The notes under the pieces: generated by a model | The model's input: the letters and a program-made list of their open reading frames with translations, nothing else | The model's database searches: none | Told to the model about the DNA's origin: nothing | IMG/VR virus record: IMGVR_UViG_2563366840_000011 | Location: 1-64,000 of that record | Origin: a virus | Taxonomy: Duplodnaviria; Heunggongvirae; Uroviricota; Caudoviricetes | Length of the DNA stretch: 64,000 nucleotides | Reading direction: 5' to 3' (one strand) | Translations under genes and position numbers: made by a program | Shown: positions 1 through 64,000 of the stretch, one piece after another | How the letters are laid out: each line of letters begins with the position of its first letter | Position numbering within the stretch: the first letter of the stretch is position 1

Positions 1-1284
1 TTACAGACTTCTGGAAGGTTGCGCAGCTCTTACAACACGCGGTTGATCTTCCGCGGCGTCTTCCAGCGCACTTAAATCACGGTCTTTCACTTCTGGCATT
101 TTCAGCGCAGAGATTAAACCAATCACTGAATATGCCATGATCATAATGGCGATCGGATACCAGGATTCCGTCATGGTGCAGAAAATACCCGCCAGGATAG
201 GACCAAAACCGGAAGCGATAAGACCACCAATTTCTTTAGAAATAGCCATCCGGGTAAAGCGGTTTTTACAGCCGAACATTTCTGCCATGGTAATATTTTC
301 CAGAGCAAATAATCCCAGCACCGCACAGTTATGAATCACAATCAGTGCAACCATAATGGTGCTCGGGGCATAGCTTTTATCTACGATGATAGAAAGCATT
401 GGCCATGCCAGCACAATCGCGGAGGTATTCATAATAATATACGGGATCCGGCGACCAATTTTATCGGATAACCAACCAAGGAACGGAATGGTCATAAAGC
501 CGAGAATCGAACTGATCATCAATGCATCTGTTGGAATTGCTTTGTTAAACAATAACGTCTGCACTAAATAGCCCGCAAGGAAAGTCTGAATTAAACCTGA
601 GTTACCCGCCTGACCAAAACGCAGCCCTGTTGCCAGCCAGAAGGATTTGCTCTGGAACATGCTACCAGCAGGTGCAGGTTTTGCTGTCGGTTGGTTGCTG
701 TCGTTAACCTTCTCAAAAACCGGGCTTTCTTTCAGATTCATACGCAACCAGATAGCAAAGACCATCACGACAACGCTCGCCAGGAACGGTATACGCCATC
801 CCCACGCCAGCAGTTCCTCTTTACTGAGAATGAAGAACATAAAGGCCCAGATTGCCGTTGCGCTTAAAGTTCCGCAGTTAGTTCCCATAGCCACAAATGA
901 GGAGATAATTCCGCGCTTACCTTTTGGCGCATATTCCGCCAGCATCGTACCGGCACCGGAAATTTCCGCACCTGCACCCAATCCCTGAATAATACGCAGC
1001 GTCACCAGCAAGATGGGGGCAAAAACACCAATCTGTGCATAGGTCGGTAACACACCAATTAAGGTGGTACAGATCCCCATCATGGTGATGGTAATAAAGA
1101 GCACTTTTTTACGCCCTATTCTGTCGCCCATTTTGCCGAAAATAAATGCTCCGACAATACGCGCCACATAACCTGCACCGTAGGTTCCCATTGCCAGAAT
1201 TAACGCCATTGCCGTTGATGATTCAGGAAAAAATATTTCATGAAACACTAACGCTGCGCCGAGCGAATATAACTGGAAATCCAT
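1..1284 (-). CDS. ydfJ: MFS family transporter (ProP/ShiA-like metabolite:H+ symporter), 427 aa, complete ORF
   Basis: 427-aa ORF, strongly hydrophobic multi-TM sequence with MFS-type motifs (GRKK loop); position next to the Qin-like prophage tail-fiber end matches E. coli ydfJ synteny. Confidence 0.75.
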   Translation of the reverse strand: MDFQLYSLGAALVFHEIFFPESSTAMALILAMGTYGAGYVARIVGAFIFGKMGDRIGRKKVLFITITMMGICTTLIGVLPTYAQIGVFAPILLVTLRIIQGLGAGAEISGAGTMLAEYAPKGKRGIISSFVAMGTNCGTLSATAIWAFMFFILSKEELLAWGWRIPFLASVVVMVFAIWLRMNLKESPVFEKVNDSNQPTAKPAPAGSMFQSKSFWLATGLRFGQAGNSGLIQTFLAGYLVQTLLFNKAIPTDALMISSILGFMTIPFLGWLSDKIGRRIPYIIMNTSAIVLAWPMLSIIVDKSYAPSTIMVALIVIHNCAVLGLFALENITMAEMFGCKNRFTRMAISKEIGGLIASGFGPILAGIFCTMTESWYPIAIMIMAYSVIGLISALKMPEVKDRDLSALEDAAEDQPRVVRAAQPSRSL

Positions 1285-2036
1285 AATTCACAGGTGTTTT
1301 TTCCCATCCTGTGGTTTCCTTGGCGTTTTCTAGGTTTTTTCAGATAGTTGCATTTTTTAAAAAGCATCCTAAGTTCGATCTCAGTGTCTATCTGGGGCCT
1401 ATTTCTGTCCCATATATGCCCCAAAAAAACTCCCCAACAGATAAGTAGTTTTTTCATGGATTTATGCGTAAAATCAAGAACGGCTGGAAATCATTCAATA
1501 CTCACACTATCGAAAAATTTACCAGCCAACCGCAGCACGTTCTTGCATAAGGCGTGTCTGCGGTTTTTCAACTATTCAGATACATCACTCCCATCACATT
1601 CATTCCTCCGCATCAAAGGCATATAGGCTATATCACCTTGATATTTTTCTTTTTCAGATAAAAACTGTTATCTATGTATACTTTTAAACCCAATCCGTGT
1701 AGAGTCTCTGCATAAGATAGTTTGCAGTTGCCGCTTCAGCTTGCGCCATAAACCGCCTGATTTTTGCTGCCACCTGTTAGCATTCCTGTATACCTGAAAC
1801 GACAATGTTTATCTACGAACTTTAAGAACACCCAAGATAAAAATTGTCAACTATATCATATATAACACATTACTAATTCGAGGCTATATGAACAGCATAC
1901 TGATAATCACTTCTCTCCTTATCATATTCAGCATTTTTAGTCATGCCCTAATAAAATTAGGGATTGGCATATCCAATAACCCAGACAAAACCGATGTATA
2001 AGTCAACATATCCTGAATCAGACATACAATATCGCA

Positions 2037-2303
2037 ATGAAACTCAATAATATTTTAAGGAATATCTTCATGAAATCAAAAGACACCCTAAAGTGGTTCC
2101 CTGCGCAGCTTCCTGAAGTAAGAATTATCCTAGGGGATGCTGTAGTGGAAGTAGCAAAACAGGGAAGACCTATCAATACCAGAACATTGCTTGATTACAT
2201 TGAAGGAAACATAAAGAAAAAATCATGGCTGGATAACAAAGAATTATTACAAACAGCGATATCAGTTCTTAAAGACAACCAAAATTTAAATGGTAAAATG
2301 TAA
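2037..2303 (+). CDS. ydfK: YdfK/YnaE-like small cold-shock-induced prophage protein (88 aa)
   Basis: 88-aa ORF; position between ydfJ and pin as in Qin; sequence recalled as YdfK/YnaE family. Confidence 0.55.
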   Translation: MKLNNILRNIFMKSKDTLKWFPAQLPEVRIILGDAVVEVAKQGRPINTRTLLDYIEGNIKKKSWLDNKELLQTAISVLKDNQNLNGKM

Positions 2304-2619
2304 TATAATAAACTTACTTTTTTATCATTTTTCCACTTTAACAACATTTTGCTCCACTTTTCCACGATCAAACAACTTGAAATCTGGTTAAAATAACACG
2401 CAACACTATTCTTCTTCCTTGAGTCCGCCCGGAACTCGAAAAACAAACCGAGTTAAAGCCATTTTTCACAAAATCGATTTTGGGTCTCACCAAAATTACG
2501 GGGTTGCATACGCATTCGTTTATTTTCGAACGTGTACATACAAATATGCACAAAAATAATCAAAATTATTTTCTGAGATGCATTATGATATGAACACCAA
2601 TTTCGTATAGAGTCTCACT

Positions 2620-3210
2620 ATGTCTCGAATTTTTGCTTACTGTCGGATATCAACGCTGGATCAGACCATCGAAAATCAACGCCGGGAAATCGAAAGTGCA
2701 GGTTTTAAAATCAAACCTCAGCAAATAATCGAAGAACACATTAGCGGCTCAGCAGCAACCAGTGAGCGTCCTGGTTTTAACCGGTTGCTTGCTCGCCTGA
2801 AATGTGGTGATCAATTGATTGTGACAAAACTGGATCGCCTTGGTTGTAATGCAATGGATATCAGGAAAACAGTGGAACAACTGACCGAAACAGGTATCAG
2901 AGTGCATTGCTTAGCATTGGGGGGCATTGACCTGACCAGTCCAACAGGAAAAATGATGATGCACGTAATTTCAGCAGTCGCTGAATTTGAACGAGACCTT
3001 TTACTTGAACGCACTCATTCCGGGATAGTAAGAGCCCGCGGCGCAGGGAAACGTTTTGGTCGACCACCTGTGTTAAATGAAGAACAGAAACAGGTGGTAT
3101 TCGAACGAATTAAGTCAGGTGTAAGTATAAGTGCCATTGCCCGGGAATTCAAAACCTCGCGGCAAACCATTTTAAGAGCCAAAGCAAAACTTCAGACACC
3201 TGACATATAA
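2620..3210 (+). CDS. pin: Pin-type serine DNA invertase (Gin/Hin/Pin family)
   Basis: 196-aa ORF with N-terminal resolvase catalytic motif (YCRISTLDQ, catalytic Ser) and C-terminal HTH; adjacent to tfa/stf. Confidence 0.9.
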
Positions 3211-3307
3211 AAAATAATCTCGGTGTGAGATGCTTTACGTCTTCCAAGCCCCCTTCCTTGCCGTAAATGGAAAGATACATCTAATTATAGAATTTATATG
3301 TTTTACC

Positions 3308-3883
3308 CTACGGCAGTGCTGGCCATTCAATATCCTGTGCAGTTGACGTATCAACACGGTTCAGCAACACCCGATACTTTTTCCAGGCTTCCAGCAATGA
3401 GGTTTCTTCCTCCGTTGCGATTTCCAGATCTACAGCATCCTGAAGTGGTGCAATATGCTCACTGGCTACCTGCATCAGGCTGTTTTTTGTTTCTTCCGCC
3501 TCTCGGATCCGGAACAGTTTTTCTGCTTCTGCATCTTTCACCCAGGCTGTGCCGTTCCACTTCTGAAACTCCCCTTCCGGCGATAACCAGGTAACATTTT
3601 CCGGTAACGGACCGAGTTCAGAAATAAATAACGCGTCCCCTGACGCTACGTCATAAACCGTTTTACCCCGATGGTCTTCAACGAGATGCCACGATGCCTT
3701 ATCACTGTTGAAAACAGCCACAAAGCCAGCAGGAATATCTGGTGGTGCAATATCGGTACTGTTTGCTGGCAGACCTGTATGAGGCGGAATATATGCGTCA
3801 CCTTCACCAATAAATTCATTAGTTCCAGCCAGCAGATTATAAATTTTTATGGTCCGTGGTTGTTCACTCATTCTGAATGCCAT
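3308..3883 (-). CDS. tfa: Tail fiber assembly protein Tfa
   Basis: 191-aa ORF closely matching lambda/e14 Tfa; start codon overlaps stf stop (TAATG). Confidence 0.85.
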
Positions 3884-6711
3884 TATGCAAGCCTCACAAT
3901 ATAGTTAAATGCGATGTTTTTGACGGTGTTTTCCGCGTTACCAGCAGCGTTAACGGTGATGGTGTGTCCATGTGAACCAATCGCAACGGAGTGCGTATGA
4001 GCACCAATACCGACAGTATGCGCGTGTGCACCTGCAGATGCTGCTGTGCCGGACAGTGAATGGCTATGATTACCATCTGTACTGGTATTCGCTAACCACC
4101 CCGTAGACATACCTACTGAGCCTTGTACACCCCAGGTATTTTGACCTGAGCTTGTATAACCATATTGATAAGTATCTTTAAAAACACTGGGGTTAAATCG
4201 ACGGCCATCTCTATGGCTGTGATTACCAGCTGCATTCGTGCTGCCACTTAAACTATGGGTATGCGCACCAGTGTTATTCGTGGATTTAGTGCCGTAATCA
4301 AACGACGATGTGGTTTTCGTCCCCAAATCCGTACTGGATGCGCTGGCGCTGTGGGTATGCGATTTAATGCCGTCCTGTTCCTGAGACAATACGGCCCGAC
4401 CACTGGCAGGTTTGCCCTTAATCGTCCAGCCACGCATATCAGGGATCACGCCTGACGGATAAGCGGCTGCAAGTTTCGGGTATGCAGATTTGTCAAAAGT
4501 CTGCCCCTGCATCAGGGCATAGCCAGACGGAACGGTATCTGATGGCCACGGGATTGGTGCGCCAGGCGGATAAAACTGCTCTGATGGCGTATAGAGTGAA
4601 TAAACTGTACCGTCCGTTAACCCTTCCGGCTTATTAGCAGAATATGCTGGTGACGTATGAATCGTCACGCTGGCATTACTGGTATAATCCCATTGAATAT
4701 TTACACCAGTCGCATAATTTCCGATTGCAACGTAAATATCGTAAGTATCACCAGATGTATTGACCCAGGCAAAATTTGTAAACCCTGTCGATGTGCGCTG
4801 CCATAAAGCACCAGTAATCCCCTTCGGATTACCATTACCTGCACGTAAAACAAGTTCAGATATACCTGCCTGTTGAGGTGACCCCACGTTAAATCCAGCG
4901 CCACCAATCAACGTAATTGAAACAACAGAACTCGCCTGTGGCATGGTTACCGTTGCTAATTTGAACCAACCAGCACCACCGCTGAATGACATTGTTGTTG
5001 AGTTAAGCGTACCAATATCTTTCGGCGTCAGTGTTATATCCGCTGAAAGCGCCTTACCATTCACCTTACGGGCAGAAGGTACCCGACCATTCGCATTGTC
5101 ATTAGCTGCTTTCACTGCTTTCGGTGTCGCAGCAAGCGTTTCAGATGTGCTGTTGGTTGCACTACTGAGCTGGACAATTCCTTTTTGTGCTGTCGTAGCG
5201 TCCTGTGCGGTGTATTTCCCGTTAGCCAGGTCATACGCGGCCTTAACGGCTTTTGGCGTTGCCGCCTGTGACTCGGAAGTGCTGTTGGTCGCACTGCTGA
5301 GCTGTACTATCCCCTTTTTCGTCGTGCTCGCATCCTCAAGCGCCACGGCGGATGCAATATCCTCTGCCCGTTTTGCTGCTGTCTCGGCGCGCGTTGCCGC
5401 GGATTCCGCCGTACTTTTGCTCTGTGCTGCCGCTGCCGCACTGCCAGCAGCCTCTGTCGCCTTCGTGGATGCCGTCGTGGCGCTGCCCCTCGCTGCTGAC
5501 GCCTGTCTGGTCGCCTCATCTTTTGAAGCAGACGCAGATGATGCCGATGACGCCGCCGAACTGGCGGACGATGCGGCAGCCGTTTTTGAGGATTCTGCGC
5601 TGGTTTCCGACGCTTTCGCGTTCGTTTCGGATGTCTTCGCTGCGGAAGCAGACCTCGCTGCTGCGCTGGCCTGTTCAGTGGCTTCGCCAGCCTTCGTTGT
5701 GGCTGTTGAAGCAGACGATGCGGCACTTTCTGCCGACTTTCCGGCAGCGGTGGCACTGGCTGAGGCCTGCCCGGCACTTGTTGACGCGGCGCTGGCAGAT
5801 GATGCAGCCGCTGTTTTTGAGCCTGCCGCAGCCGAGGCGCTCTGTCCCGCTGCCGTTTCAGAAGACCTGGCGTTCGTCTCGGACGTTTTTGCCGCCTTCG
5901 CGGAATTTCCTGCCGCCGTTGCCGAGGAAGCGGCACTACTGGCGCTTGATGATGCGTTCGTTTCTGATGATTTTGCCGCCTCTTTTGAAGCCGACGCATC
6001 CCGTGCTGAAGTGGCTGCTTCTGACGCTTTCGTAGTCGCGGTGGATGCAGAAGTGGCTGCTGATTGTTGTGACGCTGCCGCATTCGTTTCTGACGTTTTC
6101 GCCGCACCGGCACTGGTAGCCGCCGCGCTTTTTGAGGACTCTGCAGCGGCAGCACTTTTTAATGCTTCAGTGGCCTTTGTTGATGCCGTTCCTGCGCTGG
6201 AAGACGCTGACTGAGCCGACGAAGCAGCCTGTCCGGCTGACGTGCTGGCTGCGCGTGCTGAGCCTGCAGCATCAGTCGCATGGGTTGCCGCCTCACGGGC
6301 TGATGTGCTGGCATCGCTGGCTGACTTCTTCGCGGCTGCCGTGTTCTGTGCCACCGCGGACGCGTTACGCGCCACCTCTTCCACCATCAGTTCAAAACGG
6401 CGCAGTGCCTCAGGACGGGCATCATCCTCCGTCATGGCACCGAGAAAATCATTCAGCGTACCGGGTCGGGAATCTTCATACACGGTGATGGTCCCGGCAT
6501 GTGACGGCGGGAATCCTTCCACCAACAGAATAACGCTGTACTGACCGTACTCAACGTCCATGCTGTAACGCCCGGCTTCATCCGGATTTTCTGAGGCCAG
6601 CGTGTTCACCACCACCGTGGTACTGTTACGTTTTGCTTTCAGCTGGATTGTGCAGTTCTGTACCGGTTTTCCTGTGCCGTCTTTCAGTACACCTGAAATC
6701 TTTACTGCCAT
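3883..6711 (-). CDS. stf: Side tail fiber protein Stf (lambda Stf-like) with expanded Ala/Ser-rich fibrous repeats
   Basis: Near-identity to lambda Stf N- and C-termini ([12 protein letters not shown]... / ...[19 protein letters not shown]); ATG at 6711 preceded by GGGG SD; ORF track start at 6717 is an upstream GTG. Confidence 0.85.
4950..6250 (-). repeat. Low-complexity imperfect tandem repeats encoding the Ala/Ser/Thr-rich shaft of Stf (recurring KTSETNA / AASSASxASTSAGQ units)
   Basis: Visible recurring peptide units in the Stf translation; GC-rich repetitive DNA giving long spurious ORFs in other frames. Confidence 0.5.
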
Positions 6712-6720
6712 ATTCACCCC

Positions 6721-6749
6721 ACAAAAAAGCCCGCCTGAACCGGCGGGCT
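6721..6749 (-). terminator. Rho-independent terminator downstream of lom (stem agcccgcc/ggcgggct, then T-run on minus strand)
   Basis: 8-bp GC-rich inverted repeat with 6-nt loop followed by TTTTTT on the minus strand. Confidence 0.6.
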
Positions 6750-6775
6750 GTCATAACACTGTGTTACCTGGCTAA

Positions 6776-7375
6776 TCAGAATTTATAACCGACACCCACG
6801 ATGAAACCGTCAGTGCGCCAGTCGCCACTGCCGGAACCTTCATAAGCGACATCAACGGCCACGGATTCGGTCGGGTTAAACTGCACGCCAGCCCCCCACG
6901 CCAGAGACGTGTTGCTGTGGCGACCGTCATCACTTCCGATCAGCACATCGTGCGTTTTCCCCGTATTGTCGGTCACCTGCAGATAATCCCCGGAGAAAGT
7001 CGACACACGGCTGTAAGCCACACCCGCCATCGCATACGCGCTGAACCATTCATTCACGCGCACAGACGGCCCCGCCATCACGCTGAACCAGCGGTTACGC
7101 ACGGAATCTTCATGCCAGCGGGTATCGCTGTAATGCGTTTTTTGCTCATCTTCAGCGTTGGCATAACTGAATGACGTAATCAGCCCCAGCGTGTCCGTAA
7201 ACTCATAACGGTATTTCACGTTAATCCCGTTCAGATTATCGCTGCCGGGAGCGTTCGTACGGGCATGAAGATACCCTGCGCTCAGTGTGGCCTGCTGCTC
7301 AGACGCCCATGCAGGCGCACCGGATACGGCCAGACAGATGGCTGCGGACAAAATGGCTGCACAAACTTTACGCAT
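6776..7375 (-). CDS. lom: Lom outer membrane protein (Ail/Lom/PagC family)
   Basis: 199-aa ORF with signal peptide and C-terminal GVGYKF beta-barrel terminus; lambda lom position after J. Confidence 0.85.
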
Positions 7376-7396
7376 AATTACCTCTCGCTTTTCTGC

Positions 7397-7424
7397 AATA
7401 AAAAAGGCGCCATTTCTGGCGCCC
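7397..7424 (-). terminator. Rho-independent terminator downstream of J (tJ-like)
   Basis: ggcgcc-atttct-ggcgcc hairpin followed by T-run on the minus strand between J and lom. Confidence 0.55.
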
Positions 7425-7442
7425 GTATATGGGTTATAAAAT

Positions 7443-10400
7443 TCAGCTGATACTGATGCCTGCGGTGGCTTTCTTCATCACCACAACCAGCAAATCGCTG
7501 ATACTTGCTGTGGGATACCAGTCATTTACCAGCCATGCTGACACCGAAAACTCCAGCGTCATGTGGCCGTGACCAGCTGGCATATCAATAACACCACTGT
7601 AAATCAGCGTATTATCCAGCGCGGTACGGTTATAAATTTCAGCACCATTTTTCTTCACTATCAGGCGGCATGACGAATAAATATCGTTATTCTCCCGCTC
7701 ATGTTTAGCGCCGCAGAATGCCACCGCCGGAATAACAATTTGCCTGTCAAAAGGCTGATCGTCATAAATCCTGACGGTAATGGTCCCTGATGGCCACCGC
7801 TCCGGTGCCCGGGAGTCCCGCGGGAAAGCCTTACCCACTGTTTTGACAATATCGCCTTCAATCTGGTTGGCTGACAGTTTCCCTTTAATCTGACAGTTCT
7901 CATTTATCGTAACGTTGTTGAGCGTCCCGGAGTTCGCATTCACACTGCCACTGATATCTGCATTTTTAGCGGTCAGCTTTCCGTCCGGTGTCAGGGAAAA
8001 TGCAGGAGGATTACCGCCGCTGGTAATGGTGGGAGCCGTCAGATATTTCAGGAACACTTCATTCATAAATATCTGATCACCCTGACCAACAAACATCGGT
8101 TTTGTGTTGCCATTTGCAGGATTAATCATCGCAATCCTGTCTGCCGCCAGCAGCACCTGACTCTGCATGCCGTCGGGGGTGTTCTCAATACCGGCACCGA
8201 TACCCGCGATATAAAGGCGTCCGTCCTGCATCTGCTGCAGCTTCACAGCCCACATGCTGTTCAGATTATTATTTGTATCAACCTGAACCTTCTGTATCTG
8301 CTGGATCGCTGCACTCTGGTCTTCCAGTTTCTTATTGACGGTCTGTGTGATTTCATTGCTGACATCCGTAATGGATGTCCTGATTTCAGCCAGGTCAGGC
8401 GCAAGCTGACCGTTATCAATCTGCGTCCACAGCTCCTGAGCCAGATGGGTTTTCCCTATCTCGCCTTTGAAAAAATCCAGATAGCCGGATGCGTCATCAC
8501 TCGGCTGACCAACAGCCTCCACGAATGCCGATTTGCCAACGGTGTTCACACTGCGAACGTAAAAATAATAATTATGGCCCGGCCTGATATTGATACTGGC
8601 GGCTATCCAGTACAGCGCCGTGCCAAGATAGCGTGCTGTGGTTTCAACCTGCCTGATATCCGCAATCCGCTTTTCCGAGAACCAGAACTCAAACTGTACC
8701 GTCGGATCATAAACCGCAAGATGCGGCGTGGCGGTTATCTGAAAATAGCCCGGCGTCAGCTCAATCCGCGACGGCGCTGCCGGTGCGGCAATCCGGAACG
8801 ATACCGACGCCGGATCGCCCTGCTGCCCCCACGCATTTACTGCCCGGACTGTCAGCCTGTAGTTCCCCAGAGCCAGTTGTGTGAAGCGGTAAGTGGTTTC
8901 CGTCGTCCGGGCCGTGCTGACCAGCCGCTCACTGCCGTCATCCGCTGTTACGGTCAGGCGAAGCATGAAACTCACGCCCTTCACCACCTTCGGCGTGTCC
9001 CAGCGGGCCAGTACCTGATACTCCCCGCTGTCTGCGGTGACTTCGGCAGTCAGGTGCTGCACTGCTGGCGGCGTGACACCATTCACCGTGCCGCTCTGGT
9101 CGCCGTCAAAGTGCGCCCCGTTATCCACGATAGCTTCTTTTTCCGGTACATGCTGCACGGCGGTGATGGCATACGTGCCGTCGTCGTTCTCACGGATACT
9201 CACGCAGCGGAACAGGCGCTGGCGCAGCGTCGGCAGCTTCAGCCCCCATACGCTGTATCCGGCAACGCCGTCAGGAACACGGCTCACTTTTACCTTCACG
9301 CCGTCGGTGACGGACTGGACCTCCACGCTGACCGGATTGCCACTTCCGTCAACCAGGCTTATCAGCGTGGTACCGGAGGATGGCAGCGTGATTTCACGGT
9401 CGAGCGTCAGCGTCCGGGTCTGGCTGTTCACCGCCAGCACGCGCCCGCCGGTGCTGATCCCCGCATAGTCATCATCGCAGATTTCAATGACATCGCCCGG
9501 CACATGGCGAAGCCCTTCCGCACCCACGCTGAAGTCCACGGTCTGCGTTTCCAGTAGTTCCGTTTTAATCAGCCACAGCCCGGCGCGGTGCGCCTGCCCC
9601 CGGCTGGTACAGCCAAAGGCATCCATCTTCGTGACGTTACGACCGTAACGGAGAATGGCCTGCGTATCTTCAACAAGCTCTGTCGCCGTCTCCCAGCCGT
9701 TATCCGGGTCAATCCAGTTCACCTCAACGGCATTATGACGGTCCTTCAGGGCACTGAAGCTGTAGCGGAACGGCGCGCCATCATCCGGCATCACCACATT
9801 ACTGCAGTTATAGGTCCACACCTTATCCGACGGTCGGTCCTGCACGAACGTCAGCGTCTGCCCGTTCCATACCGGCATACAGCGCATCGCCGAGCAGAAA
9901 TCACTGAGAACATCCCACGCCTTGCGCTGTGTGGTCAGCCAGGCATTACAGGTGATGCGCGGCTCCGTGCCGCCAAAACCGTCCGGCACCGACTGATCGC
10001 AATGCTGGCCGATGACATACAGCGCCCATTTGTCCACATCCGCCGCACCGAGACGCTTCCCCATGCCGTAGCGCGGATGGGTCAGCATATCCCACAGACA
10101 CCAGGCCATGTTGTTGCTGTATGCTGGCTTAAACGTTCCGTCCCAGATACCGCTGTATTGCCGCGTCTGCGGGTTATAGTTCGACGGCACCTGCAGAATG
10201 CGCCCGCGAAGATGATAATTACGGCTCACCTGCTGGCTGCCGAACTGTTCCGAGTCCACCTGCACGCCGACCAGTGCCGTGTTCGGGTAGCACTGTTTCA
10301 CATCGATGATTTCGGTGTATGACGACCAGAGCGTTTTGTTCTGCAGCTGGTCTGTGGTGCTGTCCGGCGTCATTCTGCGCATCCGGATATTAAACGGGCG

Positions 10401-10922
10401 CGGCGGCAGGTTATCCACCACCACCGAGGCCAGATACTGCGAGGTGGTTTTGCCCTTAATGGTGATGTCTTTTTCCGTCACCCAGCCACCATTACGCTGT
10501 ATCTGAACCAGCAGGCGAACTTCCGACGGATTCCGGTCCCCCTTTGAGGTGGTTTCCACCAGTGCCTGCACACCGAAGGTAAAGCGCAGTCGGTCGATGT
10601 TTGCCGACGTGATGGCGCGGGTGATCGGCGTGTCGTATTTCACTTCCGTACCCAACACCGTCTCGGAGCCGGAGGATTCAAATCCCTCCGGCGGAGTCTG
10701 CTCCTGCTCACCAGCCCGGAACACCACCGTGACACCGGCGATGTTGGTATTCCCATCACTGTCCAGCACCGGCGTACTGTTCAGCAGCACGCTTTTTAAT
10801 CCATCCACCGGACCTTCAATCGGCCCTTCACTGATGGCATCAATCACACTCAGCAACTGCGTGGACTTCAGGTTGTCCTTCGCTTCGCGCGGGGTATGCC
10901 CCTTACTGCTTCCTTTACCCAT
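7443..10922 (-). CDS. J: Tail tip host specificity protein J
   Basis: 1159-aa ORF, lambda J-like throughout; lambda gene order. Confidence 0.9.
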
Positions 10923-10982
10923 TCCTCACGCTCCATAAACGACAAAACCGCCCGCAGGCGGTTTCACATAAAACATTTTGCA

Positions 10983-11654
10983 TCAGCGACCAATCACCAC
11001 AACCTGACCACCGTCCCCTTCGTCTGCCGTGCTGATCTCCTGAGAAACCACGCGTGACCCCACGCGCATTTCCCCGTACAGAACAGGCAGAACATTGCCC
11101 TGGGCAACCATGTTATCCAGTGAGGAGAAATAGGTGTTCTGCTTACCGTTATCCGTTGTCTGTGTACGGGGAGTTCTGGCTTTCGGTGCCAGCATCTGCG
11201 CCACACCACCGAGCACCATACTGGCACCGAGAGAAAACAGGATGCCGGTCATACCACCGGCCCCAATGGCTGCCCCCCATGCTGCAAGGGTGGCTCCGGC
11301 GGTAAAGAATGATCCGGCAATGGCGGCAGCCCCCAGGACAATCTGGAATACGCCACCTGACTTGGCCCCGGCGACTCTGGGAACAATATGAATCACAGCG
11401 CCATCAGGCAGAGTCTCATGTAACTGCGCCGTTAACCCGGACGTGCTGACGTCCCGCCCGGCAATCCGTACCTGATACCAGCCGTCGCTCAGTTTCTGAC
11501 GAAACGCCGGGAGCTGTGTGGCCAGTGCCCGGATGGCTTCAGCCCCCGTTTTCACACGAAGGTCGATGCGGCGACCAAATCGTTGTAAATCCCCGTAAAG
11601 GCAGATGCGCGCCATGCCCGGTGACGCCAGAGGGAGTGTGTGCGTCGCTGCCAT
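10983..11654 (-). CDS. I: Tail assembly protein I
   Basis: 223-aa ORF matching lambda I length and sequence; overlaps K by ~100 nt as in lambda. Confidence 0.85.
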   Translation of the reverse strand: MAATHTLPLASPGMARICLYGDLQRFGRRIDLRVKTGAEAIRALATQLPAFRQKLSDGWYQVRIAGRDVSTSGLTAQLHETLPDGAVIHIVPRVAGAKSGGVFQIVLGAAAIAGSFFTAGATLAAWGAAIGAGGMTGILFSLGASMVLGGVAQMLAPKARTPRTQTTDNGKQNTYFSSLDNMVAQGNVLPVLYGEMRVGSRVVSQEISTADEGDGGQVVVIGR

Positions 11655-12295
11655 TTGTCGGTGTACCTCTCTCGTTTGCTCAGTTGTTCAGGAATATGGT
11701 GCAGCAGCTCGCCGTCGCCGCAGTAAATTGCGGCGTGATTCGGCACCGATGAACCAAAACAGCACAGCAGCACATCGCCCGGCTGTGCCGCTGACAACGG
11801 CACCTGATACAGCCCCGTCGCCTCCAGATTATCCAGATAGAGATTCTGGCCGTTACGCCACCAGTCATCCTCACGATGAAAGTCCGGCATCTCAATCCCC
11901 GCCAGATGATAAGCATCCCGGAACAGTGTGTAACAGTCCGTCACACCGTGCTCAAAGCGCCGCCCGGTGAGATGCGGCACACAGCGGAACTTATGAATCG
12001 TCCCCCGGCAGACCAGCCACCACGGCAAATCACTCTGCACCTGCAGCCGCCGGTCGGCCTCACTCAGCCAGGGCAGACCACCGGGGTGGCTGTGGACCAG
12101 CGCCACAATCTCACCCTGCATTTCTGCCTTCAGCCAGTCTTCCGGCGACATACGGAAATACGCCTCCGGCTCACCGGAGATATTCACGCAGGGGAAATAT
12201 CTTTCCCCCTCCGGCGTGCTTACCACGAAGCCGCACGACTCCGCTGGCGCACATCGCCGGGCGTGCGCCAGAATCGCTGATTCTGTCTGTGTCAT
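11552..12295 (-). CDS. K: Tail assembly protein K (NlpC/P60 + JAB/MPN-like)
   Basis: ORF with HSHP and Cys/His peptidase motifs typical of lambda K; exact start uncertain. Confidence 0.8.
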   Translation of the reverse strand: MTQTESAILAHARRCAPAESCGFVVSTPEGERYFPCVNISGEPEAYFRMSPEDWLKAEMQGEIVALVHSHPGGLPWLSEADRRLQVQSDLPWWLVCRGTIHKFRCVPHLTGRRFEHGVTDCYTLFRDAYHLAGIEMPDFHREDDWWRNGQNLYLDNLEATGLYQVPLSAAQPGDVLLCCFGSSVPNHAAIYCGDGELLHHIPEQLSKRERYTDKWQRRTHSLWRHRAWRASAFTGIYNDLVAASTFV

Positions 12296-12300
12296 GGGAT

Positions 12301-12999
12301 TTACTGCGAAAGTTTGTTAATGGAAAGGAAGCCGCCAAAGTTGCCGACGTTATTGCGGAACTTACAACCGCTCAGGCATTTGCTGCATTTATCCTTCGTG
12401 ATATCGGACGTTGGCTGGTCATATTCATCCGCGACAGCCGGACCGCTATAACCGCACTCGTCACCGCGATAGGTCCAGGTGCAGGTGTTGGCCAGCATGA
12501 TACGTCCCGGAAAAACAGCGCCATCCGTTTCCGTCGGCGTGGACAGTACAAAAGAGGCACTCACCGCGCTCAGTTCGCTGCACTGCTCAATGCGCCAGCG
12601 GCTGATCACCTCCTGCTCCGGATCGGCGCCACTGTTTCCGTTGACGAAGTTCACCGCATCCAGAAAACGGGCGTAAACCTTACGCCGGACCACCGTTCCA
12701 CCGACCAGACTCTGCAGATCTTCCGCCATCCCGGTGACCATACCGTACAGGTTAGAAACCGTCAGTGTGGGGCGCGTACTGGTGCCTTTGCCATTCAGTT
12801 CAAAACCACTCCCCTGAATGGGATACGGCTGATACTGTCGCCCCTGCCAGGTGACCGGCTCACCTTTTTCGTTCTGCTCATTACAGAAAAAATAACGTTC
12901 TCCACCGACCTCTGTCAGGTCGATTTCCCAGAGCACCACGCTGGCCGACTGCTCCGCACGGGTGCATTCATTCAGTGTTTCCTGCCGGATATCCTGCAT
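12301..12999 (-). CDS. L: Tail tip protein L
   Basis: 232-aa ORF equal in length to lambda L, cysteine cluster near C-terminus. Confidence 0.85.
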   Translation of the reverse strand: MQDIRQETLNECTRAEQSASVVLWEIDLTEVGGERYFFCNEQNEKGEPVTWQGRQYQPYPIQGSGFELNGKGTSTRPTLTVSNLYGMVTGMAEDLQSLVGGTVVRRKVYARFLDAVNFVNGNSGADPEQEVISRWRIEQCSELSAVSASFVLSTPTETDGAVFPGRIMLANTCTWTYRGDECGYSGPAVADEYDQPTSDITKDKCSKCLSGCKFRNNVGNFGGFLSINKLSQ

Positions 13000-13328
13000 C
13001 AGTTCACCACCTGTTCAAACTCTGCGCTGAACTCAACACGCAGCATACTGACCCGCGACGACCATTTTGCGCAGGTCACCTTTATCTGCCGCCACTCATA
13101 AGGCGGCGTCCACAGAAAGGCTTTCCAGCCCCCGTGCTCAGCCAGAAACGACTCCAGCGCCGTGGCCTCCCAACGGGGAACAGAAAGCGTCACGCTGTAC
13201 GTTTTCAGGTCGGCATTCAGCCCGGCAGGCGCTCGCTGGGAATAGCCATCACCAAAGCGCACTTTCCTGACGGAAGGGGCCGAAGCCACATCCATACCGG
13301 GTTTCACTTTCCAGCGGAAGGTCTTCAT
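12999..13328 (-). CDS. M: Tail tip protein M
   Basis: 109-aa ORF, lambda M-like. Confidence 0.85.
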   Translation of the reverse strand: MKTFRWKVKPGMDVASAPSVRKVRFGDGYSQRAPAGLNADLKTYSVTLSVPRWEATALESFLAEHGGWKAFLWTPPYEWRQIKVTCAKWSSRVSMLRVEFSAEFEQVVN

Positions 13329-15904
13329 CGTCCACCTCCGGAGAACAGACCACCATCGCGCATCTGTGCCTGAATTTCATCACGGGCACCCTTGCGGGCC
13401 ATGTCATACACTGCCTTCATCATCTGTGGACCTGGCAGACCATTCGTACCGTCGTTCTGAATCACCACGTGATTGTTCTGATTAAAATTAATGCCTTCAG
13501 CCCGCCGCATCTGCGCCGGACTTCCGGCACCGCCCACATAACCACCTTCCGCATAGCCCCGCATCAGGCGGTACAGGTTGCCGACACCAATTCGGCTGGT
13601 TGCCTCCTTCGTGAAGACAAATTCACCACGGTGAACAATCCCCGCTGGCTCATATTTGCCGCCGGTTCCCGTAAATCCTCCGGTTGCAAAATGGAATTTC
13701 GCCGCAGCGGCCTGAATGGCTGTACCGCCTGATGCGGATGCGCCGCCACCAACAGCCCCGCCAATGGCGCTACCGATACTCCCGACAATCCCCACCATTG
13801 CCTGCTTAAGCAGAATTTCTGTCATCATGGACAGCACGGAACGGGTGAAGCTGCGCCAGTTCTGCTCACTGCCGGTCAGCATCGCCGCCATATTCTGCGC
13901 AATACCATCAAAGGTCTGCGTGGCTGCACTTTTAACCTGCGACATACTGTCCGTGGCGCTCTCTTCCCACTCACTCCAGCCGGACCTGAGGCCTGCCATC
14001 CAGCTCCCGCGAAGCTGGTCTTCAGCCGCCCAGGTCTTTTTCTGCTCTGACATGACGTTATTCAGCGCCAGCGAATTATCGCCATACTGTTCCTTCAGGC
14101 GCTGTTCTGTGGCTTCCCGCGCTGCCTGCCGGTCAGTAAGCCCCCGGTTTTTCGCCTCAATGGCTGCCCGTTTTGCCCGTTGTTGCTGTGCGAACTTATC
14201 CGCCTGCTGCGCCAGCGCGTTCAGGCGCTCCTGATACGTAACCTTGTCGCCAAGTGCAGCCAGCTGGCGTTTGTACTCCAGCGTCTCATCTTTATGCGCC
14301 AGCAGGGATTTCTCCTGTGCGGACAGCTGGCGACGTTGCGCCGCCTCCTCCAGTACCGCGAACTGACTCTCCGCCTTCCACAAATCCCGGCGCTGCTGGC
14401 TGATTTTCTCATTTGCTCCGGCATGCTTCTCCAGCGTCCGGAGTTCAGCCTGAAGCGTCAGCAGGGCAGCATGAGCACTGTCTTCCTGACGATCGCCCGC
14501 AGACACTTTCACGCCGGACTGTTTCGGCTTTTTCAGCGTCGCTTCATAATCCTTTTTCGCCGCCGCCATCAGCGTGTTGTAATCTGCCTGCAGGATTTTC
14601 CCGTCTTTCAGTGCCTTGTTCAGTTCTTCCTGACGGGCGGTATATTTCTCCAGCGGCGTCTGCAGGCGTTCGTAAGCCTTCTGCGCCTCTTCGGTATATT
14701 TCAGCCGTGATGCCTCAGACTCGGCCCAGTCCTTTGCTGCCATCTCTCTGGCCTTTTCAAGATCGGCCTGCAACGTGGCGGCTGAAAGCCCAAGTTGCGC
14801 ATTCGCTCTGTCCTCCCATGCTCCCCGGAGATTGGCAAGAAATGCTGAGGTTTTACCGCGCCGGTGGCTTCGGCTCTGATACCACTGCCATTTTTTGTCC
14901 GCCTCATCAAAAGCCTTTTCTGCTTTCTCCAGCATTCCCTGGGCAGTGTCCGGGCGACCAATATCCAGCACCGAATCCCACATGGATTTGAATGCCCGTG
15001 CTGTCCTGTCTGCCCAGGTCTCCAGCGTGCCCATGTTCTCTTTCAGGCGGCGGGTCTGGTCATCAAACCCTTTCGTTGCGGCCTCGTTCGCCGCCTGCAA
15101 TGCCCCGGCTTCATCTCCGGAACGCTGCAACTGAGCAACATACGCAATCTGCTCCGCCGTCACGTTATGGAACTGACGTGCCATCGCTGTCAGTCCCGAC
15201 GTCGGGTCTGTGGTCAGCTTCCCGAAGGCTTCAGCGACCTTGTCCACCTCCACGCCGGATGCAGAGGAGAAACGCGCCACACTCTGGCTGATCGCCTCAA
15301 ACTGCTCACCACCACGCACACCGGCATTCACCAGCGCCGTCAGTGACTCGCTGGTCTGGTTAAACGTCAGCCCTGCCGCCTGCCCGGCTCTGGACAGGGC
15401 CAGAATACGATCTGCCGTCAGTCCCGCCTGATTGCCGGAAAGGACCAGCGTTTTGTTGAAATCGGACAGGGTTGAGTTGCCCTGATACCAGGCATACGCC
15501 AGCGCACCGGTCGCCACCGCCAGCGAGGTGGCCCCCACCATCGGCAGGGTGATCGCACCGGCAAGCCCCCTGAACATGGGGATCATCCCGCCGAAGGAGT
15601 CCTTAACCTGACCACCCTGTTGCAGCAGGATCAGCCACGGACTTTGCCCGCCTGCAAGCTGCGTGGCCACGTCGGTGAACTGTGCAGGCAGCATACGCAT
15701 GGCGGCTTTATACTGCCCGACGGAAATCCCCGCTTTCTGTGCAGCCAGCGCCTGTCGGCTCAGCGACTGTTCAACGACTGCCGCTGTTTTTTTCGCATCA
15801 GTTTCCGTACCGGAAAAATGACGCCTGACTCTGGCCATCTGCTCGTCAAATCTGGCCGCATCCAGACTTAAATCAACGACCAGATCGCCTACCGGTTCAG
15901 CCAT
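13325..15904 (-). CDS. H: Tail tape measure protein H
   Basis: 859-aa ORF, coiled-coil-rich, lambda H-like termini. Confidence 0.9.
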   Translation of the reverse strand: MAEPVGDLVVDLSLDAARFDEQMARVRRHFSGTETDAKKTAAVVEQSLSRQALAAQKAGISVGQYKAAMRMLPAQFTDVATQLAGGQSPWLILLQQGGQVKDSFGGMIPMFRGLAGAITLPMVGATSLAVATGALAYAWYQGNSTLSDFNKTLVLSGNQAGLTADRILALSRAGQAAGLTFNQTSESLTALVNAGVRGGEQFEAISQSVARFSSASGVEVDKVAEAFGKLTTDPTSGLTAMARQFHNVTAEQIAYVAQLQRSGDEAGALQAANEAATKGFDDQTRRLKENMGTLETWADRTARAFKSMWDSVLDIGRPDTAQGMLEKAEKAFDEADKKWQWYQSRSHRRGKTSAFLANLRGAWEDRANAQLGLSAATLQADLEKAREMAAKDWAESEASRLKYTEEAQKAYERLQTPLEKYTARQEELNKALKDGKILQADYNTLMAAAKKDYEATLKKPKQSGVKVSAGDRQEDSAHAALLTLQAELRTLEKHAGANEKISQQRRDLWKAESQFAVLEEAAQRRQLSAQEKSLLAHKDETLEYKRQLAALGDKVTYQERLNALAQQADKFAQQQRAKRAAIEAKNRGLTDRQAAREATEQRLKEQYGDNSLALNNVMSEQKKTWAAEDQLRGSWMAGLRSGWSEWEESATDSMSQVKSAATQTFDGIAQNMAAMLTGSEQNWRSFTRSVLSMMTEILLKQAMVGIVGSIGSAIGGAVGGGASASGGTAIQAAAAKFHFATGGFTGTGGKYEPAGIVHRGEFVFTKEATSRIGVGNLYRLMRGYAEGGYVGGAGSPAQMRRAEGINFNQNNHVVIQNDGTNGLPGPQMMKAVYDMARKGARDEIQAQMRDGGLFSGGGR

Positions 15905-16735
15905 ACCGGACTCCTCCTGCGATCCCTTCTGATACTGTCATCAGCATTACGTCATCCTCCGTCATGTCCGCCACATCCGGGGAAGCGGGGATAACTTCAT
16001 TCCCGTCCGGGCCAAAACGAACGCCTCCGGCAAGCCCTGCCGCTTTCTGCATCAGCACATCATCTTCAGGCTCTTCGTCAGCCTCGCGCCGGTTCAGCAG
16101 ACTGAAATCCAGCGGATGCATATCCGGATCGCTGAAAAACAGGCTGAGCACGGTGTACGTCAGCCCGGAAAAGTGCATATCCAGCAGAACATCATGAAAA
16201 TAATGGGTACTGTAAAAGCGGTGCCAGTCGGCATACTCCGTGGATGACATCCCGGCAAGCATGGCACGCCAGTCGGGTCGCCCCATCTCGCGCGCCAGTT
16301 TCAGGGCAAAACTCAGCTCACCGTCGAACACTTTCCCGCAGAAACAGGCTCTGCAGGCCCGGCATCCTCTGCCTGTTCAGGGGCATCATTCACCACAAAC
16401 TCATACATACCGGACAGCCGGTACACCACGTTTTCAGCATGAGAAATTGCCTCTGTAGGCCAGGTGGTAAGCACTTCCTGCTCAATCTGTTTAACGGCTT
16501 CATTCATGGAAGGCATCTGCGTCTTCTGCGGATGGTTATGCCACAGGGACATCGCCACCACACAAGCACCGGTTCTGATGGCGTCTTCCACAGTAAACTT
16601 CCGGTTGCTGTCTGACTCCGCCTGTTCTGCCTGCCGTTTCATCAGGGCGAGATGCTCAATACGCTGCAGGGCTGACAGTTCAGAAAGCGTGACGGTCACA
16701 CCGTTATGTTCAAATGATTCGGTTTTCAGGAACAT
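15897..16735 (-). CDS. GT: Tail assembly chaperone GT fusion made by programmed -1 ribosomal frameshift from G into the T frame
   Basis: T-frame ORF (15897..16331) overlaps the 3' end of G; slippery heptamer GGGAAAG present at the overlap. Confidence 0.7.
16313..16735 (-). CDS. G: Tail assembly chaperone G
   Basis: 140-aa ORF matching lambda G. Confidence 0.85.
   Translation of the reverse strand: MFLKTESFEHNGVTVTLSELSALQRIEHLALMKRQAEQAESDSNRKFTVEDAIRTGACVVAMSLWHNHPQKTQMPSMNEAVKQIEQEVLTTWPTEAISHAENVVYRLSGMYEFVVNDAPEQAEDAGPAEPVSAGKCSTVS
16331..16337 (-). other. Slippery heptamer G GGA AAG for the G to GT -1 frameshift
   Basis: Plus-strand ctttccc = minus-strand GGGAAAG located in the last codons of G. 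Confidence 0.7.
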
Positions 16736-16750
16736 CGCTGACTCTCCGGA

Positions 16751-17491
16751 TTAACTGGCGGTGACGTTGATTTCTGCAACCGCAGCAAGTTCACCATTAC
16801 CGGATACGACCGGAATGTTGACCTTGCCTGCAGCAACACCTTTCACGGTGATGGTCATACCACTGACCGACACGGTGGCTTTTGTTTTATCCGCTGACAC
16901 CGCACGGAAGCTCTTGTCGGTTGCGCCTTCCGGCTGGAATGCCACGGTCAGCGTGGTGCTCTGCCCTTTCACCACCGAGGTGCTGGCAGGCGTCACGGTC
17001 ATGCCGGTTGCCGCTGTGACCGTGCTGTGATCTTCTGCCATCGACGGACGGCCCACATTGGTGACCTTCACCGTGCGGGTGATCACTTCCTTCGCCGTCA
17101 CCGCCTTACCGATACTGCTGACCCAGCCGCGGAACACATCGACCGTGCCATTCGGGAAGCGGATTTTATAGGCTCGGGTATCCCCTTCATTAAACCACGC
17201 CAGCAGCGCCTGCTGCCCCTGCTCTCCGGGCATCCACGCCAGCGTGAAGCTGGTATCTCCGGCAGATTTCTGCCCCTGCCCGGTCGCAGTCCAGTCCGCA
17301 TCTTCATCATCGAGATAGCTGTCGTCATAGGACTCAGCGGTCAGTTCGCCGGGCGTCAGGTCTTTAACTTTAGCCAGACGCGACCAGTCAACGTCTGAAA
17401 GCGGGTTCGCATAAGGGTCACCGTTCCCCTTATAAACCCACAGTGTGGTCCCGGCCCCTTTCACCGGCATTACTGGATTTGGTACAGGCAT
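16751..17491 (-). CDS. V: Major tail protein V (with C-terminal Ig-like domain)
   Basis: Lambda V-like sequence beginning MPVPNP; ORF track start at 17521 is upstream of the lambda-type start. Confidence 0.85.
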
Positions 17492-17498
17492 AGCGTCC

Positions 17499-17894
17499 TC
17501 ACATTTCATAGGTAATGACATAAGTCAGATCGGCTGAACTCCACAGGCCCGCATCATCGTCGCGCCGGTAGTCATAGCCGCTGGCCACCATACTGGTGAT
17601 CAAATCTGACAGTGCCGGGATATCGCTCATCACCGGATAAATCCGGGACTCCATCCACGAATCCAGCTCTGAATCCGGCACCTGAGCAGGCAGGAAAACT
17701 TCAATATGCAGCTCCGCCTGCCAGGTATCGCTGTCCAGCTCTTCGCCCGTGTATTCAGCGCCGGTGAGATAAACGGCAATTGCCGGAAAATCCGCCTCAT
17801 CAAAAACAGCGGGGCGACCATCAAAAAGCGTCGCCCCGGTGTCATGCTTCTCCAGTGCATCCAGTACGGCTGCACGGAGTTCAGTATGTTTCAT
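17499..17894 (-). CDS. U: Tail terminator protein U
   Basis: 131-aa ORF, lambda U-like. Confidence 0.85.
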
Positions 17895-18469
17895 CGCTTT
17901 ATTACCATTCTCAGTTGATGCTGCAGCGCATAGCCCAGCTCTTTCGGAAGACGTTCACGCCGTATCCGTTCAATATTCTGTTTAAACGCCGTGGTAAGCG
18001 GCACCGCCATCGGGATTTTCACCACATCAATGGGGTAACGGTTTTTCCCGGCCACACGCTGCATGACATGCCACCGGCCATTTTTCAGTTGCTGAATAAA
18101 CGCGCCGGGAATACGACGGTTTCCCACCACAAGCACGCTGCCGCCACCTTTCAGGGATGAACGCTGCCCCTTTTTACGACGTCTGCGGCGGGAAAGGACA
18201 ACCCGCGCGTTACCCAGCTTGATTACGGGCAAATCCCCCCGGTTAACCCTGATTCTGGCCTGCGGATTTTTGACCGTGGCCCTTTTCAGCCTGGCCCTTT
18301 CCTTTACCAGTTTCCGGCGTACCTTTGTCTCACGGGCAACCTGTGACGCAGACTGCGATATCGCGGATGACGCAACGCGGTTAATGGCCATTGCGGCGGC
18401 ACCAGGCACCGCCGTTTTGCTGATACGGCTGAGGTTTTCAACGGCCTGCTCAAGACCTTTTATGGCCAT
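17891..18469 (-). CDS. Z: Tail completion protein Z
   Basis: 192-aa ORF, lambda Z-like. Confidence 0.85.
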   Translation of the reverse strand: MAIKGLEQAVENLSRISKTAVPGAAAMAINRVASSAISQSASQVARETKVRRKLVKERARLKRATVKNPQARIRVNRGDLPVIKLGNARVVLSRRRRRKKGQRSSLKGGGSVLVVGNRRIPGAFIQQLKNGRWHVMQRVAGKNRYPIDVVKIPMAVPLTTAFKQNIERIRRERLPKELGYALQHQLRMVIKR

Positions 18470-18480
18470 ACATCCCCCTT

Positions 18481-18834
18481 TCAGCGGCGACGGTTAACGG
18501 CAGGCGGCACGCCACGCCCAAGCCAGAGATGACAGCTTCCGCCATCATCCGGCGAAATCCGGTCCACCCAGAAGTTTTCCTCGCCGATGGTCAGTGTGTC
18601 TCCACGCCGCAGCTGCCGCACATCATCAGTCCGGACAAACAGGGACGGGCTGGAGCCTTCAACGCGCACCCCCTGTCCGGCATAGCTGATATTTTCAGGG
18701 TCATCAAAAACACCACGTATCACAGCACCGGACAGCTCACCGGATGTCATGGTGGCTGACGTTCCCATGTACCCGCGTATCGTTTCATCGGCGCGGGCAA
18801 TGGCAGCATCGAACAGGTTATCGGAATCAGCCAC
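18481..18834 (-). CDS. FII: Head-tail connector protein FII
   Basis: 117-aa ORF, lambda FII-like. Confidence 0.85.
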   Translation of the reverse strand: MADSDNLFDAAIARADETIRGYMGTSATMTSGELSGAVIRGVFDDPENISYAGQGVRVEGSSPSLFVRTDDVRQLRRGDTLTIGEENFWVDRISPDDGGSCHLWLGRGVPPAVNRRR

Positions 18835-18845
18835 AGCGCCTCCCG

Positions 18846-19241
18846 TTATTGCATTCTGGCCAGGCCATGTTCTGTCATTTCGGCTGCCACACCGGCAGAG
18901 ACACGAAACGCCGTTCCCGGCAGCACAAATGCCACAGGCTCATCCCGCGTGGCGTGAAGTGCATCAGTATGCAGCGTCACCAGTGCCACGACCGTGACCA
19001 GAGCAGCCGTATCAATCACGGTATCCGGCTGCGCTGATACCACCTCATTTTCATGTCCGGTCAGCGCATTTTCCGGGCTGACAGATGTGTCCTGACCGGC
19101 AGCGTCATCCGTGTCATCAAGCTCCTCTTCCAGCTCTGCCACACGGAGCACCAGTTCTTCTTTCGTCCCCGTCAGGCTGACATCACGGTTCAGTTGCTCA
19201 CCCAGCACCTGAAGACGGGCAATCAGTTCATCTTTCGTCAT
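18846..19241 (-). CDS. FI: DNA packaging protein FI
   Basis: Lambda FI-like; start taken at internal MTKDELIARL as in lambda. Confidence 0.8.
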   Translation of the reverse strand: MTKDELIARLQVLGEQLNRDVSLTGTKEELVLRVAELEEELDDTDDAAGQDTSVSPENALTGHENEVVSAQPDTVIDTAALVTVVALVTLHTDALHATRDEPVAFVLPGTAFRVSAGVAAEMTEHGLARMQ

Positions 19242-19282
19242 GGACTCCTCTACAGAGAGAAAATGGCCCCGAAGGGCCATGA

Positions 19283-20308
19283 TTACGCCAGTTGTACGGA
19301 CACGAACGCATCAGGATCAGCCAGCAGCATCAGCGGTGCTGACTGAATCATGGTGAACTCACGCGCCGGATCGCCGGTGGTCACCCAGTTTTTCGGGTAG
19401 CGGGCAGAGGCGTTAATACCTTCGCGCTGTGCGTCCGCATCCTGAATGCAGCCATAGGTGCGCAGACCGCGTGCCTGAGTGTTCCCCAGCACCATCGTGT
19501 TGTCCGGCAGGAAGTTCTTTTTGACGTCGTTTTCCACGTACTGTCCGGAATACACGACGATCGCCGTATCGCCATACATCCCCTTATAGGACACCGCTTC
19601 GCCCAGGTCTTTTACCGCTGTCTCCAGCTCGGAATTAGAGCCGCGACGGGTATCCAGCTTCTCCTTGACGGCTTTGAAGGAACGGAACAGCGCCCAGCCT
19701 TTCGGATCAAACACGATGATATTCACCACGCCGCTGGCGTTCAGCGCATAGGCTTCGATATCGTCGGTCGGGTCATACGTGGACTTGTCACGCTTGCTCC
19801 ACTCCGTACCACCGGACTGTGTGATGTTGTTCGCCGCACTGCGGCCCATATCCACCTCAACCGGATCGAAGGCTTCACCGGTCATGGTGTATTTGCCCTT
19901 AAGCACAGCAGAAACTGCCTGCATCTCTTCGACCTGAGCAATGGCCAGCTCTTCGTCTCGCATGTTCTGCATGATGATGCGACGGCGGCGGTAAGCCGGG
20001 TCCGCCAGATTCTGCGGATCTTCATCCGGCAGGCGACGCAGGGTCATCTGCGGATTCACCTCATGCTTGGGTTTGACATATCCCGGCGTAAATTCAGAGG
20101 TGGAGCCGCCACGGGAACGGATAACCTCACCGGAAACAATCGGCGAAACGTACAGCGCCATGTTTACCAGTCCCGGAATTTGTGAGAGATAGACTTTCTC
20201 CGTGGTGAAGGGATAGCTCTCACGGAAAAAGAGACGCAGAAACAGCGGATCAAACTTAAATTTCTGCTCATTTGCCGCCAGCAGCTGGGCGGTTGTGTAC
20301 ATCGACAT
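19283..20308 (-). CDS. E: Major capsid protein E
   Basis: Near-identity to lambda E from MSMYTTAQLL; ORF track start is 9 codons upstream. Confidence 0.9.
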   Translation of the reverse strand: MSMYTTAQLLAANEQKFKFDPLFLRLFFRESYPFTTEKVYLSQIPGLVNMALYVSPIVSGEVIRSRGGSTSEFTPGYVKPKHEVNPQMTLRRLPDEDPQNLADPAYRRRRIIMQNMRDEELAIAQVEEMQAVSAVLKGKYTMTGEAFDPVEVDMGRSAANNITQSGGTEWSKRDKSTYDPTDDIEAYALNASGVVNIIVFDPKGWALFRSFKAVKEKLDTRRGSNSELETAVKDLGEAVSYKGMYGDTAIVVYSGQYVENDVKKNFLPDNTMVLGNTQARGLRTYGCIQDADAQREGINASARYPKNWVTTGDPAREFTMIQSAPLMLLADPDAFVSVQLA

Positions 20309-20363
20309 AAAAAAATCCCGTAAAAAAAGCCGCACAGGCGGCCTTTAGTGATGAAGGGTAAAG

Positions 20364-20696
20364 TTAAACGATGCTGATTGCCGTTCCGGCAAACGCGGTC
20401 CGTTTTTTCGTCTCGTCGCTGGCAGCCTCCGGCCAGAGCACATCCTCATAACGGAACGTGCCGGACTTGTAGAACGTCAGCGTGGTGCTGGTCTGGTCAG
20501 CATCAACCGCCAGAATGCCAACGGCAGTACCGTCGGTGGTGCCATCCCACGCAACCAGCTTACGGGTGGAGGTGTCCAGCATCAGCGGGGTCATTGCAGG
20601 CGCTTTCGCACTCAATCCGCCGGGCGCGGTTGCCGTATGAGCCGGGTCACTGTTGCCCAGCGGCTGGTAATGGGTAAAGGTTTCTTTGCTCGTCAT
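20364..20696 (-). CDS. D: Head decoration protein D
   Basis: Lambda D-like from [10 protein letters not shown]. Confidence 0.85.
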
Positions 20697-20705
20697 AAAC
20701 ATCCC

Positions 20706-21101
20706 TTACACTGGTGTGTTCAGCAAATCGTTAACGGCATCAGATGCCGGGTTACCTGCAGCCAGCGGTGCCGGTGCCCCCTGCATCAGACGATCCAGCG
20801 CAGTGTCACTGCGCGCCTGTGCACTCTGTGGTGCAGCTGCCAGAATGCGGCGGGCCGTTTCCACGGTCATACCGGGGGTTTCTGCCAGCACGCGGGCCTG
20901 TTCTTCGCGTCCGTGAGCCTCCTCACAGTTGAGGATCCCCATAATGCGGCTGTTTTCTGCCGCAACCGCAGCGGTGATCTGCGCGTTCACGTCCGGCTGC
21001 GCCGCGCTGGCGTTTTCGCCCTCCGTCGCTGGCACCACGTCAGTAACGTCAGCCTGCGAAGCAGTGGCTGAAACAGTTGTTGATTGAGTCTCTTTGGTCA
21101 T
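20706..21101 (-). CDS. Nu3: Scaffold protein Nu3, nested in-frame in the 3' third of C
   Basis: Internal Met followed by TKETQSTTV..., 131 codons to the shared stop, as in lambda. Confidence 0.6.
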   Translation of the reverse strand: MTKETQSTTVSATASQADVTDVVPATEGENASAAQPDVNAQITAAVAAENSRIMGILNCEEAHGREEQARVLAETPGMTVETARRILAAAPQSAQARSDTALDRLMQGAPAPLAAGNPASDAVNDLLNTPV

Positions 21102-22005
21102 TCGCCCTCCTGAGAGACGGGATTTACGTGCATCCAGTGCATCACGCATAACGGTGATCGCATCGGTGCTGTTGACAAGTTCATCAGCCAGTCCGGCATC
21201 AATGGCCTCCTGACCGCTGTACACTGCAGCCTCGGTATCCAGCACAGCCTGCACGGACAGGCCGGTATATGCCGACACCTTCTGTGCAAACATCCGGCGG
21301 GTTGCATCCATCCGGGACTGCAGTGTCTCCCGGACATCATCCGGTAGATGGCTGTAGGGGTTGCCATCCACCTTATGGCTGCCGCTGTAAATCAGCGTGA
21401 TTTCCACGCCCTGTTTCTCCAGTGCAGCGCCGTAATTACTGTGAGCCATCATGACGCCGATGGAGCCTGTCCGGGCGGTCTGCGTGACCAGACGCCGGGA
21501 GGCGGCACTGGCAAGCAGCTGACCTGCGCTGCAGTTCATGTCATTGGCCAGCGCCCATACCGGCTTTATGTCACGCACACGGGCGATGATGTCAGCGCAG
21601 TCAAATGCCCCCGCCACCATCCCGCCGGGCGTGTCCATATCGAGCAGAATGCCGTCCACCATCGGATCGCTGGCAGCCTGTTGCAGACGGGCGATAATGC
21701 CGTTGTAACCGGTCATCCCCGAGTACGGCTGCAGCGCCCGCGTCCGGCTGACCAGCGTGCCGGACACCGGCAGCACGGCGATGCCGTTCATGACCTGATA
21801 ACTGCGGGCCTGTCGTGGTCCGTCATCATCACCGGATAATGCCAGCGTCGCGAGTGCCTCCTGGGCAGTCAGGCTGTCGCCGGACACCGCATCCGTCAGG
21901 CGGCTGATCTCAAGCTGGCCTGCAAGCGCACAAAAGAAAACCCGCGCATAGGCGGGTTCAAGCATCAGCGGCTCATTAAAAGCCATGCTGGCAATATGCG
22001 GGAGA

Positions 22006-22025
<20 letters not shown>
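20706..22025 (-). CDS. C: Head maturation protease / scaffold protein C
   Basis: Lambda C-like sequence; GTG start at 22025 verified in the DNA (gtg acc gca gag ...). Confidence 0.85.
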
Positions 22026-25706
<3,681 letters not shown>

Positions 25707-25732
<26 letters not shown>

Positions 25733-26252
25733 TCAGCAACCCCGGTATCAGTTCATCCAGCGCGGCTGCTTTGTTCATGGCTTTGATGATATCCCGTTTC
25801 AGGAAATCAACATGTCGGTTTTCCAGTTCCGGAAAACGCCGCTGCACCGACAGGGGGATCCCGTCGAGAATACTGGCAATTTCACCTGCGATCCGCGACA
25901 GCACGAAAGTACAGAATGCGGTTTCCACCACTTCAGCGGAGTCTCTGGCATTTTTCAGCTCCTGTGCGTCGGCCTGCGCACGCGTAAGTCGATGGCGTTC
26001 GTACTCAATAGTCCCTGGCTGGAGATCTGTCTCGCTGGCCTGCCGCAGTTCTTCAACTTCCCGGCGCAGCTTTTCGTTCTCAATTTCAGCATCCCTTTCG
26101 GCATACCATCTTATAACGGCGGCAGAGTCATAAAGCACCTCATTACCCTTGCCACCGCCTCGCAGAACGGGCATTCCCTGTTCCTGCCAGTTCTGAATGG
26201 TACGGATACTCGCACCGAAAATGTCAGCCAGCTGCTTTTTGTTGACTTCCAT
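25707..26252 (-). CDS. nu1: Terminase small subunit Nu1
   Basis: 181-aa ORF matching lambda Nu1 (MEVNKKQLADIFGASIRTIQNWQEQGMP...). Confidence 0.9.
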
Positions 26253-26460
26253 TGTTCATTCCACGGCCAAAAACAGAGAAAGGAAACGACAGAGGCCCAA
26301 AAGCTCGTTTTCAGCACCTGTCGTTTCCTTTCTTTTCAGGGGGTATTTTAAATAAAAACATTAAGTTACGACGAAGAAGAACGGAAATGCCTTAAACCGG
26401 AAAATTTTCATAAATAGCGAAAACCCGCGAGGTCGCCGCCCCGTAACCTGTCGGATCGCC
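26253..26460 (-). promoter_or_regulatory. cos: cos packaging region (cosB terminase-binding sites, cosN nick site at ~26430..26441, start of cosQ)
   Basis: Plus strand contains aggtcgccgccc, the reverse complement of the lambda cohesive end GGGCGGCGACCT, ~189 bp upstream of Nu1; flanking sequence matches remembered lambda left/right end sequence. Confidence 0.8.
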
Positions 26461-26640
26461 GGAAAGGACCCGCAAAATGATAATAATTATCATCTGCATG
26501 TCACAACGTGCATCTACGCCATCAAACCACGTCAAATAATCAATTATGACGCAGATATCGTATTAATTGATCTGCATCAACTTAACGTAAAAACAACTTC
26601 AGACAATACAAATCAGCGACACTGAATACGGGACAACCTC

Positions 26641-26874
26641 ATGTCAACGAAGAACAGAACCCGCAGAACAACAACCCGCAACATCCGCTTTCCTAACCAA
26701 ATGATTGAACAAATTAACATCGCTCTTGAGCAAAAAGGGTCCGGGAATTTCTCAGCCTGGGTCATTGAAGCCTGCCGCCGGAGACTGTGCTCAGAAAAAA
26801 GAGTTTCTTCTGAAGCAAACAAAGAAAAGAGTGACATTACTGAATTGCTCAGAAAACAGGTCAGACCAGATTGA
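26641..26874 (+). CDS. Small ribbon-helix-helix-like DNA-binding protein (YlcI/DUF3950-like)
   Basis: 77-aa ORF; basic N-terminus followed by RHH-like IRFPNQMIEQINIALEQKG motif; cos-proximal position as for ylcI in DLP12. Confidence 0.45.
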   Translation: MSTKNRTRRTTTRNIRFPNQMIEQINIALEQKGSGNFSAWVIEACRRRLCSEKRVSSEANKEKSDITELLRKQVRPD

Positions 26875-26916
26875 AGCAATTTAGATAATCGTGCAGACTA
26901 CGCCCCCTCATATCAC

Positions 26917-27342
26917 ATGGAAGGTTTATCTATGGATCAGGTAGTCATTTTTAAACAAATATTTGATAAAGTTCGAAACGATTTAAACTATCAATGGTTT
27001 TATTCTGAGCTAAAACGTCACAATGTCTCACATTACATTTACTATTTAGCCACAGAGAATGTTCATATTGTATTAAAAAATGATAATACAGTGTTATTAA
27101 AGGGCCTAAAAAACATTGTGTCTGTCAAATTTTCAAAGGATAGGCATCTTATAGAAACGACCTCTAATAAGCTGAAATCCAGAGAGATCACATTTCAGGA
27201 ATACAGAAGAAACCTTGCTAAAGCAGGAGTTTTTCGGTGGGTTACAAATATCCACGAACAAAAAAGATATTACTATACCTTTGATAATTCATTACTATTT
27301 ACTGAAAGCATCCAGAAAACTACACAGATCTTACCACGCTAA
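26917..27342 (+). CDS. YdfO/YbcV-like protein (DUF1398)
   Basis: 141-aa AT-rich ORF in the position of ydfO in Qin; family assignment from memory, start uncertain. Confidence 0.45.
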
Positions 27343-27493
27343 ACCATAACGTCCGGCTTCTCTCACTCCTGAGCCGGACTGCATTGGTTTAATAAAAACC
27401 ATCAACAATTGTGATTTAGATATTCGGAACCATTCAAATATAACAAAACCCCGTAAAAACGAGGTTTATGGATAAATTTTATTATTGAATACA

Positions 27494-27667
27494 TCAGATT
27501 AAATTAATCTTGACATCATAGCTTTCAAGACCCGTCATTTTTTCCCGTGCGGTAAACTGAATACTGGTAACTTCTTTCCCGGTCTTTTTCTTAAGTTCAA
27601 TAATTTTTTTTGTTATATATTCAGAAATATCTGCTTCTGCTTTTGTTTTTAAGTTTTCAATATTCAT
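27494..27667 (-). CDS. gnsB: GnsB-like small protein (57 aa)
   Basis: Hand translation of the minus strand gives MNIENLKTKAEADISEYITKKIIELKKKTGKEVTSIQFTAREKMTGLESYDVKINLI; not in the ORF track because it is under 60 aa. Confidence 0.65.
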   Translation of the reverse strand: MNIENLKTKAEADISEYITKKIIELKKKTGKEVTSIQFTAREKMTGLESYDVKINLI

Positions 27668-27838
27668 CATTTCCTCTTTTAGTCTGTTATGACTTTCCAG
27701 TTACACAGTAAGTCGATTATATGGTGCAAACGTGTAAAAGATAAGATGAAACATCGCAATAATCAACATACGATAGTCTAAATTTTACACAAACAGACAA
27801 AGAAAATTTTCCTGAATTATCAATACAATAGCATCAAA

Positions 27839-28069
27839 TCAACTCAAGAGCCTTATTGCTGCTTCCAGAATTTCTTCTGAAGTAACATGTCGATCCGCGG
27901 CTACATAAATGACTTTATGATCTCCGGTCAGAGATGGAAACCCTGCGGCCATTACAGTAAGGTGTGTTTTTTCGCCATTTGGATATTCACGCATGATGGT
28001 GTTAACTCCAGTCATCGCTGGCACTACCACTGCAGGTTCAGAGTTAAAAAAAACTATGATTTTTTTCAT
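27839..28069 (-). CDS. Hypothetical protein (about 76 aa from MKKIIVFF...)
   Basis: ORF between gnsB and cspI; start chosen at internal ATG; no confident family. Confidence 0.3.
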   Translation of the reverse strand: MKKIIVFFNSEPAVVVPAMTGVNTIMREYPNGEKTHLTVMAAGFPSLTGDHKVIYVAADRHVTSEEILEAAIRLLS

Positions 28070-28340
28070 GATGTTACCGTAGTATGTGAGTATCCATCGA
28101 ATAGATACCAAGCAAAAAAGCTCCCGAAGGAGCCTTCATTTTCACTTTTTTAAATCCAACGACAGACGGCTGGCATTTAAGTATTGTGAAATATTATCAA
28201 ATGTAATCATCATTGATTTACAAAAGATACATTTTGCCCCGAAAGGATTCATGTCAGAAACATCAAAAGATGATGTTCTATACTGGGAACCATGACAACA
28301 CGGGCATCTAAAGTGAATATGGTTTGTAATATTGTCTACC

Positions 28341-28553
28341 TCAAAGCGCCACTACATGAACAGCGGCAGGACCTTTAGGTCCGTTCTCAATACCAAATTC
28401 AACTTCCTGATTCTCAGTTAATGTTTTGAAATCGTTGCTCTGAATTGCTGAGAAATGGACAAACACATCTTTGCTGCCATCTTTCGGCGTGATGAAACCA
28501 AAACCTTTTTCAGGGTTAAACCATTTCACTAAACCAGTCATTTTGTTAGACAT
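28341..28553 (-). CDS. cspI: Cold shock protein (CspA family)
   Basis: 70-aa ORF with RNP motifs KGFGFI and VFVHF; position as cspI in Qin. Confidence 0.85.
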
Positions 28554-28916
28554 AATTATTACCTTTTGAAGAAATTAGCCCTTGGGCAGAATGGTCCGAA
28601 AAAAAATATCAGAGAGAAAAACCAACAAGGAAATCTCAAGAGGTACAAATAATAAAATTATAACAATGACTGCTTCAGATAAATTTGTAACAAACCAGAA
28701 CACCATTAACGCATGATTAACCACCCATAGCAAGGATTACTTTTGTAAAGAAAAACACAGCAATGAAAGAATAGCTTTATTTATTAATAATAACGTGTCA
28801 TTCTGATTAAGACCTTTTATCTTACCCTTAAGATTTCAGGAATTTTGGCTCATGGAAGAGTCCTTTTTATTTAAATTTTACATTCCGCGATGTAAATGTT
28901 CCGATTTAATATTACC

Positions 28917-29940
<1,024 letters not shown>

Positions 29941-29944
<4 letters not shown>

Positions 29945-30252
29945 ATATATTTATGATGAGGACGCTCGTGCTTATTGGCAGGATTTTCAATCTTAAAGGA
30001 GTACTGATGCTGCAGATAAGACTCAACTTTTTCTGACAATTTTTCTGCTACTTCCAGGAAGACTTGCCGGACGCTCCTTCTGGCTGCTGCCTCATAAAAC
30101 TCCAGCGCAGCTCCTTCAACACGGTCCATGGCGACATCCAGGTCAAAAATTTCACCGTCAAAGCGTTCTTTGTCCTGTAAGGCTACAGTTACCGTAACTT
30201 TATTCTCAAAATTACGGACTCCTTTCACAACCAGTTCATAGTCTTGAGTCAT
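29941..30252 (-). CDS. ydfR: YdfR-like protein (DUF1327)
   Basis: 103-aa ORF between holin and endolysin as in Qin. Confidence 0.65.
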
Positions 30253-30256
30253 TGGA

Positions 30257-30472
30257 TTACTCTCCTCTCGCAGCCTTACGCCTGTCTTCTTTAATCTTGA
30301 AATAAAGATTTGTCAGATACGTCAGCAGGCCAAAAACCAGGCTACCCAGCACACCGATTGCAGCCCACTGTGACGGAGTTACTTTATCGAGTAACTGCAA
30401 TGCCCAGAAACCAGCATTACCCGCCGATGTGCCATAGGCAACACCTGTTGTTAACTTATCCATTGATTTCAT
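30257..30472 (-). CDS. essQ: Holin, S21-type pinholin (dual-start motif MKSMDK)
   Basis: Matches remembered P21 S sequence (…[11 protein letters not shown]…[20 protein letters not shown]); two TM segments. Confidence 0.8.
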
Positions 30473-30691
30473 ATCCTCACCCCGATGTACACGGATGGTG
30501 CAATATGTTTGAAAAGATCGGAGTCTACGGGGTAGTTTTGACAGCACACGTTGTTCTCAACGGCGCTAAAAAAACATACACATTAAAAATGTGGGTAATT
30601 ATTTTGAAAGAAAGTCATATATAAAATAATAATACGAGAAATGTTTTCATATTTAGTGTACTGTATACGGCCATTTATACAGGAAAAGCCT

Positions 30692-30862
30692 ATGTCAGAA
30701 CGTAAAAACTCAAAATCACGCCGTAATTATCTCGTTAAATGTTCCTGCCCAAACTGCACCCAAGAGTCAGAACACAGTTTTTCAAGAGTACAAAAAGGTG
30801 CCCTTTTGATCTGCCCTCATTGCAACAAAGTATTCCAGACAAATCTTAAAGCTGTAGCCTGA
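30692..30862 (+). CDS. Small zinc-ribbon protein (two CxxC pairs), hypothetical
   Basis: 56-aa ORF from ATG with AGGAAAAG SD; CPNC...CPHC motif; opposite strand to the lysis genes. Confidence 0.4.
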   Translation: MSERKNSKSRRNYLVKCSCPNCTQESEHSFSRVQKGALLICPHCNKVFQTNLKAVA

Positions 30863-30916
30863 TTGATTTTATTAGTAACAAGTATTTTTTATATTTTAAT
30901 AATATATTTAAAGCAG

Positions 30917-30943
30917 ATAATAAAAAACCCGCCTGAGCGGGTT
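30917..30943 (-). terminator. Rho-independent terminator downstream of cspB
   Basis: aacccgc-ctga-gcgggtt hairpin with T-rich tract on the minus strand. Confidence 0.5.
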
Positions 30944-31225
30944 TGAGATTGTGGTGCTTTTTGTGGGAGTCATCCACTTACGCACTTTGTTTTGCCATGC
31001 CAGCAGTTAGCTTCTGCTGTAAAACTATTCATGCAGCAAACCTGCACTTCACCACAATGGTTAGCATACTTTTCCTGATTAAGATTTTGCCAAATATGCT
31101 AGCCATTGTTTCATGTATTGGACCTCCTTACTTTTTATTAAAGAGATCCAATATTCACTACTCTGTCCGTATCTCTACTCAGGCATCAGCCTTCTTCGTT
31201 ATCGTATACAGACGAGCGATGAATT

Positions 31226-31441
31226 TTAATCAGTAATGATGACATTTGCTGCTGCAGGACCTTTAGCACCACTCTCTATAGAGAAGGTAACCTTTTGACC
31301 TTCAAATAAGGTTCGATAATTATCATTCTGAATCGCAGAAAAATGCACAAACACATCTTTACTACCATCAACAGGAGAAATAAAGCCGAAACCTTTATCA
31401 GCGTTAAACCATTTTACTAAACCAGTCATTTTATTTGACAT
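31226..31441 (-). CDS. cspB: Cold shock protein CspB
   Basis: 71-aa CspA-family ORF; position and sequence as Qin cspB. Confidence 0.85.
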
Positions 31442-31741
31442 TCTACATTCCTTAACTTGAGCCTTTCGGCATAAATGGTTTGCATAACAGAAACGACTTC
31501 GTACTTAATTGGAGAGACTCAAAGAAGGAATAAGTGAATAACACCTGAAATGAGAACTGCTTTAGTAAACTACTTCGTATATCGTCTGTTCTTCAAACCG
31601 ACGCAATCATTAACGCATAGTTGAACATATGAAGCAATGTTTATTTTAGACATCCAGCCATCTTCAACCCCATCAAAAAACTATAGCTTTCTTCAGGAAC
31701 GTGTGTATAGTGCGCCAAGTTATCAGTATTAAGGAATTTTT

Positions 31742-31954
31742 TTGTCCCGTAAAATGACAGGAATTGTCAAAACCTTTGACGGCAAAAGCGGCAAGGGTCT
31801 TATCACCCCATCCGATGGTCGTATCGATGTCCAGCTTCATGTTTCAGCGCTCAATCTCCGCGATGCAGAAGAAATTACCACCGGATTACGCGTGGAATTT
31901 TGCCGGATAAATGGTCTGCGTGGCCCTTCAGCTGCCAATGTTTACCTTTCATGA
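31742..31954 (+). CDS. cspF: Cold shock protein-like CspF
   Basis: 70-aa divergent CspA-family ORF, divergently oriented to cspB. Confidence 0.8.
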
Positions 31955-32246
31955 GCTATATTAAAGCTTTAATTTCAGGCCCCATCGGATCACACATGGA
32001 GAGTTTTTATGAATAACCCCGTCTGTCTTGATGACTGGTTGATTGGCTTTAAAAGCTTATGCTGTACTTTGGCCGTAATAGCTCTGCTAATAATATAATA
32101 AGCAGACTCATTGTGTTTAGGGACATTGTACTGGAAGAAAACATTTTAAACATCAGGCAAATAACCAAGTCACCAGCTAAATAATAAGTTAACAGACATG
32201 AGTCCCGGGATGAGATTCAACATTACCATTGCCCCATTTAAAGCAC

Positions 32247-32270
32247 AAAACCCGCTCATCAGCGGGTTTT
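32247..32270 (-). terminator. tR'-like terminator downstream of the late promoter
   Basis: aaaacccgc-tcatc-agcgggtttt hairpin about 45-70 nt downstream of the predicted -10. Confidence 0.5.
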
Positions 32271-32315
32271 CTACTTTTTCTTAACGTCGGGTATACAAAG
32301 CCCATCGTTGAAAAA

Positions 32316-32344
32316 ATTTTATCCATATTTTTTGAAAAATGCAA
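32316..32344 (-). promoter_or_regulatory. pR'-like late promoter (-35 TTGCAT, 17-bp spacer, -10 TAAAAT), presumed Q utilization region
   Basis: Near-consensus sigma70 hexamers on the minus strand immediately downstream of Q. Confidence 0.45.
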
Positions 32345-32375
32345 ACATCATGTCGCCATCTTCAGCAAAAATCAT

Positions 32376-33128
32376 TTATCTCGTCACCTTCCTCAATTGC
32401 GCTTCCGCGTATGCTTCTTCCTGCCAGCACTTTGTTACCAGTTTACCAATGACGTCCGCATACCCCTTATACCACTGATAATCGGTCAGGTCTGGTACCA
32501 GCTTCTGGACATGACGTCGTGCCAGCGTGGTCGGTAAACGACTAAACCGGTTTCCATTACAACGCCCACAAATCTTATATACCGGTACGCCATGAAACCG
32601 GGTTCTTTTTTCATCCAGAACAATCCCTTTACCCTTACACCCTCTGCACGCTGTGCTGGCTTCGCCCTTACCATGGCAATGCTGACATAGTTCCTTCACC
32701 CATTCTTCCTTGATTACAGATTCCCCGCGTCTGTAGTGTTTCACCACTTCGCGCAATACATTATAAAATCCCGTACCTGAACAATGCTCACAGCGAGCCT
32801 TACTTGCCGCAGACCTGGAGTAATCAGCAAAGGCAAAACTCACGAGGTAAGGAATAATCTGTAACCGGATTTCTTCACTCAATTTGTTCAATGTCGGGTT
32901 ATCCAGTGCCATCGCGTAATTTAGCAGGCCTTCAATCGCAAACTGAGGGTCCTGAACACCAACTTTTGCCAGAAATAAGGCCAACCCAAGTGGTGCTTTC
33001 GACTGCACCATCCCCTGCGCTGCCATTACATCCGTAATTGTTAAACAACCGGTGCCTGTCGCTGGAGCGTCATCGCTCAATTTTGGAGATTTTGGGGAGT
33101 AATATTTTGGTAAGGCTTCAAGGTTCAT
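32376..33128 (-). CDS. quuQ: Late gene antiterminator Q
   Basis: 250 aa from MNLEALPKYY; Cys-rich zinc-binding motifs; directly upstream of a pR'-like promoter. Confidence 0.8.
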   Translation of the reverse strand: MNLEALPKYYSPKSPKLSDDAPATGTGCLTITDVMAAQGMVQSKAPLGLALFLAKVGVQDPQFAIEGLLNYAMALDNPTLNKLSEEIRLQIIPYLVSFAFADYSRSAASKARCEHCSGTGFYNVLREVVKHYRRGESVIKEEWVKELCQHCHGKGEASTACRGCKGKGIVLDEKRTRFHGVPVYKICGRCNGNRFSRLPTTLARRHVQKLVPDLTDYQWYKGYADVIGKLVTKCWQEEAYAEAQLRKVTR

Positions 33129-33141
33129 GCTCGTTCTCCAC

Positions 33142-34191
33142 TTACGCCAGTACGCCAATTGCCAGCGCGCGATCGATAAAACGAAATATCAGCTCCAGTT
33201 GGGAGCCATACTTATCTTCAAATGCCACTGTATCCGTATGCAGCTCGTTGTGATGCTTTCTGCACAAAGGCAACACAAAGAGATCATGTGCTTTTGTTCC
33301 CATTCCGCCCTGCCCGTGACCAATCAGATGATGCGGATCGTCGGCTGGCATACCGCAGCAAGCACACGGCTGTGTCTTAACCCAACGTGTGTATTTCTCC
33401 TTAACCCAGCGGCGACGTTTAGGCAGCTTCATGAAAGATTCCGGAGACTCTGGATCAACGGTGATGCTTACCACCGTCTTTTCCTGTGGTGATTTTTGTT
33501 GCTGGTGGGCGTAAGGCAACGGTGCAAGATTTTTTGTGCGTTGTTTCAATATGCTGGTGGCGGTCTGCTCTCCCGGTACGATGTCGCTTTCGCGGTACAC
33601 CGAGCAGATTTTTTCCGCTGGTAATCCCAGCGAACGACGCGATACAGCCTCAGGTAGTGCATCCACCACCTGATTGCAGACCGCCCACCAGGATAATTCA
33701 GCCAAAGATAATTCCCGCTCCTGCGTACCGCTTATTGCGTGACGGATGACGTCAATCACCCATGCTGTCAGATTTTGTTGAGCAAGCAGCTCCAGTGATT
33801 CCGATGTCTGGTCACGCAGTTGGTTGTCGCAGTGCCAGCACAACACCATTGCGCCGGTACCATAACGGTGAATGACTGTTTCAGTGTGATGGTAATCGCC
33901 ATTAGGCCACTGGCAGGATGTAACATGACGTAATAGCCAGTCGGACAATGCGCCAACGCCGCCAGCAGCACGAATCACCCGTTCGTTACTAAAAAACGGC
34001 AGCAATGTTTTGTCTTCCGCCAGCGGCTGGCGAACGGCAGGAACGACTCCGGATGGCAGATTACGCATGCTTTTTGGTTCCGGTTCCACCAGCACTCGAG
34101 GATTATGAAATATCTGTATGGATTCACGGCCCGGCTTAAGGACCACCAGCCCAAGCTCAGGCACCAGAACAGGTCTAAGTAATACCCGCAC
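33142..34191 (-). CDS. ydfU: YdfU-like DUF968 protein with C-terminal HNH-like motif
   Basis: 349 aa from GTG at 34191 with GGAGG SD 5 nt upstream; C-terminal CxxC...HH...H HNH-like signature. Confidence 0.7.
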   Translation of the reverse strand: MRVLLRPVLVPELGLVVLKPGRESIQIFHNPRVLVEPEPKSMRNLPSGVVPAVRQPLAEDKTLLPFFSNERVIRAAGGVGALSDWLLRHVTSCQWPNGDYHHTETVIHRYGTGAMVLCWHCDNQLRDQTSESLELLAQQNLTAWVIDVIRHAISGTQERELSLAELSWWAVCNQVVDALPEAVSRRSLGLPAEKICSVYRESDIVPGEQTATSILKQRTKNLAPLPYAHQQQKSPQEKTVVSITVDPESPESFMKLPKRRRWVKEKYTRWVKTQPCACCGMPADDPHHLIGHGQGGMGTKAHDLFVLPLCRKHHNELHTDTVAFEDKYGSQLELIFRFIDRALAIGVLA

Positions 34192-34192
34192 G

Positions 34193-34471
34193 TTACCTCC
34201 AGATCCGTTGCTGGAAAGTGCGGGACGCACGTGGTGGGCGTTCGGAATAAGGCAGCCTGACAGAGATTATCCAGTGCCGATAGTCGAGACTGAGAGCTTT
34301 CTTAACCTCGAACCCGCGCCTGCGGTAAGAATGAATCAGCCATTCGGCCTGTTCTGCAGTGCATGGAGGGTGCTGGAACCATTCAGACTTGAATGCGTGA
34401 GAATACCGCCCGTGCGTGCAGGCAAGAACGGGCGAATTATCAGAATTGTAATATTTTGCGTTGCGTGCCAT
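34193..34471 (-). CDS. Hypothetical 92-aa protein, translationally coupled to ydfU
   Basis: ORF whose stop lies within the ydfU SD/start region; no confident family. Confidence 0.4.
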   Translation of the reverse strand: MARNAKYYNSDNSPVLACTHGRYSHAFKSEWFQHPPCTAEQAEWLIHSYRRRGFEVKKALSLDYRHWIISVRLPYSERPPRASRTFQQRIWR

Positions 34472-34537
34472 CGGTTTTCTCCGGTGGCACGGTGTTACTC
34501 AGCGGGAGTTCAGCCCCGCGCAAGATTGTAGATGAGT

Positions 34538-34789
34538 TTATTCTTCTGAAAAAGCAGAAAAGCCAGCTTTTATTCCGATCTCTTTCAATGCCTGTAATGA
34601 AGTGACAAACTCACCTTCGCGCAAGATAAATCCGTCCGTGACCCGAGCATCCACAAAATTAATTAACGCAGCCCCATTCTTTCGCAAACACATAATGCGG
34701 TAATGACTAACAAGATTTCCATTTTCAACGCACACAGCATAGAGGCCATCTTCACAAAAAATTTTACGCAGTTCTTCGATGTTCATCAT
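34538..34789 (-). CDS. rem: Rem-like small prophage protein (83 aa)
   Basis: 83-aa ORF in the Qin rem position between ydfU and hokD. Confidence 0.55.
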   Translation of the reverse strand: MMNIEELRKIFCEDGLYAVCVENGNLVSHYRIMCLRKNGAALINFVDARVTDGFILREGEFVTSLQALKEIGIKAGFSAFSEE

Positions 34790-35005
34790 CAGAATCCTTC
34801 CGGATAATTAGCTCTCCCCTTTAAGGGACCATCCCTCTTATCCCTGCGCGCTACTTAAGTATTTTTGATTCTATTCCGGCACCGTCCAGAACTTCAAACG
34901 CGTTGAAAATAAAAACAAAAACCCGCCGAAGCGGGTTAAGTGCGGGTGCGTTGAGGATGCCTGCCACATCAGAGGTGGCGAGGGATTTCTCCCCCGCCGG
35001 GTCTC

Positions 35006-35161
35006 TTACTCCTCAGGTTCGTAAGCTGTGAAGACAGCGACCTCCGTCTGGCCGGTTCGGATTCGTACCTCGCAGAGGTCTTTCCTCGTTACCAGTGCCG
35101 TCACTATGACGGTTAAACAGATGACGATCAGGGCGATTAACATCGCCTTTTGCTGCTTCAT
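35006..35161 (-). CDS. hokD: Hok-family type I toxin (HokD/RelF), 51 aa
   Basis: Hand translation MKQQKAMLIALIVICLTVIVTALVTRKDLCEVRIRTGQTEVAVFTAYEPEE; not in the ORF track (under 60 aa). Confidence 0.8.
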   Translation of the reverse strand: MKQQKAMLIALIVICLTVIVTALVTRKDLCEVRIRTGQTEVAVFTAYEPEE

Positions 35162-35232
35162 AGCCTGCTTCTCCTGTCAACGCAAAGCAGAAGTGTCACC
35201 TTCGGTGCGAAACAGAGATGTCATGCTTTGGT

Positions 35233-35520
35233 TCAGAGAATGCGTTTGACCGCCTCGCTATATACTTCCGAGCGTTCTCTTTTCCCAACAGAAATCACGA
35301 AAACGACAACTTTCTCGTCTATAACCTGGTATACAAGGCGATAGCCTGAAGACCGGAGCTTAATCTTGTAACAATCAGGCATACCACGGAGCTTGTTTGC
35401 TTCAATCCGGGGTGACTCAAGTACTTCAACCAGCTTCTTTTTCAACTGTTCACGTACCGTCGAGCCCAGCTTTCGCCATTCCTTTAGTGCCCGCTCGTCA
35501 AAATCCAGAAAATACGCCAT
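35233..35520 (-). CDS. relE: RelE mRNA interferase toxin
   Basis: 95-aa ORF matching RelE. Confidence 0.9.
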   Translation of the reverse strand: MAYFLDFDERALKEWRKLGSTVREQLKKKLVEVLESPRIEANKLRGMPDCYKIKLRSSGYRLVYQVIDEKVVVFVISVGKRERSEVYSEAVKRIL

Positions 35521-35759
35521 CAGAGTTCATCCAGCGTCACACGTACTGGCTTAGGATTACGAAGCCGTTCTTTCACTATCTCCACAAGTTCAGCATCTTC
35601 ATCACTCAGGAGTGTCTGTTTGAACGGCAAGCGTTCATTGTCAGCGATATACTCGAGCATGAGACGAAGCGCTTCAGAAGGAGTTACACCCATTTTTTCA
35701 AGCGCGGCGTAAGAACGCGCTTTAAGTTCATCGTCAATACGCAGGTTAATGCTACCCAT
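35520..35759 (-). CDS. relB: RelB antitoxin
   Basis: 79-aa ORF matching RelB; stop overlaps relE start. Confidence 0.9.
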   Translation of the reverse strand: MGSINLRIDDELKARSYAALEKMGVTPSEALRLMLEYIADNERLPFKQTLLSDEDAELVEIVKERLRNPKPVRVTLDEL

Positions 35760-35783
35760 GTCTTACACCTCTTGTAATTACAA

Positions 35784-36089
35784 ATGTCATTACAAGTATC
35801 GCACTACAACATGCTTAGGGCAAGTCACGAAGGAAGTCAGAAAGTAGTCGTAAGAACGGTGATCACTGTCCGCTTTGTGCCAGGAGCAGCCATTGCTAAG
35901 TCCATCCTGTATTGTGCAGGTCAGCTCGTTTTTAAAGAGTCCGGCCATCATCTTACTGGTACAGACACCATATACTTTGTGACGGTCAGGCTACATATGC
36001 ACAACTCAACTTATTCATCTATTTTTTGCTTTAGCATGTCAGTGTTGCTTTCTCGTCGGCGGGTGAGCGGTGACCTGACCTGTCGATAA
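35784..36089 (+). CDS. ydfV: YdfV-like hypothetical protein
   Basis: 101-aa ORF in the Qin ydfV position; weak sequence support. Confidence 0.35.
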   Translation: MSLQVSHYNMLRASHEGSQKVVVRTVITVRFVPGAAIAKSILYCAGQLVFKESGHHLTGTDTIYFVTVRLHMHNSTYSSIFCFSMSVLLSRRRVSGDLTCR

Positions 36090-36291
36090 AGGAACGTAAC
36101 ACGTTTTATGCAACACCCGCATGCGGCAGAAAATTATTGCCGAACGTTTACCCCTGTCAACAAGCTTTACTTTCTGAGGCGCGCCAGCCCGCGAGGAAAA
36201 CAATCTGAACATCAAACAATTAATGACACAAGAAATACGATTAAAGATTTTTTTGTGCATGCCGATAGTGCTTTTTTAAAAGGAGAAATCT

Positions 36292-36624
36292 ATGTCTGTC
36301 ACAATTCAGGGAAATACCTCAACCGTTATTTCAAACAACTCCGCCCCGGAAGGAACATCAGAAATAGCCAAAATCACAAGACAAATTCAGGTGCTGACTG
36401 AAAAGCTTGGGAAAATCTCATCGGAAGAGGGGATGACGACACAGCAGAAAAAAGAAATGGCTGCATTGGTACAGAAGCAAATTGAAAGCCTCTGGGCTCA
36501 ACTGGAGCAGTTGTTAAGGCAGCAGGCAGAGAAAAAGAATGAAGACGCGACAGTTCAGCCTGATAAAAAAGAAGAGAAAAAAGACGATACAAATACCGCT
36601 GGCACCATTGATATTTACGTCTAA
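36292..36624 (+). CDS. flxA: FlxA (FliA-regulated coiled-coil protein)
   Basis: 110-aa ORF matching FlxA; AGGAG SD. Confidence 0.85.
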   Translation: MSVTIQGNTSTVISNNSAPEGTSEIAKITRQIQVLTEKLGKISSEEGMTTQQKKEMAALVQKQIESLWAQLEQLLRQQAEKKNEDATVQPDKKEEKKDDTNTAGTIDIYV

Positions 36625-36638
36625 GTGACAGCCGTATT

Positions 36639-36662
36639 GTGGCCCTCATCGGGCCACTTTTC
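36639..36662 (+). terminator. Rho-independent terminator of flxA
   Basis: gtggccc-tcatc-gggccac hairpin followed by TTTTCG. Confidence 0.6.
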
Positions 36663-36999
36663 GCCATCAGCCTTTTCTTTAAAGACATATTATCTTTGTA
36701 TCATTTCTGATAGTTAACATTACAAGATATAAGTAATGGACGCACTCCCAATTAGTCTATTTAAATCGCCACGAGTTTAACTGACAACCCATGATCAATT
36801 ATGAATTGCAACTATTTCTGTAGTCACTTTTGTGGGGACAGTCCACAAAACTGCCAACTTCCGCTTCTTGCTCTTAGCGGACATTAGCATAGGCTATTTA
36901 CCATAACGCCTCATTACGCGCACCGCCCAGACTGACTCAGCGCGTTTCTGGCATATCCCCGGTAAAACAAGTAACAAACCACCCGAAAATGAACACCAG

Positions 37000-38450
37000 A
37001 AACGCGACTTAAGAATCTACCCTATGAATGGATATGCACTCAACCGAATCGATCTTGGTTTCAATCTTTTTTATCGGGATCAGGCTTCTTTTTAGGTAAC
37101 TTCGGGGGCTTAACTTGCTGATGACTTTGCGTTCGGCGCGTAAGCCAGGGATGGTCAGCTTTAGGTTTAACATAGTATTTTGAGCGTAAATCAATACGGG
37201 CATTATCCACTCGTTCATGGACACTCTTTTCATCATCCAGTGGTATAGGCTCCGGGCCATCAACATACTTTTCCCAGCCCAGCGCTTTCCCGTCATACAG
37301 AACGTTAATTTCACCGTCAAAGTTCTCGCATACAGTAACAACCGAATGCCTAAGTCGATATCCCCGGCCCTCACTGCGTACCTGAAACGCACTGCTTTTG
37401 TACTGGAAAGTGAGATTTTTAGACAGAACGCGCTTCGCCTGTAGGCTGAAGATATAACCCAGTTCCTCTTCAGAATGGTGCACATCAAGATGAGCATTAT
37501 CAGTAGTACGAGGCGACGTAGCGAACCGGTTGTTATAGGCTTCAATAAAGGTCGGCAACCATGCATTTGCTGTTTCAATATCACTGATATTCTGAAGCCG
37601 CATTTCTTTGACCAGCCTGTCCTGTAGTGTCTGATTGGCGCGCTCTACCCGCCCTTTTGCCTGCGGGCTGTTGGCATGGATTGGCTCGATGCCCAGTGTC
37701 TTTATCGCACGAGTGAACTGGGTCAGCTCACCTTCCCGCTCTGGGTTATTTACCCTGAATATACTGTGTCTATCAGAGTAGAGAGCGAGCGGTACGCCAT
37801 GATCATTAAGGTAACCCCGGAGGGTTTCCATGTAAGCCCGGGTTGTTTCAGCAGGCACAAAACGCAACGCCATCAACGCACTGGTGGCATCATCAATGAA
37901 AACGATCAGTGTACATCTGGGGCCTCGATTTTCAAACCAGTCATGAGGTGAGCCATCAATCTGGATCAGTTCACCGTAAGATGGTCGTCGCATGCGGCGT
38001 TGATATATACGGGCAATTTTACGACGGCGTTCACGCCATAACCCCTCTTCTATCATCCACTTTCTGAGAGTTTCAACGGATAAAGATAAACCGTGTATCT
38101 CGCGCAATTTTTCGCACGCAAACGTAGGTCCAAAATCAGCGTAACGGCCTTTGAGGAGTGAAATTACTGTTGCTCTGAATTCAGTAGAAAAGGAATTATT
38201 AGGACGCTTTCCACGTCGGTGGGAAACCAGACCAGAAGGCCCTTCATTTCTATACCGTTGCACCAGACGTTTAACCTGCCGAATAGAAATGCCAATGCGT
38301 GCCGCAGCTTGTTCCTGAATAATCTGAAGTCGATGGAGTTCCTTATGACTCATCGTAACAGTCTCTTTGATCATGAAAAATCCCCCAGAGAATTGTCTGG
38401 GGACATTTTAGAATGGTTCAAAGGGGACATTACAGCTTGGTGTTAACAAT
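37000..38450 (-). mobile_element. Insertion sequence carrying the 437-aa transposase; ends not resolved
   Basis: Single large transposase ORF between flxA terminator and an AT-rich small-ORF region; terminal inverted repeats could not be located by eye. Confidence 0.4.
37061..38374 (-). CDS. DDE transposase with N-terminal HTH and integrase-core (rve-like) domain; IS family not assigned (IS481/ISNCY-like guess)
   Basis: 437-aa ORF with HTH at N-terminus and D...D...E integrase-core pattern; basic Lys/Pro-rich C-terminus. Confidence 0.7.
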   Translation of the reverse strand: MIKETVTMSHKELHRLQIIQEQAAARIGISIRQVKRLVQRYRNEGPSGLVSHRRGKRPNNSFSTEFRATVISLLKGRYADFGPTFACEKLREIHGLSLSVETLRKWMIEEGLWRERRRKIARIYQRRMRRPSYGELIQIDGSPHDWFENRGPRCTLIVFIDDATSALMALRFVPAETTRAYMETLRGYLNDHGVPLALYSDRHSIFRVNNPEREGELTQFTRAIKTLGIEPIHANSPQAKGRVERANQTLQDRLVKEMRLQNISDIETANAWLPTFIEAYNNRFATSPRTTDNAHLDVHHSEEELGYIFSLQAKRVLSKNLTFQYKSSAFQVRSEGRGYRLRHSVVTVCENFDGEINVLYDGKALGWEKYVDGPEPIPLDDEKSVHERVDNARIDLRSKYYVKPKADHPWLTRRTQSHQQVKPPKLPKKKPDPDKKD

Positions 38451-38708
38451 AGCCTGCTTCTCCGTGCCTTTCGGCACGTAAGAGGCTAACCTACATGTGT
38501 CTAGCATGAAATTGGCCTCAGATTAATGTTAAGCGTCTTGCAGGACGCGTAATGTTAACTGGGGCTTTTCTCTATCTGCCGTTGGTGTCCATGCCCGAGG
38601 CAGATAGCCTCAAGCACCCGCAGTCATTCTACTTAACTAAGATTTCCCCGCAAACCGTTTTTGTCCAGCACAGTAAATATCCAACTAAACCAATGGAGTT
38701 CGCTGTAT

Positions 38709-38888
38709 TTACCGCCAGTATTCAATGCACATGACCGCCATGAACACCCCTAAAAAAAGGGCATTTATATATCCAAATATTAATATCAAAACATCAACTT
38801 TTTCCATATACCTTGCTGTGAAGATGATGGGCATACATGATGCGAACAACCAGAACGCAACAAACAAAAACTGCAATGCGTTTTTCAT
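38709..38888 (-). CDS. Small hydrophobic two-TM protein (59 aa), hypothetical
   Basis: ATG preceded by GGAGG SD; two hydrophobic helices; AT-rich. Confidence 0.4.
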   Translation of the reverse strand: MKNALQFLFVAFWLFASCMPIIFTARYMEKVDVLILIFGYINALFLGVFMAVMCIEYWR

Positions 38889-39139
38889 TATTCCTCCTAC
38901 AATCAATGTGCAATTACATTTAAACACACCTCAATTTGGCCGGACATATAAATATCTAAACCAGAAAAAATCACTTACATAGCGTTACAAACTCTTTAGT
39001 CTAAAGGTTCATCGTAAAACATTCCCCATACTTATCAGTCCGTTCCGCGCCAGGTAGCTCATTGCCTTATCTGGCAACCTGTAATCAGGTTTCCGCTTTT
39101 TCAGTTGGCTGGTCGTTTAACCGACATAGTTAATCCATT

Positions 39140-39790
39140 AATCTAGTTGCCGGATGTTGGTGGATTTTCGCGTTTTAGTTGTTCATAAAAGTGCACAGCT
39201 TTAACCAGTTCTTCTGATGTAACTGGGACTGGTGAGGCAGTGAATAAGGCCTGAATTTGATAGTTCGGCCTGTCGTTACAATCCTCTTTTTTCGGTACAT
39301 ATTTCCAGTCACCAGACCACTACTTCCCCTGAAAGTCCGTAACGCCTTTTTTCACGTAGCGATATCGCCATGCCACTGGTTTTGCTTGCCCCGCCGTTTC
39401 ATGCCCTTCCTGATAATTAATCTCGCTCATTCATCGCCCCACTCATCACAATATGCTTCGACCGGAGTTTTTCCCGCTTCATAGTCATCACGCTAGGATT
39501 CGACATCAGCAGCACTTCCACCGCGTAACTCACCATAGTCCATTAATAGTTCATCCCGCTCTTCAAAACTGATGTTATATTTAGCTGAACAAAAATCAGC
39601 CACTTTGTTCTTCCTCATCGTCTTTTATTTCGTGGTATGAGTAATTGCAGTAGTTAAAGAAAATTTCTTATGCTCCGTCATGAATTTCCTCAGGTGTTGC
39701 GTCATCGTCCACTTCGAATACATCCTCAAAATCTCCACCAGCTATTCCCGTTTCAATAATAATTTTGAACTTTCGCATTTCACTACCGCC
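39140..39790 (-). pseudogene. Run of short, frame-broken ORFs (36-41 aa pieces), probable degraded prophage gene(s)
   Basis: Hand translation gives consecutive short ORFs in different frames (MRKFKIIIETG..., MRKNKVADF..., MSEINYQEGHETAGQAKPVAWRYRYV...) with no ORF of 60 aa or more. Confidence 0.3.
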
Positions 39791-40193
39791 CTTTCGGGCG
39801 GCCTCCTGATGTTCTGAGGGTGCAGAAATCCATCCGGTTAAGGATTAAATTTTATTTACAGAACTGAATTTAATTATTCAGATATACGTATCTGTAGCCT
39901 TACGAATCTACTCACTGGATGCCTCTTTCATAAAAATAATCCAGTGGGTTTTATCGTTTTTTCCCCTGTTCGTTGACAGATAACAGGTTTTCTGTCTGTC
40001 AGTGCCAGAATCTGGCTTACCGGTATTTGCGTTTCATTCCATTAAAAAATCAGAACGCCGTGCGGCCTCAACACCCGAAAGGCTTCTTTAAATCTCTGTC
40101 GCGAATCATCACGCCAGGCATCTTTATTCAGCCGTCCATATTTCTTTCCCATCCAGGCGTTATCACCAACACTCTCAAGGTAATGACTCCAAC

Positions 40194-40697
40194 TTATTGA
40201 TAGTGTTTTATGTTCAGATAATGCCCGATGACTTTGTCATGCAGCTCCACCGATTTTGAGAACGACAGCGACTTCCGTCCCAGCCGTGCCAGGTGCTGCC
40301 TCAGATTCAGGTTATGCCGCTCAATTCGCTGCGTATATCGCTTGCTGATTACGTGCAGCCTTCCCTTCAGGCGGGATTCATACAGCGGCCAGCCATCCGT
40401 CATCCATATCACCACGTCAAAGGGTGACAGCAGGCTCATAAGACGCCCCAGCGTCGCCATAGTGCGTTCACCGAATATGTGCGCAACAACCGTCTTCCGG
40501 AGCCTGTCATACGCGTAAAACAGCCAGCGCTGGCGCGATTTAGCCCCGACATAGCCCCACTGTTCGTCCATTTCCGCGCAGACGATGACGTCACTGCCCG
40601 GCTGTATGCGCGAGGTTACCGACTGCGGCCTGAGTTTTTTAAATGGCGGAAAATCGTGTTGAGGCCAACGCCCATAATGCGGGCGGTTGCCCGGCAT
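40194..40697 (-). CDS. insB: IS1 InsB (expressed as InsAB' by frameshift)
   Basis: 167-aa ORF matching IS1 InsB. Confidence 0.9.
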
Positions 40698-40891
40698 CCA
40701 ACGCCATTCATGGCCATATCAATGATTTTCTGGTGCGTACCGGGTTGAGAAGCGGTGTAAGTGAACTGCAGTTGCCATGTTTTACGGCAGTGAAAGCAGA
40801 GATAGCGCTGATGTCCGGCGGTGCTTTTGCCGTTACGCACCACCCCGTCAGTAGCTGAACAGGAGGGACAGCTGATAGAAACAGAAGCCAC
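40616..40891 (-). CDS. insA: IS1 InsA
   Basis: 91-aa ORF matching IS1 InsA. Confidence 0.9.
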
Positions 40892-40946
40892 TGGAGCACC
40901 TCAAAAACACCATCATACACTAAATCAGTAAGTTGGCAGCATCACC

Positions 40947-41297
40947 CCTTTTTCAGTGAAAATCTCGCCAAGCGGTGTCTGGCTGTTATTAATCGCCCAG
41001 TCAGCCCCGCTCTCTTTCGCTTTTTCCAGTCGTTCATCAATGCGATCGGCAACAATCACATTTTTAACGTTATAGACGCCTTTTAATACCTGAACGATCG
41101 TCAGGCCGATTGGACCGGCACCATAAACCAGAACGGTATCATTTTCAGTCGGTTGACCATGTCCGGTTACGTTAGCCGCAATGGTAAAAGGTTCGATCAT
41201 TACCGCATATTGATCGGCCACTGCTTCAGGAATTTTCCACGCATTTTTTGCCGGAACCACGGCATATTCACTGAAACCACCGTCAGCTGTGGGGAGG
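40947..41297 (-). pseudogene. Internal fragment of a zinc-type medium-chain dehydrogenase gene (rspB-like by position), truncated at its 3' end by IS1 and at its 5' end by the Mu-like prophage
   Basis: Translation ...DGGFSEYAVVPAKNAWKIPEAVADQYAVMIEPFTIAANV...VLVYGAGPIGL... shows the MDR substrate-domain and Rossmann GxGxxG pattern; the frame reads straight into the IS1 terminus. Confidence 0.55.
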
Positions 41298-41450
41298 TGA
41301 TCGTTTCTGCACTGTGAAGAATCTAGGGAAAAATGCCGGGAAGGCCGATGAATAGAGAGATTGCGTGGATTCTGTGATTTTGCACTGCAAAAAATAAAAT
41401 GAGAAAAAATAGCTATTTTTGCGTTTAATTCTGCACTCGAATGAAAGGCT
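41298..41450 (+). repeat. Putative Mu-like left end (attL) with three repeated transposase-binding-site-like motifs at ~41305, ~41378 and ~41429
   Basis: Three copies of ttYtgcactS...aa with Mu L1/L2/L3-like spacing, ~240 bp upstream of the repressor gene end; exact terminus (TG near 41298) is inferred. Confidence 0.4.
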
Positions 41451-41550
41451 TTAGATCCTTTTTAAAGACCGTTTAAGCATTTTTCGATGCCAAGCACTAT
41501 ACCGTATAGTAGGTTGGTATGTAAGAAGTTGGCTTCAAAATCCATTTCGC

Positions 41551-42120
41551 TTAACCGGCCTTCTTGTCGTGACTTGTTAGGCCCGCTTCGGCTGTCTGTT
41601 GATCAGCCTCAGATGACCCTTTTTTCAGTTGCTCATTCAGCCTAAGCAAACGCTCTTTGTCTTCTAAGGGGAGATTCATCAGACTCATATCAACATCCTT
41701 AACGCTAGCCACAAGACCTACCATGCTGCGAGCGCCTTCCTTAAAGCAGTACTCTAATATTTTTTTCTGATCATCTGGTTCTAGACTGTCGAAAATCATG
41801 TTCCACGCGCATTTAGCAGGGTCTGCATATCCTCTGTGCGCTTCATCAACAGCGATGATGCGATTCAAATTAGAATCAGCCTCATGCCCAAATGCCAGCC
41901 AGTCCAACGTGACATGCTCTTTCGCTGCGATGGCTTGCATGGCAATGAAGGATGGTTCTGTTCCCCTGCTAAGGTAGTTGTTCAATGTCGAGAATGATAA
42001 CCCCCAATCTTTTGCCGCAGCCCTTACACTGCGAGTGCCTACGAGAGCTTTTAGTCTCTTGATAAAGTTTTCTTTTCTCTCTTCATCAAAAGCAAATTCG
42101 TTTGCTTTACGGTATCCCAT
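41551..42120 (-). CDS. Mu-like repressor (Repc-like)
   Basis: 189-aa ORF divergent from ner at the left end, HTH-like segment; Mu gene order. Confidence 0.55.
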   Translation of the reverse strand: MGYRKANEFAFDEERKENFIKRLKALVGTRSVRAAAKDWGLSFSTLNNYLSRGTEPSFIAMQAIAAKEHVTLDWLAFGHEADSNLNRIIAVDEAHRGYADPAKCAWNMIFDSLEPDDQKKILEYCFKEGARSMVGLVASVKDVDMSLMNLPLEDKERLLRLNEQLKKGSSEADQQTAEAGLTSHDKKAG

Positions 42121-42303
42121 TTTCTTTCCTGTTTAACATATTGATTATAAAAGAATTGATTTCAATTAGATTCAATCAACCACAAAAAGACAAAAGAAAG
42201 AGGTCTTTTTTGCTTTACGTGGTGCAAATTTGGATCAATACTTATCCCAACGGATAACCCCTGCGGATTATCCGCCCGGTTAACTTTTTAGGGTAATCGA
42301 AGT

Positions 42304-42531
42304 ATGGAAAGAAATGAAGTACAGCGTGACTGGCATCGCATTGATATTGTCGCCGAGCTGCACAAGCGTGGCGTCACTATGCGCGGCCTTTCCGCCAGCG
42401 CGGGACTAAAACCCGACACGCTGAAAAATGCGCTGGCACGCTCTTATCCAAAAGGAGAGCGCATTATTGCAAATGCTCTCAATTTAGAACCCGCCAGTAT
42501 CTGGCCAAGCCGTTACAACAAGGACCTGTGA
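42304..42531 (+). CDS. ner: Ner-like DNA-binding protein
   Basis: 75-aa ORF resembling Mu Ner (…RDWHR.D…L.NAL.R..PKGE.IIANAL...IWPSRY). Confidence 0.8.
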   Translation: MERNEVQRDWHRIDIVAELHKRGVTMRGLSASAGLKPDTLKNALARSYPKGERIIANALNLEPASIWPSRYNKDL

Positions 42532-42532
42532 C

Positions 42533-44590
42533 ATGTTCGTGACTGTTAACGAATTAGTTGGCGTCCCTGGATTGCCAACAACACAACAAGGACTGCGATA
42601 CAGTCTTAAAAAAAGTGCAGGCAACTCCCCTGAACTGGTTCGCAAGCGTGCTGGCAGCAAAGCATTCGAGTACCACATCGACTGCCTTCCTGAACAGGCG
42701 CGTGAAATAGTCAAAGCCCGGCATTATCGGGAGGTGTTGAAACAGTCTGATTGCTCACCCGCTCCAGCGGCACCAAAGCGGGAAGTCACCACGACCCGTG
42801 ATGAGCTGGCGTTATTACGGCAGTGCCCGGTATTGCTGGAGCGTGAAGTTTCCGACCTTACCGAACGCCAGAAACAGATCGCCGATGCGCGTGCATTATT
42901 AGCCGCAGAGGTTGAGCGCCTTCGGGATATCGGTATGTCTCGCGCATCGGCGGTTGAGTTCATCGCCAAAGAGTCACGCAAGGGTTCACTCCCGGAGAAC
43001 ATCCAGGCTGCGGCTGATATTGCCAATGCCCGTAAAGGCTCCAGCCGCCGTGGCGTGGGGGAAAGAACACTCCAGGAATGGCTGTCTGTTTACCTTTCAA
43101 CCCGCCCTGGTATCGAACGCCTTGCTTTACTGGCCCCAGGCCATCTTAAAGCGCGTAAGCCTGAACAGATTAAGTGGCTCCCTGATTTTCTTGCTCACTG
43201 GCGGAAACTCTCAGGCCCTTCCCTGGTTGATGCGTGGCGTTCATTCAAGACTGAATGGCAGGCTATCTATGCGGGACAGCCAGCGATGCTCGCAGTCTGC
43301 CCGTCTTATGATGCCGTTCGCCGTGCGATGGAAAAGTTGCCCAAACGTGAACGCGCTCGCGGCCGTATCAGCGGTTCAGCGGCTCTGGCCTTTGAGGTTT
43401 ACCAGAAACGTGACTGGTCACAGATGCCTGTAAATGGTTGCTGGATTGCGGATGGTAAATCGCTGGATATGAAAGTTGCTCATCCGGTCCATGGCCGCCC
43501 ATTCACGCCCGAACTGACGCTGGTGATTGATGGACGAACCCGCTTCCTGGTGGGCTGGAGCCTGGCGCTCTCGGAGAACGTCATCGCCGTAGCGGATGCC
43601 TATCGCTACGCCATGAAATTCCACGGGAAACCTCTTTTTGTTTATTCGGATAACGGTGGCGGCGAAACGAACAAAACGCTGGATGCTGATATCACCGGTA
43701 TTTTCACCCGCATGGGGATTGATCACCCGACCAGTATTCCTGGCCGACCTCAGTCTCGCGGGATTATCGAACGCCTGAACGCCGTAATACCGAGAGCGAT
43801 CGCCAACAAATTTGATACTTACAACGGATTCGGGGCCGACCGTGAGCATGTCCGGATGACCGGTCGCGCCATCCAGTCAGCGATTAAGGCTCAGGAGAAT
43901 GGCCGCGAGCTCACGAGCGTACAGCGTAATGCGCTGCGTAAACTGCCGTCATGGCAGATGCTGCTGGATACCATTGCCGAGGAAGTCGACAAATACAACA
44001 ACCTGCATGAGCACAGCGAGTTACCGAAGCGTAATGGTGTTCATATGACGCCAGCACAGTACCGTCGCGAGGTCCTGGCCACTGAGGGTGACGAGATTGA
44101 ATATCTGACGGATATCGAACTTCGTGAAGCCTTCATGCCGGAAATGTGCCGTACGGCCCAGAGAGGCTGGATTGACCTGATGAACAACCAGTATTTCAGC
44201 GCTGACCTGATACAGGTCGATGGTGAAGAGGTTCGTGTTGCCTATGACATTCACGACCCTGCCGCCGTCATCGTTCGCCGTATGGACGGTACTTATGTCT
44301 GCACCGCCATCTGGAACGGCAACAAGCGTGCCGCGCTGCCAACCAGCATGATGGATATCGCCGTTGAGAAACGCCGCCAACGTCGTCTGAAGCGCATTGA
44401 CGAACAGCGAGAAGAGATTGAAGCAGAGGCGCGAGGACTGCTGCCAGAAAGCGATATGTACCCTGATTTCGGCGCATTAATACCATCAGATGCCGAGCGT
44501 ATTAATGATGACCGGGAACACGTGTTCCTGTTCGAGTCAGAGCGAGAAGAGTGGCTGAAAAGTCAGGGCAATAAAAAAGCGGCCTTCTGA
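42533..44590 (+). CDS. A: Mu-type DDE transposase A
   Basis: 685-aa ORF immediately after ner; MuA-like size and position. Confidence 0.85.
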   Translation: MFVTVNELVGVPGLPTTQQGLRYSLKKSAGNSPELVRKRAGSKAFEYHIDCLPEQAREIVKARHYREVLKQSDCSPAPAAPKREVTTTRDELALLRQCPVLLEREVSDLTERQKQIADARALLAAEVERLRDIGMSRASAVEFIAKESRKGSLPENIQAAADIANARKGSSRRGVGERTLQEWLSVYLSTRPGIERLALLAPGHLKARKPEQIKWLPDFLAHWRKLSGPSLVDAWRSFKTEWQAIYAGQPAMLAVCPSYDAVRRAMEKLPKRERARGRISGSAALAFEVYQKRDWSQMPVNGCWIADGKSLDMKVAHPVHGRPFTPELTLVIDGRTRFLVGWSLALSENVIAVADAYRYAMKFHGKPLFVYSDNGGGETNKTLDADITGIFTRMGIDHPTSIPGRPQSRGIIERLNAVIPRAIANKFDTYNGFGADREHVRMTGRAIQSAIKAQENGRELTSVQRNALRKLPSWQMLLDTIAEEVDKYNNLHEHSELPKRNGVHMTPAQYRREVLATEGDEIEYLTDIELREAFMPEMCRTAQRGWIDLMNNQYFSADLIQVDGEEVRVAYDIHDPAAVIVRRMDGTYVCTAIWNGNKRAALPTSMMDIAVEKRRQRRLKRIDEQREEIEAEARGLLPESDMYPDFGALIPSDAERINDDREHVFLFESEREEWLKSQGNKKAAF

Positions 44591-44635
44591 CTGGACATCA
44601 CAGGCCGCTGATTTACTAAAACAGAGGAAGTAATT

Positions 44636-45529
44636 ATGTCAGCTAAAAATGAACTTGTCGAACTGATGAAAGCAAAAGGTCTTAACCAGACGCAGGTCGC
44701 CCGCGCTATTGGTAAGAGCTCTGCCGTAATCAGCCAGTACCTGAATAATAAATACGACGGCGATATTGCATCGCTGGAAAACGATATTCGTAGCTTTATC
44801 GATCGTCAGCATGAAAAAGAGCGCTCGGCACGTATCAGCGTCAAATTTGTTGATACCCCAACAACGCGCAAAGCCGTTGATGTTATACGCATGGCGCACG
44901 TCGAAGGTGATATCAACGTGCTTTACGGCGAAGCCGGTCTGGGCAAGACGATGATTTGCAAAGCCTACGTCTCTAAATACCGGGATGCGTTGCTGATTGA
45001 GGCCGACCCTGGCTACACCGCACGCGTAATCCTGGAAGAACTCTGCAACCTGCTGGGGCTCAGTACCCGCGGCAATATGCATGAACTTAGCGAAGCCTGC
45101 ATCAACAAGCTGCGCGACTCCGGGCGCGTGCTGATTATTGATGAAGCTGAGAACCTCCCTCTGCGTGCGCTGGAATCTATCCGCCGCATTCATGACAAAA
45201 CGGGGATCGGCATCGTCCTGGTTGGTATGCCTCGCCTGATTCTGAACCTCAAGGGCAAACGCGGTGAGCTCGTACAGCTCTATAGCCGTGTCGGTTTCGC
45301 CCTCAACCTCGGGCATAGCCTGCCGGGTGCTGATATTGACGTCATCGCCAGCAGCGTTCTCCCGGATGGCCTGAATGAAGACCTGAGCAAAGCGCTGTTC
45401 AACGCATCAAAAGGTAATGCCCGCCGACTGTTCAAGCTACTGCGCGGTGCAGTTCGTACCAGTGCAATGAATGATGTTCCGGTCAGCGGTCATATCGTCA
45501 ATCAGATAGCCGAAATGCTGATCCATTAA
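44636..45529 (+). CDS. B: Mu B-like transposition ATPase (AAA+)
   Basis: 297-aa ORF with N-terminal HTH, Walker A GEAGLGKT and Walker B LIIDEAE. Confidence 0.8.
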   Translation: MSAKNELVELMKAKGLNQTQVARAIGKSSAVISQYLNNKYDGDIASLENDIRSFIDRQHEKERSARISVKFVDTPTTRKAVDVIRMAHVEGDINVLYGEAGLGKTMICKAYVSKYRDALLIEADPGYTARVILEELCNLLGLSTRGNMHELSEACINKLRDSGRVLIIDEAENLPLRALESIRRIHDKTGIGIVLVGMPRLILNLKGKRGELVQLYSRVGFALNLGHSLPGADIDVIASSVLPDGLNEDLSKALFNASKGNARRLFKLLRGAVRTSAMNDVPVSGHIVNQIAEMLIH

Positions 45530-45549
45530 TCCGGATTTAAGGGGGTTTT

Positions 45550-45828
45550 ATGCTGACTTTAACATCAGATAACACGCTGGTTTCAGCGCTGTATCGTACC
45601 GAAGCTGTTGTCGTTTCCCTCCAGGCTCGTGGCGTGGAAGTGAAAGGCATCGTGGTTCGGGAAGGTCAGCCGGTCATTCGTATTCAGCGCCATGCCATGT
45701 GTGATTACCTGCTCACCAGCGGTAAAGCCAGCTACATCGAATATGGCCAGGGGAAATCGGGTAAATACCGCCAGGGCCTTTTCATCCAGGACGGCTGTCG
45801 TGTCGTCTGGTCAGAATCTATTCATTGA
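45550..45828 (+). CDS. Hypothetical Mu-like early protein
   Basis: 92-aa ORF after B. Confidence 0.35.
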   Translation: MLTLTSDNTLVSALYRTEAVVVSLQARGVEVKGIVVREGQPVIRIQRHAMCDYLLTSGKASYIEYGQGKSGKYRQGLFIQDGCRVVWSESIH

Positions 45829-45840
45829 AGGAGAAAATAA

Positions 45841-46032
45841 GTGGCAAAAGTCGTAATCAGCATAACCGATGCACCGCGCGGCATCAGTGTGGAGTGCCAG
45901 GTTTTTCCAGATGAAAAAGACAGTGAACTGACCCAGAAGGTCGCAGCCACTGTGGGGTATGGCCTGGCTGGCCATGTTAACGAAAAAATCCGTAATGCAA
46001 TCCAGAAAAAGGGGAAGTCCAATGTCCACTGA
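45841..46032 (+). CDS. Hypothetical small protein
   Basis: 63-aa ORF. Confidence 0.3.
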   Translation: MAKVVISITDAPRGISVECQVFPDEKDSELTQKVAATVGYGLAGHVNEKIRNAIQKKGKSNVH

Positions 46033-46672
46033 AAACACCATCAAACAATACACTACCACCCAGGCTCCAGAGGGATACTGGACTGATGCTCGCGGCGTTC
46101 TGACGCCAGTCAGTCTGATTAAAGAAATCGACCGCGATCGCGACCAGCTCGTTGGCGAACTTGTTGAGCAGGCGATTGTCGTTTCCTCTGCTCTGAGTGA
46201 GCTGAAATCACGCGCCTTTGCTGATATTCAGGCGTTTATCGACCTTTCGGCTGAAAAATACGGGGCCACCAAAGGCGGTAAAAAAGGTAATGTCACGCTC
46301 TACAGCTTTGATGGCCGTTTCAAAATCCAGCGAGCCATGCAGGACAGAATTGCCCTGGACGAGCGTATACAGACTGCAAAGGCGCTTATTGATACCTGTC
46401 TTGCTGACTGGACAGAAGGTGCCCGCCCGGAGCTGAAGGCGCTGGTCAATGAGGCGTTTGATACTGACAAAGAAGGCAATATCAATACCGGGCGCGTTCT
46501 GGCACTTCGTCGCCTGGAAATTGATGATGAACGCTGGCAGCAAGCCATGCAGGCAATCGGTGAAGCGGTGCAGGTCGTCGGTAGCCGTTCTTATATCCGC
46601 GTGTATGAACGTGTTGGTGACTCGGATGAATATCGTCCGATTGCTCTCGATATTGCCGGTGCGGGGGTGTGA
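46022..46672 (+). CDS. Hypothetical Mu-like early protein (DUF3164-like guess)
   Basis: 216 aa from ATG at 46022. Confidence 0.45.
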   Translation: MSTENTIKQYTTTQAPEGYWTDARGVLTPVSLIKEIDRDRDQLVGELVEQAIVVSSALSELKSRAFADIQAFIDLSAEKYGATKGGKKGNVTLYSFDGRFKIQRAMQDRIALDERIQTAKALIDTCLADWTEGARPELKALVNEAFDTDKEGNINTGRVLALRRLEIDDERWQQAMQAIGEAVQVVGSRSYIRVYERVGDSDEYRPIALDIAGAGV

Positions 46673-46673
46673 T

Positions 46674-46907
46674 ATGTATGTTCTGGTAGATCGCACCCAT
46701 GCCCGTAAACCATGCAGTCCATTTATGTCTTATGCAGTCAGCGCTGTACTTGCTGAGCAAGTTGGCGATTTTCATAACGCTGCAACAGCCTGGAAAACTG
46801 CATTCAGCCTGGCGAAAACAGAGGTCAATTCTATCTGGGCAATATCGCGAATGGAGTTCTGTCTTCATGCGGCGAATCGTGGTTGGGGGATTCCGAATGA
46901 AAGCTAA
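46674..46907 (+). CDS. Hypothetical protein (77 aa)
   Basis: ATG 2 nt after the previous stop. Confidence 0.35.
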   Translation: MYVLVDRTHARKPCSPFMSYAVSAVLAEQVGDFHNAATAWKTAFSLAKTEVNSIWAISRMEFCLHAANRGWGIPNES

Positions 46908-47088
46908 AGAGTTCAATCTGCGATACCCGGTTGGCAGCGTCTTTATTTATCAGCCAAATCCGGTTTTACGTGGCGGTAAGGTCGTCAGCACCGTTGACCA
47001 GGCTCGTGACTGCCGCGATGTATCGGTAGTTGAAATAAATCAAGAACCTTATTTCGCCAATATTAAATCGCTGATACCAGCTAGCTGA
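46897..47088 (+). CDS. Hypothetical protein (63 aa)
   Basis: ATG overlapping the previous gene end. Confidence 0.3.
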   Translation: MKAKEFNLRYPVGSVFIYQPNPVLRGGKVVSTVDQARDCRDVSVVEINQEPYFANIKSLIPAS

Positions 47089-47168
47089 AATAACTTTTAA
47101 TTAAACCTGTTTTAAATATGGCGTAAACCCGCCGGGGCTGGCTTACGCCTGAATTAAGGAGTTCTGTA

Positions 47169-47891
47169 ATGGAAAATAAAGAGAAATATCTCCAGCGTAT
47201 TAAAAAACTGCTGGCAATGGCGCGTAATAACTCCAGCGCTGAAGAAGCAGCACTCGCGCTGAGCCGCGCCCAGCGCCTGATGGAAACCCACAAACTGACT
47301 GAAGCCGATGCGGCGATGATGGATATCAACGAGGCATCCACTCAGAAAGCCCCATCACATGCTGAAAAGATGCCTGAATATATGGCGCTACTGGCTCATA
47401 TGATAGCGCTGGCATTCGGGGTTAAGTTCTATACCACCCACGGTCATGAGCGCTGGGATGCTCCAGCAAAACGCACCATCACCTATTACGGACCGGACGA
47501 ACGTCCGCAGGTTGCAGCTTATTCCTTCGAGGTTCTTGGCAAGCAGCTGGCGAAGGCCCGTCGTGAATACACCGCCACGTTGCGTAAAAATATCAAACCC
47601 GCCACCAAGGTGGCTCGTGCCGATACGTTCTGCTCTGCCTGGGTGAATGGTGCCTATGCCGTTATCAGTGACTTTGCCGTCACTGAGGCCGAAGAGACTC
47701 TCATGGAGAGCTATCGCAGCAAAAAACTGAGTCAGGGCATGAAGAAACTGGAGCCTCGTAAACCGGGAAAAGCCAGCGGCACCGATGATGCAGCTAATCA
47801 GGGTTATCGGGCTGGCCGCAATGCGCAGTTACATCATGCTGTGACGGGGTCTTCAAATGCTGTAGCTCGAATTGAAGGGGGACCTCAATGA
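47169..47891 (+). CDS. Hypothetical protein (DUF2786-like N-terminus guess)
   Basis: 240-aa ORF with AAGGAG SD. Confidence 0.4.
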   Translation: MENKEKYLQRIKKLLAMARNNSSAEEAALALSRAQRLMETHKLTEADAAMMDINEASTQKAPSHAEKMPEYMALLAHMIALAFGVKFYTTHGHERWDAPAKRTITYYGPDERPQVAAYSFEVLGKQLAKARREYTATLRKNIKPATKVARADTFCSAWVNGAYAVISDFAVTEAEETLMESYRSKKLSQGMKKLEPRKPGKASGTDDAANQGYRAGRNAQLHHAVTGSSNAVARIEGGPQ

Positions 47892-48391
47892 GAGATATCA
47901 CCGCACTGGCGCAACACCTAAGAGTGTATGCCGAAGAATTCAGTTATCCGGTTCTATCTCCTGATGATTGCAAAACGCTGGTAGATGCGCTGGAAGCAGG
48001 ACAACCACACCACAACGGCCTGATGCAGCTCTCTAATGAACTGGTGATGGCTAAGCAGAGAATCGCAGAACTGGAGTCCGGCACAGCCACCGCGTCGCAG
48101 AGCGATTACTTTGCCTCTCTGGTAGCAATGGCTCGTGTTTCAGCAGAAAAAGCGATGCGGAAGTTCCCTCAGCCGAACTACGTGCTTCTTAAGGTTGCGG
48201 AGGAAGCTGGCGAGGTCGTGCAGGCCGGGGTCCATTACGCAGAGAAACGGATGGAGTGGCAGCAGGTAGAGGGCGAGATTGTCCAGCTGTTGGCAATGCT
48301 GATTCGCCTGGTGACGGAGGGCGACCAGATTAATGGCATCACTCCTCCGGCCGATGGCATCCAGGTTATCGAAGGGGATAATTATGACTGA
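47888..48391 (+). CDS. Protein with C-terminal MazG-like nucleotide pyrophosphohydrolase domain
   Basis: 167-aa ORF; EExGE-type motif (AEEAGEV) in an all-alpha C-terminal region. Confidence 0.5.
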   Translation: MRDITALAQHLRVYAEEFSYPVLSPDDCKTLVDALEAGQPHHNGLMQLSNELVMAKQRIAELESGTATASQSDYFASLVAMARVSAEKAMRKFPQPNYVLLKVAEEAGEVVQAGVHYAEKRMEWQQVEGEIVQLLAMLIRLVTEGDQINGITPPADGIQVIEGDNYD

Positions 48392-48749
48392 ACAACAGCG
48401 CAAGCCGGTGGTATTCATCGCCGGGCCGATGACCGGGTATCAGGATTATAACCGGGCAGAGTTCGACGCTGAGGCTAGTGTCCTGTCCGATCGAGGCTTC
48501 ACCGTACTAAATCCGGCGATACTTCCAGATGGCCTTGAGCACCAGCAATATCTGGCAATTACGCTGGCGATGCTGGAGCAGGCTGATGCGGTATTCCTGC
48601 TGAACGGGTGGGAAAAGAGTACCGGCGCTACCAGGGAGTTTGATCGTGCCTGTGAACTAGGGCTGCTGTTCCTTTACCAGGACTGGGAAAGCGTGTCTGT
48701 TGCGATCCACCGTAAGCGTCACCCATTAACGGAGGTGAGTTATGCATAG
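48384..48749 (+). CDS. DUF4406 / nucleoside 2-deoxyribosyltransferase-like protein
   Basis: 121 aa; N-terminal VVFIAGPMTG and AVFLLNGWEKSTGATRE pattern; overlaps the MazG-like gene end. Confidence 0.5.
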   Translation: MTEQQRKPVVFIAGPMTGYQDYNRAEFDAEASVLSDRGFTVLNPAILPDGLEHQQYLAITLAMLEQADAVFLLNGWEKSTGATREFDRACELGLLFLYQDWESVSVAIHRKRHPLTEVSYA

Positions 48750-48957
48750 CGTAACGGGTTGCCAGTTTCAGGACAACGGAAACCGCCGAATCTGGTTCTT
48801 CCGCGATAACAGCCAGGTTGTCGAGTTGTTGGCGGTGCCACTTAAGCTGCGGTTCAACTATTACGACGCGAACAACCGTACAGTTCGCAATAAGGGTACT
48901 CAGGCTGATATGAAAAAGGCGATTGAATCTTTCAAGAAACTTCGGGGGATAAAGTGA
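48742..48957 (+). CDS. Hypothetical protein (71 aa)
   Basis: ORF overlapping the previous stop. Confidence 0.3.
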   Translation: MHSVTGCQFQDNGNRRIWFFRDNSQVVELLAVPLKLRFNYYDANNRTVRNKGTQADMKKAIESFKKLRGIK

Positions 48958-49175
48958 TGGATATAGCTTTAGTCCTAATATTTCTGGCGATGTATTTAAC
49001 ACTTGGCTGGTGTTGGGTATGCATCCTTGTCCGATTAGTGGGATTAGCTAATTTATCCCGACAGAATTGCTGGTTTGCCTTTCTCTTATGGCCTTTGAGC
49101 ATTATCGCGACCGATGCGAATCTGGAGGAAAACGATGGGACATCTCCTGAGAAATCTGACAGCAAAGACCTTTAA
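48954..49175 (+). CDS. Hypothetical small membrane protein
   Basis: 73-aa ORF with two hydrophobic segments. Confidence 0.3.
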   Translation: MMDIALVLIFLAMYLTLGWCWVCILVRLVGLANLSRQNCWFAFLLWPLSIIATDANLEENDGTSPEKSDSKDL

Positions 49176-49411
49176 CCAGCGCTTCCCCGTTGACTCACAG
49201 TTCCATTATTACCTGATACCTGGTGTATCGGAGCGGGAAACTGTAATAACCCGCCCGGCAGCCTGGCATATGCGCAATGGTCGTCTGGTTGTCAGGGTCG
49301 AAGGGAAAATCGGTGGTATATCAGTCAGCAAAATGAAACCTTGAAAGTAAGTCATTACAGCAGGCACTTCATAAAGTGCCTGCGATAATGACAACCAACA
49401 GGAGAAATATT

Positions 49412-49888
49412 ATGTCCACGCCAGCAAAACGAGGCCTTATAGGGGCAATTAAAGCCGGTCAGGCATATCTGGGGTGGGATGAGGTAACCTACCGTAGTGT
49501 TCTGTCTCGCTTATGCAACGGTAAAACATCATCCACTAAATGCACCCTCGACGAGCTGCAGGCTGTCAGGGAATATATGCATGACAAGGGTTTTCCTCGC
49601 TACTCAGCAAAACACGGTCGACGCCCAAAGGTTGCCAATACGCGCGAGTCAATTCTTTCTAAAATTAACGCATTACTTGCAGATGCAAAACGTCCGTGGA
49701 ATTATGCCGAGAAAATGTGCGATCATATGTTTCACGTCAAATACATCGAGTGGTTGACGACTGAACAGTTAACCAAACTCATGCAGGCTCTCAGCATTGA
49801 TGCGAGTCGGCGAAAAAAGCGGGAGCGTAATAATGAATCTGGAACAGGTAACGGAGCTGCTGCCATCAGCAGTGATTCAAATAGCTGA
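49412..49888 (+). CDS. gemA: GemA-like regulatory protein (Mu gp16 family)
   Basis: 158 aa from ATG with AGGAG SD; position immediately before mor. Confidence 0.5.
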   Translation: MSTPAKRGLIGAIKAGQAYLGWDEVTYRSVLSRLCNGKTSSTKCTLDELQAVREYMHDKGFPRYSAKHGRRPKVANTRESILSKINALLADAKRPWNYAEKMCDHMFHVKYIEWLTTEQLTKLMQALSIDASRRKKRERNNESGTGNGAAAISSDSNS

Positions 49889-50267
49889 CCTGATAGGCTT
49901 CCCGGCGACCGAGCAGCTTCTTTCTGCTTTTGGTGGCACCACGTTCCCGATAGGTAAAGGCCTCCGCGCTATGGGGGCCAGCCGCGCAGCCCTCCTGCGC
50001 AATACTATCGGCGATGATAAAACCCAATTACTCATCAAGAATTTCGGCGGAGAAGTTCTCTATTTACCCCGCTGTGATCGTGCCCTTCGTGAATTACGCA
50101 ACCGCCGCTTTCTCGCCGAGTTCGCCGAAGTGCGTGAACAAGGTTCATCCTCTCTTATGGCCATGACCTTTCTTTGCCCTAAGTATGGATTTAGTGATCG
50201 CTTTGCGTGGGAACTTCTTGCACAGCAGAAAAACAAAGGTTGTAACAGTCAAGGAAAATTATTCTAA
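49833..50267 (+). CDS. mor: Mor/C-family middle/late transcription activator
   Basis: 144 aa; overlaps the gemA end as mor does in Mu; C-terminal HTH region. Confidence 0.6.
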   Translation: MNLEQVTELLPSAVIQIADLIGFPATEQLLSAFGGTTFPIGKGLRAMGASRAALLRNTIGDDKTQLLIKNFGGEVLYLPRCDRALRELRNRRFLAEFAEVREQGSSSLMAMTFLCPKYGFSDRFAWELLAQQKNKGCNSQGKLF

Positions 50268-50773
50268 TGCGCAATACAATGAGATATATGGCATTTTTCT
50301 TGGTGGTATTTAGTACTACTGTAGTGGCAAAAACAGTACCCAATACAAAAGCAGTTGAAACTTATAAAAATCAACTTGAGGAAACTAAGAGAATATTTAA
50401 TGAAACGCAGAGCACTTTAATGGGTGCAACTGCTGTTTTTGATATGTACAAGAGTCTGGGATATCTTACACCTGAAGTTGTTGCAGTGAGTCGTCATTTC
50501 CTCCTCCTTGATGAGGATGCGAAAAAATTGTATGGGGAGAATCTTCTTTTAAACCCTACACCTTTTAGCTCTTGTGCTACGTTACCAGCAGCAGCTTACT
50601 CATATTGGATGGCAAGGCTATCTTCATTAAAAACTGATAATGTTAAGGCTGTGAATGCGCAGGGTGAATCATACATAAAACAGGGTAAGGAATGTAAATT
50701 TGCAATTAACAACCCACCTCCCTCGCATATTGAAGAAAGTGATTATGTAGAGATAATTGATGTTACTCAATAA
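50267..50773 (+). CDS. AT-rich ORF encoding a 168-aa predicted secreted protein (N-terminal signal peptide), unknown function
   Basis: Start overlaps mor stop (TAATG) with AAGGAAAA SD; hydrophobic N-terminus MRYMAFFLVVFSTTVVA; visibly lower GC than neighbours. Confidence 0.5.
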   Translation: MRNTMRYMAFFLVVFSTTVVAKTVPNTKAVETYKNQLEETKRIFNETQSTLMGATAVFDMYKSLGYLTPEVVAVSRHFLLLDEDAKKLYGENLLLNPTPFSSCATLPAAAYSYWMARLSSLKTDNVKAVNAQGESYIKQGKECKFAINNPPPSHIEESDYVEIIDVTQ

Positions 50774-50851
50774 ACCACTGAACCCCTTCACCTGATTATT
50801 CACCTAACCTGATGAAATACTGACGCCATCCCTTTTTAACCGGATGGCGTT

Positions 50852-51496
50852 ATGCTTTTAACACTCCCACAATTTCAGCGAGCCGCAGGCCTTTCGCCAG
50901 TAATGGCGCAACGCTGGTTTGAACCATTCAGTAAAGCCACCGCTGAATTCGAAATTAATACACCCGCCCGACTTGCCGCCTTTATTGCTCAAACCGGCCA
51001 TGAGAGCGCGGGTTTCAGTCGGCTCAGTGAAAATCTCTATTACTCAGATGCTGAGCGCGTGGCGCGTATTTTCCGCAGCGACTTCGATCTCAATAAGAAT
51101 CGTATTATCGATCCGAGCGAGGTTGAATTTGCCCGCCGCTATACCCGTAACCCTGAAAAAATGGCCAATTATGTTTACGCAAATCAGGGGGGTAACGGTA
51201 ATGAAGCATCAGGCGATGGCTGGCGCTTTCGCGGACGTGGCCTGATTCAGATTACCCTGCGCAATAATTACCGCCTTTGCGGTAAGGCGCTGGGCCTCGA
51301 TCTCATCGCGGATCCCGATTTGTTACTGGAGTATCTCAACGCAGCCCGCAGCGCTGCCTGGTACTGGAAGGCAAATGGCTGCAACGAGCTGGCTGACAAA
51401 GGCAATTTTCTGGCCGTAACCCGGCGTATCAACCCTCCGGCTGAAGGTCAGGCTGACCGCGTGGCGCGGCTGAATGTCGCTAAGGCGGCGCTATGA
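50852..51496 (+). CDS. Endolysin, glycoside hydrolase family 19 (chitinase-like lysozyme)
   Basis: 214-aa ORF with GH19-type motifs (AAFIAQTGHESAGF, RGRGLIQITLRNNY). Confidence 0.75.
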   Translation: MLLTLPQFQRAAGLSPVMAQRWFEPFSKATAEFEINTPARLAAFIAQTGHESAGFSRLSENLYYSDAERVARIFRSDFDLNKNRIIDPSEVEFARRYTRNPEKMANYVYANQGGNGNEASGDGWRFRGRGLIQITLRNNYRLCGKALGLDLIADPDLLLEYLNAARSAAWYWKANGCNELADKGNFLAVTRRINPPAEGQADRVARLNVAKAAL

Positions 51497-51756
51497 AAAT
51501 ATCTCTGCGCGATCTGGTGACGAACCCGGCCACCGGTCGTCTCTCTACGTCAGACACCATCGTTTTTCTGGCCTTCCTGGTCAGTTCCTTCGTACTGGTC
51601 TGGCTCACCGTTACCCGCCCCGAAACTCCTGGTGAGCTGTATCTCACCTATCTGGGCGCGTGGGTGGCTCAGAGTCAGGCATCAAAACATATGTCCATCA
51701 AACGAGCCAGAGAGGTGCGCGATGTGGGAAGCAGCCCAGAAAATCCTGAGGGTTAG
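51493..51756 (+). CDS. Small membrane protein, candidate holin/antiholin
   Basis: 87-aa ORF with one strong TM directly after the endolysin. Confidence 0.35.
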   Translation: MKISLRDLVTNPATGRLSTSDTIVFLAFLVSSFVLVWLTVTRPETPGELYLTYLGAWVAQSQASKHMSIKRAREVRDVGSSPENPEG

Positions 51757-52354
51757 CTGGAAACCGCTGCTCGTCGTCGTGGTTCTGACAGGCAGCGGGA
51801 TATGGTTCGGCACCTTCCTCACAGGCAACAAGCTGGACGCTCAGGCGCTGGCCTTCAGCCAGGAGAAGCAACGCCTGACTGATGGTTTCAGTGAAAAAGA
51901 ACGGCAGTGGGATCAGGAGAGGCTCGGCGCTGCAAATCAGTATGCAGCTAACCTGAAGGCTGCACTTGATAAGCAGAACGCCTGGCAGCAGAAAGCGGAT
52001 GCGCTGACCCGCGAGCTGGCTGAAAAGCAAAAGGCACATGACGAGACTGTTCGCGATCTTAAAAAGAGGCTTAAAGATGCACTTGATAAAGATGGTCCTG
52101 GTTATACCGGCATTGGCCCTGGCGGCCTGCAGCTCTTCCGTGAAGCCTTTGGCTACTCAGGATCCGAAAGCCTCCCCGCTGGTCAGCATCTGCCAGCCAC
52201 CGCCAGCGGCGCTCCTGGTCATACCGGCCAGACCACAGGCACCGGTGGCGGACTCTCCCCCACTGGAATAGTGTCGTTTTCAGCGGAATACGGCGCATGG
52301 TGCCAGCTCATTGAGGGCAGGCTGCAGGCAATAAATGAGTATTACAGGAAGTGA
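51722..52354 (+). CDS. i-spanin (Rz-like)
   Basis: N-terminal TM then coiled-coil-rich periplasmic domain; hosts an embedded lipoprotein ORF. Confidence 0.55.
   Translation: MWEAAQKILRVSWKPLLVVVVLTGSGIWFGTFLTGNKLDAQALAFSQEKQRLTDGFSEKERQWDQERLGAANQYAANLKAALDKQNAWQQKADALTRELAEKQKAHDETVRDLKKRLKDALDKDGPGYTGIGPGGLQLFREAFGYSGSESLPAGQHLPATASGAPGHTGQTTGTGGGLSPTGIVSFSAEYGAWCQLIEGRLQAINEYYRK
52077..52271 (+). CDS. o-spanin (Rz1-like lipoprotein) embedded in the i-spanin gene
   Basis: Nested ORF with lipobox LAAC and Pro-rich mature sequence; start among nearby Met codons uncertain. Confidence 0.5.
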   Translation: MHLIKMVLVIPALALAACSSSVKPLATQDPKASPLVSICQPPPAALLVIPARPQAPVADSPPLE

Positions 52355-52605
52355 ACAACATCATGACTCTTGATATGGCCTTTCAGATTGCGCTGGCGCT
52401 GGCTGCAACCTTCGGCACCATCTGGATACGCCGTCTGCAAAAAGACATTACCGACCTGGAAAAGGCGGTTGATCGCATCCGGGATGAATACCAGCGCCGT
52501 GAGGATGCGAAAAGTAACTACACCGCAATGATGGATGCGATGAGGGAGCTGCGAGCGGCTATCGAGCGCATTGATAACAAACTGGACAGGAAACAGGACA
52601 AATGA
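52351..52605 (+). CDS. Hypothetical membrane/coiled-coil protein
   Basis: 84-aa ORF. Confidence 0.35.
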   Translation: MNNIMTLDMAFQIALALAATFGTIWIRRLQKDITDLEKAVDRIRDEYQRREDAKSNYTAMMDAMRELRAAIERIDNKLDRKQDK

Positions 52606-52886
52606 AAGCCAGACATAAGCGCAGAACCCGCCGCGCGACAATCAGCCAGAGCGAGCAGGAAACGCTGAGCCGGATTTCCGCTCAGCTCGAACGCCTGCAG
52701 CCCCCCGTCAGCCCGGACATTCTGGGCGGGATTAATGACAAGCTGAGCCGAATTGATGTTCGCCTCACGACCATCAGCGACGATGCGGCTAGCCGTGGTG
52801 CGTCTGCCGGTGCGATTACGGGTGGAATTGCAGGCGGTGTCATCACTGTGGCGATTCTGCTCATTCGCGCAAAACTGGAGCTGTGA
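52602..52886 (+). CDS. Hypothetical protein with C-terminal TM
   Basis: 94-aa ORF. Confidence 0.35.
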   Translation: MKARHKRRTRRATISQSEQETLSRISAQLERLQPPVSPDILGGINDKLSRIDVRLTTISDDAASRGASAGAITGGIAGGVITVAILLIRAKLEL

Positions 52887-52887
52887 T

Positions 52888-53388
52888 ATGGCGCATCCGC
52901 AGGAAACACGGGAAAAACTGCGACGATCTTATATCTTCGGCCAGATGTCGCTCGAAATCGCCTCCGCTCAGGCTGGCGTGGCATTTGCGACAGCTCGCCG
53001 CTGGAAGAAGGAAGCACAGGACGCAGGCGATGACTGGGACAAGTTACGCGCCGCTCACCTTATGGCCGGGAATGGTCTTGAGGAGATTGGCCGCGCCATT
53101 CTCACCGGGTTAATGACCCAGTATCAGACCACGCTGGAACTGCTGACAACCGAGTCTCAGCTCCCTCCGGGGGAACGCGTCGAGCTTCTGGCAAGCCTTG
53201 CCGATGCATTTAACAAAGCCGTCGCAGCAAACAAGAAAATACTGCCGGAGGTGAGTCAGCTGGCGGTGGCGCTGGATGTTATCCAGAAGCTCAGCGCATT
53301 TGTCGCCGAGCACTATCCGAAGCATCTGGCAGCGTTCGTGGAAATCCTTGAACCCTTCGGCAAGGAGATGGAGCAACACTATGGCTGA
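52888..53388 (+). CDS. Putative terminase small subunit / DNA-binding packaging protein (Mu gp27-like)
   Basis: 166 aa from ATG at 52888, immediately upstream of the large terminase gene. Confidence 0.4.
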   Translation: MAHPQETREKLRRSYIFGQMSLEIASAQAGVAFATARRWKKEAQDAGDDWDKLRAAHLMAGNGLEEIGRAILTGLMTQYQTTLELLTTESQLPPGERVELLASLADAFNKAVAANKKILPEVSQLAVALDVIQKLSAFVAEHYPKHLAAFVEILEPFGKEMEQHYG

Positions 53389-53587
53389 CCAGTTAATCCG
53401 GGTTAACAGTGAAAACTATGTGATGGCCAGTGACGTGCTGGGTGTCCGGTTCGCGGGCGGCAGAAACGTAACCGTCGCGACGTCGACAGGCTGCTACAGC
53501 CTCGATGTTGATCGAGATAAAACCGGCATCGAGTCGATGAACCGCTTCATCAGCGAGGTTAATAAAGCCCTCCGCAATCATCATTAA
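53381..53587 (+). CDS. Hypothetical protein (68 aa)
   Basis: ATG overlapping the previous stop. Confidence 0.3.
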   Translation: MADQLIRVNSENYVMASDVLGVRFAGGRNVTVATSTGCYSLDVDRDKTGIESMNRFISEVNKALRNHH

Positions 53588-53611
53588 CAGGCTGTTAAGG
53601 GCAAATTAATC

Positions 53612-55261
53612 ATGGCCAGAACTAAGTTATCCAGCAAAGATTTTCTTGCCGAACTGGCGGAACTTTCCGCCAGTCTTCGTCGCACCATTGAAGCCGAAGA
53701 TGTGGGCTTTGACCCCTCCGCAGCTGCAATTGCTGAGCGTCGCGGCCTCGTTGCTGACCCTGTAACGGGGTTTGAATACTTTGTGCAGCATTATTTTCCG
53801 CACTATGTCCGCCATGCCGCCCGCAGTGAGCTGCATAACTATCTCTATAAGCGTCTGCCTGAAATCATCCAGGCCACGGGGAGCCAGAACGATGCAATAG
53901 CGGCTCCCCGTGGTGAAGCCAAATCCACCATCGTGAGTCAGCTTTTTGTCATCTGGTGCATTGTGCTGGCGCTCAAGCATTACCCGGTCATCATTATGGA
54001 CTCCATCGACCAGGCCTATCCGATGCTGGAGGCGATAAAGGCGGAACTGCAGTTTAACCCCCGTCTGCTGATGGACTTTCCTGAAGCGACGGGCGGTGGC
54101 CGCGTCTGGCAGGCCGGGACAATTCTCACCCGCAACGACATTAAGGTGCAGGTCGCCGGTAGTGGTAAAAAGTTGCGTGGCCTGCGCCATGGCCCGTATC
54201 GTCCAGACCTGGCTGTGCTCGATGATATCGAGAACGACGAGCTGGTGCGTAACCCTGAGCAGCGTGACAAGCTCGATAACTGGCTCAAAAAAACCGTCCT
54301 GCCGCTCGGTGGTGCGGGGGCCAAGTTCGATGTGGTGTATATCGGGACAATCCTGCACTACGATTCCGTGCTTTCCCGCACCCTTAAAAATCCGCTATGG
54401 ACGCGGGCCCGGTTCAAAGCGCTCATCAGCTGGCCGCACAATATGTCGCTGTGGGATAAATGGGAAGAGATCCTGCGCAACAACGATGAAGATGGTCAGG
54501 TTCTGGCGCAGGCATATTACCGTGAGCATCAGGCTGAGATGGATGAAGGAGCTGTTGTTTCATGGGCTGCGCGTCCGCTTTATGCATTGATGCTCATCCG
54601 CGCCCGTGATGGCCACAGTACCTTTGATGCGGAATATCAGAACGATCCCGTCAGCGGCGAAGATGCGCCATTTACCGGCTGCATTAACTTCTGGGTCAAC
54701 CGCCTTAACGAGTGGCGCTTCTATGGCGCATGTGACCCCAGCCTGGGTAAACACGGTAACAGCCGCGACCCTTCCGCATTACTGGTCGGTGGCTTCAACC
54801 GCTTCACCGGCATTCTGGATGTGGTCGAAGCGCGTATCCGTAAGCGTGTGCCGGACAAAATTATCTCTGACGTTATCGAGCTGCAGCGGGAATATAACTG
54901 TCTGGTCTGGGCGGTCGAGTCCGTCCAGTTCCAGGAGTTCCTGCGCACCGAACTGGTGAAGCGCTCCGCTGCGATGGGTATCCCCGTTCCTGCCAGGGCC
55001 GTCACGCCTTCGGTTGATAAGCTCCTGCGCATTGAGTCACTGCAGCCACATATGGCCAACGGCCTGATACGGCTGCACCCTTCCCAGACCACACTTATCG
55101 ACCAGCTCCGGCATTTCCCCAAAGCTGACCATGATGACGGGCCAGATGCCCTGCATATGCTCTGGATGCTGGCCGTTTCCGGCGCTGGTAATTTTGAATT
55201 TAAAGCTGTTCCCCGTCGTGGCCATAGCGGAGACAGGTTCGGTCCTTCAGGAGGATTTTGA
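53612..55261 (+). CDS. Terminase large subunit (Mu gp28-like)
   Basis: 549-aa ORF with ATPase and nuclease regions; Mu order before portal. Confidence 0.8.
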   Translation: MARTKLSSKDFLAELAELSASLRRTIEAEDVGFDPSAAAIAERRGLVADPVTGFEYFVQHYFPHYVRHAARSELHNYLYKRLPEIIQATGSQNDAIAAPRGEAKSTIVSQLFVIWCIVLALKHYPVIIMDSIDQAYPMLEAIKAELQFNPRLLMDFPEATGGGRVWQAGTILTRNDIKVQVAGSGKKLRGLRHGPYRPDLAVLDDIENDELVRNPEQRDKLDNWLKKTVLPLGGAGAKFDVVYIGTILHYDSVLSRTLKNPLWTRARFKALISWPHNMSLWDKWEEILRNNDEDGQVLAQAYYREHQAEMDEGAVVSWAARPLYALMLIRARDGHSTFDAEYQNDPVSGEDAPFTGCINFWVNRLNEWRFYGACDPSLGKHGNSRDPSALLVGGFNRFTGILDVVEARIRKRVPDKIISDVIELQREYNCLVWAVESVQFQEFLRTELVKRSAAMGIPVPARAVTPSVDKLLRIESLQPHMANGLIRLHPSQTTLIDQLRHFPKADHDDGPDALHMLWMLAVSGAGNFEFKAVPRRGHSGDRFGPSGGF

Positions 55262-55263
55262 TA

Positions 55264-56832
55264 ATGGTTCAGATTCTTGACCAGTATGGTCGCCCGCTTA
55301 ATAAAGAGGTGCTTAAAGCCCCCCAGACCTCCCGCACGTTCGAGCTTCAGCGCGACTGGCCAACTCACCCCTCGCGGGGTATGACCATTGCCCGTCTTCC
55401 TCGTTTGCTTGAAGCGGCTGAGCGCGGCGATCTGGCGGCTCAGGCTGACCTCTTCGAAGATATGGTTGAGCGGGACGGGCATATTTTTTCCGAAATGGCC
55501 AAGCGCAAGAATGCGCTGCTTACTCTGGACTGGAGCATCGAGCCACCGCCGAACGCGACGGCGGAAGAAAAGCAGATCGCCGCGATGGTGGCCAGCTGGT
55601 TCGCTGACCTTCAGGAAATGGAAGATATTACCCTGAACGCGGCGGAAGCTATCGGGCATGGTTTTTCTGCTCAGGAGATTGAAAAGTGGGAACTTGACGG
55701 CAATCTGTGGTTGCCCGTCAAAATCAAACTGCGTCCGCATCGCTGGTTCTGTACCACGCCGGAAGCCGGGGACGAGGTGCGTCTTAACACCGGCACGCTG
55801 GGTGGAGAAGAGCTCTGGCCGTTTGGCTGGCTGGTGCATACGCACAACGCCAAGTCAGGTTATATCGCGCAGTCAGGGTTATACCGCGTGCTGGTCTGGC
55901 CGTATCTGTTTAAAAACTACAGCGTGCGCGATCTCGCTGAGTTCCTTGAAATCTACGGACTGCCGCCGCGTATCGGGTCGTATATGTCCGGGGCCAGCCA
56001 GGATGAGCAGGATAAACTCATGGAAGCGCTGGTCAGTATCGGTCATAACGCATCGGGGATTATTCCTGACAACACCAAAATCGAATTTAAGGATGCCGCC
56101 GAGGGGCAGTCTGATCCTTTCATGGCGATGATTAACTGGTGCGAGCGTACCGAATCAAAGGTCATTCTCGGCGGCACGCTGACGTCACAGGCGGACGGTA
56201 AGTCCTCAACAAACGCCCTTGGTAATGTGCATAACGAAGTCCGTCACGATCTCCTGACCGCTGATGCCCGACAGCTGGAAGGGTTTTATCGAGGCTTCAT
56301 TCGTATGTTACTGGCCATTAATGGTTATAACGTCAGCCCGCGCCGTCAGCCGCGTCTGGTATTTGATACCCGCGAGCTGGAGAGCATTGAAACCTTTGCC
56401 AATGGTGTTTCCGCACTGGTACGCGCCGGGATGGACACTATTCCGACCTCATGGATACACAAAAAGGTCGGGATTCCGGTACCAAAAGATAACGAAGCTG
56501 TGCTGACGCCGCCTGCTGCACCCTCTCCGGTGGGGCTGAGCACCACGCCGGTATTCCGCCATTTCACGGCACTCAGCACCACGGGTGAGGTTATTGACCC
56601 TGCGCAGGATGCGCTGGACAGCGCCACATCGCCAGGGGAGAGCATCGCGGTGGCCATGGATAAGCTGATTGCGCCGCTGGTCTCGGCTCTGAGCAAGGGG
56701 CAAAGCCCTGATGAGGCACTGGATATCATTGCTGCGAGTTATCCTCAGCTGGATGATGCGCAGCTGCAACAGCTGATAAAGCAGGCGCTTTTTGTCAGCG
56801 AGGTCTGGGGGCGACTCAATGCCGAAAGCTGA
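55264..56832 (+). CDS. Portal protein (Mu gp29-like)
   Basis: About 522 aa from ATG with AGGAGG SD. Confidence 0.8.
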   Translation: MVQILDQYGRPLNKEVLKAPQTSRTFELQRDWPTHPSRGMTIARLPRLLEAAERGDLAAQADLFEDMVERDGHIFSEMAKRKNALLTLDWSIEPPPNATAEEKQIAAMVASWFADLQEMEDITLNAAEAIGHGFSAQEIEKWELDGNLWLPVKIKLRPHRWFCTTPEAGDEVRLNTGTLGGEELWPFGWLVHTHNAKSGYIAQSGLYRVLVWPYLFKNYSVRDLAEFLEIYGLPPRIGSYMSGASQDEQDKLMEALVSIGHNASGIIPDNTKIEFKDAAEGQSDPFMAMINWCERTESKVILGGTLTSQADGKSSTNALGNVHNEVRHDLLTADARQLEGFYRGFIRMLLAINGYNVSPRRQPRLVFDTRELESIETFANGVSALVRAGMDTIPTSWIHKKVGIPVPKDNEAVLTPPAAPSPVGLSTTPVFRHFTALSTTGEVIDPAQDALDSATSPGESIAVAMDKLIAPLVSALSKGQSPDEALDIIAASYPQLDDAQLQQLIKQALFVSEVWGRLNAES

Positions 56833-58078
56833 TGTTGATCTGGGGTACGCCATCGGGTTAAAGCCCGAAGAAGCGATAGCCTACTTTGAGTCGAAGGGCT
56901 ACACCACCGGCTTTAACTGGCACGATGTTGAAGCCCGCGCCCACGCCACCAGTTTCACCGTGGCGGGCGTCCTTAAACAGGATGTGCTTGAGGATATTCA
57001 TCAATCGCTGCGCGAGCATATTGTTAACGGCGGCACGCTCCGGGACTTCGAACGGCAGATTACCCCAACGTTGATCCGTAAGGGCTGGCTTGCTGACCGT
57101 GCCAGGCTGGTCGCCGATGAAGATGGTGTACTGGAGGGTAAACAACTTACGCCACGCCGTCTGCGCACCATCTTTGAAACCAATATGCAGGCGGCGTATG
57201 GTGCCGGTCGCTATGCGGAGCAGATGGCCAACGCGGAGTTTCGCCCCATATGGGAACGCGTGGCCGTCATGGATATGCACACCCGGCCACTCCACGCCAG
57301 GCTCAATGGTTTCACTGCCCGCTATGACGATCCTGTGTGGCAGTTCATGTACCCGCCTGACGGATACCACTGCCGGTGCCGCATTCGCGCCAGAACCCAG
57401 GCGGATGCTGACCGCATGGGGATTGAGGTCAAATCGTGGGAGCAGGACATTGTCACGGTACAACAGGCATGGGGACCAAAAGAAACCCGTGACGTTAAGG
57501 CGTTACGCTTCAACGGCGAGCTTTACACGCCTGATGCCGGATTCGGGCACAATCCGGGTCAGGGCTGGCTCTCTTCTCTCGGACAGCGCCTTATGAATAA
57601 ATCTGCAACCACCACGCCCCGGATTGCCTCTCAGGCCATCCATGAAACACTGTCTGAACCTGCAGTGCTGGATGCCGTCAGTGATGATGTGCGTCGCTGG
57701 GTCGACACCGTCAGCGTGCGGCAGAAGACCCGTGGCGACCTGAGGCGCGTTGGCGGTATCCAGCCTGAGCTGCTGAATCGCCTCGAAGAGCGTGGTGTTA
57801 ACGGTGCGATCACATTAAGCATTCACGAAGAGGATGTCCGGCTGGCTCCGGGCCCGATGTGGTCAGAGCTTCCCGTTCTGCTACGTCAGCCAGCGGGTGT
57901 CTGGCTTGATGATGATGCTCTGGTGTGGCTCCTCTCCGGGCAGAACGGTATCCGCGCGGTGCGTGGTGTGCAGTCTGACAATGGCTGGCGTCTGTCGCTG
58001 ATGAACGCCGGTGCCACCGTCACTCCTGGTGATGTGTTATCTGAACGCGCGACGCAGCTGCTGGAGCTGAAATCATGA
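56819..58078 (+). CDS. Mu F-like head morphogenesis protein (gp30 family)
   Basis: 419 aa; position after portal; CxC-containing central motif. Confidence 0.75.
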   Translation: MPKADVDLGYAIGLKPEEAIAYFESKGYTTGFNWHDVEARAHATSFTVAGVLKQDVLEDIHQSLREHIVNGGTLRDFERQITPTLIRKGWLADRARLVADEDGVLEGKQLTPRRLRTIFETNMQAAYGAGRYAEQMANAEFRPIWERVAVMDMHTRPLHARLNGFTARYDDPVWQFMYPPDGYHCRCRIRARTQADADRMGIEVKSWEQDIVTVQQAWGPKETRDVKALRFNGELYTPDAGFGHNPGQGWLSSLGQRLMNKSATTTPRIASQAIHETLSEPAVLDAVSDDVRRWVDTVSVRQKTRGDLRRVGGIQPELLNRLEERGVNGAITLSIHEEDVRLAPGPMWSELPVLLRQPAGVWLDDDALVWLLSGQNGIRAVRGVQSDNGWRLSLMNAGATVTPGDVLSERATQLLELKS

Positions 58079-58617
58079 GTTACGCCATCAGGTATGACAT
58101 TGGTGACTTTGAGCGTTCACTCGGTGAACTCATTAAAAAGCTGGAAAACCGCGCCCCCCTGATGCGCGAGATGGCCGCTGCCATGGGCGATGCCGTCGAA
58201 GAAAATTTCGCGCAACAGGGTCGCCCCGCATGGATGGGCTGGAGCCCGGCATACGCCCGTCAGCGCCGGGGCGGTAAAATTCTCCAGAAGAGCGGTCGAC
58301 TGGCGGCAAGTATCACCCAGTACAGCACGAATGATGAGGCGACGGTCGGGACCAATGTGAAATACGCCCGCATCCACCAGGAAGGCGGGGAAATCAGCAT
58401 TCCGGCCCGCAGTCAGAAAGCCTGGTACCGCCAGAAAAAGGATGGTTCAGTGGGTAACCGGTTCGTTAAAAAATCCCGCTCCAACTTTGAGCAGTGGAAC
58501 ACTATCGGGGCGTATAAAATTAGGATGCCCGCGCGTCCTTTCCTGCATCTCACCGAAGATGACGTGGAGAAGATGGAGAATACGGCTGAGCAGTATCTGA
58601 AACATATTTTAGACTGA
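58075..58617 (+). CDS. Mu G-like virion morphogenesis protein
   Basis: 180-aa ORF after F. Confidence 0.55.
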   Translation: MSYAIRYDIGDFERSLGELIKKLENRAPLMREMAAAMGDAVEENFAQQGRPAWMGWSPAYARQRRGGKILQKSGRLAASITQYSTNDEATVGTNVKYARIHQEGGEISIPARSQKAWYRQKKDGSVGNRFVKKSRSNFEQWNTIGAYKIRMPARPFLHLTEDDVEKMENTAEQYLKHILD

Positions 58618-58984
58618 GGGCAAATTCGTCCTGTAACGCGCTGTGACGCGTTCAGTCTGATTGTGCTAGAGTGATTCGCCAAAGAGGTGTTCAGACGTTT
58701 TTAAAAGCGGTTTAAAAAGGCCTGGGCTCATAAATGCATTACGGGAGCGGGCAACTGGACACATTCAAAGCTTTCCTTGATTATTTCACCCCGCAGCAGT
58801 GGGTCTTCATTGGCATCTTAGGGGGCTGGTTATAAAGGTTGCTGAGTGGTTCACTGACCGATACTTTGCCCGCAGGCGTCAGTCTGCTAAACCCGATAAG
58901 CCGACAACCAAAGCGATCCTCAGCGATAATCCACTGAACCTCTTCATCTGAACCTCCCCGCAGTGGTGCCGTATCGTCGGCACC

Positions 58985-60100
58985 ATGAAAAAGACACTCA
59001 TCGCTTCACTCACCCAGGAAATTAACACCGCTACTCCCGGTGTCATTCAGCTCTTTCCGGCTGGTGAATTCCGCGCCAGTGATGGTCGCCCGACCGAATG
59101 CGCCGCCTGGCTGATGACGCGGGAAATTGCAGAGCGCCTTATTGCCGCTGCTGATGCCCGCGCCACCCCCTATGTCCTTGACTACGAACACCAGACCCTT
59201 CGGGCCGCTAAAAACGGTCTGCCTGCGCCTGCAGCTGCATTCTTCAAAAAGCTGGAGTGGCGGGACGGCGAGGGTTTGTTCGCCATCGATGTCGAGTGGA
59301 CAGCCGCTGCGGCTGCAATGGTCGAGGCGAAAGAGTATCGCTTTATTTCCCCCGTATTTTCTTACGACAAAACCGGTCAGGTGCTGGAGTTGCTTAACGC
59401 CGCGCTGACCAATACACCAGCGGTGGACGGGATGGAGGAAGTGTTACTTGCTGCCGCCTCCCTGATGGCCGCGCATTTAACCACAGAGGGTCAGACCGAA
59501 ATGGATGAAGAATTTCTCAATGAGCTACTGAGCAACCTGCGCTGGATGCTCAATCTGCCAACCGCCTCAACGAAAGAAGAGATTATGGCTGAGCTGCAAA
59601 AAATCATCACCATGATTTCCAATGGCCAGGGGACTGCAGCGGCGTCGGTCAGTCTGCTGGATATCCTGAACCAGAACGCGCAGAGCATCGCCGACCTGTC
59701 AGCGAAACTCGACACGCCTGACCCGGCTAAGTGGGTTTCGGTGGAGGTCATGCATTCAGCCGTTCAGCAGGCAACAGAGCGTGCAGGTGCGGGTAATACC
59801 GCCGCACTCGCCACGCAACAGGCTGAAGCGTTGATTACGGTTGCCCTCGGCGACGGTCGTCTGCTTCCGGCACAGCAGGCATGGGCTGCGTCACTGGCGA
59901 AATCCGATCCGGCCAGTCTTACCGCCTTTATCGAAAAAGCGCCAAAGATTGCCGCACTGACGACCAGTCAGACTCAGGGGCAACCGCCTGCAGGCCTTCC
60001 GTCACACCCGTCACAGGGTGCTGAAGATGATGCGATTGACCCGGCCATCTGCTCCATGATGGGCAATGACCCGGAAAGCGTCGCGAAATACCTCAAATAA
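58985..60100 (+). CDS. Mu I-like head protease/scaffold protein
   Basis: 371-aa ORF with Ala-rich coiled-coil C-terminal half; position before major head. Confidence 0.75.
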   Translation: MKKTLIASLTQEINTATPGVIQLFPAGEFRASDGRPTECAAWLMTREIAERLIAAADARATPYVLDYEHQTLRAAKNGLPAPAAAFFKKLEWRDGEGLFAIDVEWTAAAAAMVEAKEYRFISPVFSYDKTGQVLELLNAALTNTPAVDGMEEVLLAAASLMAAHLTTEGQTEMDEEFLNELLSNLRWMLNLPTASTKEEIMAELQKIITMISNGQGTAAASVSLLDILNQNAQSIADLSAKLDTPDPAKWVSVEVMHSAVQQATERAGAGNTAALATQQAEALITVALGDGRLLPAQQAWAASLAKSDPASLTAFIEKAPKIAALTTSQTQGQPPAGLPSHPSQGAEDDAIDPAICSMMGNDPESVAKYLK

Positions 60101-60111
60101 AGGAGAGCGAA

Positions 60112-60504
60112 ATGGATCGTCATACCCCTTATCGCGACGGCCAGCTGTTTGCCGTCCCGGTTGCGGCAGCCACTGAACTCTTTGGCGGCCACATTATTGC
60201 GGCCAACGCAGCGGGTTTTGCTGTACCAGGCAGCGCCACTGCAGCCAATACCACCCTCGGCATCTGTGATGGCTGGGTGGATAACTCTGCAGGTGCAGCC
60301 GGTGATGCAAGCGTGCTGGTTCGCCGTGGTAAAGCCTGGTTCCTGGCCAACAGCACTGCTGACGCGGTCACGCAGACGCAGATTGGCAAAGATTGCTACG
60401 TGGTGGACAGCCAGACAGTGGCTAAAACCAGTGATACCAACGCCCGCCCGGTCGCCGGAAAAGTGCTGGGTCTTGAGAATGATGGCGTCTGGGTTCTGAT
60501 TTAA
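60112..60504 (+). CDS. Hypothetical head-associated protein
   Basis: 130-aa ORF between I and the major head gene. Confidence 0.4.
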   Translation: MDRHTPYRDGQLFAVPVAAATELFGGHIIAANAAGFAVPGSATAANTTLGICDGWVDNSAGAAGDASVLVRRGKAWFLANSTADAVTQTQIGKDCYVVDSQTVAKTSDTNARPVAGKVLGLENDGVWVLI

Positions 60505-60517
60505 TAAGGAGAGAACC

Positions 60518-61426
60518 GTGTTAATTAACGTAAAAAATGTGCGTCAGATTTTCATTAATCTGAAAGCGACCTTCCAGAACGCCTTTGATCAGACACCGTC
60601 CGACTGGCAGAAGATTGCGATGGTGGTACCGTCGACCGGGAAAGAGAACGACTACAGCTGGCTGAGCCGTTTCCCGAAAATGCGTGAGTGGATTGGCGAC
60701 AAGGTTATTAAAGCGTTCGCCGCGTTCAACTACACCATTCGCAATAAAGACTGGGAAGCGACGGTTGAAGTTGAGCGTAACGATATCGAAGACGATCAGA
60801 TTATGGGCTATGCCCTGCAGGCTAAAGGTGCGGGCCAGTCCGCTGCCGAACTGCCAGCCGATATCGTCTTTGCACTCCTGAACAACGGCTTCACCAACCT
60901 TTGCTACGATGGTCAGCCCTTCTTTGATACCGACCACCTTTCCGGTGGCAAGTCGGTCTCTAACAAAGGCACGAAAAAGCTTGCCGTCACCTCGCTTGCC
61001 GCAGCAAAAGCAAGTTACGGCGCTGCACGAACCGCCATGCGCAGCCTGAAGGATGATGAAGGCGCATCCCTGAAAATTCGCCCGACCATCCTGGTTGTAC
61101 CTCCGGCTCTTGAAGATGATGCCAACTACCTGATGACGGCTGACCGCTTCCCGGACAATACGCCAAACCCTTACAAGGGGACGGCTGAGGTTATGGTTGT
61201 CCCTGAGCTGACGTCTGATACCGCCTGGTTCCTTCTGGATAACACCAAACCCGTGAAGCCCCTGATTTACCAGGAGCGTAAGAAACCAGTCTTTGTTGAG
61301 CAGACCGACTACAACTCTGACAACGTGATGATGCGTAAGAAGTTTCTCTTCGGTGCTGAAGCACGTGCAAACGGTGGCTACGGCTTCTGGCAGATGGCGT
61401 ATGGCTCTACCGGGGAGGACGCATAA
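60518..61426 (+). CDS. Major head subunit (Mu T-like)
   Basis: 302 aa from GTG with AAGGAGAG SD; Mu order. Confidence 0.8.
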   Translation: MLINVKNVRQIFINLKATFQNAFDQTPSDWQKIAMVVPSTGKENDYSWLSRFPKMREWIGDKVIKAFAAFNYTIRNKDWEATVEVERNDIEDDQIMGYALQAKGAGQSAAELPADIVFALLNNGFTNLCYDGQPFFDTDHLSGGKSVSNKGTKKLAVTSLAAAKASYGAARTAMRSLKDDEGASLKIRPTILVVPPALEDDANYLMTADRFPDNTPNPYKGTAEVMVVPELTSDTAWFLLDNTKPVKPLIYQERKKPVFVEQTDYNSDNVMMRKKFLFGAEARANGGYGFWQMAYGSTGEDA

Positions 61427-61833
61427 TGCCGATTCAAATCACTGCCCGCCGTAACGGTTTTCGCCGTCTCGGCATCGCCCACAGCGCGAATACTGTCACC
61501 TGGCCGGATGACCAGTTCAGCGACAGCGAACTCCAGATTCTGGAAAACGATCCCAATCTGATTGTGGTCCGCCTGCAGGATGTGCCTGAAATCTCAGGAG
61601 GTGATGATGCTGTTTCCGCCCTGATCGCTGAGCGTGACGGCCTTAAGGTACGCATCAGCGAACTGGAGGCGACGGTTCTGCAGCTCAATCAGGATGGTGA
61701 TGCACTTAAGCAGCAGCTAACCAGTGCAAACAGCACCATCGCAGAACTGGAAACTGAACGCAATGCACTGCGTCAGGAGCTGGATTCGCTGAAGGCCGGT
61801 TCGCAAACCCCGGACAAAAAGGCGAAGGGGTAA
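61426..61833 (+). CDS. Hypothetical coiled-coil protein
   Basis: 135-aa ORF. Confidence 0.4.
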   Translation: MPIQITARRNGFRRLGIAHSANTVTWPDDQFSDSELQILENDPNLIVVRLQDVPEISGGDDAVSALIAERDGLKVRISELEATVLQLNQDGDALKQQLTSANSTIAELETERNALRQELDSLKAGSQTPDKKAKG

Positions 61834-61836
61834 GCC

Positions 61837-62265
61837 ATGTACGCGAACCGTGAGGACATGGTCAGGGCGTTTGGTGAGCGTGAGTGCGTGTCGCTCACCG
61901 ACCGCAGCTATACCGGGCAGATTGACGATGATGTGCTGAACGGCGCACTCATTCAGGCCAGCGCTGAAATCGACGGTTATCTCTGCGGTCGCTATCCGGT
62001 GCCCTGGGCTGATGAGCCCCGTGTTCTCGTCGGTCGCTGCTGCAACATCGCCCGCTACCTTCTGTGCGGCTCTGAGACCCAGATGACAGATGAAATCCGC
62101 GAGCGGTATGAAGACACCGTTCGTTACCTGGAAAAAGTTGCATCCGGGCGAATCAATCTGGGCCGCACGACGACGGGGGACGTGGTGAAAAGCGGAACCG
62201 GTGCGCGGATGGTGTCTGGTGGTCGCGTCTTCGGGCGTGACCAGACTGGCGGAGGAAGTTTCTGA
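61837..62265 (+). CDS. Mu gp36-like protein
   Basis: 142-aa ORF in Mu order. Confidence 0.45.
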   Translation: MYANREDMVRAFGERECVSLTDRSYTGQIDDDVLNGALIQASAEIDGYLCGRYPVPWADEPRVLVGRCCNIARYLLCGSETQMTDEIRERYEDTVRYLEKVASGRINLGRTTTGDVVKSGTGARMVSGGRVFGRDQTGGGSF

Positions 62266-62924
62266 TGGTGATTACGGATATCGAAAAAGCCATCGTGGAG
62301 CGCCTTCGTAAAGGTATGGGGCGTATGGTGAAGAACGTGCGCTCCTACGGCGGCGAGCTGGACGGCGAACCTGCGGAGGTGCTGCGCCAGCTCCCTTCGG
62401 TCTGGGTGACCTTCGGCGGGGTACAAAAAACCGAGCCGTACAGCACAGCCCGGCAACGGTTTGTCACCCACGGTCGCTTTGTCGTGGTGGTTGGCGAGCG
62501 CAGCCTGCGCAGTGAAGAAGCGGCCCGAATGGGGGGGCCGCATGTGCAGGAGGTGGGGACGTATATTCTGGTCGCCGCCGTTCGTCGTCTGCTGTCGGGT
62601 CAGGATATGGCCGATACGGGTATCAAAATCGACCCGCTCAGCCCTGGTCGCGTGCGCACGCTCTTCAACACCCAGATAGAGTCTCAGGCATTTTCCGTTT
62701 TTGCCTGTGAGTTCGACACAAAGTGGATTGAGTCGGCGCTGGAGAACGGGCGTTACCCGCTCACGGCTGCGCCGGAAGACCATGCTGACCATATGTTCCG
62801 GATTTATGGCGGTGCCACTACCGACGATGACCCGGCATGGCTGAGAACCCGACTCAGTTACGATCTTAAGCAGCCTGATAAAGACAATGCAGCAGAGGAC
62901 ATTATCAGTCATGAGCAAAATTAA
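62265..62924 (+). CDS. Mu gp37-like protein
   Basis: 219-aa ORF in Mu order. Confidence 0.45.
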   Translation: MVITDIEKAIVERLRKGMGRMVKNVRSYGGELDGEPAEVLRQLPSVWVTFGGVQKTEPYSTARQRFVTHGRFVVVVGERSLRSEEAARMGGPHVQEVGTYILVAAVRRLLSGQDMADTGIKIDPLSPGRVRTLFNTQIESQAFSVFACEFDTKWIESALENGRYPLTAAPEDHADHMFRIYGGATTDDDPAWLRTRLSYDLKQPDKDNAAEDIISHEQN

Positions 62925-63132
62925 AGTAAAAGCCGCCAGAGGGTTGAGCGTGCCGCGCGAAGATAATGCGCGCCGCTACATTACTGATGCGGAACCAATT
63001 GAGGTGGAGAACACCGCTTATTACCAGCGTCAGGTAATGGCCGGTGATCTGATTATTGTTACCAGCAGTGACAAGAACACCAAAAGCAAAAGCAGCGAGC
63101 CCAGCGCGGAGGTGAACGGTGAGCAGTCCTAA
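62911..63132 (+). CDS. Mu gp38-like small protein
   Basis: 73 aa from ATG at 62911. Confidence 0.4.
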   Translation: MSKIKVKAARGLSVPREDNARRYITDAEPIEVENTAYYQRQVMAGDLIIVTSSDKNTKSKSSEPSAEVNGEQS

Positions 63133-64000
63133 TATCAGCTTTGACACTATCGGTACGAACCGCAAGCCGGGTCAGTATATTGAGTTCAACACCCGCCTGG
63201 CCGTTCGTACCCTGCCAGGTAACACCCAGAAGGTGCTGATGATTGCGCCAATGCTGGCCTCCGGTTTGTCTGCACCGCTTGTCATTCAGTCTGTTTTCTC
63301 TGATGAAGAAGCTGCGACGTACTTTGGCCGTGGCTCGCTGGCGCATCTGATGGCCACAGCGGCCATCGGTGCCTACCCCTATCTGCAGCTGCAGATCGTC
63401 GGGGTCAGCGATGCGGCCACTGCAACAGCCGCGACGGGCAAAATCGCCCTGACCGGCACAGCATCTTCCGGCGGGAAGCTGAGCGTGACCATTAATGGTA
63501 CCCGTATTGATGTCGGTATTTCGGCAGCAGATACGGCGGAGACCATTGCGGCAGCGCTGACGGAACTGATTACCCAGAAAGACGGGTTGCCAGTGACGGC
63601 AACAGCAAACGCGGGGGAAGTGACCCTGACCTGCCGCCATAAAGGGGCGGTTGGTAACGACATTATTGTCTCTTCCGGCGTAACGGCAGCGGGTATCACA
63701 GCGGCGACCACCACGCTTGCAGGCGGCAATGTTGATCCGGATATTACGCCAGCGCTGGCAGCGGCGTTCTCAGCAGGTCATAACATTGTTGTTTGTCCGT
63801 TCTCCACCCAGGAGGCGATGACGGCGCTGCGTAACCATCTGACAAACGTCAGCAATGCGATGGAACAGCGCGGCGCAATCGGTGTGGGTGGGTGGCGCAA
63901 GTCGCTTTCCACCGGCATTGCACTGGCAGCTTCACTTAATGACGGACGTATCACGCTGGGCTGGCATAGCGGTTCGGTAAAAACACCGGCGCAGATCGCC
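63119..64000 (+). CDS. Tail sheath protein (Mu L-like), 5' part only; continues past the window
   Basis: Open frame from GTG at 63119 (GGAGG SD) to the window end, translating MSSPNISFDTIGTNRKPGQYIEFN... Confidence 0.7.
   Translation, partial: MSSPNISFDTIGTNRKPGQYIEFNTRLAVRTLPGNTQKVLMIAPMLASGLSAPLVIQSVFSDEEAATYFGRGSLAHLMATAAIGAYPYLQLQIVGVSDAATATAATGKIALTGTASSGGKLSVTINGTRIDVGISAADTAETIAAALTELITQKDGLPVTATANAGEVTLTCRHKGAVGNDIIVSSGVTAAGITAATTTLAGGNVDPDITPALAAAFSAGHNIVVCPFSTQEAMTALRNHLTNVSNAMEQRGAIGVGGWRKSLSTGIALAASLNDGRITLGWHSGSVKTPAQIA

Follow-up and report, generated by a model that had tools for sequence, protein, structure and literature searches.

The locus considered here raises the question of how a complete copy of IS1 came to lie between the broken end of a lambdoid prophage and a fragment of a dehydrogenase gene without being flanked by a target-site duplication. 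In the following, the window denotes the whole stretch of DNA that was analysed (64,000 nucleotides). The IS1 copy comprises the following parts:

40179-40946, minus strand: complete IS1, an IS1B-like variant of 768 bp with both canonical ends present and no target-site duplication
40179-40201: IRR of IS1, the low-coordinate end, beginning with GGTAATGACTCCAACTTATTGAT
40924-40946: IRL of IS1, the high-coordinate end, finishing with ATCAGTAAGTTGGCAGCATCACC, the reverse complement of GGTGATGCTGCCAACTTACTGAT
40616-40891, minus strand: insA, 91 aa, with the Pfam matches Zn_ribbon_InsA (1.8e-20) and HTH_Tnp_IS1 (1.7e-30)
40194-40697, minus strand: insB' frame, 167 aa, with the Pfam match DDE_Tnp_IS1 (1.2e-77)

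With a length of ~768 bp, imperfect terminal inverted repeats of ~23 bp and two frames linked by an A6C site, 40179-40946 shows the features that define the IS1 family. The A6C site, which couples insB' to insA by a -1 frameshift, was found as the motif GTTTTTTAA read on the plus strand, and the N- and C-terminal domains of InsA as well as DDE_Tnp_IS1 were all detected by the Pfam search. Over its full length, the element can be aligned with annotated copies of IS1A/IS1B at 98-99.9%, the upper value being that of the top match among 5,426 complete E. coli genomes.

The preliminary description of this DNA had stated that the 9 bp adjoining the two IS1 ends differ. The same bases were read again (40170-40178 CACTCTCAA versus 40947-40955 CCTTTTTCA), and neither an 8-bp nor a 9-bp direct repeat was found at the two ends of the element at any offset. 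Taken alone, the presence of two unlike 9-mers is trivial, and the informative control is given by other IS1 copies of the same region. Accordingly, 14 IS1 copies from 13 other E. coli genomes were mapped onto an IS1-free reference, with their boundaries set in an identical manner. Perfect duplications of 8-9 bp were seen at all five copies with flanks that adjoin each other in the reference:

AH21: simple IS1 insertion with the duplication GCGTCTGCA
25-07338: simple IS1 insertion with the duplication TAAAGGTTC
CUPF12, rspB 3' region: simple IS1 insertion with the duplication GAATTTAT
STS73-1-E, rspB 3' region: simple IS1 insertion with the duplication AACGTATG
YSP8-1, one copy: simple IS1 insertion with the duplication AAAATTTA

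The duplication was absent from every control copy with non-contiguous flanks, and the IS1 of the window falls into this same class. The missing duplication is thus the mark of a rearranged copy and no argument against its identity as IS1.

On its two sides, the element is bordered by remnants of two different genes, one belonging to the prophage and one to the host:

1289-40178: retained Qin-type lambdoid prophage, from attL in ydfJ to the methyltransferase remnant
40042-40178, minus strand: 3' remnant of a class I SAM-dependent methyltransferase gene (137 nt, 44 codons plus stop), cut on its 5' side by IS1
40947-41287, minus strand: internal fragment of rspB (341 bp, roughly codons 112-225 of 339) with the Pfam match ADH_zinc_N

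The prophage is identified as Qin-type by its integration in ydfJ beside rspB together with its Qin gene set. Positions 1-1288 of the window correspond to ydfJ of the prophage-free site of CUPF12, from which the sequence diverges at the att core, and by this comparison attL was placed at 1288/1289, inside ydfJ. The att core reads GAAATCCATAA(T)TT at about 1276-1290, and the first base of the window lies at the stop codon of the 3' portion of ydfJ (427-aa ORF). According to the names in the RefSeq comparators, the retained genes comprise those for tail, head, terminase, lysis and Q as well as ydfU, rem, hokD, relBE, ydfV, flxA, ydfW and an ISNCY transposase; early, immunity, replication and integration genes are all gone from the prophage of the window. 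Positions 9000-33400 match NADC1036 in a single piece (99.9%), positions 29409-40179 are collinear with NADC1036 (L009 1-10798), and positions 33400-40179 show 99.93% identity to ET670. The methyltransferase remnant corresponds to ET670 L001 6642-6779 within the coding sequence 6642-6998, and its 44 amino acids gave no Pfam match. Two further details of the prophage were observed. The ISNCY / IS1202-like transposase (HTH + rve_3) forms an uninterrupted ORF of 437 aa at 37061-38374 on the minus strand, and its near-identical counterparts are annotated as partial pseudogenes in the RefSeq comparators. At position 39963, a run of C residues contains one extra C compared to ET670, AH21, 25-07338, ETEC1720 and NADC1036, to be explained either by a private insertion of 1 bp or by a sequencing error in the homopolymer.

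On the opposite side, the minus-strand frame of rspB continues for 22 nt into IS1 (ORF 40925-41260). The fragment matches the references 25-07338 (L008 11521-11861) and NADC1036 (L009 from 20024), and it is 100% identical to rspB of HS, AH21, MB51 and others. The preliminary description had seen prophage DNA on one side of the element and a dehydrogenase frame running into the IS1 terminus on the other, which corresponds to the methyltransferase remnant and rspB found here. It had missed that the dehydrogenase piece extends for just 341 bp, as a Mu-like prophage breaks rspB at 41288. Accordingly, rspB is incomplete in both directions: the 343 bp of its 3' end are gone at the IS1 junction, and the 333 bp of its 5' end are split off by the Mu-like prophage. 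The 5' part of rspB and rspA were both sought within the window and are absent from it.

The DNA that is missing between the two flanks could be located by alignment to references carrying an intact Qin-type prophage beside an intact rspB, namely NADC1036, which has no IS1 at this place, and 25-07338. In both references the flanks are collinear with the window and occur in the same order and orientation, with a spacing of 9,225 bp in NADC1036 (L009 10797/8 and 20024) and 9,372 bp in 25-07338 (L008 2148 and 11521). Based on the RefSeq annotation, the interval begins in the replication part of the prophage with the 5' part of the methyltransferase pseudogene, DUF977, the O-family replication gene and ydaT. 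It proceeds through the immunity part (a Cro/DicC-type regulator, a DicA-type regulator, ydfA, ydfB, ydfC, dicB and ydfD) and the integration end (a 2.5-kb exonuclease gene, xis, int and attR), and it ends on the host side with the 5' tip of ydfJ, followed by intergenic DNA and the terminal 343 bp of rspB. The loss is divided into about 8.7 kb of prophage DNA and about 0.5 kb of host DNA. A BLAST comparison of the missing interval with the whole window yielded no match.

These results bear out most of what the preliminary description had proposed. Its claim that the window lacks int, xis, immunity and replication genes agrees with the missing BLAST match for the interval, and its interpretation of the copy as an IS1-mediated deletion of the early region and the 3' part of the dehydrogenase gene, rather than as a simple insertion, agrees with flanks lying 9.2-9.4 kb apart in the references. 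The alignment to strains with an intact Qin-type prophage and rspB, which it had suggested as a check, placed the missing interval between collinear flanks, and a genome with the two flanks contiguous without IS1, which would have spoken for the opposite, was not encountered. The suggestion to look for the missing interval together with a second IS1 copy or its footprint was borne out for the interval only, since elsewhere within the 64-kb window no second IS1 copy, IS1 end or footprint was found. Altogether, the IS1 copy is very probably an IS1-bounded deletion junction and not a simple insertion, with ~9.2-9.4 kb replaced by the element and a stepwise history by adjacent deletion as the favoured course. 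That the deletion depended on IS1 is highly probable.

Evidence for a stepwise history comes from the comparison of strains. With a query of 140 bp, an unbroken IS1-rspB junction was found in just three complete genomes out of 5,426, namely ET670, ET490 and ET979 (NZ_CP100930, NZ_CP100947 and NZ_CP100876), which are isolates from frog faeces from Shantou. The rspB-side junction of these strains is identical to that of the window to the base. The other end of their IS1 adjoins the O gene (L009 12285), so that their deletion is 1,487 bp shorter; relative to ET670, the window is without L001 6780-8266. Since the rspB junction is common to both and the ET deletion is the shorter one, the deletion is a nested one that probably arose in at least two steps. 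Collinear but separated flanks and a nested series with one common IS junction are what characterises IS-associated deletion junctions. The junction of IS1 with the methyltransferase gene, searched with a query of 139 bp, had no counterpart among the 5,426 complete E. coli genomes, so that the window represents the derived and rarer state. A 30-mer across this left junction had no match in the GTDB species genomes, the JGI metagenomes or IMG/VR, and a 32-mer across the right junction was absent from IMG/VR. Among the genomes and collections searched, there was neither a sister nor an intermediate for the last deletion step; the 30-mers CACCAACACTCTCAAGGTAATGACTCCAAC and GCCATTGTTCCGTTGGGTAATGACTCC are suited to finding intermediates with both IS1 copies.

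The relation of the window to the ET strains was further compared by means of the flanks and the IS1 bodies. The flanks of window and ET670 are about 99.9% identical, and their IS1 copies show 9 internal differences at positions 182-616; across the ET strains, the IS1 bodies differ from that of the window at 9-15 sites. In the haplotype of the left flank, AH21, 25-07338 and ETEC1720 are as close to the window as the ET strains, and in rspB a private SNP sets the ET strains apart. As proof of descent from the ET lineage, the haplotypes of the flanks are thus uninformative, with several unrelated strains being equally close. Since they do not single out the ET strains, it is the positional identity by itself that carries the argument for descent of the common junction. 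A comparison within the ET group showed that ET979 (L007 5267-6034) and ET670 (L001 8267-9034) have the same junctions, with the differences between their IS1 bodies clustered in a patch at 298-471. This patch is direct evidence that IS1 copies undergo gene conversion with one another while the locus stays fixed.

Based on these data, the following course of events is assumed. A resident IS1 at the integrase end of the Qin-type prophage, which is located in ydfJ beside rspB, would have replaced the ~9.2-9.4 kb, whereby the IS1 end at rspB would have stayed fixed and the opposite end would have shifted outward in at least two steps, presumably to the O gene first and to the methyltransferase gene next. 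Each step would most likely have been an intramolecular, transposase-driven transposition of IS1, i.e. an adjacent deletion, in which the IS is kept, the interval is lost and no duplication is formed. Judged from the sequences, the chance that the last step was an adjacent deletion may be put at about even, and recombination between two IS1 copies may be a serious candidate for the same step, at a chance short of even. Recombination between IS copies has been described as a frequent cause of missing duplications, and adjacent deletion is named there as well (PMC11708052). Since the IS1 body of the window is unlike that of ET670, a pure adjacent deletion from an ET-type ancestor needs an additional gene conversion or another history, and the difference in the IS1 bodies is neutral to slightly unfavourable for adjacent deletion.

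In the case of recombination, a second, directly oriented IS1 of the IS1B-like type would have entered the methyltransferase gene of an ET-type ancestor, and a RecA-dependent crossover would have dropped 1,487 bp together with one IS1. A single event of this kind would account for both the non-ET body at sites 182-616 and the ET-type right junction, provided that the crossover took place in the invariant last 152 bp; the crossover would, however, be confined to the final 20% of the element. The ingredients for such an event are at hand, as IS1 copies are numerous (median of 11 places per genome), two direct copies are separated by about 540 bp in this region of YSP8-1, and insertion elements do enter the methyltransferase gene, as shown by AH21, where a simple IS1 insertion lies 44 bp from the junction, and by ET490, where an IS5 lies 15 bp from it. 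On the other hand, an intermediate with IS1 at the exact methyltransferase position was not found in the 5,426 complete genomes and three large collections. The internal polymorphisms of IS1 had been considered as a discriminator of the two routes and were rejected, because the conversion in ET979 alters the body without any rearrangement or deletion, so that the polymorphism argument is not decisive. Recombination can therefore be regarded as plausible for the last step at somewhat less than an even chance. The stepwise order itself would be dispensable if the window and the ET alleles were sisters, i.e. single leftward deletions of unequal length that started from an rspB gene with a simple IS1 insertion at this site. 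Such an origin is compatible with the flank haplotypes, by which the window is not assigned to the ET lineage, and with the differing IS1 bodies, and both CUPF12 and STS73-1-E do have simple insertions in the rspB 3' region. However, no simple insertion at the exact rspB position was found among the 5,426 complete genomes, of which only the three ET genomes have an unbroken junction there, and one more large deletion is required than in the stepwise model, which makes separate deletions an unlikely explanation.

Explanations that dispense with a deletion are far less probable. Two IS1 copies lying ~1.5 kb apart or at different loci could have been collapsed or mis-joined during assembly, and indeed the left junction is unique to the window, whose source genome lies outside the set of complete genomes searched. 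Nevertheless, the right junction is independently present in three complete genomes, both flanks are neighbours in collinear order within a single locus, as a real deletion predicts, the IS1 is a clean 768 bp with ends that are not hybrid, and assemblers mostly break at IS copies and seldom join across them. An assembly artefact is accordingly very improbable. A simple insertion with a decayed duplication, like a rearrangement between distant IS1 copies by inversion or translocation, has nothing in its favour beyond the missing duplication and carries practically no probability: the flanks are 9.2-9.4 kb apart in the intact references, their order and orientation are those of the references, and with an identity of 99-100% to the references they leave no room for the decay of a 9-bp repeat. 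The mapping of the flanks onto the references thus refutes all three of these histories.

The region in which the deletion ends was found to be rich in further IS1 copies:

NADC1036 L009 18525-20024: IS1-rich stretch from the int 3' end to the rspB 3' end, equivalent to 40947 onward in the window

Within about 430 bp, covering the rspB 3' end and the adjoining int, IS1 was found in the same orientation (the one orientation surveyed) at 15 or more distinct positions, distributed over 29 genomes out of 5,426. The independent IS1-bounded deletion alleles recognised in the stretch number at least eight, namely those of HS, 873.10, MB51, TUM9812, YSP8-1, ETEC1720, the ET group and the window. Apart from the window, at least seven deletions without duplications finish within about 1.5 kb of the window site, and the deletion sizes range from 201 bp (YSP8-1) up to the whole prophage plus ydfJ (MB51). 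A rough expectation from the IS1 copy number would be ~3 genomes compared to the 29 determined, an estimate which ignores phylogenetic non-independence as well as target preference and which is to be taken as a lead and not as a result. The accumulation may mean that the region is a hot spot for IS1, or it may point to selection. It is doubtful, though, that the int/attR-rspB boundary of Qin-type prophages is a site of recurrent IS1 insertion and deletion in different E. coli lineages which reflects selection, either for locking of the prophage or for loss of rspB, and not local target preference alone. The literature on Qin, IS1 and rspB contained nothing specific to this locus. As a separate observation, the methyltransferase pseudogene has been hit by three independent IS events within 45 bp (window ~40178; L002 ~3329; L005 7823), which comprise the IS1 junction of the window, the IS5 of ET490 at a distance of 15 bp and the simple IS1 insertion of AH21 at a distance of 44 bp.

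The second interruption of rspB is caused by the Mu-like prophage, for which the following features were determined:

41288-64000, plus strand: Mu-like transposable prophage, with a left end beginning TGTGGGGAGGTG and a continuation that probably extends to the end of the window
41551-42120, minus strand: c-like repressor gene
42304-42531: ner-like gene with a Ner-type HTH
42533-44590: MuA-like transposase gene
44636-45529: MuB-like ATPase gene (AAA ATPase)

The homology to rspB ends at 41287, and the Mu-like left terminus starts at 41288. Seven independent copies in unrelated contexts, one from Citrobacter murliniae (CP163158) and six from metagenome contigs, diverge at exactly 41288; these related copies are 92-99.8% identical, and the insertion site is different in each. 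The element thus shows a 5'-TG terminus, the gene order c/ner/A/B and unrelated insertion sites, as is typical of Mu-like prophages, and the Pfam matches in the region comprise Mu-transpos_C, HTH_Tnp_Mu_1, HTH_35 and AAA_22. In a protein search, the MuA-like protein was 68.5% identical to the transposase of the Klebsiella phage ST405-OXA48phi1.1 (35 kb). Since the phages closest to the Mu-like prophage have a size of about 35 kb, its right end, which is located beyond the window, is presumably ~35 kb away, and the remaining part of rspB and rspA presumably lie past this end. The left end together with the first 7.7 kb had no near-identical DNA in the 5,426 complete E. coli genomes and almost no nucleotide match in 50,697 phage genomes. 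Within E. coli, the Mu-like prophage seems to be either rare or not yet described. Altogether, rspB would have been inactivated twice, by the IS1 deletion and by the Mu-like insertion.

Adjacent, nested deletions promoted by IS1 are classical in the gal region of E. coli and on plasmids. They were reportedly described by Reif and Saedler in 1975 and were followed by later work on intramolecular IS1 transposition. The allele of the window resembles these classical deletions in that IS1 is kept, one end is fixed, the other end is joined to a new site without a duplication, and nested relatives exist. In contrast to them, the events were deduced from natural genomes instead of being observed, and the IS1 body was exchanged in addition. 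A second parallel is provided by the E. coli long-term evolution experiment, in which stepwise adjacent deletions by IS150 and deletions by recombination between IS copies were found (PMC11708052; PMC7881107). In both cases there is no duplication at the deletion-side IS, the deletions are small at first and extend from a fixed IS, and the same two candidate mechanisms are considered. The IS150 deletions, however, involve another IS family, and their order is proven by a dated time series, whereas for the window it was reconstructed from the alleles.

The prophage itself can be compared with the cryptic Qin prophage of K-12 and related grounded lambdoid prophages, with which it shares the ydfJ-rspB site and the same genes (ydfK...ydfU, rem, hokD, relBE, flxA, ydfW). 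Qin of K-12 has kept dicA/dicC/dicB and an intQ pseudogene and has lost most of its late genes. In the copy of the window, the late region is full, whereas the entire early part, the integration end and part of rspB are gone. A further close relation is the allele of ET670/ET490/ET979, which agrees with the window in the IS1-rspB junction, in its orientation and in the haplotype of the prophage (99.9%), but which differs by a left junction in the O gene, 1,487 bp further right, and by the lack of a Mu-like prophage in rspB.

That insertion elements erode cryptic prophages together with neighbouring host genes is well known, and the finding adds a new allele and no new mechanism. For the annotation of the window it means that the remnants of rspB and of the methyltransferase gene should be treated as pseudogenes and the prophage as defective. 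The deletion also explains why rspB has the status of a pseudogene in the window, and why a well-preserved Qin-type prophage of 39 kb is found without int, xis, attR, repressor and replication genes. Since these functions are lost, the prophage would be unable to excise or to replicate and would thus be permanently fixed. With its genes and ends intact, the IS1 of the window could erode the locus further. Altogether, the locus represents a clear natural case of stepwise, IS-driven erosion of a prophage, for which near-intermediate alleles are present in public genomes.

What the first reader, a model, noticed from the sequence alone, without database searches (positions are those of the whole stretch)
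40947..41460. Mu-like prophage left end inserted inside the same dehydrogenase gene
The dehydrogenase-like frame (…DGGFSEYAVVPAKNAWKIPEAV…) stops resembling a dehydrogenase at ~41291-41300. Immediately beyond are three copies of a ttYtgcact motif spaced like Mu L1-L3 transposase-binding sites, followed by the repressor and ner/A/B genes. The gene is therefore truncated at both ends by two different mobile elements; the missing 5' part should lie beyond the Mu-like right end outside this window.
Basis: partly seen in the sequence, partly recalled or inferred. Interest (0 to 1): 0.55.

Follow-up and report, generated by a model that had tools for sequence, protein, structure and literature searches.

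The report
Mu-like prophage inserted in rspB
A transposable (Mu-like) prophage has jumped into the E. coli rspB dehydrogenase gene, which an IS1 element had also cut. This is an ordinary event; the one twist is that this phage group duplicates 4 bases of target, not the 5 expected for Mu.

Summary
The window comes from E. coli KTE119 (scaffold KB732923.1).

- **rspB piece:** a 341-nt internal piece of rspB lies at 40947-41287 on the minus strand. IS1 (40179-40946) bounds it on one side.
- **Phage left end:** the exact left terminus of a Mu-like prophage (41288, 5'-TGTGGGGAGG) bounds it on the other. Ten other genomes carry the same 173-nt end, each next to different host DNA.
- **Repeats:** TTYTGCACT occurs only three times in the 64 kb, all within 150 nt of the terminus. 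The right end of the family carries matching copies, with the first at the same offset (18).
- **Genes:** a repressor, Ner, a MuA-like transposase and a MuB-like ATPase follow in Mu order.
- **Missing 5' part:** the evidence places it beyond the right end. KTE119 annotates a 114-aa RspB N-terminal fragment ending ...HAV*. A metagenome contig encoding that same protein reads ...GCGCTACA|CAGC|GTGCACACC.
- **Correction:** the target duplication is 4 bp (CAGC), not 5. The same holds for three other copies of this family with both ends readable, a plasmid remnant, Sp18 of O157 Sakai and a GenBank-annotated STEC Mu-like phage.

The element is not a close relative of Mu (transposase 23% identical). 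It is an ordinary prophage insertion of low interest.

The parts
40179..40946 (-). IS1 element (insA/insB on the minus strand). Its right inverted repeat ...GGCAGCATCACC ends at 40946. It removes the 3' part of rspB.
   Evidence: IS1 terminal repeat located at 40924-40946 and the left repeat at about 40179. InsA/IS1 DDE Pfam domains on the gene called in the identical locus L015. No rspB 3' remainder anywhere in the window.
40947..41287 (-). Internal fragment of rspB (Zn-dependent oxidoreductase), gene nucleotides 337-677, codons ~113-226.
   Evidence: 341 nt with 0 mismatches to rspB of E. coli HS and 14 IMG/VR E. coli loci. ADH_zinc_N Pfam hit. Annotated as ELF09256.1 'starvation-sensing protein RspB [E. 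coli KTE119]'.
41284..41287 (.). CAGC: the left copy of the 4-bp target-site duplication.
   Evidence: Left junction GTCAGC|TGTGGGG. Right junction GCGCTACA|CAGC|GTGCACACC in L327. Intact rspB reads GTCAGCGTGCAC. The exact chimeric protein ...HAV* is present in KTE119.
41288..41450 (+). Left end (attL) of the Mu-like prophage, starting 5'-TG; the first 173 nt are conserved.
   Evidence: Identical 173 nt next to ten different host flanks in L011-L020. Homology to the plasmid copy L002 starts at the same base.
41305..41313 (+). Repeat L1, TTCTGCACT, offset 18 from the terminus; putative transposase end-binding site.
   Evidence: The right end has TTTTGCAC at the same offset 18.
41378..41386 (+). 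Repeat L2, TTTTGCACT, offset 91.
41429..41437 (+). Repeat L3, TTCTGCACT, offset 142.
41551..42120 (-). Phage repressor (c-like), transcribed towards the left end.
   Evidence: PHROG 3037 transcriptional repressor, E 8.8e-38; Phage_CI_repr HTH. Same position as Mu c.
42304..42531 (+). Ner-like DNA-binding protein.
   Evidence: Pfam HTH_35, E 6e-28; PHROG 769.
42533..44590 (+). MuA-like DDE transposase (685 aa).
   Evidence: Pfam Mu-transpos_C 1.5e-15, HTH_Tnp_Mu_1 7e-7, rve 1e-5 (26 bits, below Pfam's 32.6-bit cut-off). PHROG 310 transposase 2e-173. Identity: 45% to Sp18 A, 23% to MuA, 68.5% to Klebsiella phage ST405-OXA48phi1.1.
44636..45529 (+). MuB-like AAA+ target-DNA activator.
   Evidence: Pfam AAA_22 and TniB; PHROG 296 'DNA transposition protein' 2e-94. 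28% identity to MuB, E 3e-23.
45550..64000 (+). Rest of the prophage inside the window: early genes (DUF3164, GemA, Mor), lysis, terminase, Mu-type portal, F, protease/scaffold, major head and the start of the sheath. The prophage runs off the window end.
   Evidence: Pfam families of the called genes in the near-identical loci L003-L020. L005 is 99.98% identical to window 52265-64000.

Best explanation
A complete or near-complete temperate transposable phage of the Mu type integrated by DDE transposition into codon 113/114 of rspB in E. coli KTE119.

Inferred mechanism. The phage's A transposase would recognise repeated TTYTGCAC sites, three near each end, with the first at offset 18 from both termini. 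It would cleave at the terminal 5'-TG...CA-3' and join the ends to target cuts staggered by 4 bp. The B AAA+ ATPase would help select the target. Repair of the gaps would leave CAGC on both sides.

Present state. The prophage would be kept silent by the divergently transcribed repressor next to the left end. An IS1 with an adjacent deletion has separately removed the 3' third of rspB. Only a 341-nt internal gene piece therefore remains between IS1 and the phage left end. The 5' 340 nt of rspB, followed by rspA, sit beyond the phage right end about 34-35 kb away, outside the window.

Shown: both junction sequences, the gene content, random insertion sites in other genomes, and the 4-bp repeats. 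Inferred: that A binds the repeats, that the cuts are 4 bp apart, and that the prophage is still active.
For: - Exact left terminus: ten unrelated host flanks abut the same TGTGGGGAGG... end. rspB identity stops at 41287.
- Gene set and order match Mu: c, ner, A, B, then Mu-type late genes.
- Source genome identified as KTE119, KB732923.1.
- Right junction, protein level: the predicted chimeric protein RspB(1-113)+V+stop exists exactly, as ELF09308.1 of KTE119, on the 4,246,345-bp scaffold. That is 52 accession numbers after the left fragment ELF09256.1.
- Right junction, DNA level: ULRG01028523.1 encodes that same protein and reads ...CGCCGCGCTACA|CAGC|GTGCACACC, followed by rspB 5' and rspA.
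- 4-bp flanking repeats in three other copies of the family with both ends readable (CTAG, CCAA, TTCT), in the plasmid remnant (AAAC), in Sp18 (TAAA), and annotated as such in LC727895.1 (AGAG).
- End repeats: L at 18, 91, 142; R at 18, 40, 73 plus an inverted copy at 82. Sp18 has a different repeat (TTTGATACC) at the same offset on both ends.
Against: - The right junction was not read from KB732923.1 itself. It rests on the KTE119 protein annotation plus a metagenome contig that encodes the identical protein.
- The right-end sequence variant in L327 resembles the plasmid copy (98.8%). The window's left end is only ~90% identical to that plasmid's left end, so the prophage is mosaic, or L327 could come from a related strain.
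- No binding, cleavage or induction data exist.
- The transposase core does not reach MuA structures by plain sequence search. The rve hit is below Pfam's cut-off.
Confidence: 0.93

Rival explanations
1. The element is a decayed remnant of a Mu-like prophage that can no longer move, not an intact prophage.
For: The right ~11-12 kb lies outside the window and was not read in the source. One related metagenome copy (L022) has a truncated invertase and lacks the right end. The plasmid copy is a remnant cut by IS26.
Against: All early and late genes in the window are full-length ORFs with the same lengths as in other copies. A copy 99.98% identical over 11.7 kb exists in another assembly. Identical left ends sit at ten different chromosomal sites, which implies recent mobility. 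51 proteins lie between the two rspB fragments in KTE119. Both termini and the 4-bp repeat are intact.
Confidence: 0.1
2. The three TTYTGCACT repeats are operators for the repressor or Ner, or chance repeats, rather than transposase end-binding sites.
For: No binding data. The repeats lie upstream of the end of the repressor gene. A count of three in 64 kb is reached by 14% of shuffles.
Against: All copies lie within 150 nt of the terminus on one strand. The right end, which has no repressor gene nearby, carries the same 8-mer three times in the mirrored orientation, with the first copy at the identical offset 18. Sp18 has its own repeat at the same offset on both ends. In Mu the operators lie between c and ner, not in the first 170 nt (annotation; established knowledge of Mu).
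Confidence: 0.07
3. The rspB disruption arose by a larger rearrangement (a Mu- or IS1-mediated inversion or deletion), so the two rspB pieces are not the two sides of one simple insertion.
For: IS1 next to the fragment has clearly caused a deletion. Transposable phages are known to promote rearrangements.
Against: The two junctions share exactly 4 bp of rspB (CAGC). Together they reconstitute the uninterrupted rspB sequence with no loss. The accession order ELF09256...ELF09308 on one scaffold fits one prophage between them.
Confidence: 0.03

Closest known systems
Bacteriophage Mu (Muvirus mu)
   Same: Same layout at the left end. The repressor is on the reverse strand, then ner, A and B, at nearly the same distances: c 264-833, ner 1017, A 1246 here; 339-929, 1099, 1328 in Mu. 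TG...CA termini. Three repeated sites within ~170 nt of the left end. Random insertion. Mu-type portal, F, I, T, sheath and baseplate genes. An invertible fibre segment with a Gin-like invertase in relatives.
   Different: No nucleotide similarity. A is 23% and B 28% identical. The end-site motif is TTYTGCAC, not Mu's TTCAYT...CGAAA. Site spacing is 73/51 against 105/40 nt. The target duplication is 4 bp, not 5. No mom gene before the right end in relatives.
Sp18, the Mu-like prophage of E. coli O157:H7 Sakai, and the Sp18-like phages of STEC CC119 (LC727895.1; PMC10132054)
   Same: Transposase 45% identical. The same conserved right terminus ...ATCGCCGCGCTA(C/T)A. A repeat at offset ~18-21 on both ends. 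A 4-bp flanking duplication (TAAA in Sakai, AGAG annotated in LC727895.1). Inserts into genes and other prophages.
   Different: A different end-site motif (TTTGATACC). The right end finishes in TA rather than CA. Longer (38.8 kb), with extra genes after the invertase, including a DNA modification gene.
Klebsiella phage ST405-OXA48phi1.1 (MK388859) and Kp4852-3
   Same: The closest deposited phage records: A is 68.5% and 64% identical, with the same gene order and late genes.
   Different: These are predicted prophage regions with imprecise ends, so their termini and duplication cannot be read. They are below the megablast threshold at DNA level.
Haemophilus phage SuMu / Mannheimia phage 3927AP2
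   Same: Transposase ~41% identical over its whole length. Mu-like myoviruses.
   Different: Pasteurellaceae hosts. Ends not examined here.

Membership tests
Mu-like transposable phages (broad sense) | DDE transposase with the Mu transposase C-terminal domain and an N-terminal Mu-type DNA-binding domain | tested here: met
   Pfam Mu-transpos_C 1.5e-15 and HTH_Tnp_Mu_1 7e-7; PHROG 310 2e-173. The N-terminal domain matches PDB 1tns. The rve core hit is below the curated cut-off.
Mu-like transposable phages (broad sense) | MuB-like AAA+ transposition ATPase immediately downstream of A | tested here: met
   PHROG 296 2e-94; 28% identity to MuB, E 3e-23.
Mu-like transposable phages (broad sense) | 5'-TG...CA-3' termini with repeated transposase sites in inverted orientation at both ends | tested here: met
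   TG at 41288. ...CTACA at the right end in L327 and six IMG/VR copies. TTYTGCAC at offset 18 on both ends, three per end. Binding itself is not testable here.
Mu-like transposable phages (broad sense) | Insertion at many unrelated sites, with no att-site specificity | tested here: met
   Ten different host flanks at an identical left end. At least eleven different flanks at the right end.
Mu-like transposable phages (broad sense) | Short target-site duplication flanking the prophage | tested here: met
   A 4-bp repeat in every copy where both flanks could be read.
Mu sensu stricto (genus Muvirus; Mu, D108, SfMu) | 5-bp target duplication | tested here: not met
   4 bp (CAGC). The proteins predicted from a 5-bp duplication are absent, and the one predicted from 4 bp is present.
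Mu sensu stricto (genus Muvirus; Mu, D108, SfMu) | Nucleotide or high protein similarity to Mu | tested here: not met
   No megablast match to any of 50,697 phage records. A is 23% identical to MuA.
Mu sensu stricto (genus Muvirus; Mu, D108, SfMu) | Mu end-site consensus (TTCAYT..RAA.RCGAAA) at L1-L3 | tested here: not met
   The window sites are TTYTGCACT. Mu's CGAAA-core sites lie at 22, 127 and 167.
rspB (starvation-sensing Zn-dependent oxidoreductase of E. coli) | Sequence identity to rspB, and its position next to rspA | tested here: met
   341 nt identical to rspB of HS. The 5' part plus rspA lie beyond the right junction in L327, 99.9% identical to HS. NCBI names both fragments RspB in KTE119.
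IS1 | 768-bp element with IS1 terminal repeats and insA/insB | tested here: met
   Terminal repeats at ~40179 and 40924-40946. InsA/IS1 DDE Pfam domains. ORFs at 40194-40697 and 40616-40891.

The most novel reading that the evidence does not exclude
The enterobacterial Mu-like phages that share the ...CGCCGCGCTA(C/T)A right terminus form a clade. It includes this widespread group, found in E. coli, Salmonella, Enterobacter, Citrobacter, Cronobacter and Klebsiella, together with Sp18-like phages. Their transposase would cut the target with a 4-bp stagger. That would be a third duplication-length class beside the 5 bp of Mu and the 6 bp of B3 that reviews treat as the rule. It has so far been recorded only in GenBank feature tables, not analysed.
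Probability: 0.35. Interest if true: 0.35.

Novelty: new member of a known kind. Interest (0 to 1): 0.15.

Why it matters
The finding matters little for biology at large. It is a routine prophage insertion that, together with IS1, destroys a non-essential gene that is often disrupted in E. coli.

It has two practical uses. First, it gives base-exact ends (TGTGGGGAGG...CGCCGCGCTACA) for a common, unnamed Mu-like prophage group of Enterobacteriaceae that is absent from the phage sequence collection. Second, it shows that prophage-boundary searches which demand a 5- or 6-bp flanking repeat will miss or misplace the ends of this group and of Sp18-like phages, because these leave 4 bp.

Tried and rejected
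- **5-bp chimeras.** I predicted the right-junction protein for a 5-bp duplication (RspB 1-114 + VARRNFSHRNA... in ten combinations of allele and right-end variant). None exists in the collection. This led me to check the duplication length in relatives.
- **Reaching the right end of KB732923.1 directly.**
  - The last complete window gene plus a 10-kb flank stops ~2.5 kb short.
  - The gp48 cluster representative is a different variant on a 1.7-kb contig.
- **IMG/VR.** It holds neither junction of this insertion (the first using the 5-bp form). All of its E. coli rspB loci where that position could be read (26 of 42 returned) are uninterrupted there.
- **First metagenome scan.** It used the TTCGCCGCG right-end variant and found nothing. 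A shorter pattern found the junction.
- **L022.** The relative closest to the window's late region lacks a right end, because its gin gene is truncated next to another island.
- **MK388859.** The closest deposited phage has imprecise boundaries and was useless for the ends.
- **A PDB sequence search** with the transposase found only the N-terminal Mu domain and weak retroviral integrase cores.
- **Literature.** Full-text searches found no paper linking Mu-like phages with a 4-bp duplication. This is absence from that library only.

Full report
**What is at the coordinates.** The window around 40.1-45.6 kb reads, from left to right:

| Window coordinates | Strand | Feature |
|---|---|---|
| 40179-40946 | - | IS1 |
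| 40947-41287 | - | 341-nt internal piece of rspB |
| 41288 onward | + | Unrelated sequence starting TGTGGGGAGGTGATCGTTT |
| 41551-42120 | - | Repressor |
| 42304-42531 | + | Ner-like gene |
| 42533-44590 | + | 685-aa transposase |
| 44636-45529 | + | AAA+ ATPase |

- The rspB piece is identical over all 341 nt to rspB of E. coli HS and of 14 other E. coli loci. It is the only rspB sequence in the window.
- Intact rspB continues GTCAGC|GTGCACACC.
- IS1 here sits at a different rspB position than the IS1 that truncates rspB in strain HS. The rspB 3' remainder is missing, so an IS1-associated deletion is involved.

**Is it a phage end?** Pfam and PHROGs identify the four genes:

- a phage repressor (PHROG 3037, 9e-38);
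- Ner (HTH_35, 6e-28);
- a Mu-type transposase (Mu-transpos_C 1.5e-15, HTH_Tnp_Mu_1 7e-7, PHROG 310 2e-173);
- a MuB-type 'DNA transposition protein' (PHROG 296, 2e-94).

Their distances from the terminus nearly copy those of Mu: c 264-833, ner 1017, A 1246 here, against 339-929, 1099, 1328 in Mu.

An exact-protein look-up of the repressor returned ten long contigs. In each, the same 173 nt, beginning TGTGGGGAGG, abut ten unrelated host sequences. That fixes the terminus to the base and shows transposition-type, site-independent insertion.

One of the ten, L015, has the same IS1, rspB fragment and 437-aa transposase as the window. It is scaffold KB732923.1 of assembly GCA_000351905.1. The 111-aa rspB fragment is ELF09256.1, which NCBI names 'starvation-sensing protein RspB [Escherichia coli KTE119]'. 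The window is therefore from E. coli KTE119, with record coordinate = window + 1,458,327.

**The repeats.** TTYTGCACT occurs only at 41305, 41378 and 41429 in the 64 kb, all on the + strand. These are offsets 18, 91 and 142 from the terminus.

- The count alone is unremarkable; the clustering is not.
- The sites are conserved in a 90%-identical left-end remnant on plasmid pMCR10_2641_2.
- Read inward, the right end carries TTYTGCAC at offsets 18, 40 and 73, plus an inverted copy at 82. The first site is thus at the same distance from both termini.
- Sp18 has a different repeat (TTTGATACC) at the same place on both ends.

This is the arrangement expected of transposase end-binding sites, three per end as in Mu. 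The motif and spacing are not Mu's, whose CGAAA-core sites lie at 22, 127 and 167. Binding itself is inferred, not shown.

**The right end and the missing 5' part of rspB.** The prophage runs off the window. Loci fetched through gp37 and gp48 show the rest of the genome:

- Mu-type portal, F, protease/scaffold, head, sheath, tape measure and baseplate genes;
- fibre genes with an inverted alternative set, and a Gin-like invertase;
- about 110 nt after the invertase, a conserved terminus ...TTCGCCGCGCTACA next to unrelated host DNA.

I could not fetch KB732923.1 that far, so I tested predictions instead.

1. Chimeric RspB proteins predicted for a 5-bp duplication were absent from the 15-billion-protein collection.
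2. Three IMG/VR contigs that hold both ends of one copy show 4-bp, not 5-bp, flanking repeats: CTAG, CCAA and TTCT. The plasmid remnant also fits 4 bp (AAAC).
3. With a 4-bp duplication, the rspB 5' fragment should read ...CAC GCT G|TG TAG, that is RspB 1-113 + Val + stop.
4. That exact 114-aa sequence is in the collection as ELF09308.1, 'starvation-sensing protein RspB [Escherichia coli KTE119]', on a 4,246,345-bp contig. It is 52 accession numbers after the left fragment, which leaves room for 51 phage genes.
5. A scan of metagenome contigs for the junction then found ULRG01028523.1 (L327). It reads ...AAAAAAATCGCCGCGCTACA|CAGC|GTGCACACCTAATAC..., continues with the rspB 5' part and rspA at 99.9% identity to HS, and encodes exactly ELF09308.1.

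Left junction GTCAGC|TG... plus right junction ...CA|CAGCGTGCAC reconstitute intact rspB, with CAGC duplicated.

**The 4-bp duplication in context.**

- Sp18 of O157:H7 Sakai has an A protein 45% identical to this one. It is flanked by TAAA on both sides, and no 5-bp reading fits.
- GenBank LC727895.1 annotates a 4-bp 'duplication due to insertion of Mu_JNE122137' (AGAG) for an Sp18-like phage. The associated paper does not discuss it (PMC10132054).
- A review-style introduction states that a 5- or 6-bp duplication is the recognised scar of transposable phages (PMC8705779).
- Full-text searches found no paper linking Mu-like phages with a 4-bp duplication.

The 4-bp length therefore looks like a property of this clade. 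It is visible in public annotation but, as far as I could search, not discussed. This is a modest point, and the search covers open-access text only.

**Relationship to known phages.**

- No phage record matches at DNA level.
- No complete RefSeq E. coli genome carries the element, apart from the plasmid remnant.
- The repressor occurs in 913 blocks of the assembly collection and gp48 on 439 contigs. The source names span E. coli, Salmonella, Enterobacter, Citrobacter, Cronobacter and Klebsiella.
- By transposase, the closest deposited phages are Klebsiella phage ST405-OXA48phi1.1 (68.5%) and Kp4852-3 (64%), then Pseudomonas VW-6B (52%), Yersinia phages and Sp18-like phages (43-46%), and SuMu and Mannheimia 3927AP2 (41%).
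- MuA is 23% and MuB 28% identical.

It is thus a Mu-like phage in organisation and mechanism, but not a member of Mu's own genus.

**Verdict.** It is wrong on two details: the duplication is 4 bp, not 5, and the end repeats do not match Mu's own sites. This is an ordinary prophage insertion in a draft genome whose annotation already lists the two RspB fragments. Interest is low. The remaining uncertainty is that the right junction was read from the KTE119 protein annotation and from a metagenome contig encoding the same protein, not from the KTE119 scaffold itself.

Noticed in passing
L002 (plasmid pMCR10_2641_2, NZ_JALDNN010000003.1) 151-162 and ~2997: A right end of this phage family (...CGCCGCGCTACA) lies 2.8 kb upstream of a left end in the same orientation. 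gstA, a hydroxyacylglutathione hydrolase gene and a partial transposase lie between them, and AAAC sits at both boundaries of the segment. This looks like host DNA captured between two phage copies (Mu-type cointegrate or segment transposition), later eroded by IS26.
   Followed up: partly
protein P0286 (JGI/IMG, 3195-bp contig), not in the window: The same 114-aa truncated RspB ending ...HAV* exists with a different rspB allele (LSIIERE instead of LAIVERE). It could be the same insertion after recombination, or an independent Mu-like insertion at the same 4 bp. An Sp18-type end (TATAG) would give the same V-stop.
   Followed up: no
L322 (Sp18, E. coli O157:H7 Sakai NC_002695.2) and L321 (LC727895.1): Sp18-like phages end in ...GCGCTATA, that is TA rather than the canonical CA at the right terminus. 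They are flanked by 4-bp repeats (TAAA, AGAG).
   Followed up: partly
proteins P0165-P0271; L001 3033-3887: rspB is disrupted very often in E. coli. There are dozens of clusters of N-terminal RspB fragments with different foreign tails, several with ~190 members. IS1 truncates rspB at another position in strain HS.
   Followed up: no
window 1-36500: A lambdoid prophage fills the left half of the window: tail fibre, tape measure, head and terminase genes on the minus strand, with antiterminator Q, RelB/ParE and Hok genes nearer rspB. It sits at the Qin/ydfJ-rspB locus, so rspB lies between two prophages.
   Followed up: no
window 37061-38374 (-): A 437-aa transposase with HTH_28/29/32 and a weak rve_3 domain: a third mobile element between the lambdoid prophage and IS1. 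Not identified to family.
   Followed up: no
L022 (IMGVR_UViG_3300030125_000016) 10880-13950: A close relative of the prophage has its gin gene truncated and no right end. It abuts an island with a tyrosine integrase next to dusA, so one element has displaced the end of another.
   Followed up: no
L021-L030 right-end regions (e.g. L028 10573-13359): The family carries a Mu-style invertible fibre segment (S/U and inverted S'/U' genes with several unrelated C-terminal variants) and a Gin-like invertase as its last gene. No mom/com genes precede the right end.
   Followed up: partly

Follow-up and report, generated by a model that had tools for sequence, protein, structure and literature searches.

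Two genes that overlap in the early part of a Mu-like prophage of E. coli proved to be accessory cassettes assembled in an ordinary mosaic rather than a new system. The second gene, ORF2, encodes a DUF4406 protein whose predicted fold is that of the nucleoside 2-deoxyribosyltransferases (NDTs), DNPH1 and MilB, and the first, ORF1, encodes an Ead/Ea22-type mosaic protein with a conserved, all-helical C-terminal domain (CTD). In the reading that we prefer, and hold with middling confidence, these are two separate cassettes, ORF2 being a DNPH1/MilB-like N-glycosidase and ORF1 an Ea22 scaffold that carries a divergent MazG-like domain.

Gene structure and setting of the locus

The window, by which we mean the whole stretch of 64,000 nucleotides analysed from a Caudoviricetes record (IMGVR_UViG_2563366840_000011), carries both genes on its plus strand, as seen in the ORF list and by reading of the sequence (Table 1). 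Both are real coding genes: a search with ORF1 recovered 827 homologues (E <= 1e-3), many of them named 'ead/Ea22-like family protein', and 243 blocks of public assemblies contain its identical sequence, while ORF2 has 72 close homologues. In the ORF list ORF2 begins at its first ATG, at 48333; the true start is the ATG at 48384 (MTEQQRKP...), since it is preceded by GAAGGGGA and the same start is called on public contigs with the identical protein. The two overlapping genes that had been proposed at 47888-48749 are therefore genuine, with an overlap of 8 nt.

Table 1. Features of the ORF1/ORF2 locus (positions in the window)
Feature	Position	Strand	Basis
Shine-Dalgarno-like AAGGGGG, 5' of the ORF1 ATG	47875..47881	+	Read from sequence
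ORF1, 167 aa, Ead/Ea22-type mosaic protein	47888..48391	+	ORF list; identical gene call on public contigs; 827 homologues
ORF1 residues 1-69, variable N-terminus (M-x-DIT-x-LAQ, LVDALE) and coiled-coil-like helix 42-65 (...KQRIAELES)	47888..48094	+	Alignment; PF13935 in homologues; AF2
ORF1 residues 72-156, conserved all-helical CTD, possibly MazG-like	48101..48355	+	
Shine-Dalgarno-like GAAGGGGA, 5' of the ORF2 ATG, within the ORF1 3' end	48371..48378	+	Read from sequence
ORF1/ORF2 start/stop overlap of 8 nt, ATGACTGA	48384..48391	+	Sequence; same junction called on public contigs
ORF2, 121 aa, DUF4406 protein, N-(deoxy)ribosyltransferase-like superfamily	48384..48749	+	PF14359, phrog_355, AF2, Foldseek
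DUF4406 domain proper, ORF2 residues 9-96; G14, G18, N43-P44, D68, S79-x-G81-xxx-E85	48408..48671	+	Pfam envelope; invariant alignment columns; T. brucei NDT/MilB alignment

Gene overlap is the rule throughout the operon, and the ORF1/ORF2 junction is not special: the upstream DUF2786/DUF7168 gene overlaps the start of ORF1 by ATGA (47888-47891), and ORF2 and the next gene overlap by ATGCATAG (48742-48749). From these junctions the early operon is predicted to be translationally coupled, ORF1 and ORF2 in the same way as their neighbours. The flanking genes, which encode a Mu transposase, a MuB-like AAA protein, DUF3164, GemA and Mor, confirm the Mu-like early region described in the initial annotation. 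When searching for the region with megablast, no match was obtained in GenBank phages, and a single partial match, devoid of ORF1, was obtained in complete E. coli genomes. In a close E. coli relative, the place of ORF1 is taken by an unrelated ORF.

Architecture of ORF1 and the nature of its C-terminal domain

In ORF1 three parts succeed one another as in Ead/Ea22 proteins: the N-terminal segment is short, a coiled coil follows, and the CTD at the end is exchangeable. The alignment of full-length homologues runs from conserved M-x-DIT-x-LAQ and LVEALE motifs through variable inserts and a RIAELE helix to the CTD, with hypervariable insertions in the N-terminal part, and the same CTD occurs on unrelated N-termini. 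The AF2 model contains helices at residues 2-17, 25-36 and 42-65 (pLDDT ~75), the last being a long helix that precedes the CTD. PF13935 (Ead_Ea22) was detected in 10 of the 19 aligned full-length homologues (best E 5.9e-15); ORF1 itself does not match PF13935, nor any other Pfam family at E <= 0.1. Judged by its sequence, ORF1 is an Ead/Ea22-type mosaic protein, whose variable N-terminal part, together with a coiled coil for oligomerisation, would serve as the scaffold for a helical domain of ~85 aa. Ea22 proteins have been described as mosaic, tetrameric through their coiled coil and pro-lysogenic, with acidic CTDs of unknown function (PMC10834534). Lambda Ea22 shares with ORF1 both the layout and the status of an early accessory gene, and homologues of ORF1 bear the Ead/Ea22-like name; lambda Ea22 is however lambdoid, whereas ORF1 lies in a Mu-like genome and falls below PF13935, and the lambda CTD mixes alpha and beta elements in a fold without counterpart in the PDB (PMC10834534), whereas that of ORF1 is all-helical and matched none of the PDB chains by sequence.

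The initial annotation had assigned a MazG-like pyrophosphohydrolase domain to the first gene, and had named the failure of profile searches as grounds for refuting it. The motif behind this assignment is real and conserved, but profile support was not obtained. No Pfam model matches the CTD, and searches of Pfam, NCBIfam, PHROGs and PDB profiles gave no significant MazG match for ORF1. Furthermore, neither ORF1 nor the CTD gave a meaningful match, or any MazG, when PDB sequences were searched with phmmer and with profiles, and nothing significant emerged from a Foldseek search of the ORF1 model against the PDB.

Upon examining the conserved positions of the CTD (K102, E105, E106, E109, H116, E119, R121, W124, E130, Q133, R140, E144, G145 and D146), we observed that E105, E109, E119, R121, E130, E144 and D146 are invariant across 53 sequences with unrelated N-termini. 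The resulting signature, EExxE-(20)-ExxQ, keeps three of the four acidic positions of the MazG metal motif E-x-x-E...E-x-x-D, which spans two adjacent helices, namely E106-x-x-E109 (plus E105) and E130-x-x-Q133, and in a minority of relatives position 133 is Asp (ExxD). The best NCBIfam match of the CTD is HisE TIGR03188 (E 0.036, 14.3 bits against a cut-off of 42.7), located at the EExxE helix, and an ExxD relative matches Pfam MazG PF03819 across both motif helices (E 0.013, 16.2 bits against a cut-off of 22). In some relatives the CTD is followed by DUF551, a domain also reported on a phage MazZ dATP/dGTP pyrophosphohydrolase (PMC10834534). These hints from fold and sequence toward MazG/HisE are weak and mutually consistent. 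Since the conserved EExxE...Exx[Q/D] motif and the weak TIGR03188 and PF03819 signals agree, a MazG-like fold is our best guess for the CTD, and the signature most likely marks the metal/nucleotide site of a divergent all-alpha NTP pyrophosphohydrolase. Compared with MazG, HisE and MazZ, the CTD is shorter, with three long helices, is attached to an Ea22-type coiled-coil scaffold and reaches no family threshold, and the Gln at the fourth acidic position may abolish catalysis. With hhalign, the CTD was compared with Optimus gp163 (PRA-PH), both as a single sequence and as a family, and with E. coli MazG, and all probabilities were very low (0.3% for the gp163 family; 1.15% for E. coli MazG, with EExxE/ExxQ in register with EETYE/GELGD); these probabilities were set aside as uninformative, because the positive control, the gp163 family against E. 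coli MazG, scored equally low (0.8%), leaving the test without power, but the register of the motifs counts in favour of a MazG-like domain.

It is conceivable, although we consider it rather unlikely, that the CTD is not an enzyme at all and that ORF1, like lambda Ea22, works as an oligomer in development or in the interaction with the host, its conserved acidic helical domain binding a partner from host or phage; it would then have no functional tie to ORF2, which would act alone. The Ead/Ea22-like identity of the full-length homologues, the pro-lysogenic character of Ea22 proteins, the missing MazG profile match, the replacement of the ExxD Asp by Gln and the distribution of the CTD, which is usually found apart from DUF4406 (the early-left region of a lambdoid Klebsiella prophage is one instance), all agree with such a factor. 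Against it, the charged residues K102, E105, E109, H116, E119, R121, E130, R140, E144 and D146 are invariant across very divergent hosts, which would be expected of an active or ligand site rather than of a partner interface, and the weak matches of the CTD converge on a single enzyme superfamily, with whose metal motif they are in register.

Occurrence of the two genes in other genomes

The two genes had been proposed to form a paired nucleotide-directed module, and upon checking their co-occurrence across phage genomes no fixed adjacency was found. DUF4406 is present at 3 of 49 CTD loci, and the CTD at 3 of 18 close and 1 of 80 diverse DUF4406 loci. Among 20 Mu-like loci, six carry both genes, 11 only DUF4406, none only the CTD and three neither, an association that is not statistically significant (one-sided Fisher test computed by hand, p = 0.32), and within this lineage both gene orders and four different spacings occur. 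As a specific pair, the CTD and DUF4406 are not conserved, and they behave as separately mobile, shuffled accessory cassettes. An alternative domain that occupies the ORF1 slot in relatives (ERQRQ..EGWTPEHDD..) was also considered as a PF18909-type pyrophosphatase, and no similarity was found.

What stands of the paired module is the recurrence of DUF4406 beside genuine all-alpha NTP pyrophosphatases in actinophages, whereas the specific pair is confined to one phage lineage in variable order. DUF4406 adjoins NTP pyrophosphatases of PF18909 or PF01503, or a dUTPase, in Goku, MalagasyRose, Optimus, ReqiDocB7 and Vibrio phage 1.017.O. In the actinophage loci (among them Goku gp111-gp112, MalagasyRose gp52-gp54, Optimus gp161-gp163 and ReqiDocB7 gp043-gp040) it lies 0-750 bp from the gene of an all-alpha NTP pyrophosphatase, on the same strand and sometimes overlapping it. 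There the pyrophosphatase belongs to a recognised family (PF18909 or PF01503) and is downstream of DUF4406, whereas in the Mu-like locus the candidate pyrophosphatase, ORF1, is upstream, unrecognised by Pfam and on an Ea22 scaffold. Apparent fusions of DUF4406 (labelled 'MazG-like pyrophosphatase' or 'deoxycytidylate deaminase', and phrog_12019) were rejected, being single-domain DUF4406 proteins with inconsistent names.

Taken further, the pairing could reflect a dedicated two-gene module, in which a MazG-type pyrophosphohydrolase and a nucleotide-binding or nucleotide-hydrolysing partner manipulate nucleotide pools, or counter host defences by destroying a defence-related nucleotide, be it signal or chain terminator; we regard this as quite improbable. 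In its favour, DUF4406 repeatedly lies close to dNTP pyrophosphatases that are not homologous (PF18909, PF01503, dUTPase) in phages unrelated to one another, which suggests a functional link; all six CTD-bearing Mu-like loci also carry DUF4406; and an NDT accompanies dATP-removing enzymes in dZ phages (bioRxiv 10.1101/2025.10.22.683976). The overlapping, coupled reading frames would also suit such a module, but every gene of the operon overlaps, 11 of the 17 DUF4406-bearing Mu-like loci lack the CTD, and the order and spacing vary, with an unrelated ORF standing in for ORF1 in the close E. coli relative. The counter-defence role advanced in the initial annotation found no support: a PADLOC scan for relatives of defence systems gave no match, the surroundings of ORF1 and ORF2 offer no defence-related context, and the chemistry of the module is ill-suited to cyclic-oligonucleotide signals.

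Fold and proposed chemistry of the DUF4406 protein

The assignment of the second gene to DUF4406 was borne out. ORF2 matches PF14359 at 97.1 bits against a gathering cut-off of 22 (E 8e-28), with residues 9-96 aligned to positions 2-89 of the 91-position profile, and the family is present in all 72 close homologues. phrog_355, labelled transferase in PHROGs, matches at E 3e-34. At least 627 GenBank phage records contain DUF4406, and a search of the literature found no functional or biochemical work on it.

The AF2 model of ORF2 (pLDDT 89.4, pTM 0.82) gave 20 Foldseek matches in the PDB at E <= 1e-3, nearly all of them NDT, RCL or DNPH1, with T. brucei NDT 2a0k as the best (E 1.2e-5) and RCL 2klh and DNPH1 8rpt/9i9q among the others; MilB and BcmB came next (E 2e-3 to 8e-3). 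On the strength of the model, ORF2 has the Rossmann-like alpha/beta fold common to NDT, DNPH1 and MilB. In the profile alignment D68 and S79-x-G81-xxx-E85, columns that are invariant in 34 homologues, fall on 'DAV...DCGTAFE' of NDT and 'ADV...SPGTHVE' of MilB, and F11 occupies an aromatic position at which Tyr is the family consensus and is found in most relatives.

NDTs (PF05014; T. brucei 2a0k and Chroococcidiopsis NDT) are the top structural and profile matches of ORF2, and Y7, D62 and E88 of CtNDT, known from PDB mutant titles, correspond to its aromatic, Asp and Glu positions F11, D68 and E85. ORF2 nevertheless differs from them in having F11 for Tyr and Ser for the Asp before Gly-xxx-Glu. 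In this superfamily, Ser at that position, as in the nucleotide-hydrolysing MilB and DNPH1, goes with nucleotide specificity and Asp, as in the nucleoside transferases, with nucleoside specificity, and in the MilB and T. brucei NDT alignments compared here Ser79 falls on the Ser of MilB and on the Asp of NDT. With DNPH1/Rcl (2'-deoxynucleoside 5'-phosphate N-hydrolase) and the CMP N-glycosidases MilB, BcmB and BlsM, ORF2 shares the fold (Foldseek E 1e-4 to 1e-2, probability 1.00), and its S-x-G-xxx-E motif, catalytic Glu included, matches SPGTHVE of MilB position by position, and the preceding Asp is kept; sequence identity is however only ~20-25%, and ORF2 is shorter (121 aa) and belongs to a separate Pfam family.

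Because ORF2 keeps the aromatic, Asp and Glu positions and has Ser79 in S-x-G-xxx-E as in MilB and DNPH1, we infer that it is an N-glycosidase of (deoxy)nucleoside 5'-monophosphates, which would split base from sugar by way of a covalent glutamyl-sugar intermediate. That ORF2 is instead a true NDT, exchanging the bases of deoxynucleosides either as a salvage reaction or so that one deoxynucleoside is depleted, is very unlikely: the phrog_355 label, the best Foldseek and profile match (2a0k) and the nucleoside transferase activity, with dA preference, of a related phage NDT of PF05014 (bioRxiv 10.1101/2025.10.22.683976) speak for it, but the Pfam NDT families reach only 14-17 bits on ORF2, under cut-offs of 29-30, the motif carries Ser79 and not the Asp of DCGTAFE, the protein is ~30 residues shorter than NDTs (121 versus 150-160 aa), and the neighbours of DUF4406 in other phages yield dNMPs rather than nucleosides.

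With ORF2 as a putative N-glycosidase and ORF1 as a putative pyrophosphatase, the two could act in series where both are present, from (d)NTP to (d)NMP and PPi, and from there to base and (deoxy)ribose-5-phosphate, so that some nucleotide species would be cleared or remodelled in the early phase of infection; the phage lineage does not depend on their joint presence. As DUF4406 lies beside bona fide pyrophosphatases or a dUTPase in several unrelated phages, such a two-step route stays a reasonable idea. In its strongest form, which we judge distinctly unlikely, the CTD would represent an unrecognised and widespread MazG-like pyrophosphatase family (>700 clusters at 50% identity) on the Ea22 scaffolds of temperate enterobacterial phages, and together with a DNPH1-like DUF4406 protein (dNMP/NMP N-glycosidase) it would break down one particular (d)NTP irreversibly in two steps, for instance a damaged, modified or defence-derived chain-terminating one. 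If true, this would be the first biochemical function both for a member of the Ea22 family, long-standing 'dark matter' of temperate phages, and for DUF4406, whose recurring neighbours are dNTP pyrophosphatases of unrelated folds. There is now concrete, testable chemistry for each, a nucleoside-monophosphate N-glycosidase for DUF4406 and a divergent NTP pyrophosphatase-like domain for the Ea22-like CTD, and, if confirmed, a nucleotide-disposal step would join the known manipulations of nucleotide pools by phages.

Gene order and prophage setting

We found that ORF1 and ORF2, read in the initial annotation as two overlapping genes, one MazG-like and one DUF4406, do overlap: the ORF1 stop and the ORF2 start share 8 nt, ATGACTGA, and both boundaries are identical in the gene calls of public contigs encoding identical proteins. 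The ATG was judged the biologically sensible start of ORF2, and on sequence reading GAAGGGGA stands five bases 5' of it. Overlapping ends are not peculiar to these two genes, with an ATGA overlap between the upstream DUF2786/DUF7168 gene and ORF1 and a ATGCATAG overlap between ORF2 and the next gene downstream; since the neighbouring genes overlap too, the whole stretch is read as a translationally coupled operon.

The Mu-like setting is borne out by the nearby genes, the prophage order being Mu transposase, MuB-like AAA protein, DUF3164, DUF2786/DUF7168, ORF1, ORF2, small genes, GemA, Mor, GH19 endolysin and terminase. The host is E. coli, because many E. coli genomes match part of the window at 100% identity in their Qin-prophage region (ydfU, ydfT, relE); this cryptic-prophage DNA sits left of the Mu-like prophage, which is therefore placed within or next to a second prophage. 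Among complete RefSeq E. coli genomes, none contains the same early-region segment and one contains a syntenic relative.

Two small genes, paralogous to each other (phrog_5591 and phrog_19503, each also matching the family of the other), lie on either side of the accessory segment holding ORF1 and ORF2. We also observe a strongly hydrophobic protein of 73 aa (MMDIALVLIFLAMYLTLGWCW...), likely a small membrane protein, whose position is kept in nearly all related Mu-like contigs, even those lacking ORF1 or DUF4406. At the accessory position of L184, a more distant Mu-like contig with neither DUF4406 nor the conserved C-terminal domain (CTD) of ORF1, another candidate nucleotide-metabolism cassette is found, a YfbR-like HD-domain 5'-deoxynucleotidase (PF12917, E 2.4e-5, 24.5 bits, just below the cut-off of 25.9).

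Coordinates of the features in the window and in compared contigs
Feature	Sequence	Position	Strand	Detail
Qin-prophage region	window	30000-36000
Small paralogous gene	window	46897-47088
Early-region segment	window	47169-49400
ORF1	window	47888-48391	+	167 aa
ORF2	window	48333-48749	+	121 aa from ATG at 48384
Hydrophobic protein	window	48954-49175		73 aa
Small paralogous gene	window	49114-49344
YfbR-like candidate	L184	6329-6877
Shuffled slot	L026	2903-3556
Shuffled slot	L042	3794-4588
Shuffled slot	L027	2868-3365
Shuffled slot	L180	5711-6214
Shuffled slot	L172	5551-6036
Single-domain DUF4406	L079	1480-1860
Single-domain DUF4406	L194	1189-1521
Single-domain DUF4406	L193	1186-1557
Single-domain DUF4406	L195	1186-1572
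Single-domain DUF4406	L206	1489-1821

Family assignment of ORF2 and ORF1

The DUF4406 assignment of ORF2 was correct, with PF14359 matched at 97 bits (cut-off 22; E 8e-28); two nucleoside 2-deoxyribosyltransferase (NDT) Pfam families match below threshold only, and in PHROGs the match is phrog_355 'nucleoside 2-deoxyribosyltransferase' (E 3e-34). Foldseek comparison of an AlphaFold model (pLDDT 89.4, alignment of 34 homologues) with the PDB returned T. brucei NDT as the best match (E 1.2e-5), together with RCL/DNPH1, a Chroococcidiopsis NDT series and the CMP N-glycosidases MilB and BcmB, at probability 1.00 throughout. The invariant residues of DUF4406, in ORF2 numbering, are G14, G18, N43-P44, D68, S79, G81 and E85. 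In a profile search of PDB sequences, the 'AD(A/V)...S-x-G-xxx-E' of ORF2 aligns to 'ADVFVAFPGVPASPGTHVEIG' of MilB and to 'DAVIA...GHEPDCGTAFEVG' of NDT, so that ORF2 retains both the Asp and the Glu nucleophile. Two residues before the Gly, MilB has Ser, as does ORF2, whereas NDT has Asp. In the nucleotide hydrolases of the Rcl/NDT literature, this Ser contacts the 5'-phosphate. With this MilB-like Ser, ORF2 is more likely to be an N-glycosidase of (deoxy)nucleoside monophosphates than a nucleoside transferase; the literature searched held no report on the function of DUF4406. Actinophage GenBank records name single-domain DUF4406 proteins variously 'MazG-like pyrophosphatase', 'deoxycytidylate deaminase', 'hydrolase' and 'glycosyltransferase', and the label 'MazG-like pyrophosphatase' of phrog_12019 probably stems from the same naming error.

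No Pfam model matches ORF1 at E<=0.1, and PHROGs gives no more than a marginal match, to a phrog of unknown function. Its 827 homologues occur chiefly in Klebsiella, Kluyvera and Citrobacter prophages, the named ones as 'ead/Ea22-like family protein', and their alignment runs from a conserved M-x-DIT-x-LAQ start through a hypervariable stretch that holds large insertions, then an LVEALE motif and a coiled-coil segment with RIAELE, to the almost invariant CTD (residues ~72-156). PF13935 (Ead_Ea22) is matched in 10 of 19 full-length homologues, over the N-terminal part only, and no Pfam model matched the CTD in these proteins. In an exhaustive HMMER scan the CTD alone occurs in 737 representative clusters, joined to N-termini unrelated to one another and sometimes followed by DUF551, as in the ORF1 relatives P0147, P0245 and P0259. 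A mosaic build of this kind is reported for Ea22 proteins, whose CTDs differ from phage to phage (PMC10834534); the solved CTD of lambda Ea22 is mixed alpha-beta, whereas that of ORF1 is all-helical and has no match among PDB sequences. A DUF551 domain is also reported on Ea22 variants from Stx phages and on a MazZ dATP/dGTP pyrophosphohydrolase of a phage (PMC10834534). ORF1 is an Ea22-type mosaic protein whose helical tail is conserved, and it is not recognisable as a MazG.

As a guess at the level of the fold, the term MazG-like is reasonable for the CTD, although it fails the profile search proposed in the initial annotation, with sub-threshold matches only. K102, E105, E106, G108 and E109 are invariant or near-invariant and share one helix, E130 lies on the next, and position 133 is Gln in ORF1 and most members and Asp in a minority ('EGEIIDNL'); read from the alignment, these residues give EExxE...ExxD with a single residue changed. 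The AF2 model gives helices at 74-92, 99-118 and 124-144, with CTD pLDDT above 90. At its EExxE helix the CTD weakly matches HisE TIGR03188 (E 0.036), two relatives weakly match PRA-PH, the Pfam MazG model matches the ExxD-bearing relative along both helices (E 0.013, 16.2 bits versus a cut-off of 22), and hhalign places the two motifs in register with E. coli MazG, all of these signals being below significance. Foldseek of the ORF1 model gave nothing significant, and a CTD profile search of PDB sequences was empty. With hhalign the CTD scored 0.3% against a bona fide PRA-PH family, a test that is powerless here, since the control, the same family against E. coli MazG, reached only 0.8%. We consider a MazG-like fold the best single guess for the CTD and a fairly probable one, its membership being putative and its catalytic competence uncertain because of the Asp-to-Gln change.

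Co-occurrence of the CTD and DUF4406

The pair as a conserved module is refuted. DUF4406 lies within 4 kb in 3 of 49 viral contigs with the CTD, and the CTD is present in 3 of 18 with close DUF4406 genes and in 1 of 80 with more diverse ones. CTD genes without DUF4406 occur in a Kluyvera genome and, flanked by repressor and integrase, in a Klebsiella lambdoid prophage; a syntenic E. coli Mu-like prophage has DUF4406 at 90.7% nucleotide identity and an unrelated 153-aa ORF in place of ORF1. When the Mu-like lineage was sampled with the upstream DUF2786/DUF7168 gene as anchor, avoiding bias to either gene, the 20 close contigs comprised 6 with both, 11 with DUF4406 only, none with the CTD only and 3 with neither (one-sided Fisher probability 0.32, by hand), and the association is therefore not significant; all seven more distant contigs lack both. 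The CTD gene overlaps DUF4406 in the window's phage only, while elsewhere it precedes DUF4406 by two small genes or a 128-nt gap, or follows it after one or two genes, and contigs with both genes carry the CTD on differing N-terminal modules. This variation indicates independent cassettes in a recombination-prone accessory segment.

We also observe domain shuffling in the slot directly after the DUF2786/DUF7168 gene, where one N-terminal module (M..SPQ...KELVRAGHE.AAAMG...) is joined to the CTD, to a Cys-rich tail or to an unrelated domain, 'ERQRQQSVEGWTPEHDD...LVKAGALIAAEIERIDR'. This last, ERQRQ-type domain has no Pfam, PDB or PF18909 similarity, and in L180 its gene overlaps DUF4406 exactly as ORF1 does. 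Among contigs with diverse DUF4406 (L084-L163), in 26 of 65 distinct cases, the loci being phylogenetically non-independent, the next downstream gene has an N-terminal region homologous to the Ead/Ea22-like relatives of ORF1 and a different C-terminal domain; in temperate enterobacterial phages, therefore, Ea22-type genes often stand next to DUF4406, whichever tail they bear.

DUF4406 neighbours and the proposed reaction

DUF4406 homologues were found in 627 GenBank phage records, of which we inspected 19. In MalagasyRose, gp52 (DUF4406 C-terminal) lies ~200 bp from gp54 (PF18909, E 4e-32); in Optimus, one 33-aa gene separates gp161 (DUF4406) from gp163 (PRA-PH, E 9e-5); in Rhodococcus phage ReqiDocB7, gp043 is ~750 bp from gp040 (PRA-PH, E 1.3e-7); and a trimeric dUTPase gene is overlapped by DUF4406 in Vibrio phage 1.017.O. 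In Goku, DUF4406 neighbours an all-alpha NTP pyrophosphatase gene (gp111-gp112), and TBrady12 is syntenic with Goku. In Gordonia phage Monty, a gene annotated as MazG-like, unconfirmed by Pfam, lies four genes off. The remaining 12 of the 19 have no NTP pyrophosphatase/dUTPase-type neighbour, a fraction that is biased since the first seven loci were picked partly by annotation. DUF4406 beside non-homologous dNTP pyrophosphatases in unrelated phages is the pattern expected if it consumes the dNMP product, and a general association of DUF4406 with NTP pyrophosphatases is supported.

Acting in series, ORF1 and ORF2 would convert (d)NTP to (d)NMP and then to base plus sugar phosphate. Eukaryotic DNPH1 clears hmdUMP in the course of nucleotide sanitation, and the hmdUMP/DNPH1 link is seen in PDB entry titles among the ORF2 Foldseek matches. 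A different NDT family, which depletes deoxyadenosine, is tied to dATP-removing enzymes in diaminopurine phages (preprint, bioRxiv 10.1101/2025.10.22.683976). Taken with the pyrophosphatase neighbours, these cases suggest that the serial reaction would be chemically sensible. For the proposed counter-defence role, a PADLOC scan found nothing, and no result points to anti-defence in particular. Overall, the initial observation is confirmed and its interpretation holds in part: DUF4406 stands, MazG-like survives as a fold-level guess, and the conserved pair does not. Both genes fall into families already known and annotated (DUF4406; Ead/Ea22-like or hypothetical). The analysis adds a specific functional hypothesis for ORF1 and another for ORF2, and it identifies the CTD as a widespread domain without a matching Pfam model.

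What the first reader, a model, noticed from the sequence alone, without database searches (positions are those of the whole stretch)
50267..50773. AT-rich signal-peptide ORF translationally coupled to mor in the Mu-like prophage
A 168-aa ORF with an N-terminal signal peptide and visibly lower GC than the surrounding prophage DNA sits directly after mor, with its start overlapping the mor stop (TAATG). In Mu this position holds the late activator C. The composition break and export signal suggest a horizontally acquired cargo gene, co-expressed from the middle operon, encoding a secreted or periplasmic protein of unknown function. I do not recognise the protein.
Basis: partly seen in the sequence, partly recalled or inferred. 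Interest (0 to 1): 0.65.

Follow-up and report, generated by a model that had tools for sequence, protein, structure and literature searches.

The report
Swappable exported cargo gene after mor
The AT-rich gene after mor in this Mu-like prophage is real and encodes an exported helical protein of unknown function; related phages carry other, unrelated envelope-protein genes at the same spot, which is an ordinary kind of phage accessory slot but a tidy place to look for new phage-exclusion proteins.

Summary
ORF 50267-50773 encodes 168 aa, and its ATG overlaps the mor stop (TAATG). Its GC is 0.371 (GC3 0.278) against 0.54 for the prophage (z = -4.4), the lowest stretch in the element. It has a classic Sec signal peptide with a predicted VVA|K cleavage site.

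The protein matches only PHROG 29261 (function unknown). Pfam, NCBIfam, PADLOC and PDB sequence searches gave no significant match. AlphaFold gives a confident four-helix bundle with two invariant cysteines and a disordered acidic tail. It has no significant structural neighbour.

In 76 related loci the mor-to-endolysin gap always holds exactly one small AT-rich gene. These genes fall into five unrelated families, all with a signal peptide or transmembrane segments. Phages whose flanking mor and endolysin proteins are 90-98% identical carry different families. The gene is therefore swappable cargo, not core.

The slot ends 1-17 nt (usually 2-5) before a conserved promoter-like element. That element recurs upstream of the Mu I-protease homologue with identical geometry. 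This makes the cargo the last gene of the mor transcription unit.

The function is inferred, not shown. My best guess is an envelope-acting phage-conflict factor such as superinfection exclusion. One observation remains unexplained: two unrelated cargo families share a selected C-terminal L-x-I-I-D-V tail.

Verdict: a new member of a known kind, of moderate interest.

The parts
49833..50267 (+). mor: the only Mor/C-family activator gene found in the window. Its last 15-20 codons fall inside the segment that differs between relatives.
   Evidence: PF08765 E 1.6e-8 and phrog_836 E 2.5e-39. tblastn of Mor against the window finds no second copy. Homology to L021 and L001 stops at 50205 and 50221 respectively.
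50265..50269 (+). TAATG stop/start overlap between mor and the cargo ORF.
   Evidence: Read directly from the sequence. The same overlap occurs in the window-like subfamily and in some family-2 loci. Other loci have a 2-29 nt gap containing AGGA.
50267..50329 (+). Predicted Sec (SPase I) signal peptide, residues 1-21, with cleavage VVA|KT.
   Evidence: Heuristic n/h/c-region analysis. The cleavage context is conserved in the closer homologues. AlphaFold pLDDT is low for residues 1-22. SignalP was not run.
50330..50734 (+). Mature domain: a four-helix bundle (H27-64, H69-89, H101-123, H126-148). Cys103 (50573-75) and Cys143 (50693-95) are invariant. A short N/C strand pair forms between residues 23-25 and 154-156.
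   Evidence: AlphaFold2 with 26 sequences gives pLDDT 88.4, with the core above 95. Invariant columns are N26, C103 and C143. phrog_29261 E 1.2e-41.
50735..50773 (+). Disordered acidic C-terminal tail ESDYVEIIDVTQ plus the stop codon. It carries the L/V-x-I-I-D-V motif that is also present on the unrelated family-2 cargo proteins.
   Evidence: pLDDT is about 49. The tail table shows synonymous codon variation with I-I-D kept in 19 of 20 variants. Family 1 and family 2 profiles align only over their signal peptides.
50206..50774 (.). Variable cassette, as defined by comparison with the closest relatives that carry other cargo.
   Evidence: blastn against L021 (family 4 cargo; flanks 95-98% identical): homology ends at 50205 and resumes at 50775. 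Against L001 (family 2): it ends at 50221 and resumes at 50753, so the tail is shared.
50775..50796 (+). Conserved element CCACTGAACCCCTTCACCTGAT with an imperfect inverted repeat CTGAA/TTCAC. I infer that this is the Mor-binding site of the late lys promoter.
   Evidence: It is conserved at the right edge of the slot in 70 of the 76 loci scanned; four of the six without it are truncated. An exact second match lies at 58932-58951. The repeat centre (50784.5) falls at -43.5 if +1 is 50828, the position reported for Mor at Mu Pm (PMC4390567 abstract).
50816..50821 (+). -10-like hexamer AATACT with no -35 hexamer upstream.
   Evidence: A (G/A)A(T/C)ACT hexamer sits 41-42 nt from the element start in every locus where one was found (all but L027). 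Mu late promoters likewise have -10 hexamers but lack -35 hexamers (PMC2582627 abstract).
50821..50852 (+). 11-bp hairpin covering the lys Shine-Dalgarno sequence and the A of the ATG. I infer that it terminates or translationally blocks read-through from the cargo gene, and that it is absent from late-promoter transcripts.
   Evidence: RNAfold on 50774-50870 gives an MFE of -19.4 kcal/mol, z = -5.5, with 0 of 200 shuffles as stable. A hairpin occupies the same place with different stem sequences in about 40 distinct loci; three are followed by a T-run.
50852..51496 (+). GH19 endolysin, the first late gene and the right-hand conserved flank of the slot.
   Evidence: PF00182 E 9e-13 and phrog_181 endolysin E 4.7e-82.
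58932..58977 (+). Second copy of the promoter-like element (CACTGAACCTCTTCATCTGA), with a -10-like TATCGT at the same 31.5-bp distance. It lies directly upstream of the Mu-like I protease/scaffold gene.
   Evidence: The gene at 58985-60100 matches PF10123 Mu-like_Pro with E 2.4e-92. This parallels Mu's P_I.

Best explanation
The ORF is a genuine, non-core accessory gene. It fills a dedicated one-gene cassette slot at the 3' end of the gemA-mor transcription unit of a Mu-like prophage.

Shown: the slot is bounded on the left by the end of mor and on the right by a conserved promoter-like element in front of the endolysin gene. Related phages fill it with one of at least five unrelated families of small AT-rich genes. 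Every one of these encodes a protein with a signal peptide or membrane segments.

Inferred: the gene has no promoter of its own and is transcribed and translated together with mor. Its product is exported by Sec and cleaved after Ala21. It folds in the periplasm into a disulfide-stapled four-helix bundle with a flexible acidic tail. Transcription then ends, or at least lys translation is blocked, at a hairpin that overlaps the start of the late lys transcript.

Inferred by analogy only: the protein acts at the cell envelope in phage-phage or phage-host conflict. The most likely role is superinfection exclusion or protection of the envelope while the phage develops, comparable to the T4 early periplasmic protein Spackle.

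My confidence is about 0.85 for the architecture and the cargo status, and about 0.35 for the exclusion function. The overall figure below blends the two.
For: Real gene. The exact protein is indexed in 77 blocks of the assembly collection (24 contigs read). Homologues go down to about 23% identity with invariant N26, C103 and C143. dN/dS is 0.13-0.55 among close copies, though on few differences. The AlphaFold model is confident (pLDDT 88).

Cargo status. In 76 loci the mor-lys gap of 376-640 bp always holds one ORF with GC 0.34-0.45. The five families are: X, 'GYQxQRNLA', 'DGYKGVKFG', a multi-TM family, and a Zn-ribbon+TM family. Phages whose Mor protein is 90-91% and whose endolysin is 97-98% identical to the window's carry family 2 or family 4 instead. 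The family 1 and family 2 profiles are unrelated beyond the signal peptide.

Envelope targeting. All families have a signal peptide or TM segments.

Operon position. The cargo start lies -3 to +29 nt from the mor stop, apart from one mis-called start (L029), with AGGA directly after the stop. No sigma-70-like promoter was found on the + strand in 49300-50267. The cargo stop lies 1-17 nt (mostly 2-5) before the conserved element; in one subfamily it overlaps the element by 6 nt.

Promoter reading. The element, the -10 hexamer and their spacing are duplicated upstream of the I-protease gene. The geometry matches Mu Mor/C promoters. The hairpin is conserved through changes in stem sequence.

Support for a conflict role. 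One distant locus has an expanded slot that includes a putative AbiC abortive-infection gene. In Mu itself the post-mor membrane proteins gp19 and gp20 are dispensable and do not affect lysis (PMC9239132). Low-GC variable regions at fixed positions are documented in Pseudomonas Mu-like phages (PMC4378225). T4 Spackle is likewise an early periplasmic protein that mediates exclusion (PMC7677548 abstract).
Against: There is no experimental or homology-based evidence for any function. Pfam, NCBIfam, PADLOC and PDB sequence profiles gave no significant match, and Foldseek against PDB and BFVD gave nothing below E 1e-3.

If the gene is expressed only from the repressed early operon, it cannot protect a lysogen. 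This weakens a classical prophage-exclusion role and leaves only exclusion during lytic growth.

Some longer four-cysteine homologues lie in apparently chromosomal contexts, next to V-type ATPase genes or a Cys/Met PLP enzyme. The fold may therefore have a cellular role unrelated to phage conflict.

The promoter and terminator assignments rest on sequence geometry alone. The signal peptide was not scored with a trained predictor.
Confidence: 0.5

Rival explanations
1. Anti-defence or counter-exclusion factor. The exported protein neutralises an envelope-located host or rival-prophage barrier early in lytic development, as anti-CRISPR and other early anti-defence genes do in the cytoplasm.
For: The gene is expressed with the early regulator mor. 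Unrelated families turn over at one locus among near-identical phages, which is typical of arms-race genes. Pseudomonas Mu-like phages keep anti-CRISPR genes in a comparable low-GC variable region (PMC4378225).
Against: No similarity to any known anti-defence protein was found. The PADLOC library tested covers defence systems, not anti-defence proteins. No periplasmic target is known. This reading cannot be separated from the exclusion hypothesis with sequence data.
Confidence: 0.15
2. Lysis-timing accessory. The periplasmic protein modulates the neighbouring lysis cassette, for example as an antiholin-like sensor or an endolysin or peptidoglycan protector, to prevent premature lysis.
For: The gene lies immediately upstream of the GH19 endolysin, DUF2644 and spanin-like genes. 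The product would reach the periplasm before the endolysin is made.
Against: Phages with 97-98% identical endolysins carry unrelated cargo (families 2 and 4 against family 1), so there is no co-variation with a lysis partner. The cargo lies outside the late lys promoter. In Mu the post-mor membrane proteins gp19 and gp20 can be inactivated without effect on lysis (PMC9239132). No similarity to known lysozyme inhibitors or antiholins was found.
Confidence: 0.12
3. Classical lysogenic-conversion moron. [quoted passage not shown]
For: The composition is AT-rich and moron-like and the product is exported. Mu has a semi-early promoter annotated upstream of gemA, so a gemA-mor-cargo transcript in lysogens is conceivable.
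Against: The scan found no promoter-like site between gemA and the cargo. The start is fused to the mor stop. Constitutive expression would imply constitutive Mor, which should switch on late genes. No similarity to known conversion factors was found.
Confidence: 0.12
4. Spurious or decaying ORF in AT-rich spacer DNA.
For: One relative (L047) carries a frameshifted copy.
Against: The protein is conserved across 30 representative clusters with invariant cysteines. The fold prediction is confident. dN/dS is below 1. The ORF fits exactly between mor and the promoter element in all loci.
Confidence: 0.01

Closest known systems
Regions of genomic plasticity / morons in Mu-like and lambdoid phages (Cazares et al. 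2014, PMC4378225; moron concept of Juhala/Hendrix as summarised there)
   Same: A single accessory ORF lies at a fixed position between conserved genes. Its GC is well below the phage average. Its content differs between otherwise near-identical phages. Its function is mostly unknown.
   Different: No own promoter was detected, and the gene is fused to the upstream mor gene. The slot was never empty in 76 loci. Every alternative occupant is envelope-targeted. The host range is enterobacterial (E. coli, Enterobacter, Klebsiella, Cedecea) rather than Pseudomonas.
Phage Mu middle-operon genes gp18-gp19-gp20-C (between mor and lys)
   Same: Same genomic interval, after mor and before the lys late promoter. 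Mu gp19 and gp20 are also small non-essential membrane proteins of unknown function.
   Different: There is no sequence similarity. Here the interval holds one gene, and there is no second Mor/C-type activator and no Mor-dependent middle promoter between mor and the cargo.
T4 Spackle (gp61.3), an early periplasmic superinfection-exclusion protein (PMC7677548, PMC7650644)
   Same: Both are small exported proteins. Spackle is made early in lytic development; early expression of the cargo is inferred. It is a functional analogy for what such a protein could do.
   Different: No detectable sequence or fold relationship: Spackle is not among the Foldseek hits. No tail lysozyme target is known for Mu-like phages of this group. 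The analogy is untested.
PHROG 29261
   Same: The window protein matches the family HMM end to end (E 1.2e-41, positions 1-159 of 161).
   Different: The PHROG has no annotated function, so membership names the protein but does not explain it.

Membership tests
PHROG 29261 (unknown function) | Significant full-length match to the family HMM | tested here: met
   E 1.2e-41, residues 5-168 against profile positions 1-159 of 161.
Sec/SPase I secreted protein | Positively charged n-region, 10-15 residue hydrophobic h-region, small residues at -3/-1, no lipobox | tested here: met
   R2 and R6; AFFLVVFSTTVV; V-V-A|K; no Cys at +1. The pattern is conserved in the closer homologues. SignalP and experiment are not available.
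Sec/SPase I secreted protein | Demonstrated export and cleavage | not testable with these tools
   Needs PhoA fusion, cell fractionation or N-terminal sequencing.
Moron (classical definition) | Nucleotide composition deviating from flanking genes | tested here: met
   GC 0.371 against 0.50-0.54 in the flanks; z = -4.4.
Moron (classical definition) | Own promoter upstream and terminator downstream | tested here: not met
   No sigma-70-like site upstream on the + strand, and the start overlaps the mor stop. A terminator-like hairpin is present downstream. Only half of the criterion is met.
Moron (classical definition) | Inserted between genes that are adjacent in related phages | tested here: not met
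   None of 76 related loci has an empty slot. The content is replaced, not present/absent.
Accessory gene in a region of genomic plasticity of Mu-like phages | Variable gene content at a fixed position between conserved core genes | tested here: met
   Five unrelated families lie between conserved mor and GH19 endolysin genes. Boundaries are sharp at 50205/50221 and 50753/50775.
Mor/C transcription activators (what Mu has in this interval) | PF08765 domain | tested here: not met
   No Pfam hit for the ORF. tblastn of Mor finds only mor itself.
Holin / antiholin / spanin | Transmembrane domain(s) or lipobox; co-variation with the lysis cassette | tested here: not met
   No TM segment beyond the signal peptide and no lipobox. 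The cargo swaps while the endolysin stays 97-98% identical.
Known superinfection-exclusion or defence proteins (PADLOC models; T4 Sp, T5 Llp and similar by fold) | Sequence or structural similarity | tested here: not met
   PADLOC returned 0 families. Foldseek against PDB and BFVD gave no hit with E < 1e-3.
Known superinfection-exclusion or defence proteins | Exclusion phenotype | not testable with these tools
   Requires plating and adsorption assays.
Mor/C-dependent promoter (for the element at 50775-50828) | -10 hexamer without -35; dyad centred at -43.5; repeated before late operons | tested here: met
   AATACT at 50816-21. The inverted-repeat centre at 50784.5 equals -43.5 for +1 = 50828. 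A second copy with identical spacing lies before the I-protease gene. Reference geometry comes from the PMC4390567 and PMC2582627 abstracts. Activation by Mor was not tested.

The most novel reading that the evidence does not exclude
The C-terminal tail (acidic linker followed by L-x-I-I-D-V) may be a portable docking peptide. It is attached to two structurally unrelated periplasmic domains, the four-helix bundle of family 1 and the Sel1-like 'GYQxQRNLA' domain of family 2. It is kept at the protein level despite synonymous change at nearly every codon. I propose that it tethers interchangeable effector domains to one common envelope partner by beta-strand addition. From memory, it resembles TonB boxes such as D-T-I-T-V-T-A or E-I-M-A-V-D-I. 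If so, these cassettes would form a modular family of periplasmic exclusion or takeover proteins that plug into an energised envelope machine.
Probability: 0.12. Interest if true: 0.7.

Novelty: new member of a known kind. Interest (0 to 1): 0.4.

Why it matters
Hot spots where near-identical phages swap unrelated genes have repeatedly yielded anti-CRISPRs, defence systems and exclusion proteins. This slot is unusually clean. It holds one gene with exact boundaries, at least five orphan families, and every occupant is sent to the envelope and made together with the early regulator. That gives a short, testable list of candidate envelope-acting conflict proteins in prophages of E. coli, Enterobacter and Klebsiella. 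It also gives a defined position at which to look for more. The side observations would help annotate the regulation of this poorly studied group of Mu-like prophages. These are the single Mor-type activator, the promoter element repeated before lys and I, and the hairpin that should silence lys on read-through transcripts. None of this overturns current understanding.

Tried and rejected
Searches on the ORF that gave no significant match:
- Pfam found nothing. NCBIfam gave only sub-threshold noise (E 0.007, score 16 against a cutoff of 60). PADLOC found nothing.
- A PDB sequence-profile search with 26 sequences gave only coiled-coil noise at E > 0.04.
- Foldseek with two models against PDB and one against BFVD returned only generic helical bundles, with best E 0.015-0.1.

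Searches on the other slot families: Pfam and PADLOC found nothing. Family 2 has a weak Sel1-repeat signal against PDB (E 0.16).

Collection scans:
- GTDB species-representative genomes, scanned with the close-homologue alignment, gave no confirmed locus.
- The wider alignment was too divergent to build search patterns.

Ideas tested and dropped:
- That the shared IIDVT tail reflects a DNA-level constraint, with the activator site overlapping the 3' end. Rejected because the conserved DNA starts after the stop codon, families 3, 4 and 6 lack the tail, and the tail codons vary synonymously.
- That families 1 and 2 are distant homologues. Rejected because hhalign aligns only the signal peptides.
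- A second Mor/C gene in the window. None was found.
- An independent promoter for the ORF. None was found by the consensus scan.
Full report
**1. The observation**

The window holds a Mu-like prophage from about 41.4 kb onward. Its genes in order are: repressor 41551-42120 (-), ner-like 42304-42531, transposase A 42533-44590, B 44636-45529, DUF3164, DUF2786, DUF4406, GemA 49376-49888, Mor 49833-50267, the ORF in question, GH19 endolysin 50852-51496, DUF2644, DUF1804, terminase, portal, F, G, I protease and the T capsid protein.

It encodes 168 codons, and its ATG shares one base with the mor TAA, giving TAATG.

Its composition is extreme for this element. GC is 0.371 and GC3 is 0.278, against 0.50 for mor, 0.54 for the endolysin and 0.538 for the prophage. 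None of 2098 other 507-bp windows in the prophage is as low (z = -4.4).

The N-terminus has the three regions of a Sec signal peptide: R2 and R6, then AFFLVVFSTTVV, then VVA|KT. There is no lipobox and no other hydrophobic segment. I could not run a trained predictor, so this rests on the heuristic, on conservation of the cleavage context in the closer homologues, and on AlphaFold leaving residues 1-22 outside the fold.

**2. What the protein is**

It matches PHROG 29261 (function unknown) end to end, with E 1.2e-41. Pfam, NCBIfam and PADLOC gave no significant match.

The family is small. The word-indexed search found six clusters, in E. coli, Enterobacter kobei and Cedecea neteri. A full HMM scan of 1.84 billion representatives found 30. 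One deposited phage, Klebsiella phage ST405-OXA48phi1.1, carries a 42% identical copy in the same position.

With 26 sequences, AlphaFold gives a confident model (pLDDT 88, core above 95). It is an up-down four-helix bundle closed by a short N/C strand pair. Cys103 and Cys143 are invariant, consistent with a periplasmic disulfide. The acidic tail ESDYVEIIDVTQ is disordered.

**3. The slot**

I fetched 71 IMG/VR loci with the Mor protein and 9 with the ORF itself, and added E. coli FDAARGOS_1303 and the Klebsiella phage. In every locus that reaches the endolysin, the mor-lys gap of 376-640 bp is filled by exactly one small ORF with GC 0.34-0.45. In the same loci mor has GC 0.46-0.57 and lys 0.49-0.59.

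The ORFs fall into five unrelated families:

| Family | Description | Loci |
|---|---|---|
| 1 | The window's family | about 26-28 |
| 2 | Signal-peptide family with a GYQxQRNLA / CAWRK motif; weak Sel1-like signal | 19 |
| 3 | Signal-peptide family beginning VDGYKGVKFG | 14 |
| 4 | Protein with 2-3 TM segments | 12 |
| 6 | Zn-ribbon plus TM protein | 2 |

None of the four other families has a Pfam or PADLOC match. Every family has a signal peptide or membrane segments.

Cargo identity is uncoupled from the flanks. Loci whose Mor protein is 90-91% and whose endolysin is 97-98% identical to the window's carry family 2 (L001, L020) or family 4 (L021, L022). At the DNA level, homology between the window and L021 stops at 50205 and resumes at 50775. 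Against L001 it stops at 50221 and resumes at 50753. The slot was never empty.

It is, however, an old resident of this slot. Homologues at about 23-27% identity (P0022, P0031) also lie directly after mor in distant Mu-like contigs. In one of these the slot is expanded and includes a putative AbiC abortive-infection gene. Other long four-cysteine homologues lie in apparently chromosomal contexts.

**4. How it is expressed (inferred)**

In most loci the cargo ATG follows the mor stop by 2-29 nt, with AGGA placed directly after the stop codon. In the window's sublineage the ATG overlaps the stop. This leaves no room for a promoter, and the consensus scan finds none upstream on the + strand.

The cargo stop lies 1-17 nt (mostly 2-5) before a conserved element, CCACTGAACCCCTTCACCTGAT. 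In one subfamily the stop overlaps the element by 6 nt. A -10-like (G/A)A(T/C)ACT hexamer follows at a fixed 41-42 nt, with no -35 hexamer. A hairpin then ends at or on the lys ATG.

In the window the inverted repeat CTGAA/TTCAC is centred at 50784.5. This is -43.5 if transcription starts 7 nt after the hexamer, at 50828. Mor binds a dyad centred at -43.5 in Mu Pm, and Mu late promoters have -10 but no -35 hexamers (abstracts of PMC4390567 and PMC2582627).

The only other exact copy of the element in 64 kb lies at 58932-58951. It has a -10-like TATCGT at the same 31.5-bp distance and sits directly upstream of the Mu-like I protease gene. That is where Mu has its P_I promoter.

The window contains a single Mor/C gene. 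Mu, by contrast, has mor, then Pm, gp18, gp19, gp20 and C, then Plys and lys. This phage therefore most likely runs a two-step cascade in which Mor switches on the late promoters directly. The cargo gene would be the last gene of the mor transcription unit.

The hairpin spans 50821-50852. RNAfold on the surrounding region gives an MFE of -19.4 kcal/mol, z = -5.5. It buries the lys ribosome-binding site and start codon, and its left arm overlaps the -10/+1 region. Read-through RNA from the cargo gene would form the hairpin, while RNA started at the late promoter would lack most of its left arm. About 40 distinct loci keep a hairpin here with different stem sequences, and three add a T-run. All of this is geometry. 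No transcript data were available.

**5. What it probably does**

The function is not shown by any evidence here. The pattern has four parts:
- unrelated families turn over at one locus among near-identical phages;
- every product goes to the envelope;
- the gene is co-expressed with the early regulator;
- a neighbour in one locus is an Abi-type gene.

This is the signature of conflict genes. My best guess, at about 0.35, is superinfection exclusion or envelope protection during lytic development. The analogy is with T4 Spackle, an early periplasmic protein (PMC7677548).

An envelope-directed anti-defence role cannot be separated from this with sequence data. A lysis-timing role is unlikely. 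The cargo varies while the lysis genes do not, and Mu's own post-mor membrane proteins gp19 and gp20 are dispensable for lysis (PMC9239132). A classical lysogenic-conversion role is unlikely without an independent promoter.

**6. An unexplained detail**

Families 1 and 2 have unrelated mature domains; hhalign aligns only their signal peptides. Both nevertheless end in an acidic linker followed by L-x-I-I-D-V/I and one to four further residues.

The motif is not imposed by the promoter DNA. The conserved DNA begins after the stop codon, families 3, 4 and 6 lack the tail, and the codons vary synonymously (ATA/ATT/ATC, GAT/GAC, GTT/GTA/GTG) while I-I-D is kept in 19 of 20 variants. In some pairs the tail DNA is nearly identical between families, for example L043 against L068 and L040 against L052. 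The tail may therefore travel with the right flank during cassette exchange.

A short form of family 2 lacks the tail. I recall that TonB boxes have a similar alternating pattern, but I could not test this.

**7. Comparison and verdict**

Low-GC variable regions at fixed positions in Mu-like phages, and morons in general, are well described (PMC4378225). This is a new, well-delimited example in enterobacterial Mu-like prophages, occupied by orphan families.

It fails two classical moron criteria: it has no promoter of its own, and no relative has an empty site. It is best called an accessory cassette slot.

Novelty: a new member of a known kind. Interest is moderate, at 0.4. The value lies in a clean candidate list for envelope-acting phage-conflict proteins and in the shared-tail puzzle.

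Noticed in passing
window 50821-50852 (and the same position in about 40 related loci, e.g. L002, L045, L064): A stable hairpin sits between the -10-like hexamer and the endolysin ATG, covering the Shine-Dalgarno sequence and the start codon. It is conserved through different stem sequences. Its left arm overlaps the predicted transcription start, so only read-through RNA should form it.
   Followed up: partly
window 50775-50821 and 58932-58977: Two copies of a promoter-like module (CACTGAAC-N-TTCA element, 31.5 bp, -10-like hexamer) lie upstream of the endolysin gene and of the Mu-like I protease gene. The window has only one Mor/C gene, which suggests a two-step regulatory cascade rather than Mu's three-step one.
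   Followed up: partly
slot proteins of L001, L023, L040, L056, L058, L064, L068 (family 2) against the window and L002, L043, L052 (family 1): The C-terminal tail L-x-I-I-D-V/I is shared by two unrelated periplasmic protein families. The codons vary synonymously, and in some pairs the tail DNA is near-identical across families.
   Followed up: partly
window 58618-58984: A 367-bp gap lies between the G-like virion morphogenesis gene and the I protease gene. It contains only 33- and 50-aa ORFs and shows a GC dip to 0.46. I recall that this is the interval where Pseudomonas Mu-like phages carry anti-CRISPR genes.
   Followed up: no
L087 2725-5636: In a distant Mu-like contig the post-mor region is expanded to several genes: a 190-aa orphan, the 197-aa homologue of the window protein, two small ORFs and a putative AbiC abortive-infection protein (PF16872, E 3e-26).
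   Followed up: partly
L088/L089 (P0024) and L085/L086 (P0021): Longer four-cysteine homologues of the family occur outside phage context. One lies between V/A-type ATPase subunit genes. The other lies next to a Cys/Met PLP-enzyme gene and a DUF3501 gene.
   Followed up: no
L047 3454-3930: A frameshifted (pseudogenised) copy of a family-1 cargo gene. It shows that the slot content can decay.
   Followed up: no
window 37061-41260: Between the two prophages lie an IS with an rve_3 integrase core (37061-38374), an IS1 transposase (40194-40697) and a truncated zinc-dependent dehydrogenase fragment (40925-41260). The fragment lies just left of the Mu-like prophage end, so that gene may have been disrupted by the insertion.
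   Followed up: no
window 1181-2800, 26581-29150, 30371-31850, 38671-39250: Other low-GC islands (down to 0.30) lie in or beside the lambdoid prophage that fills the first ~36 kb. One contains a DUF1398 gene (26917-27342). Others flank the P21-type holin, lysozyme and DUF2514 lysis cassette.
   Followed up: no
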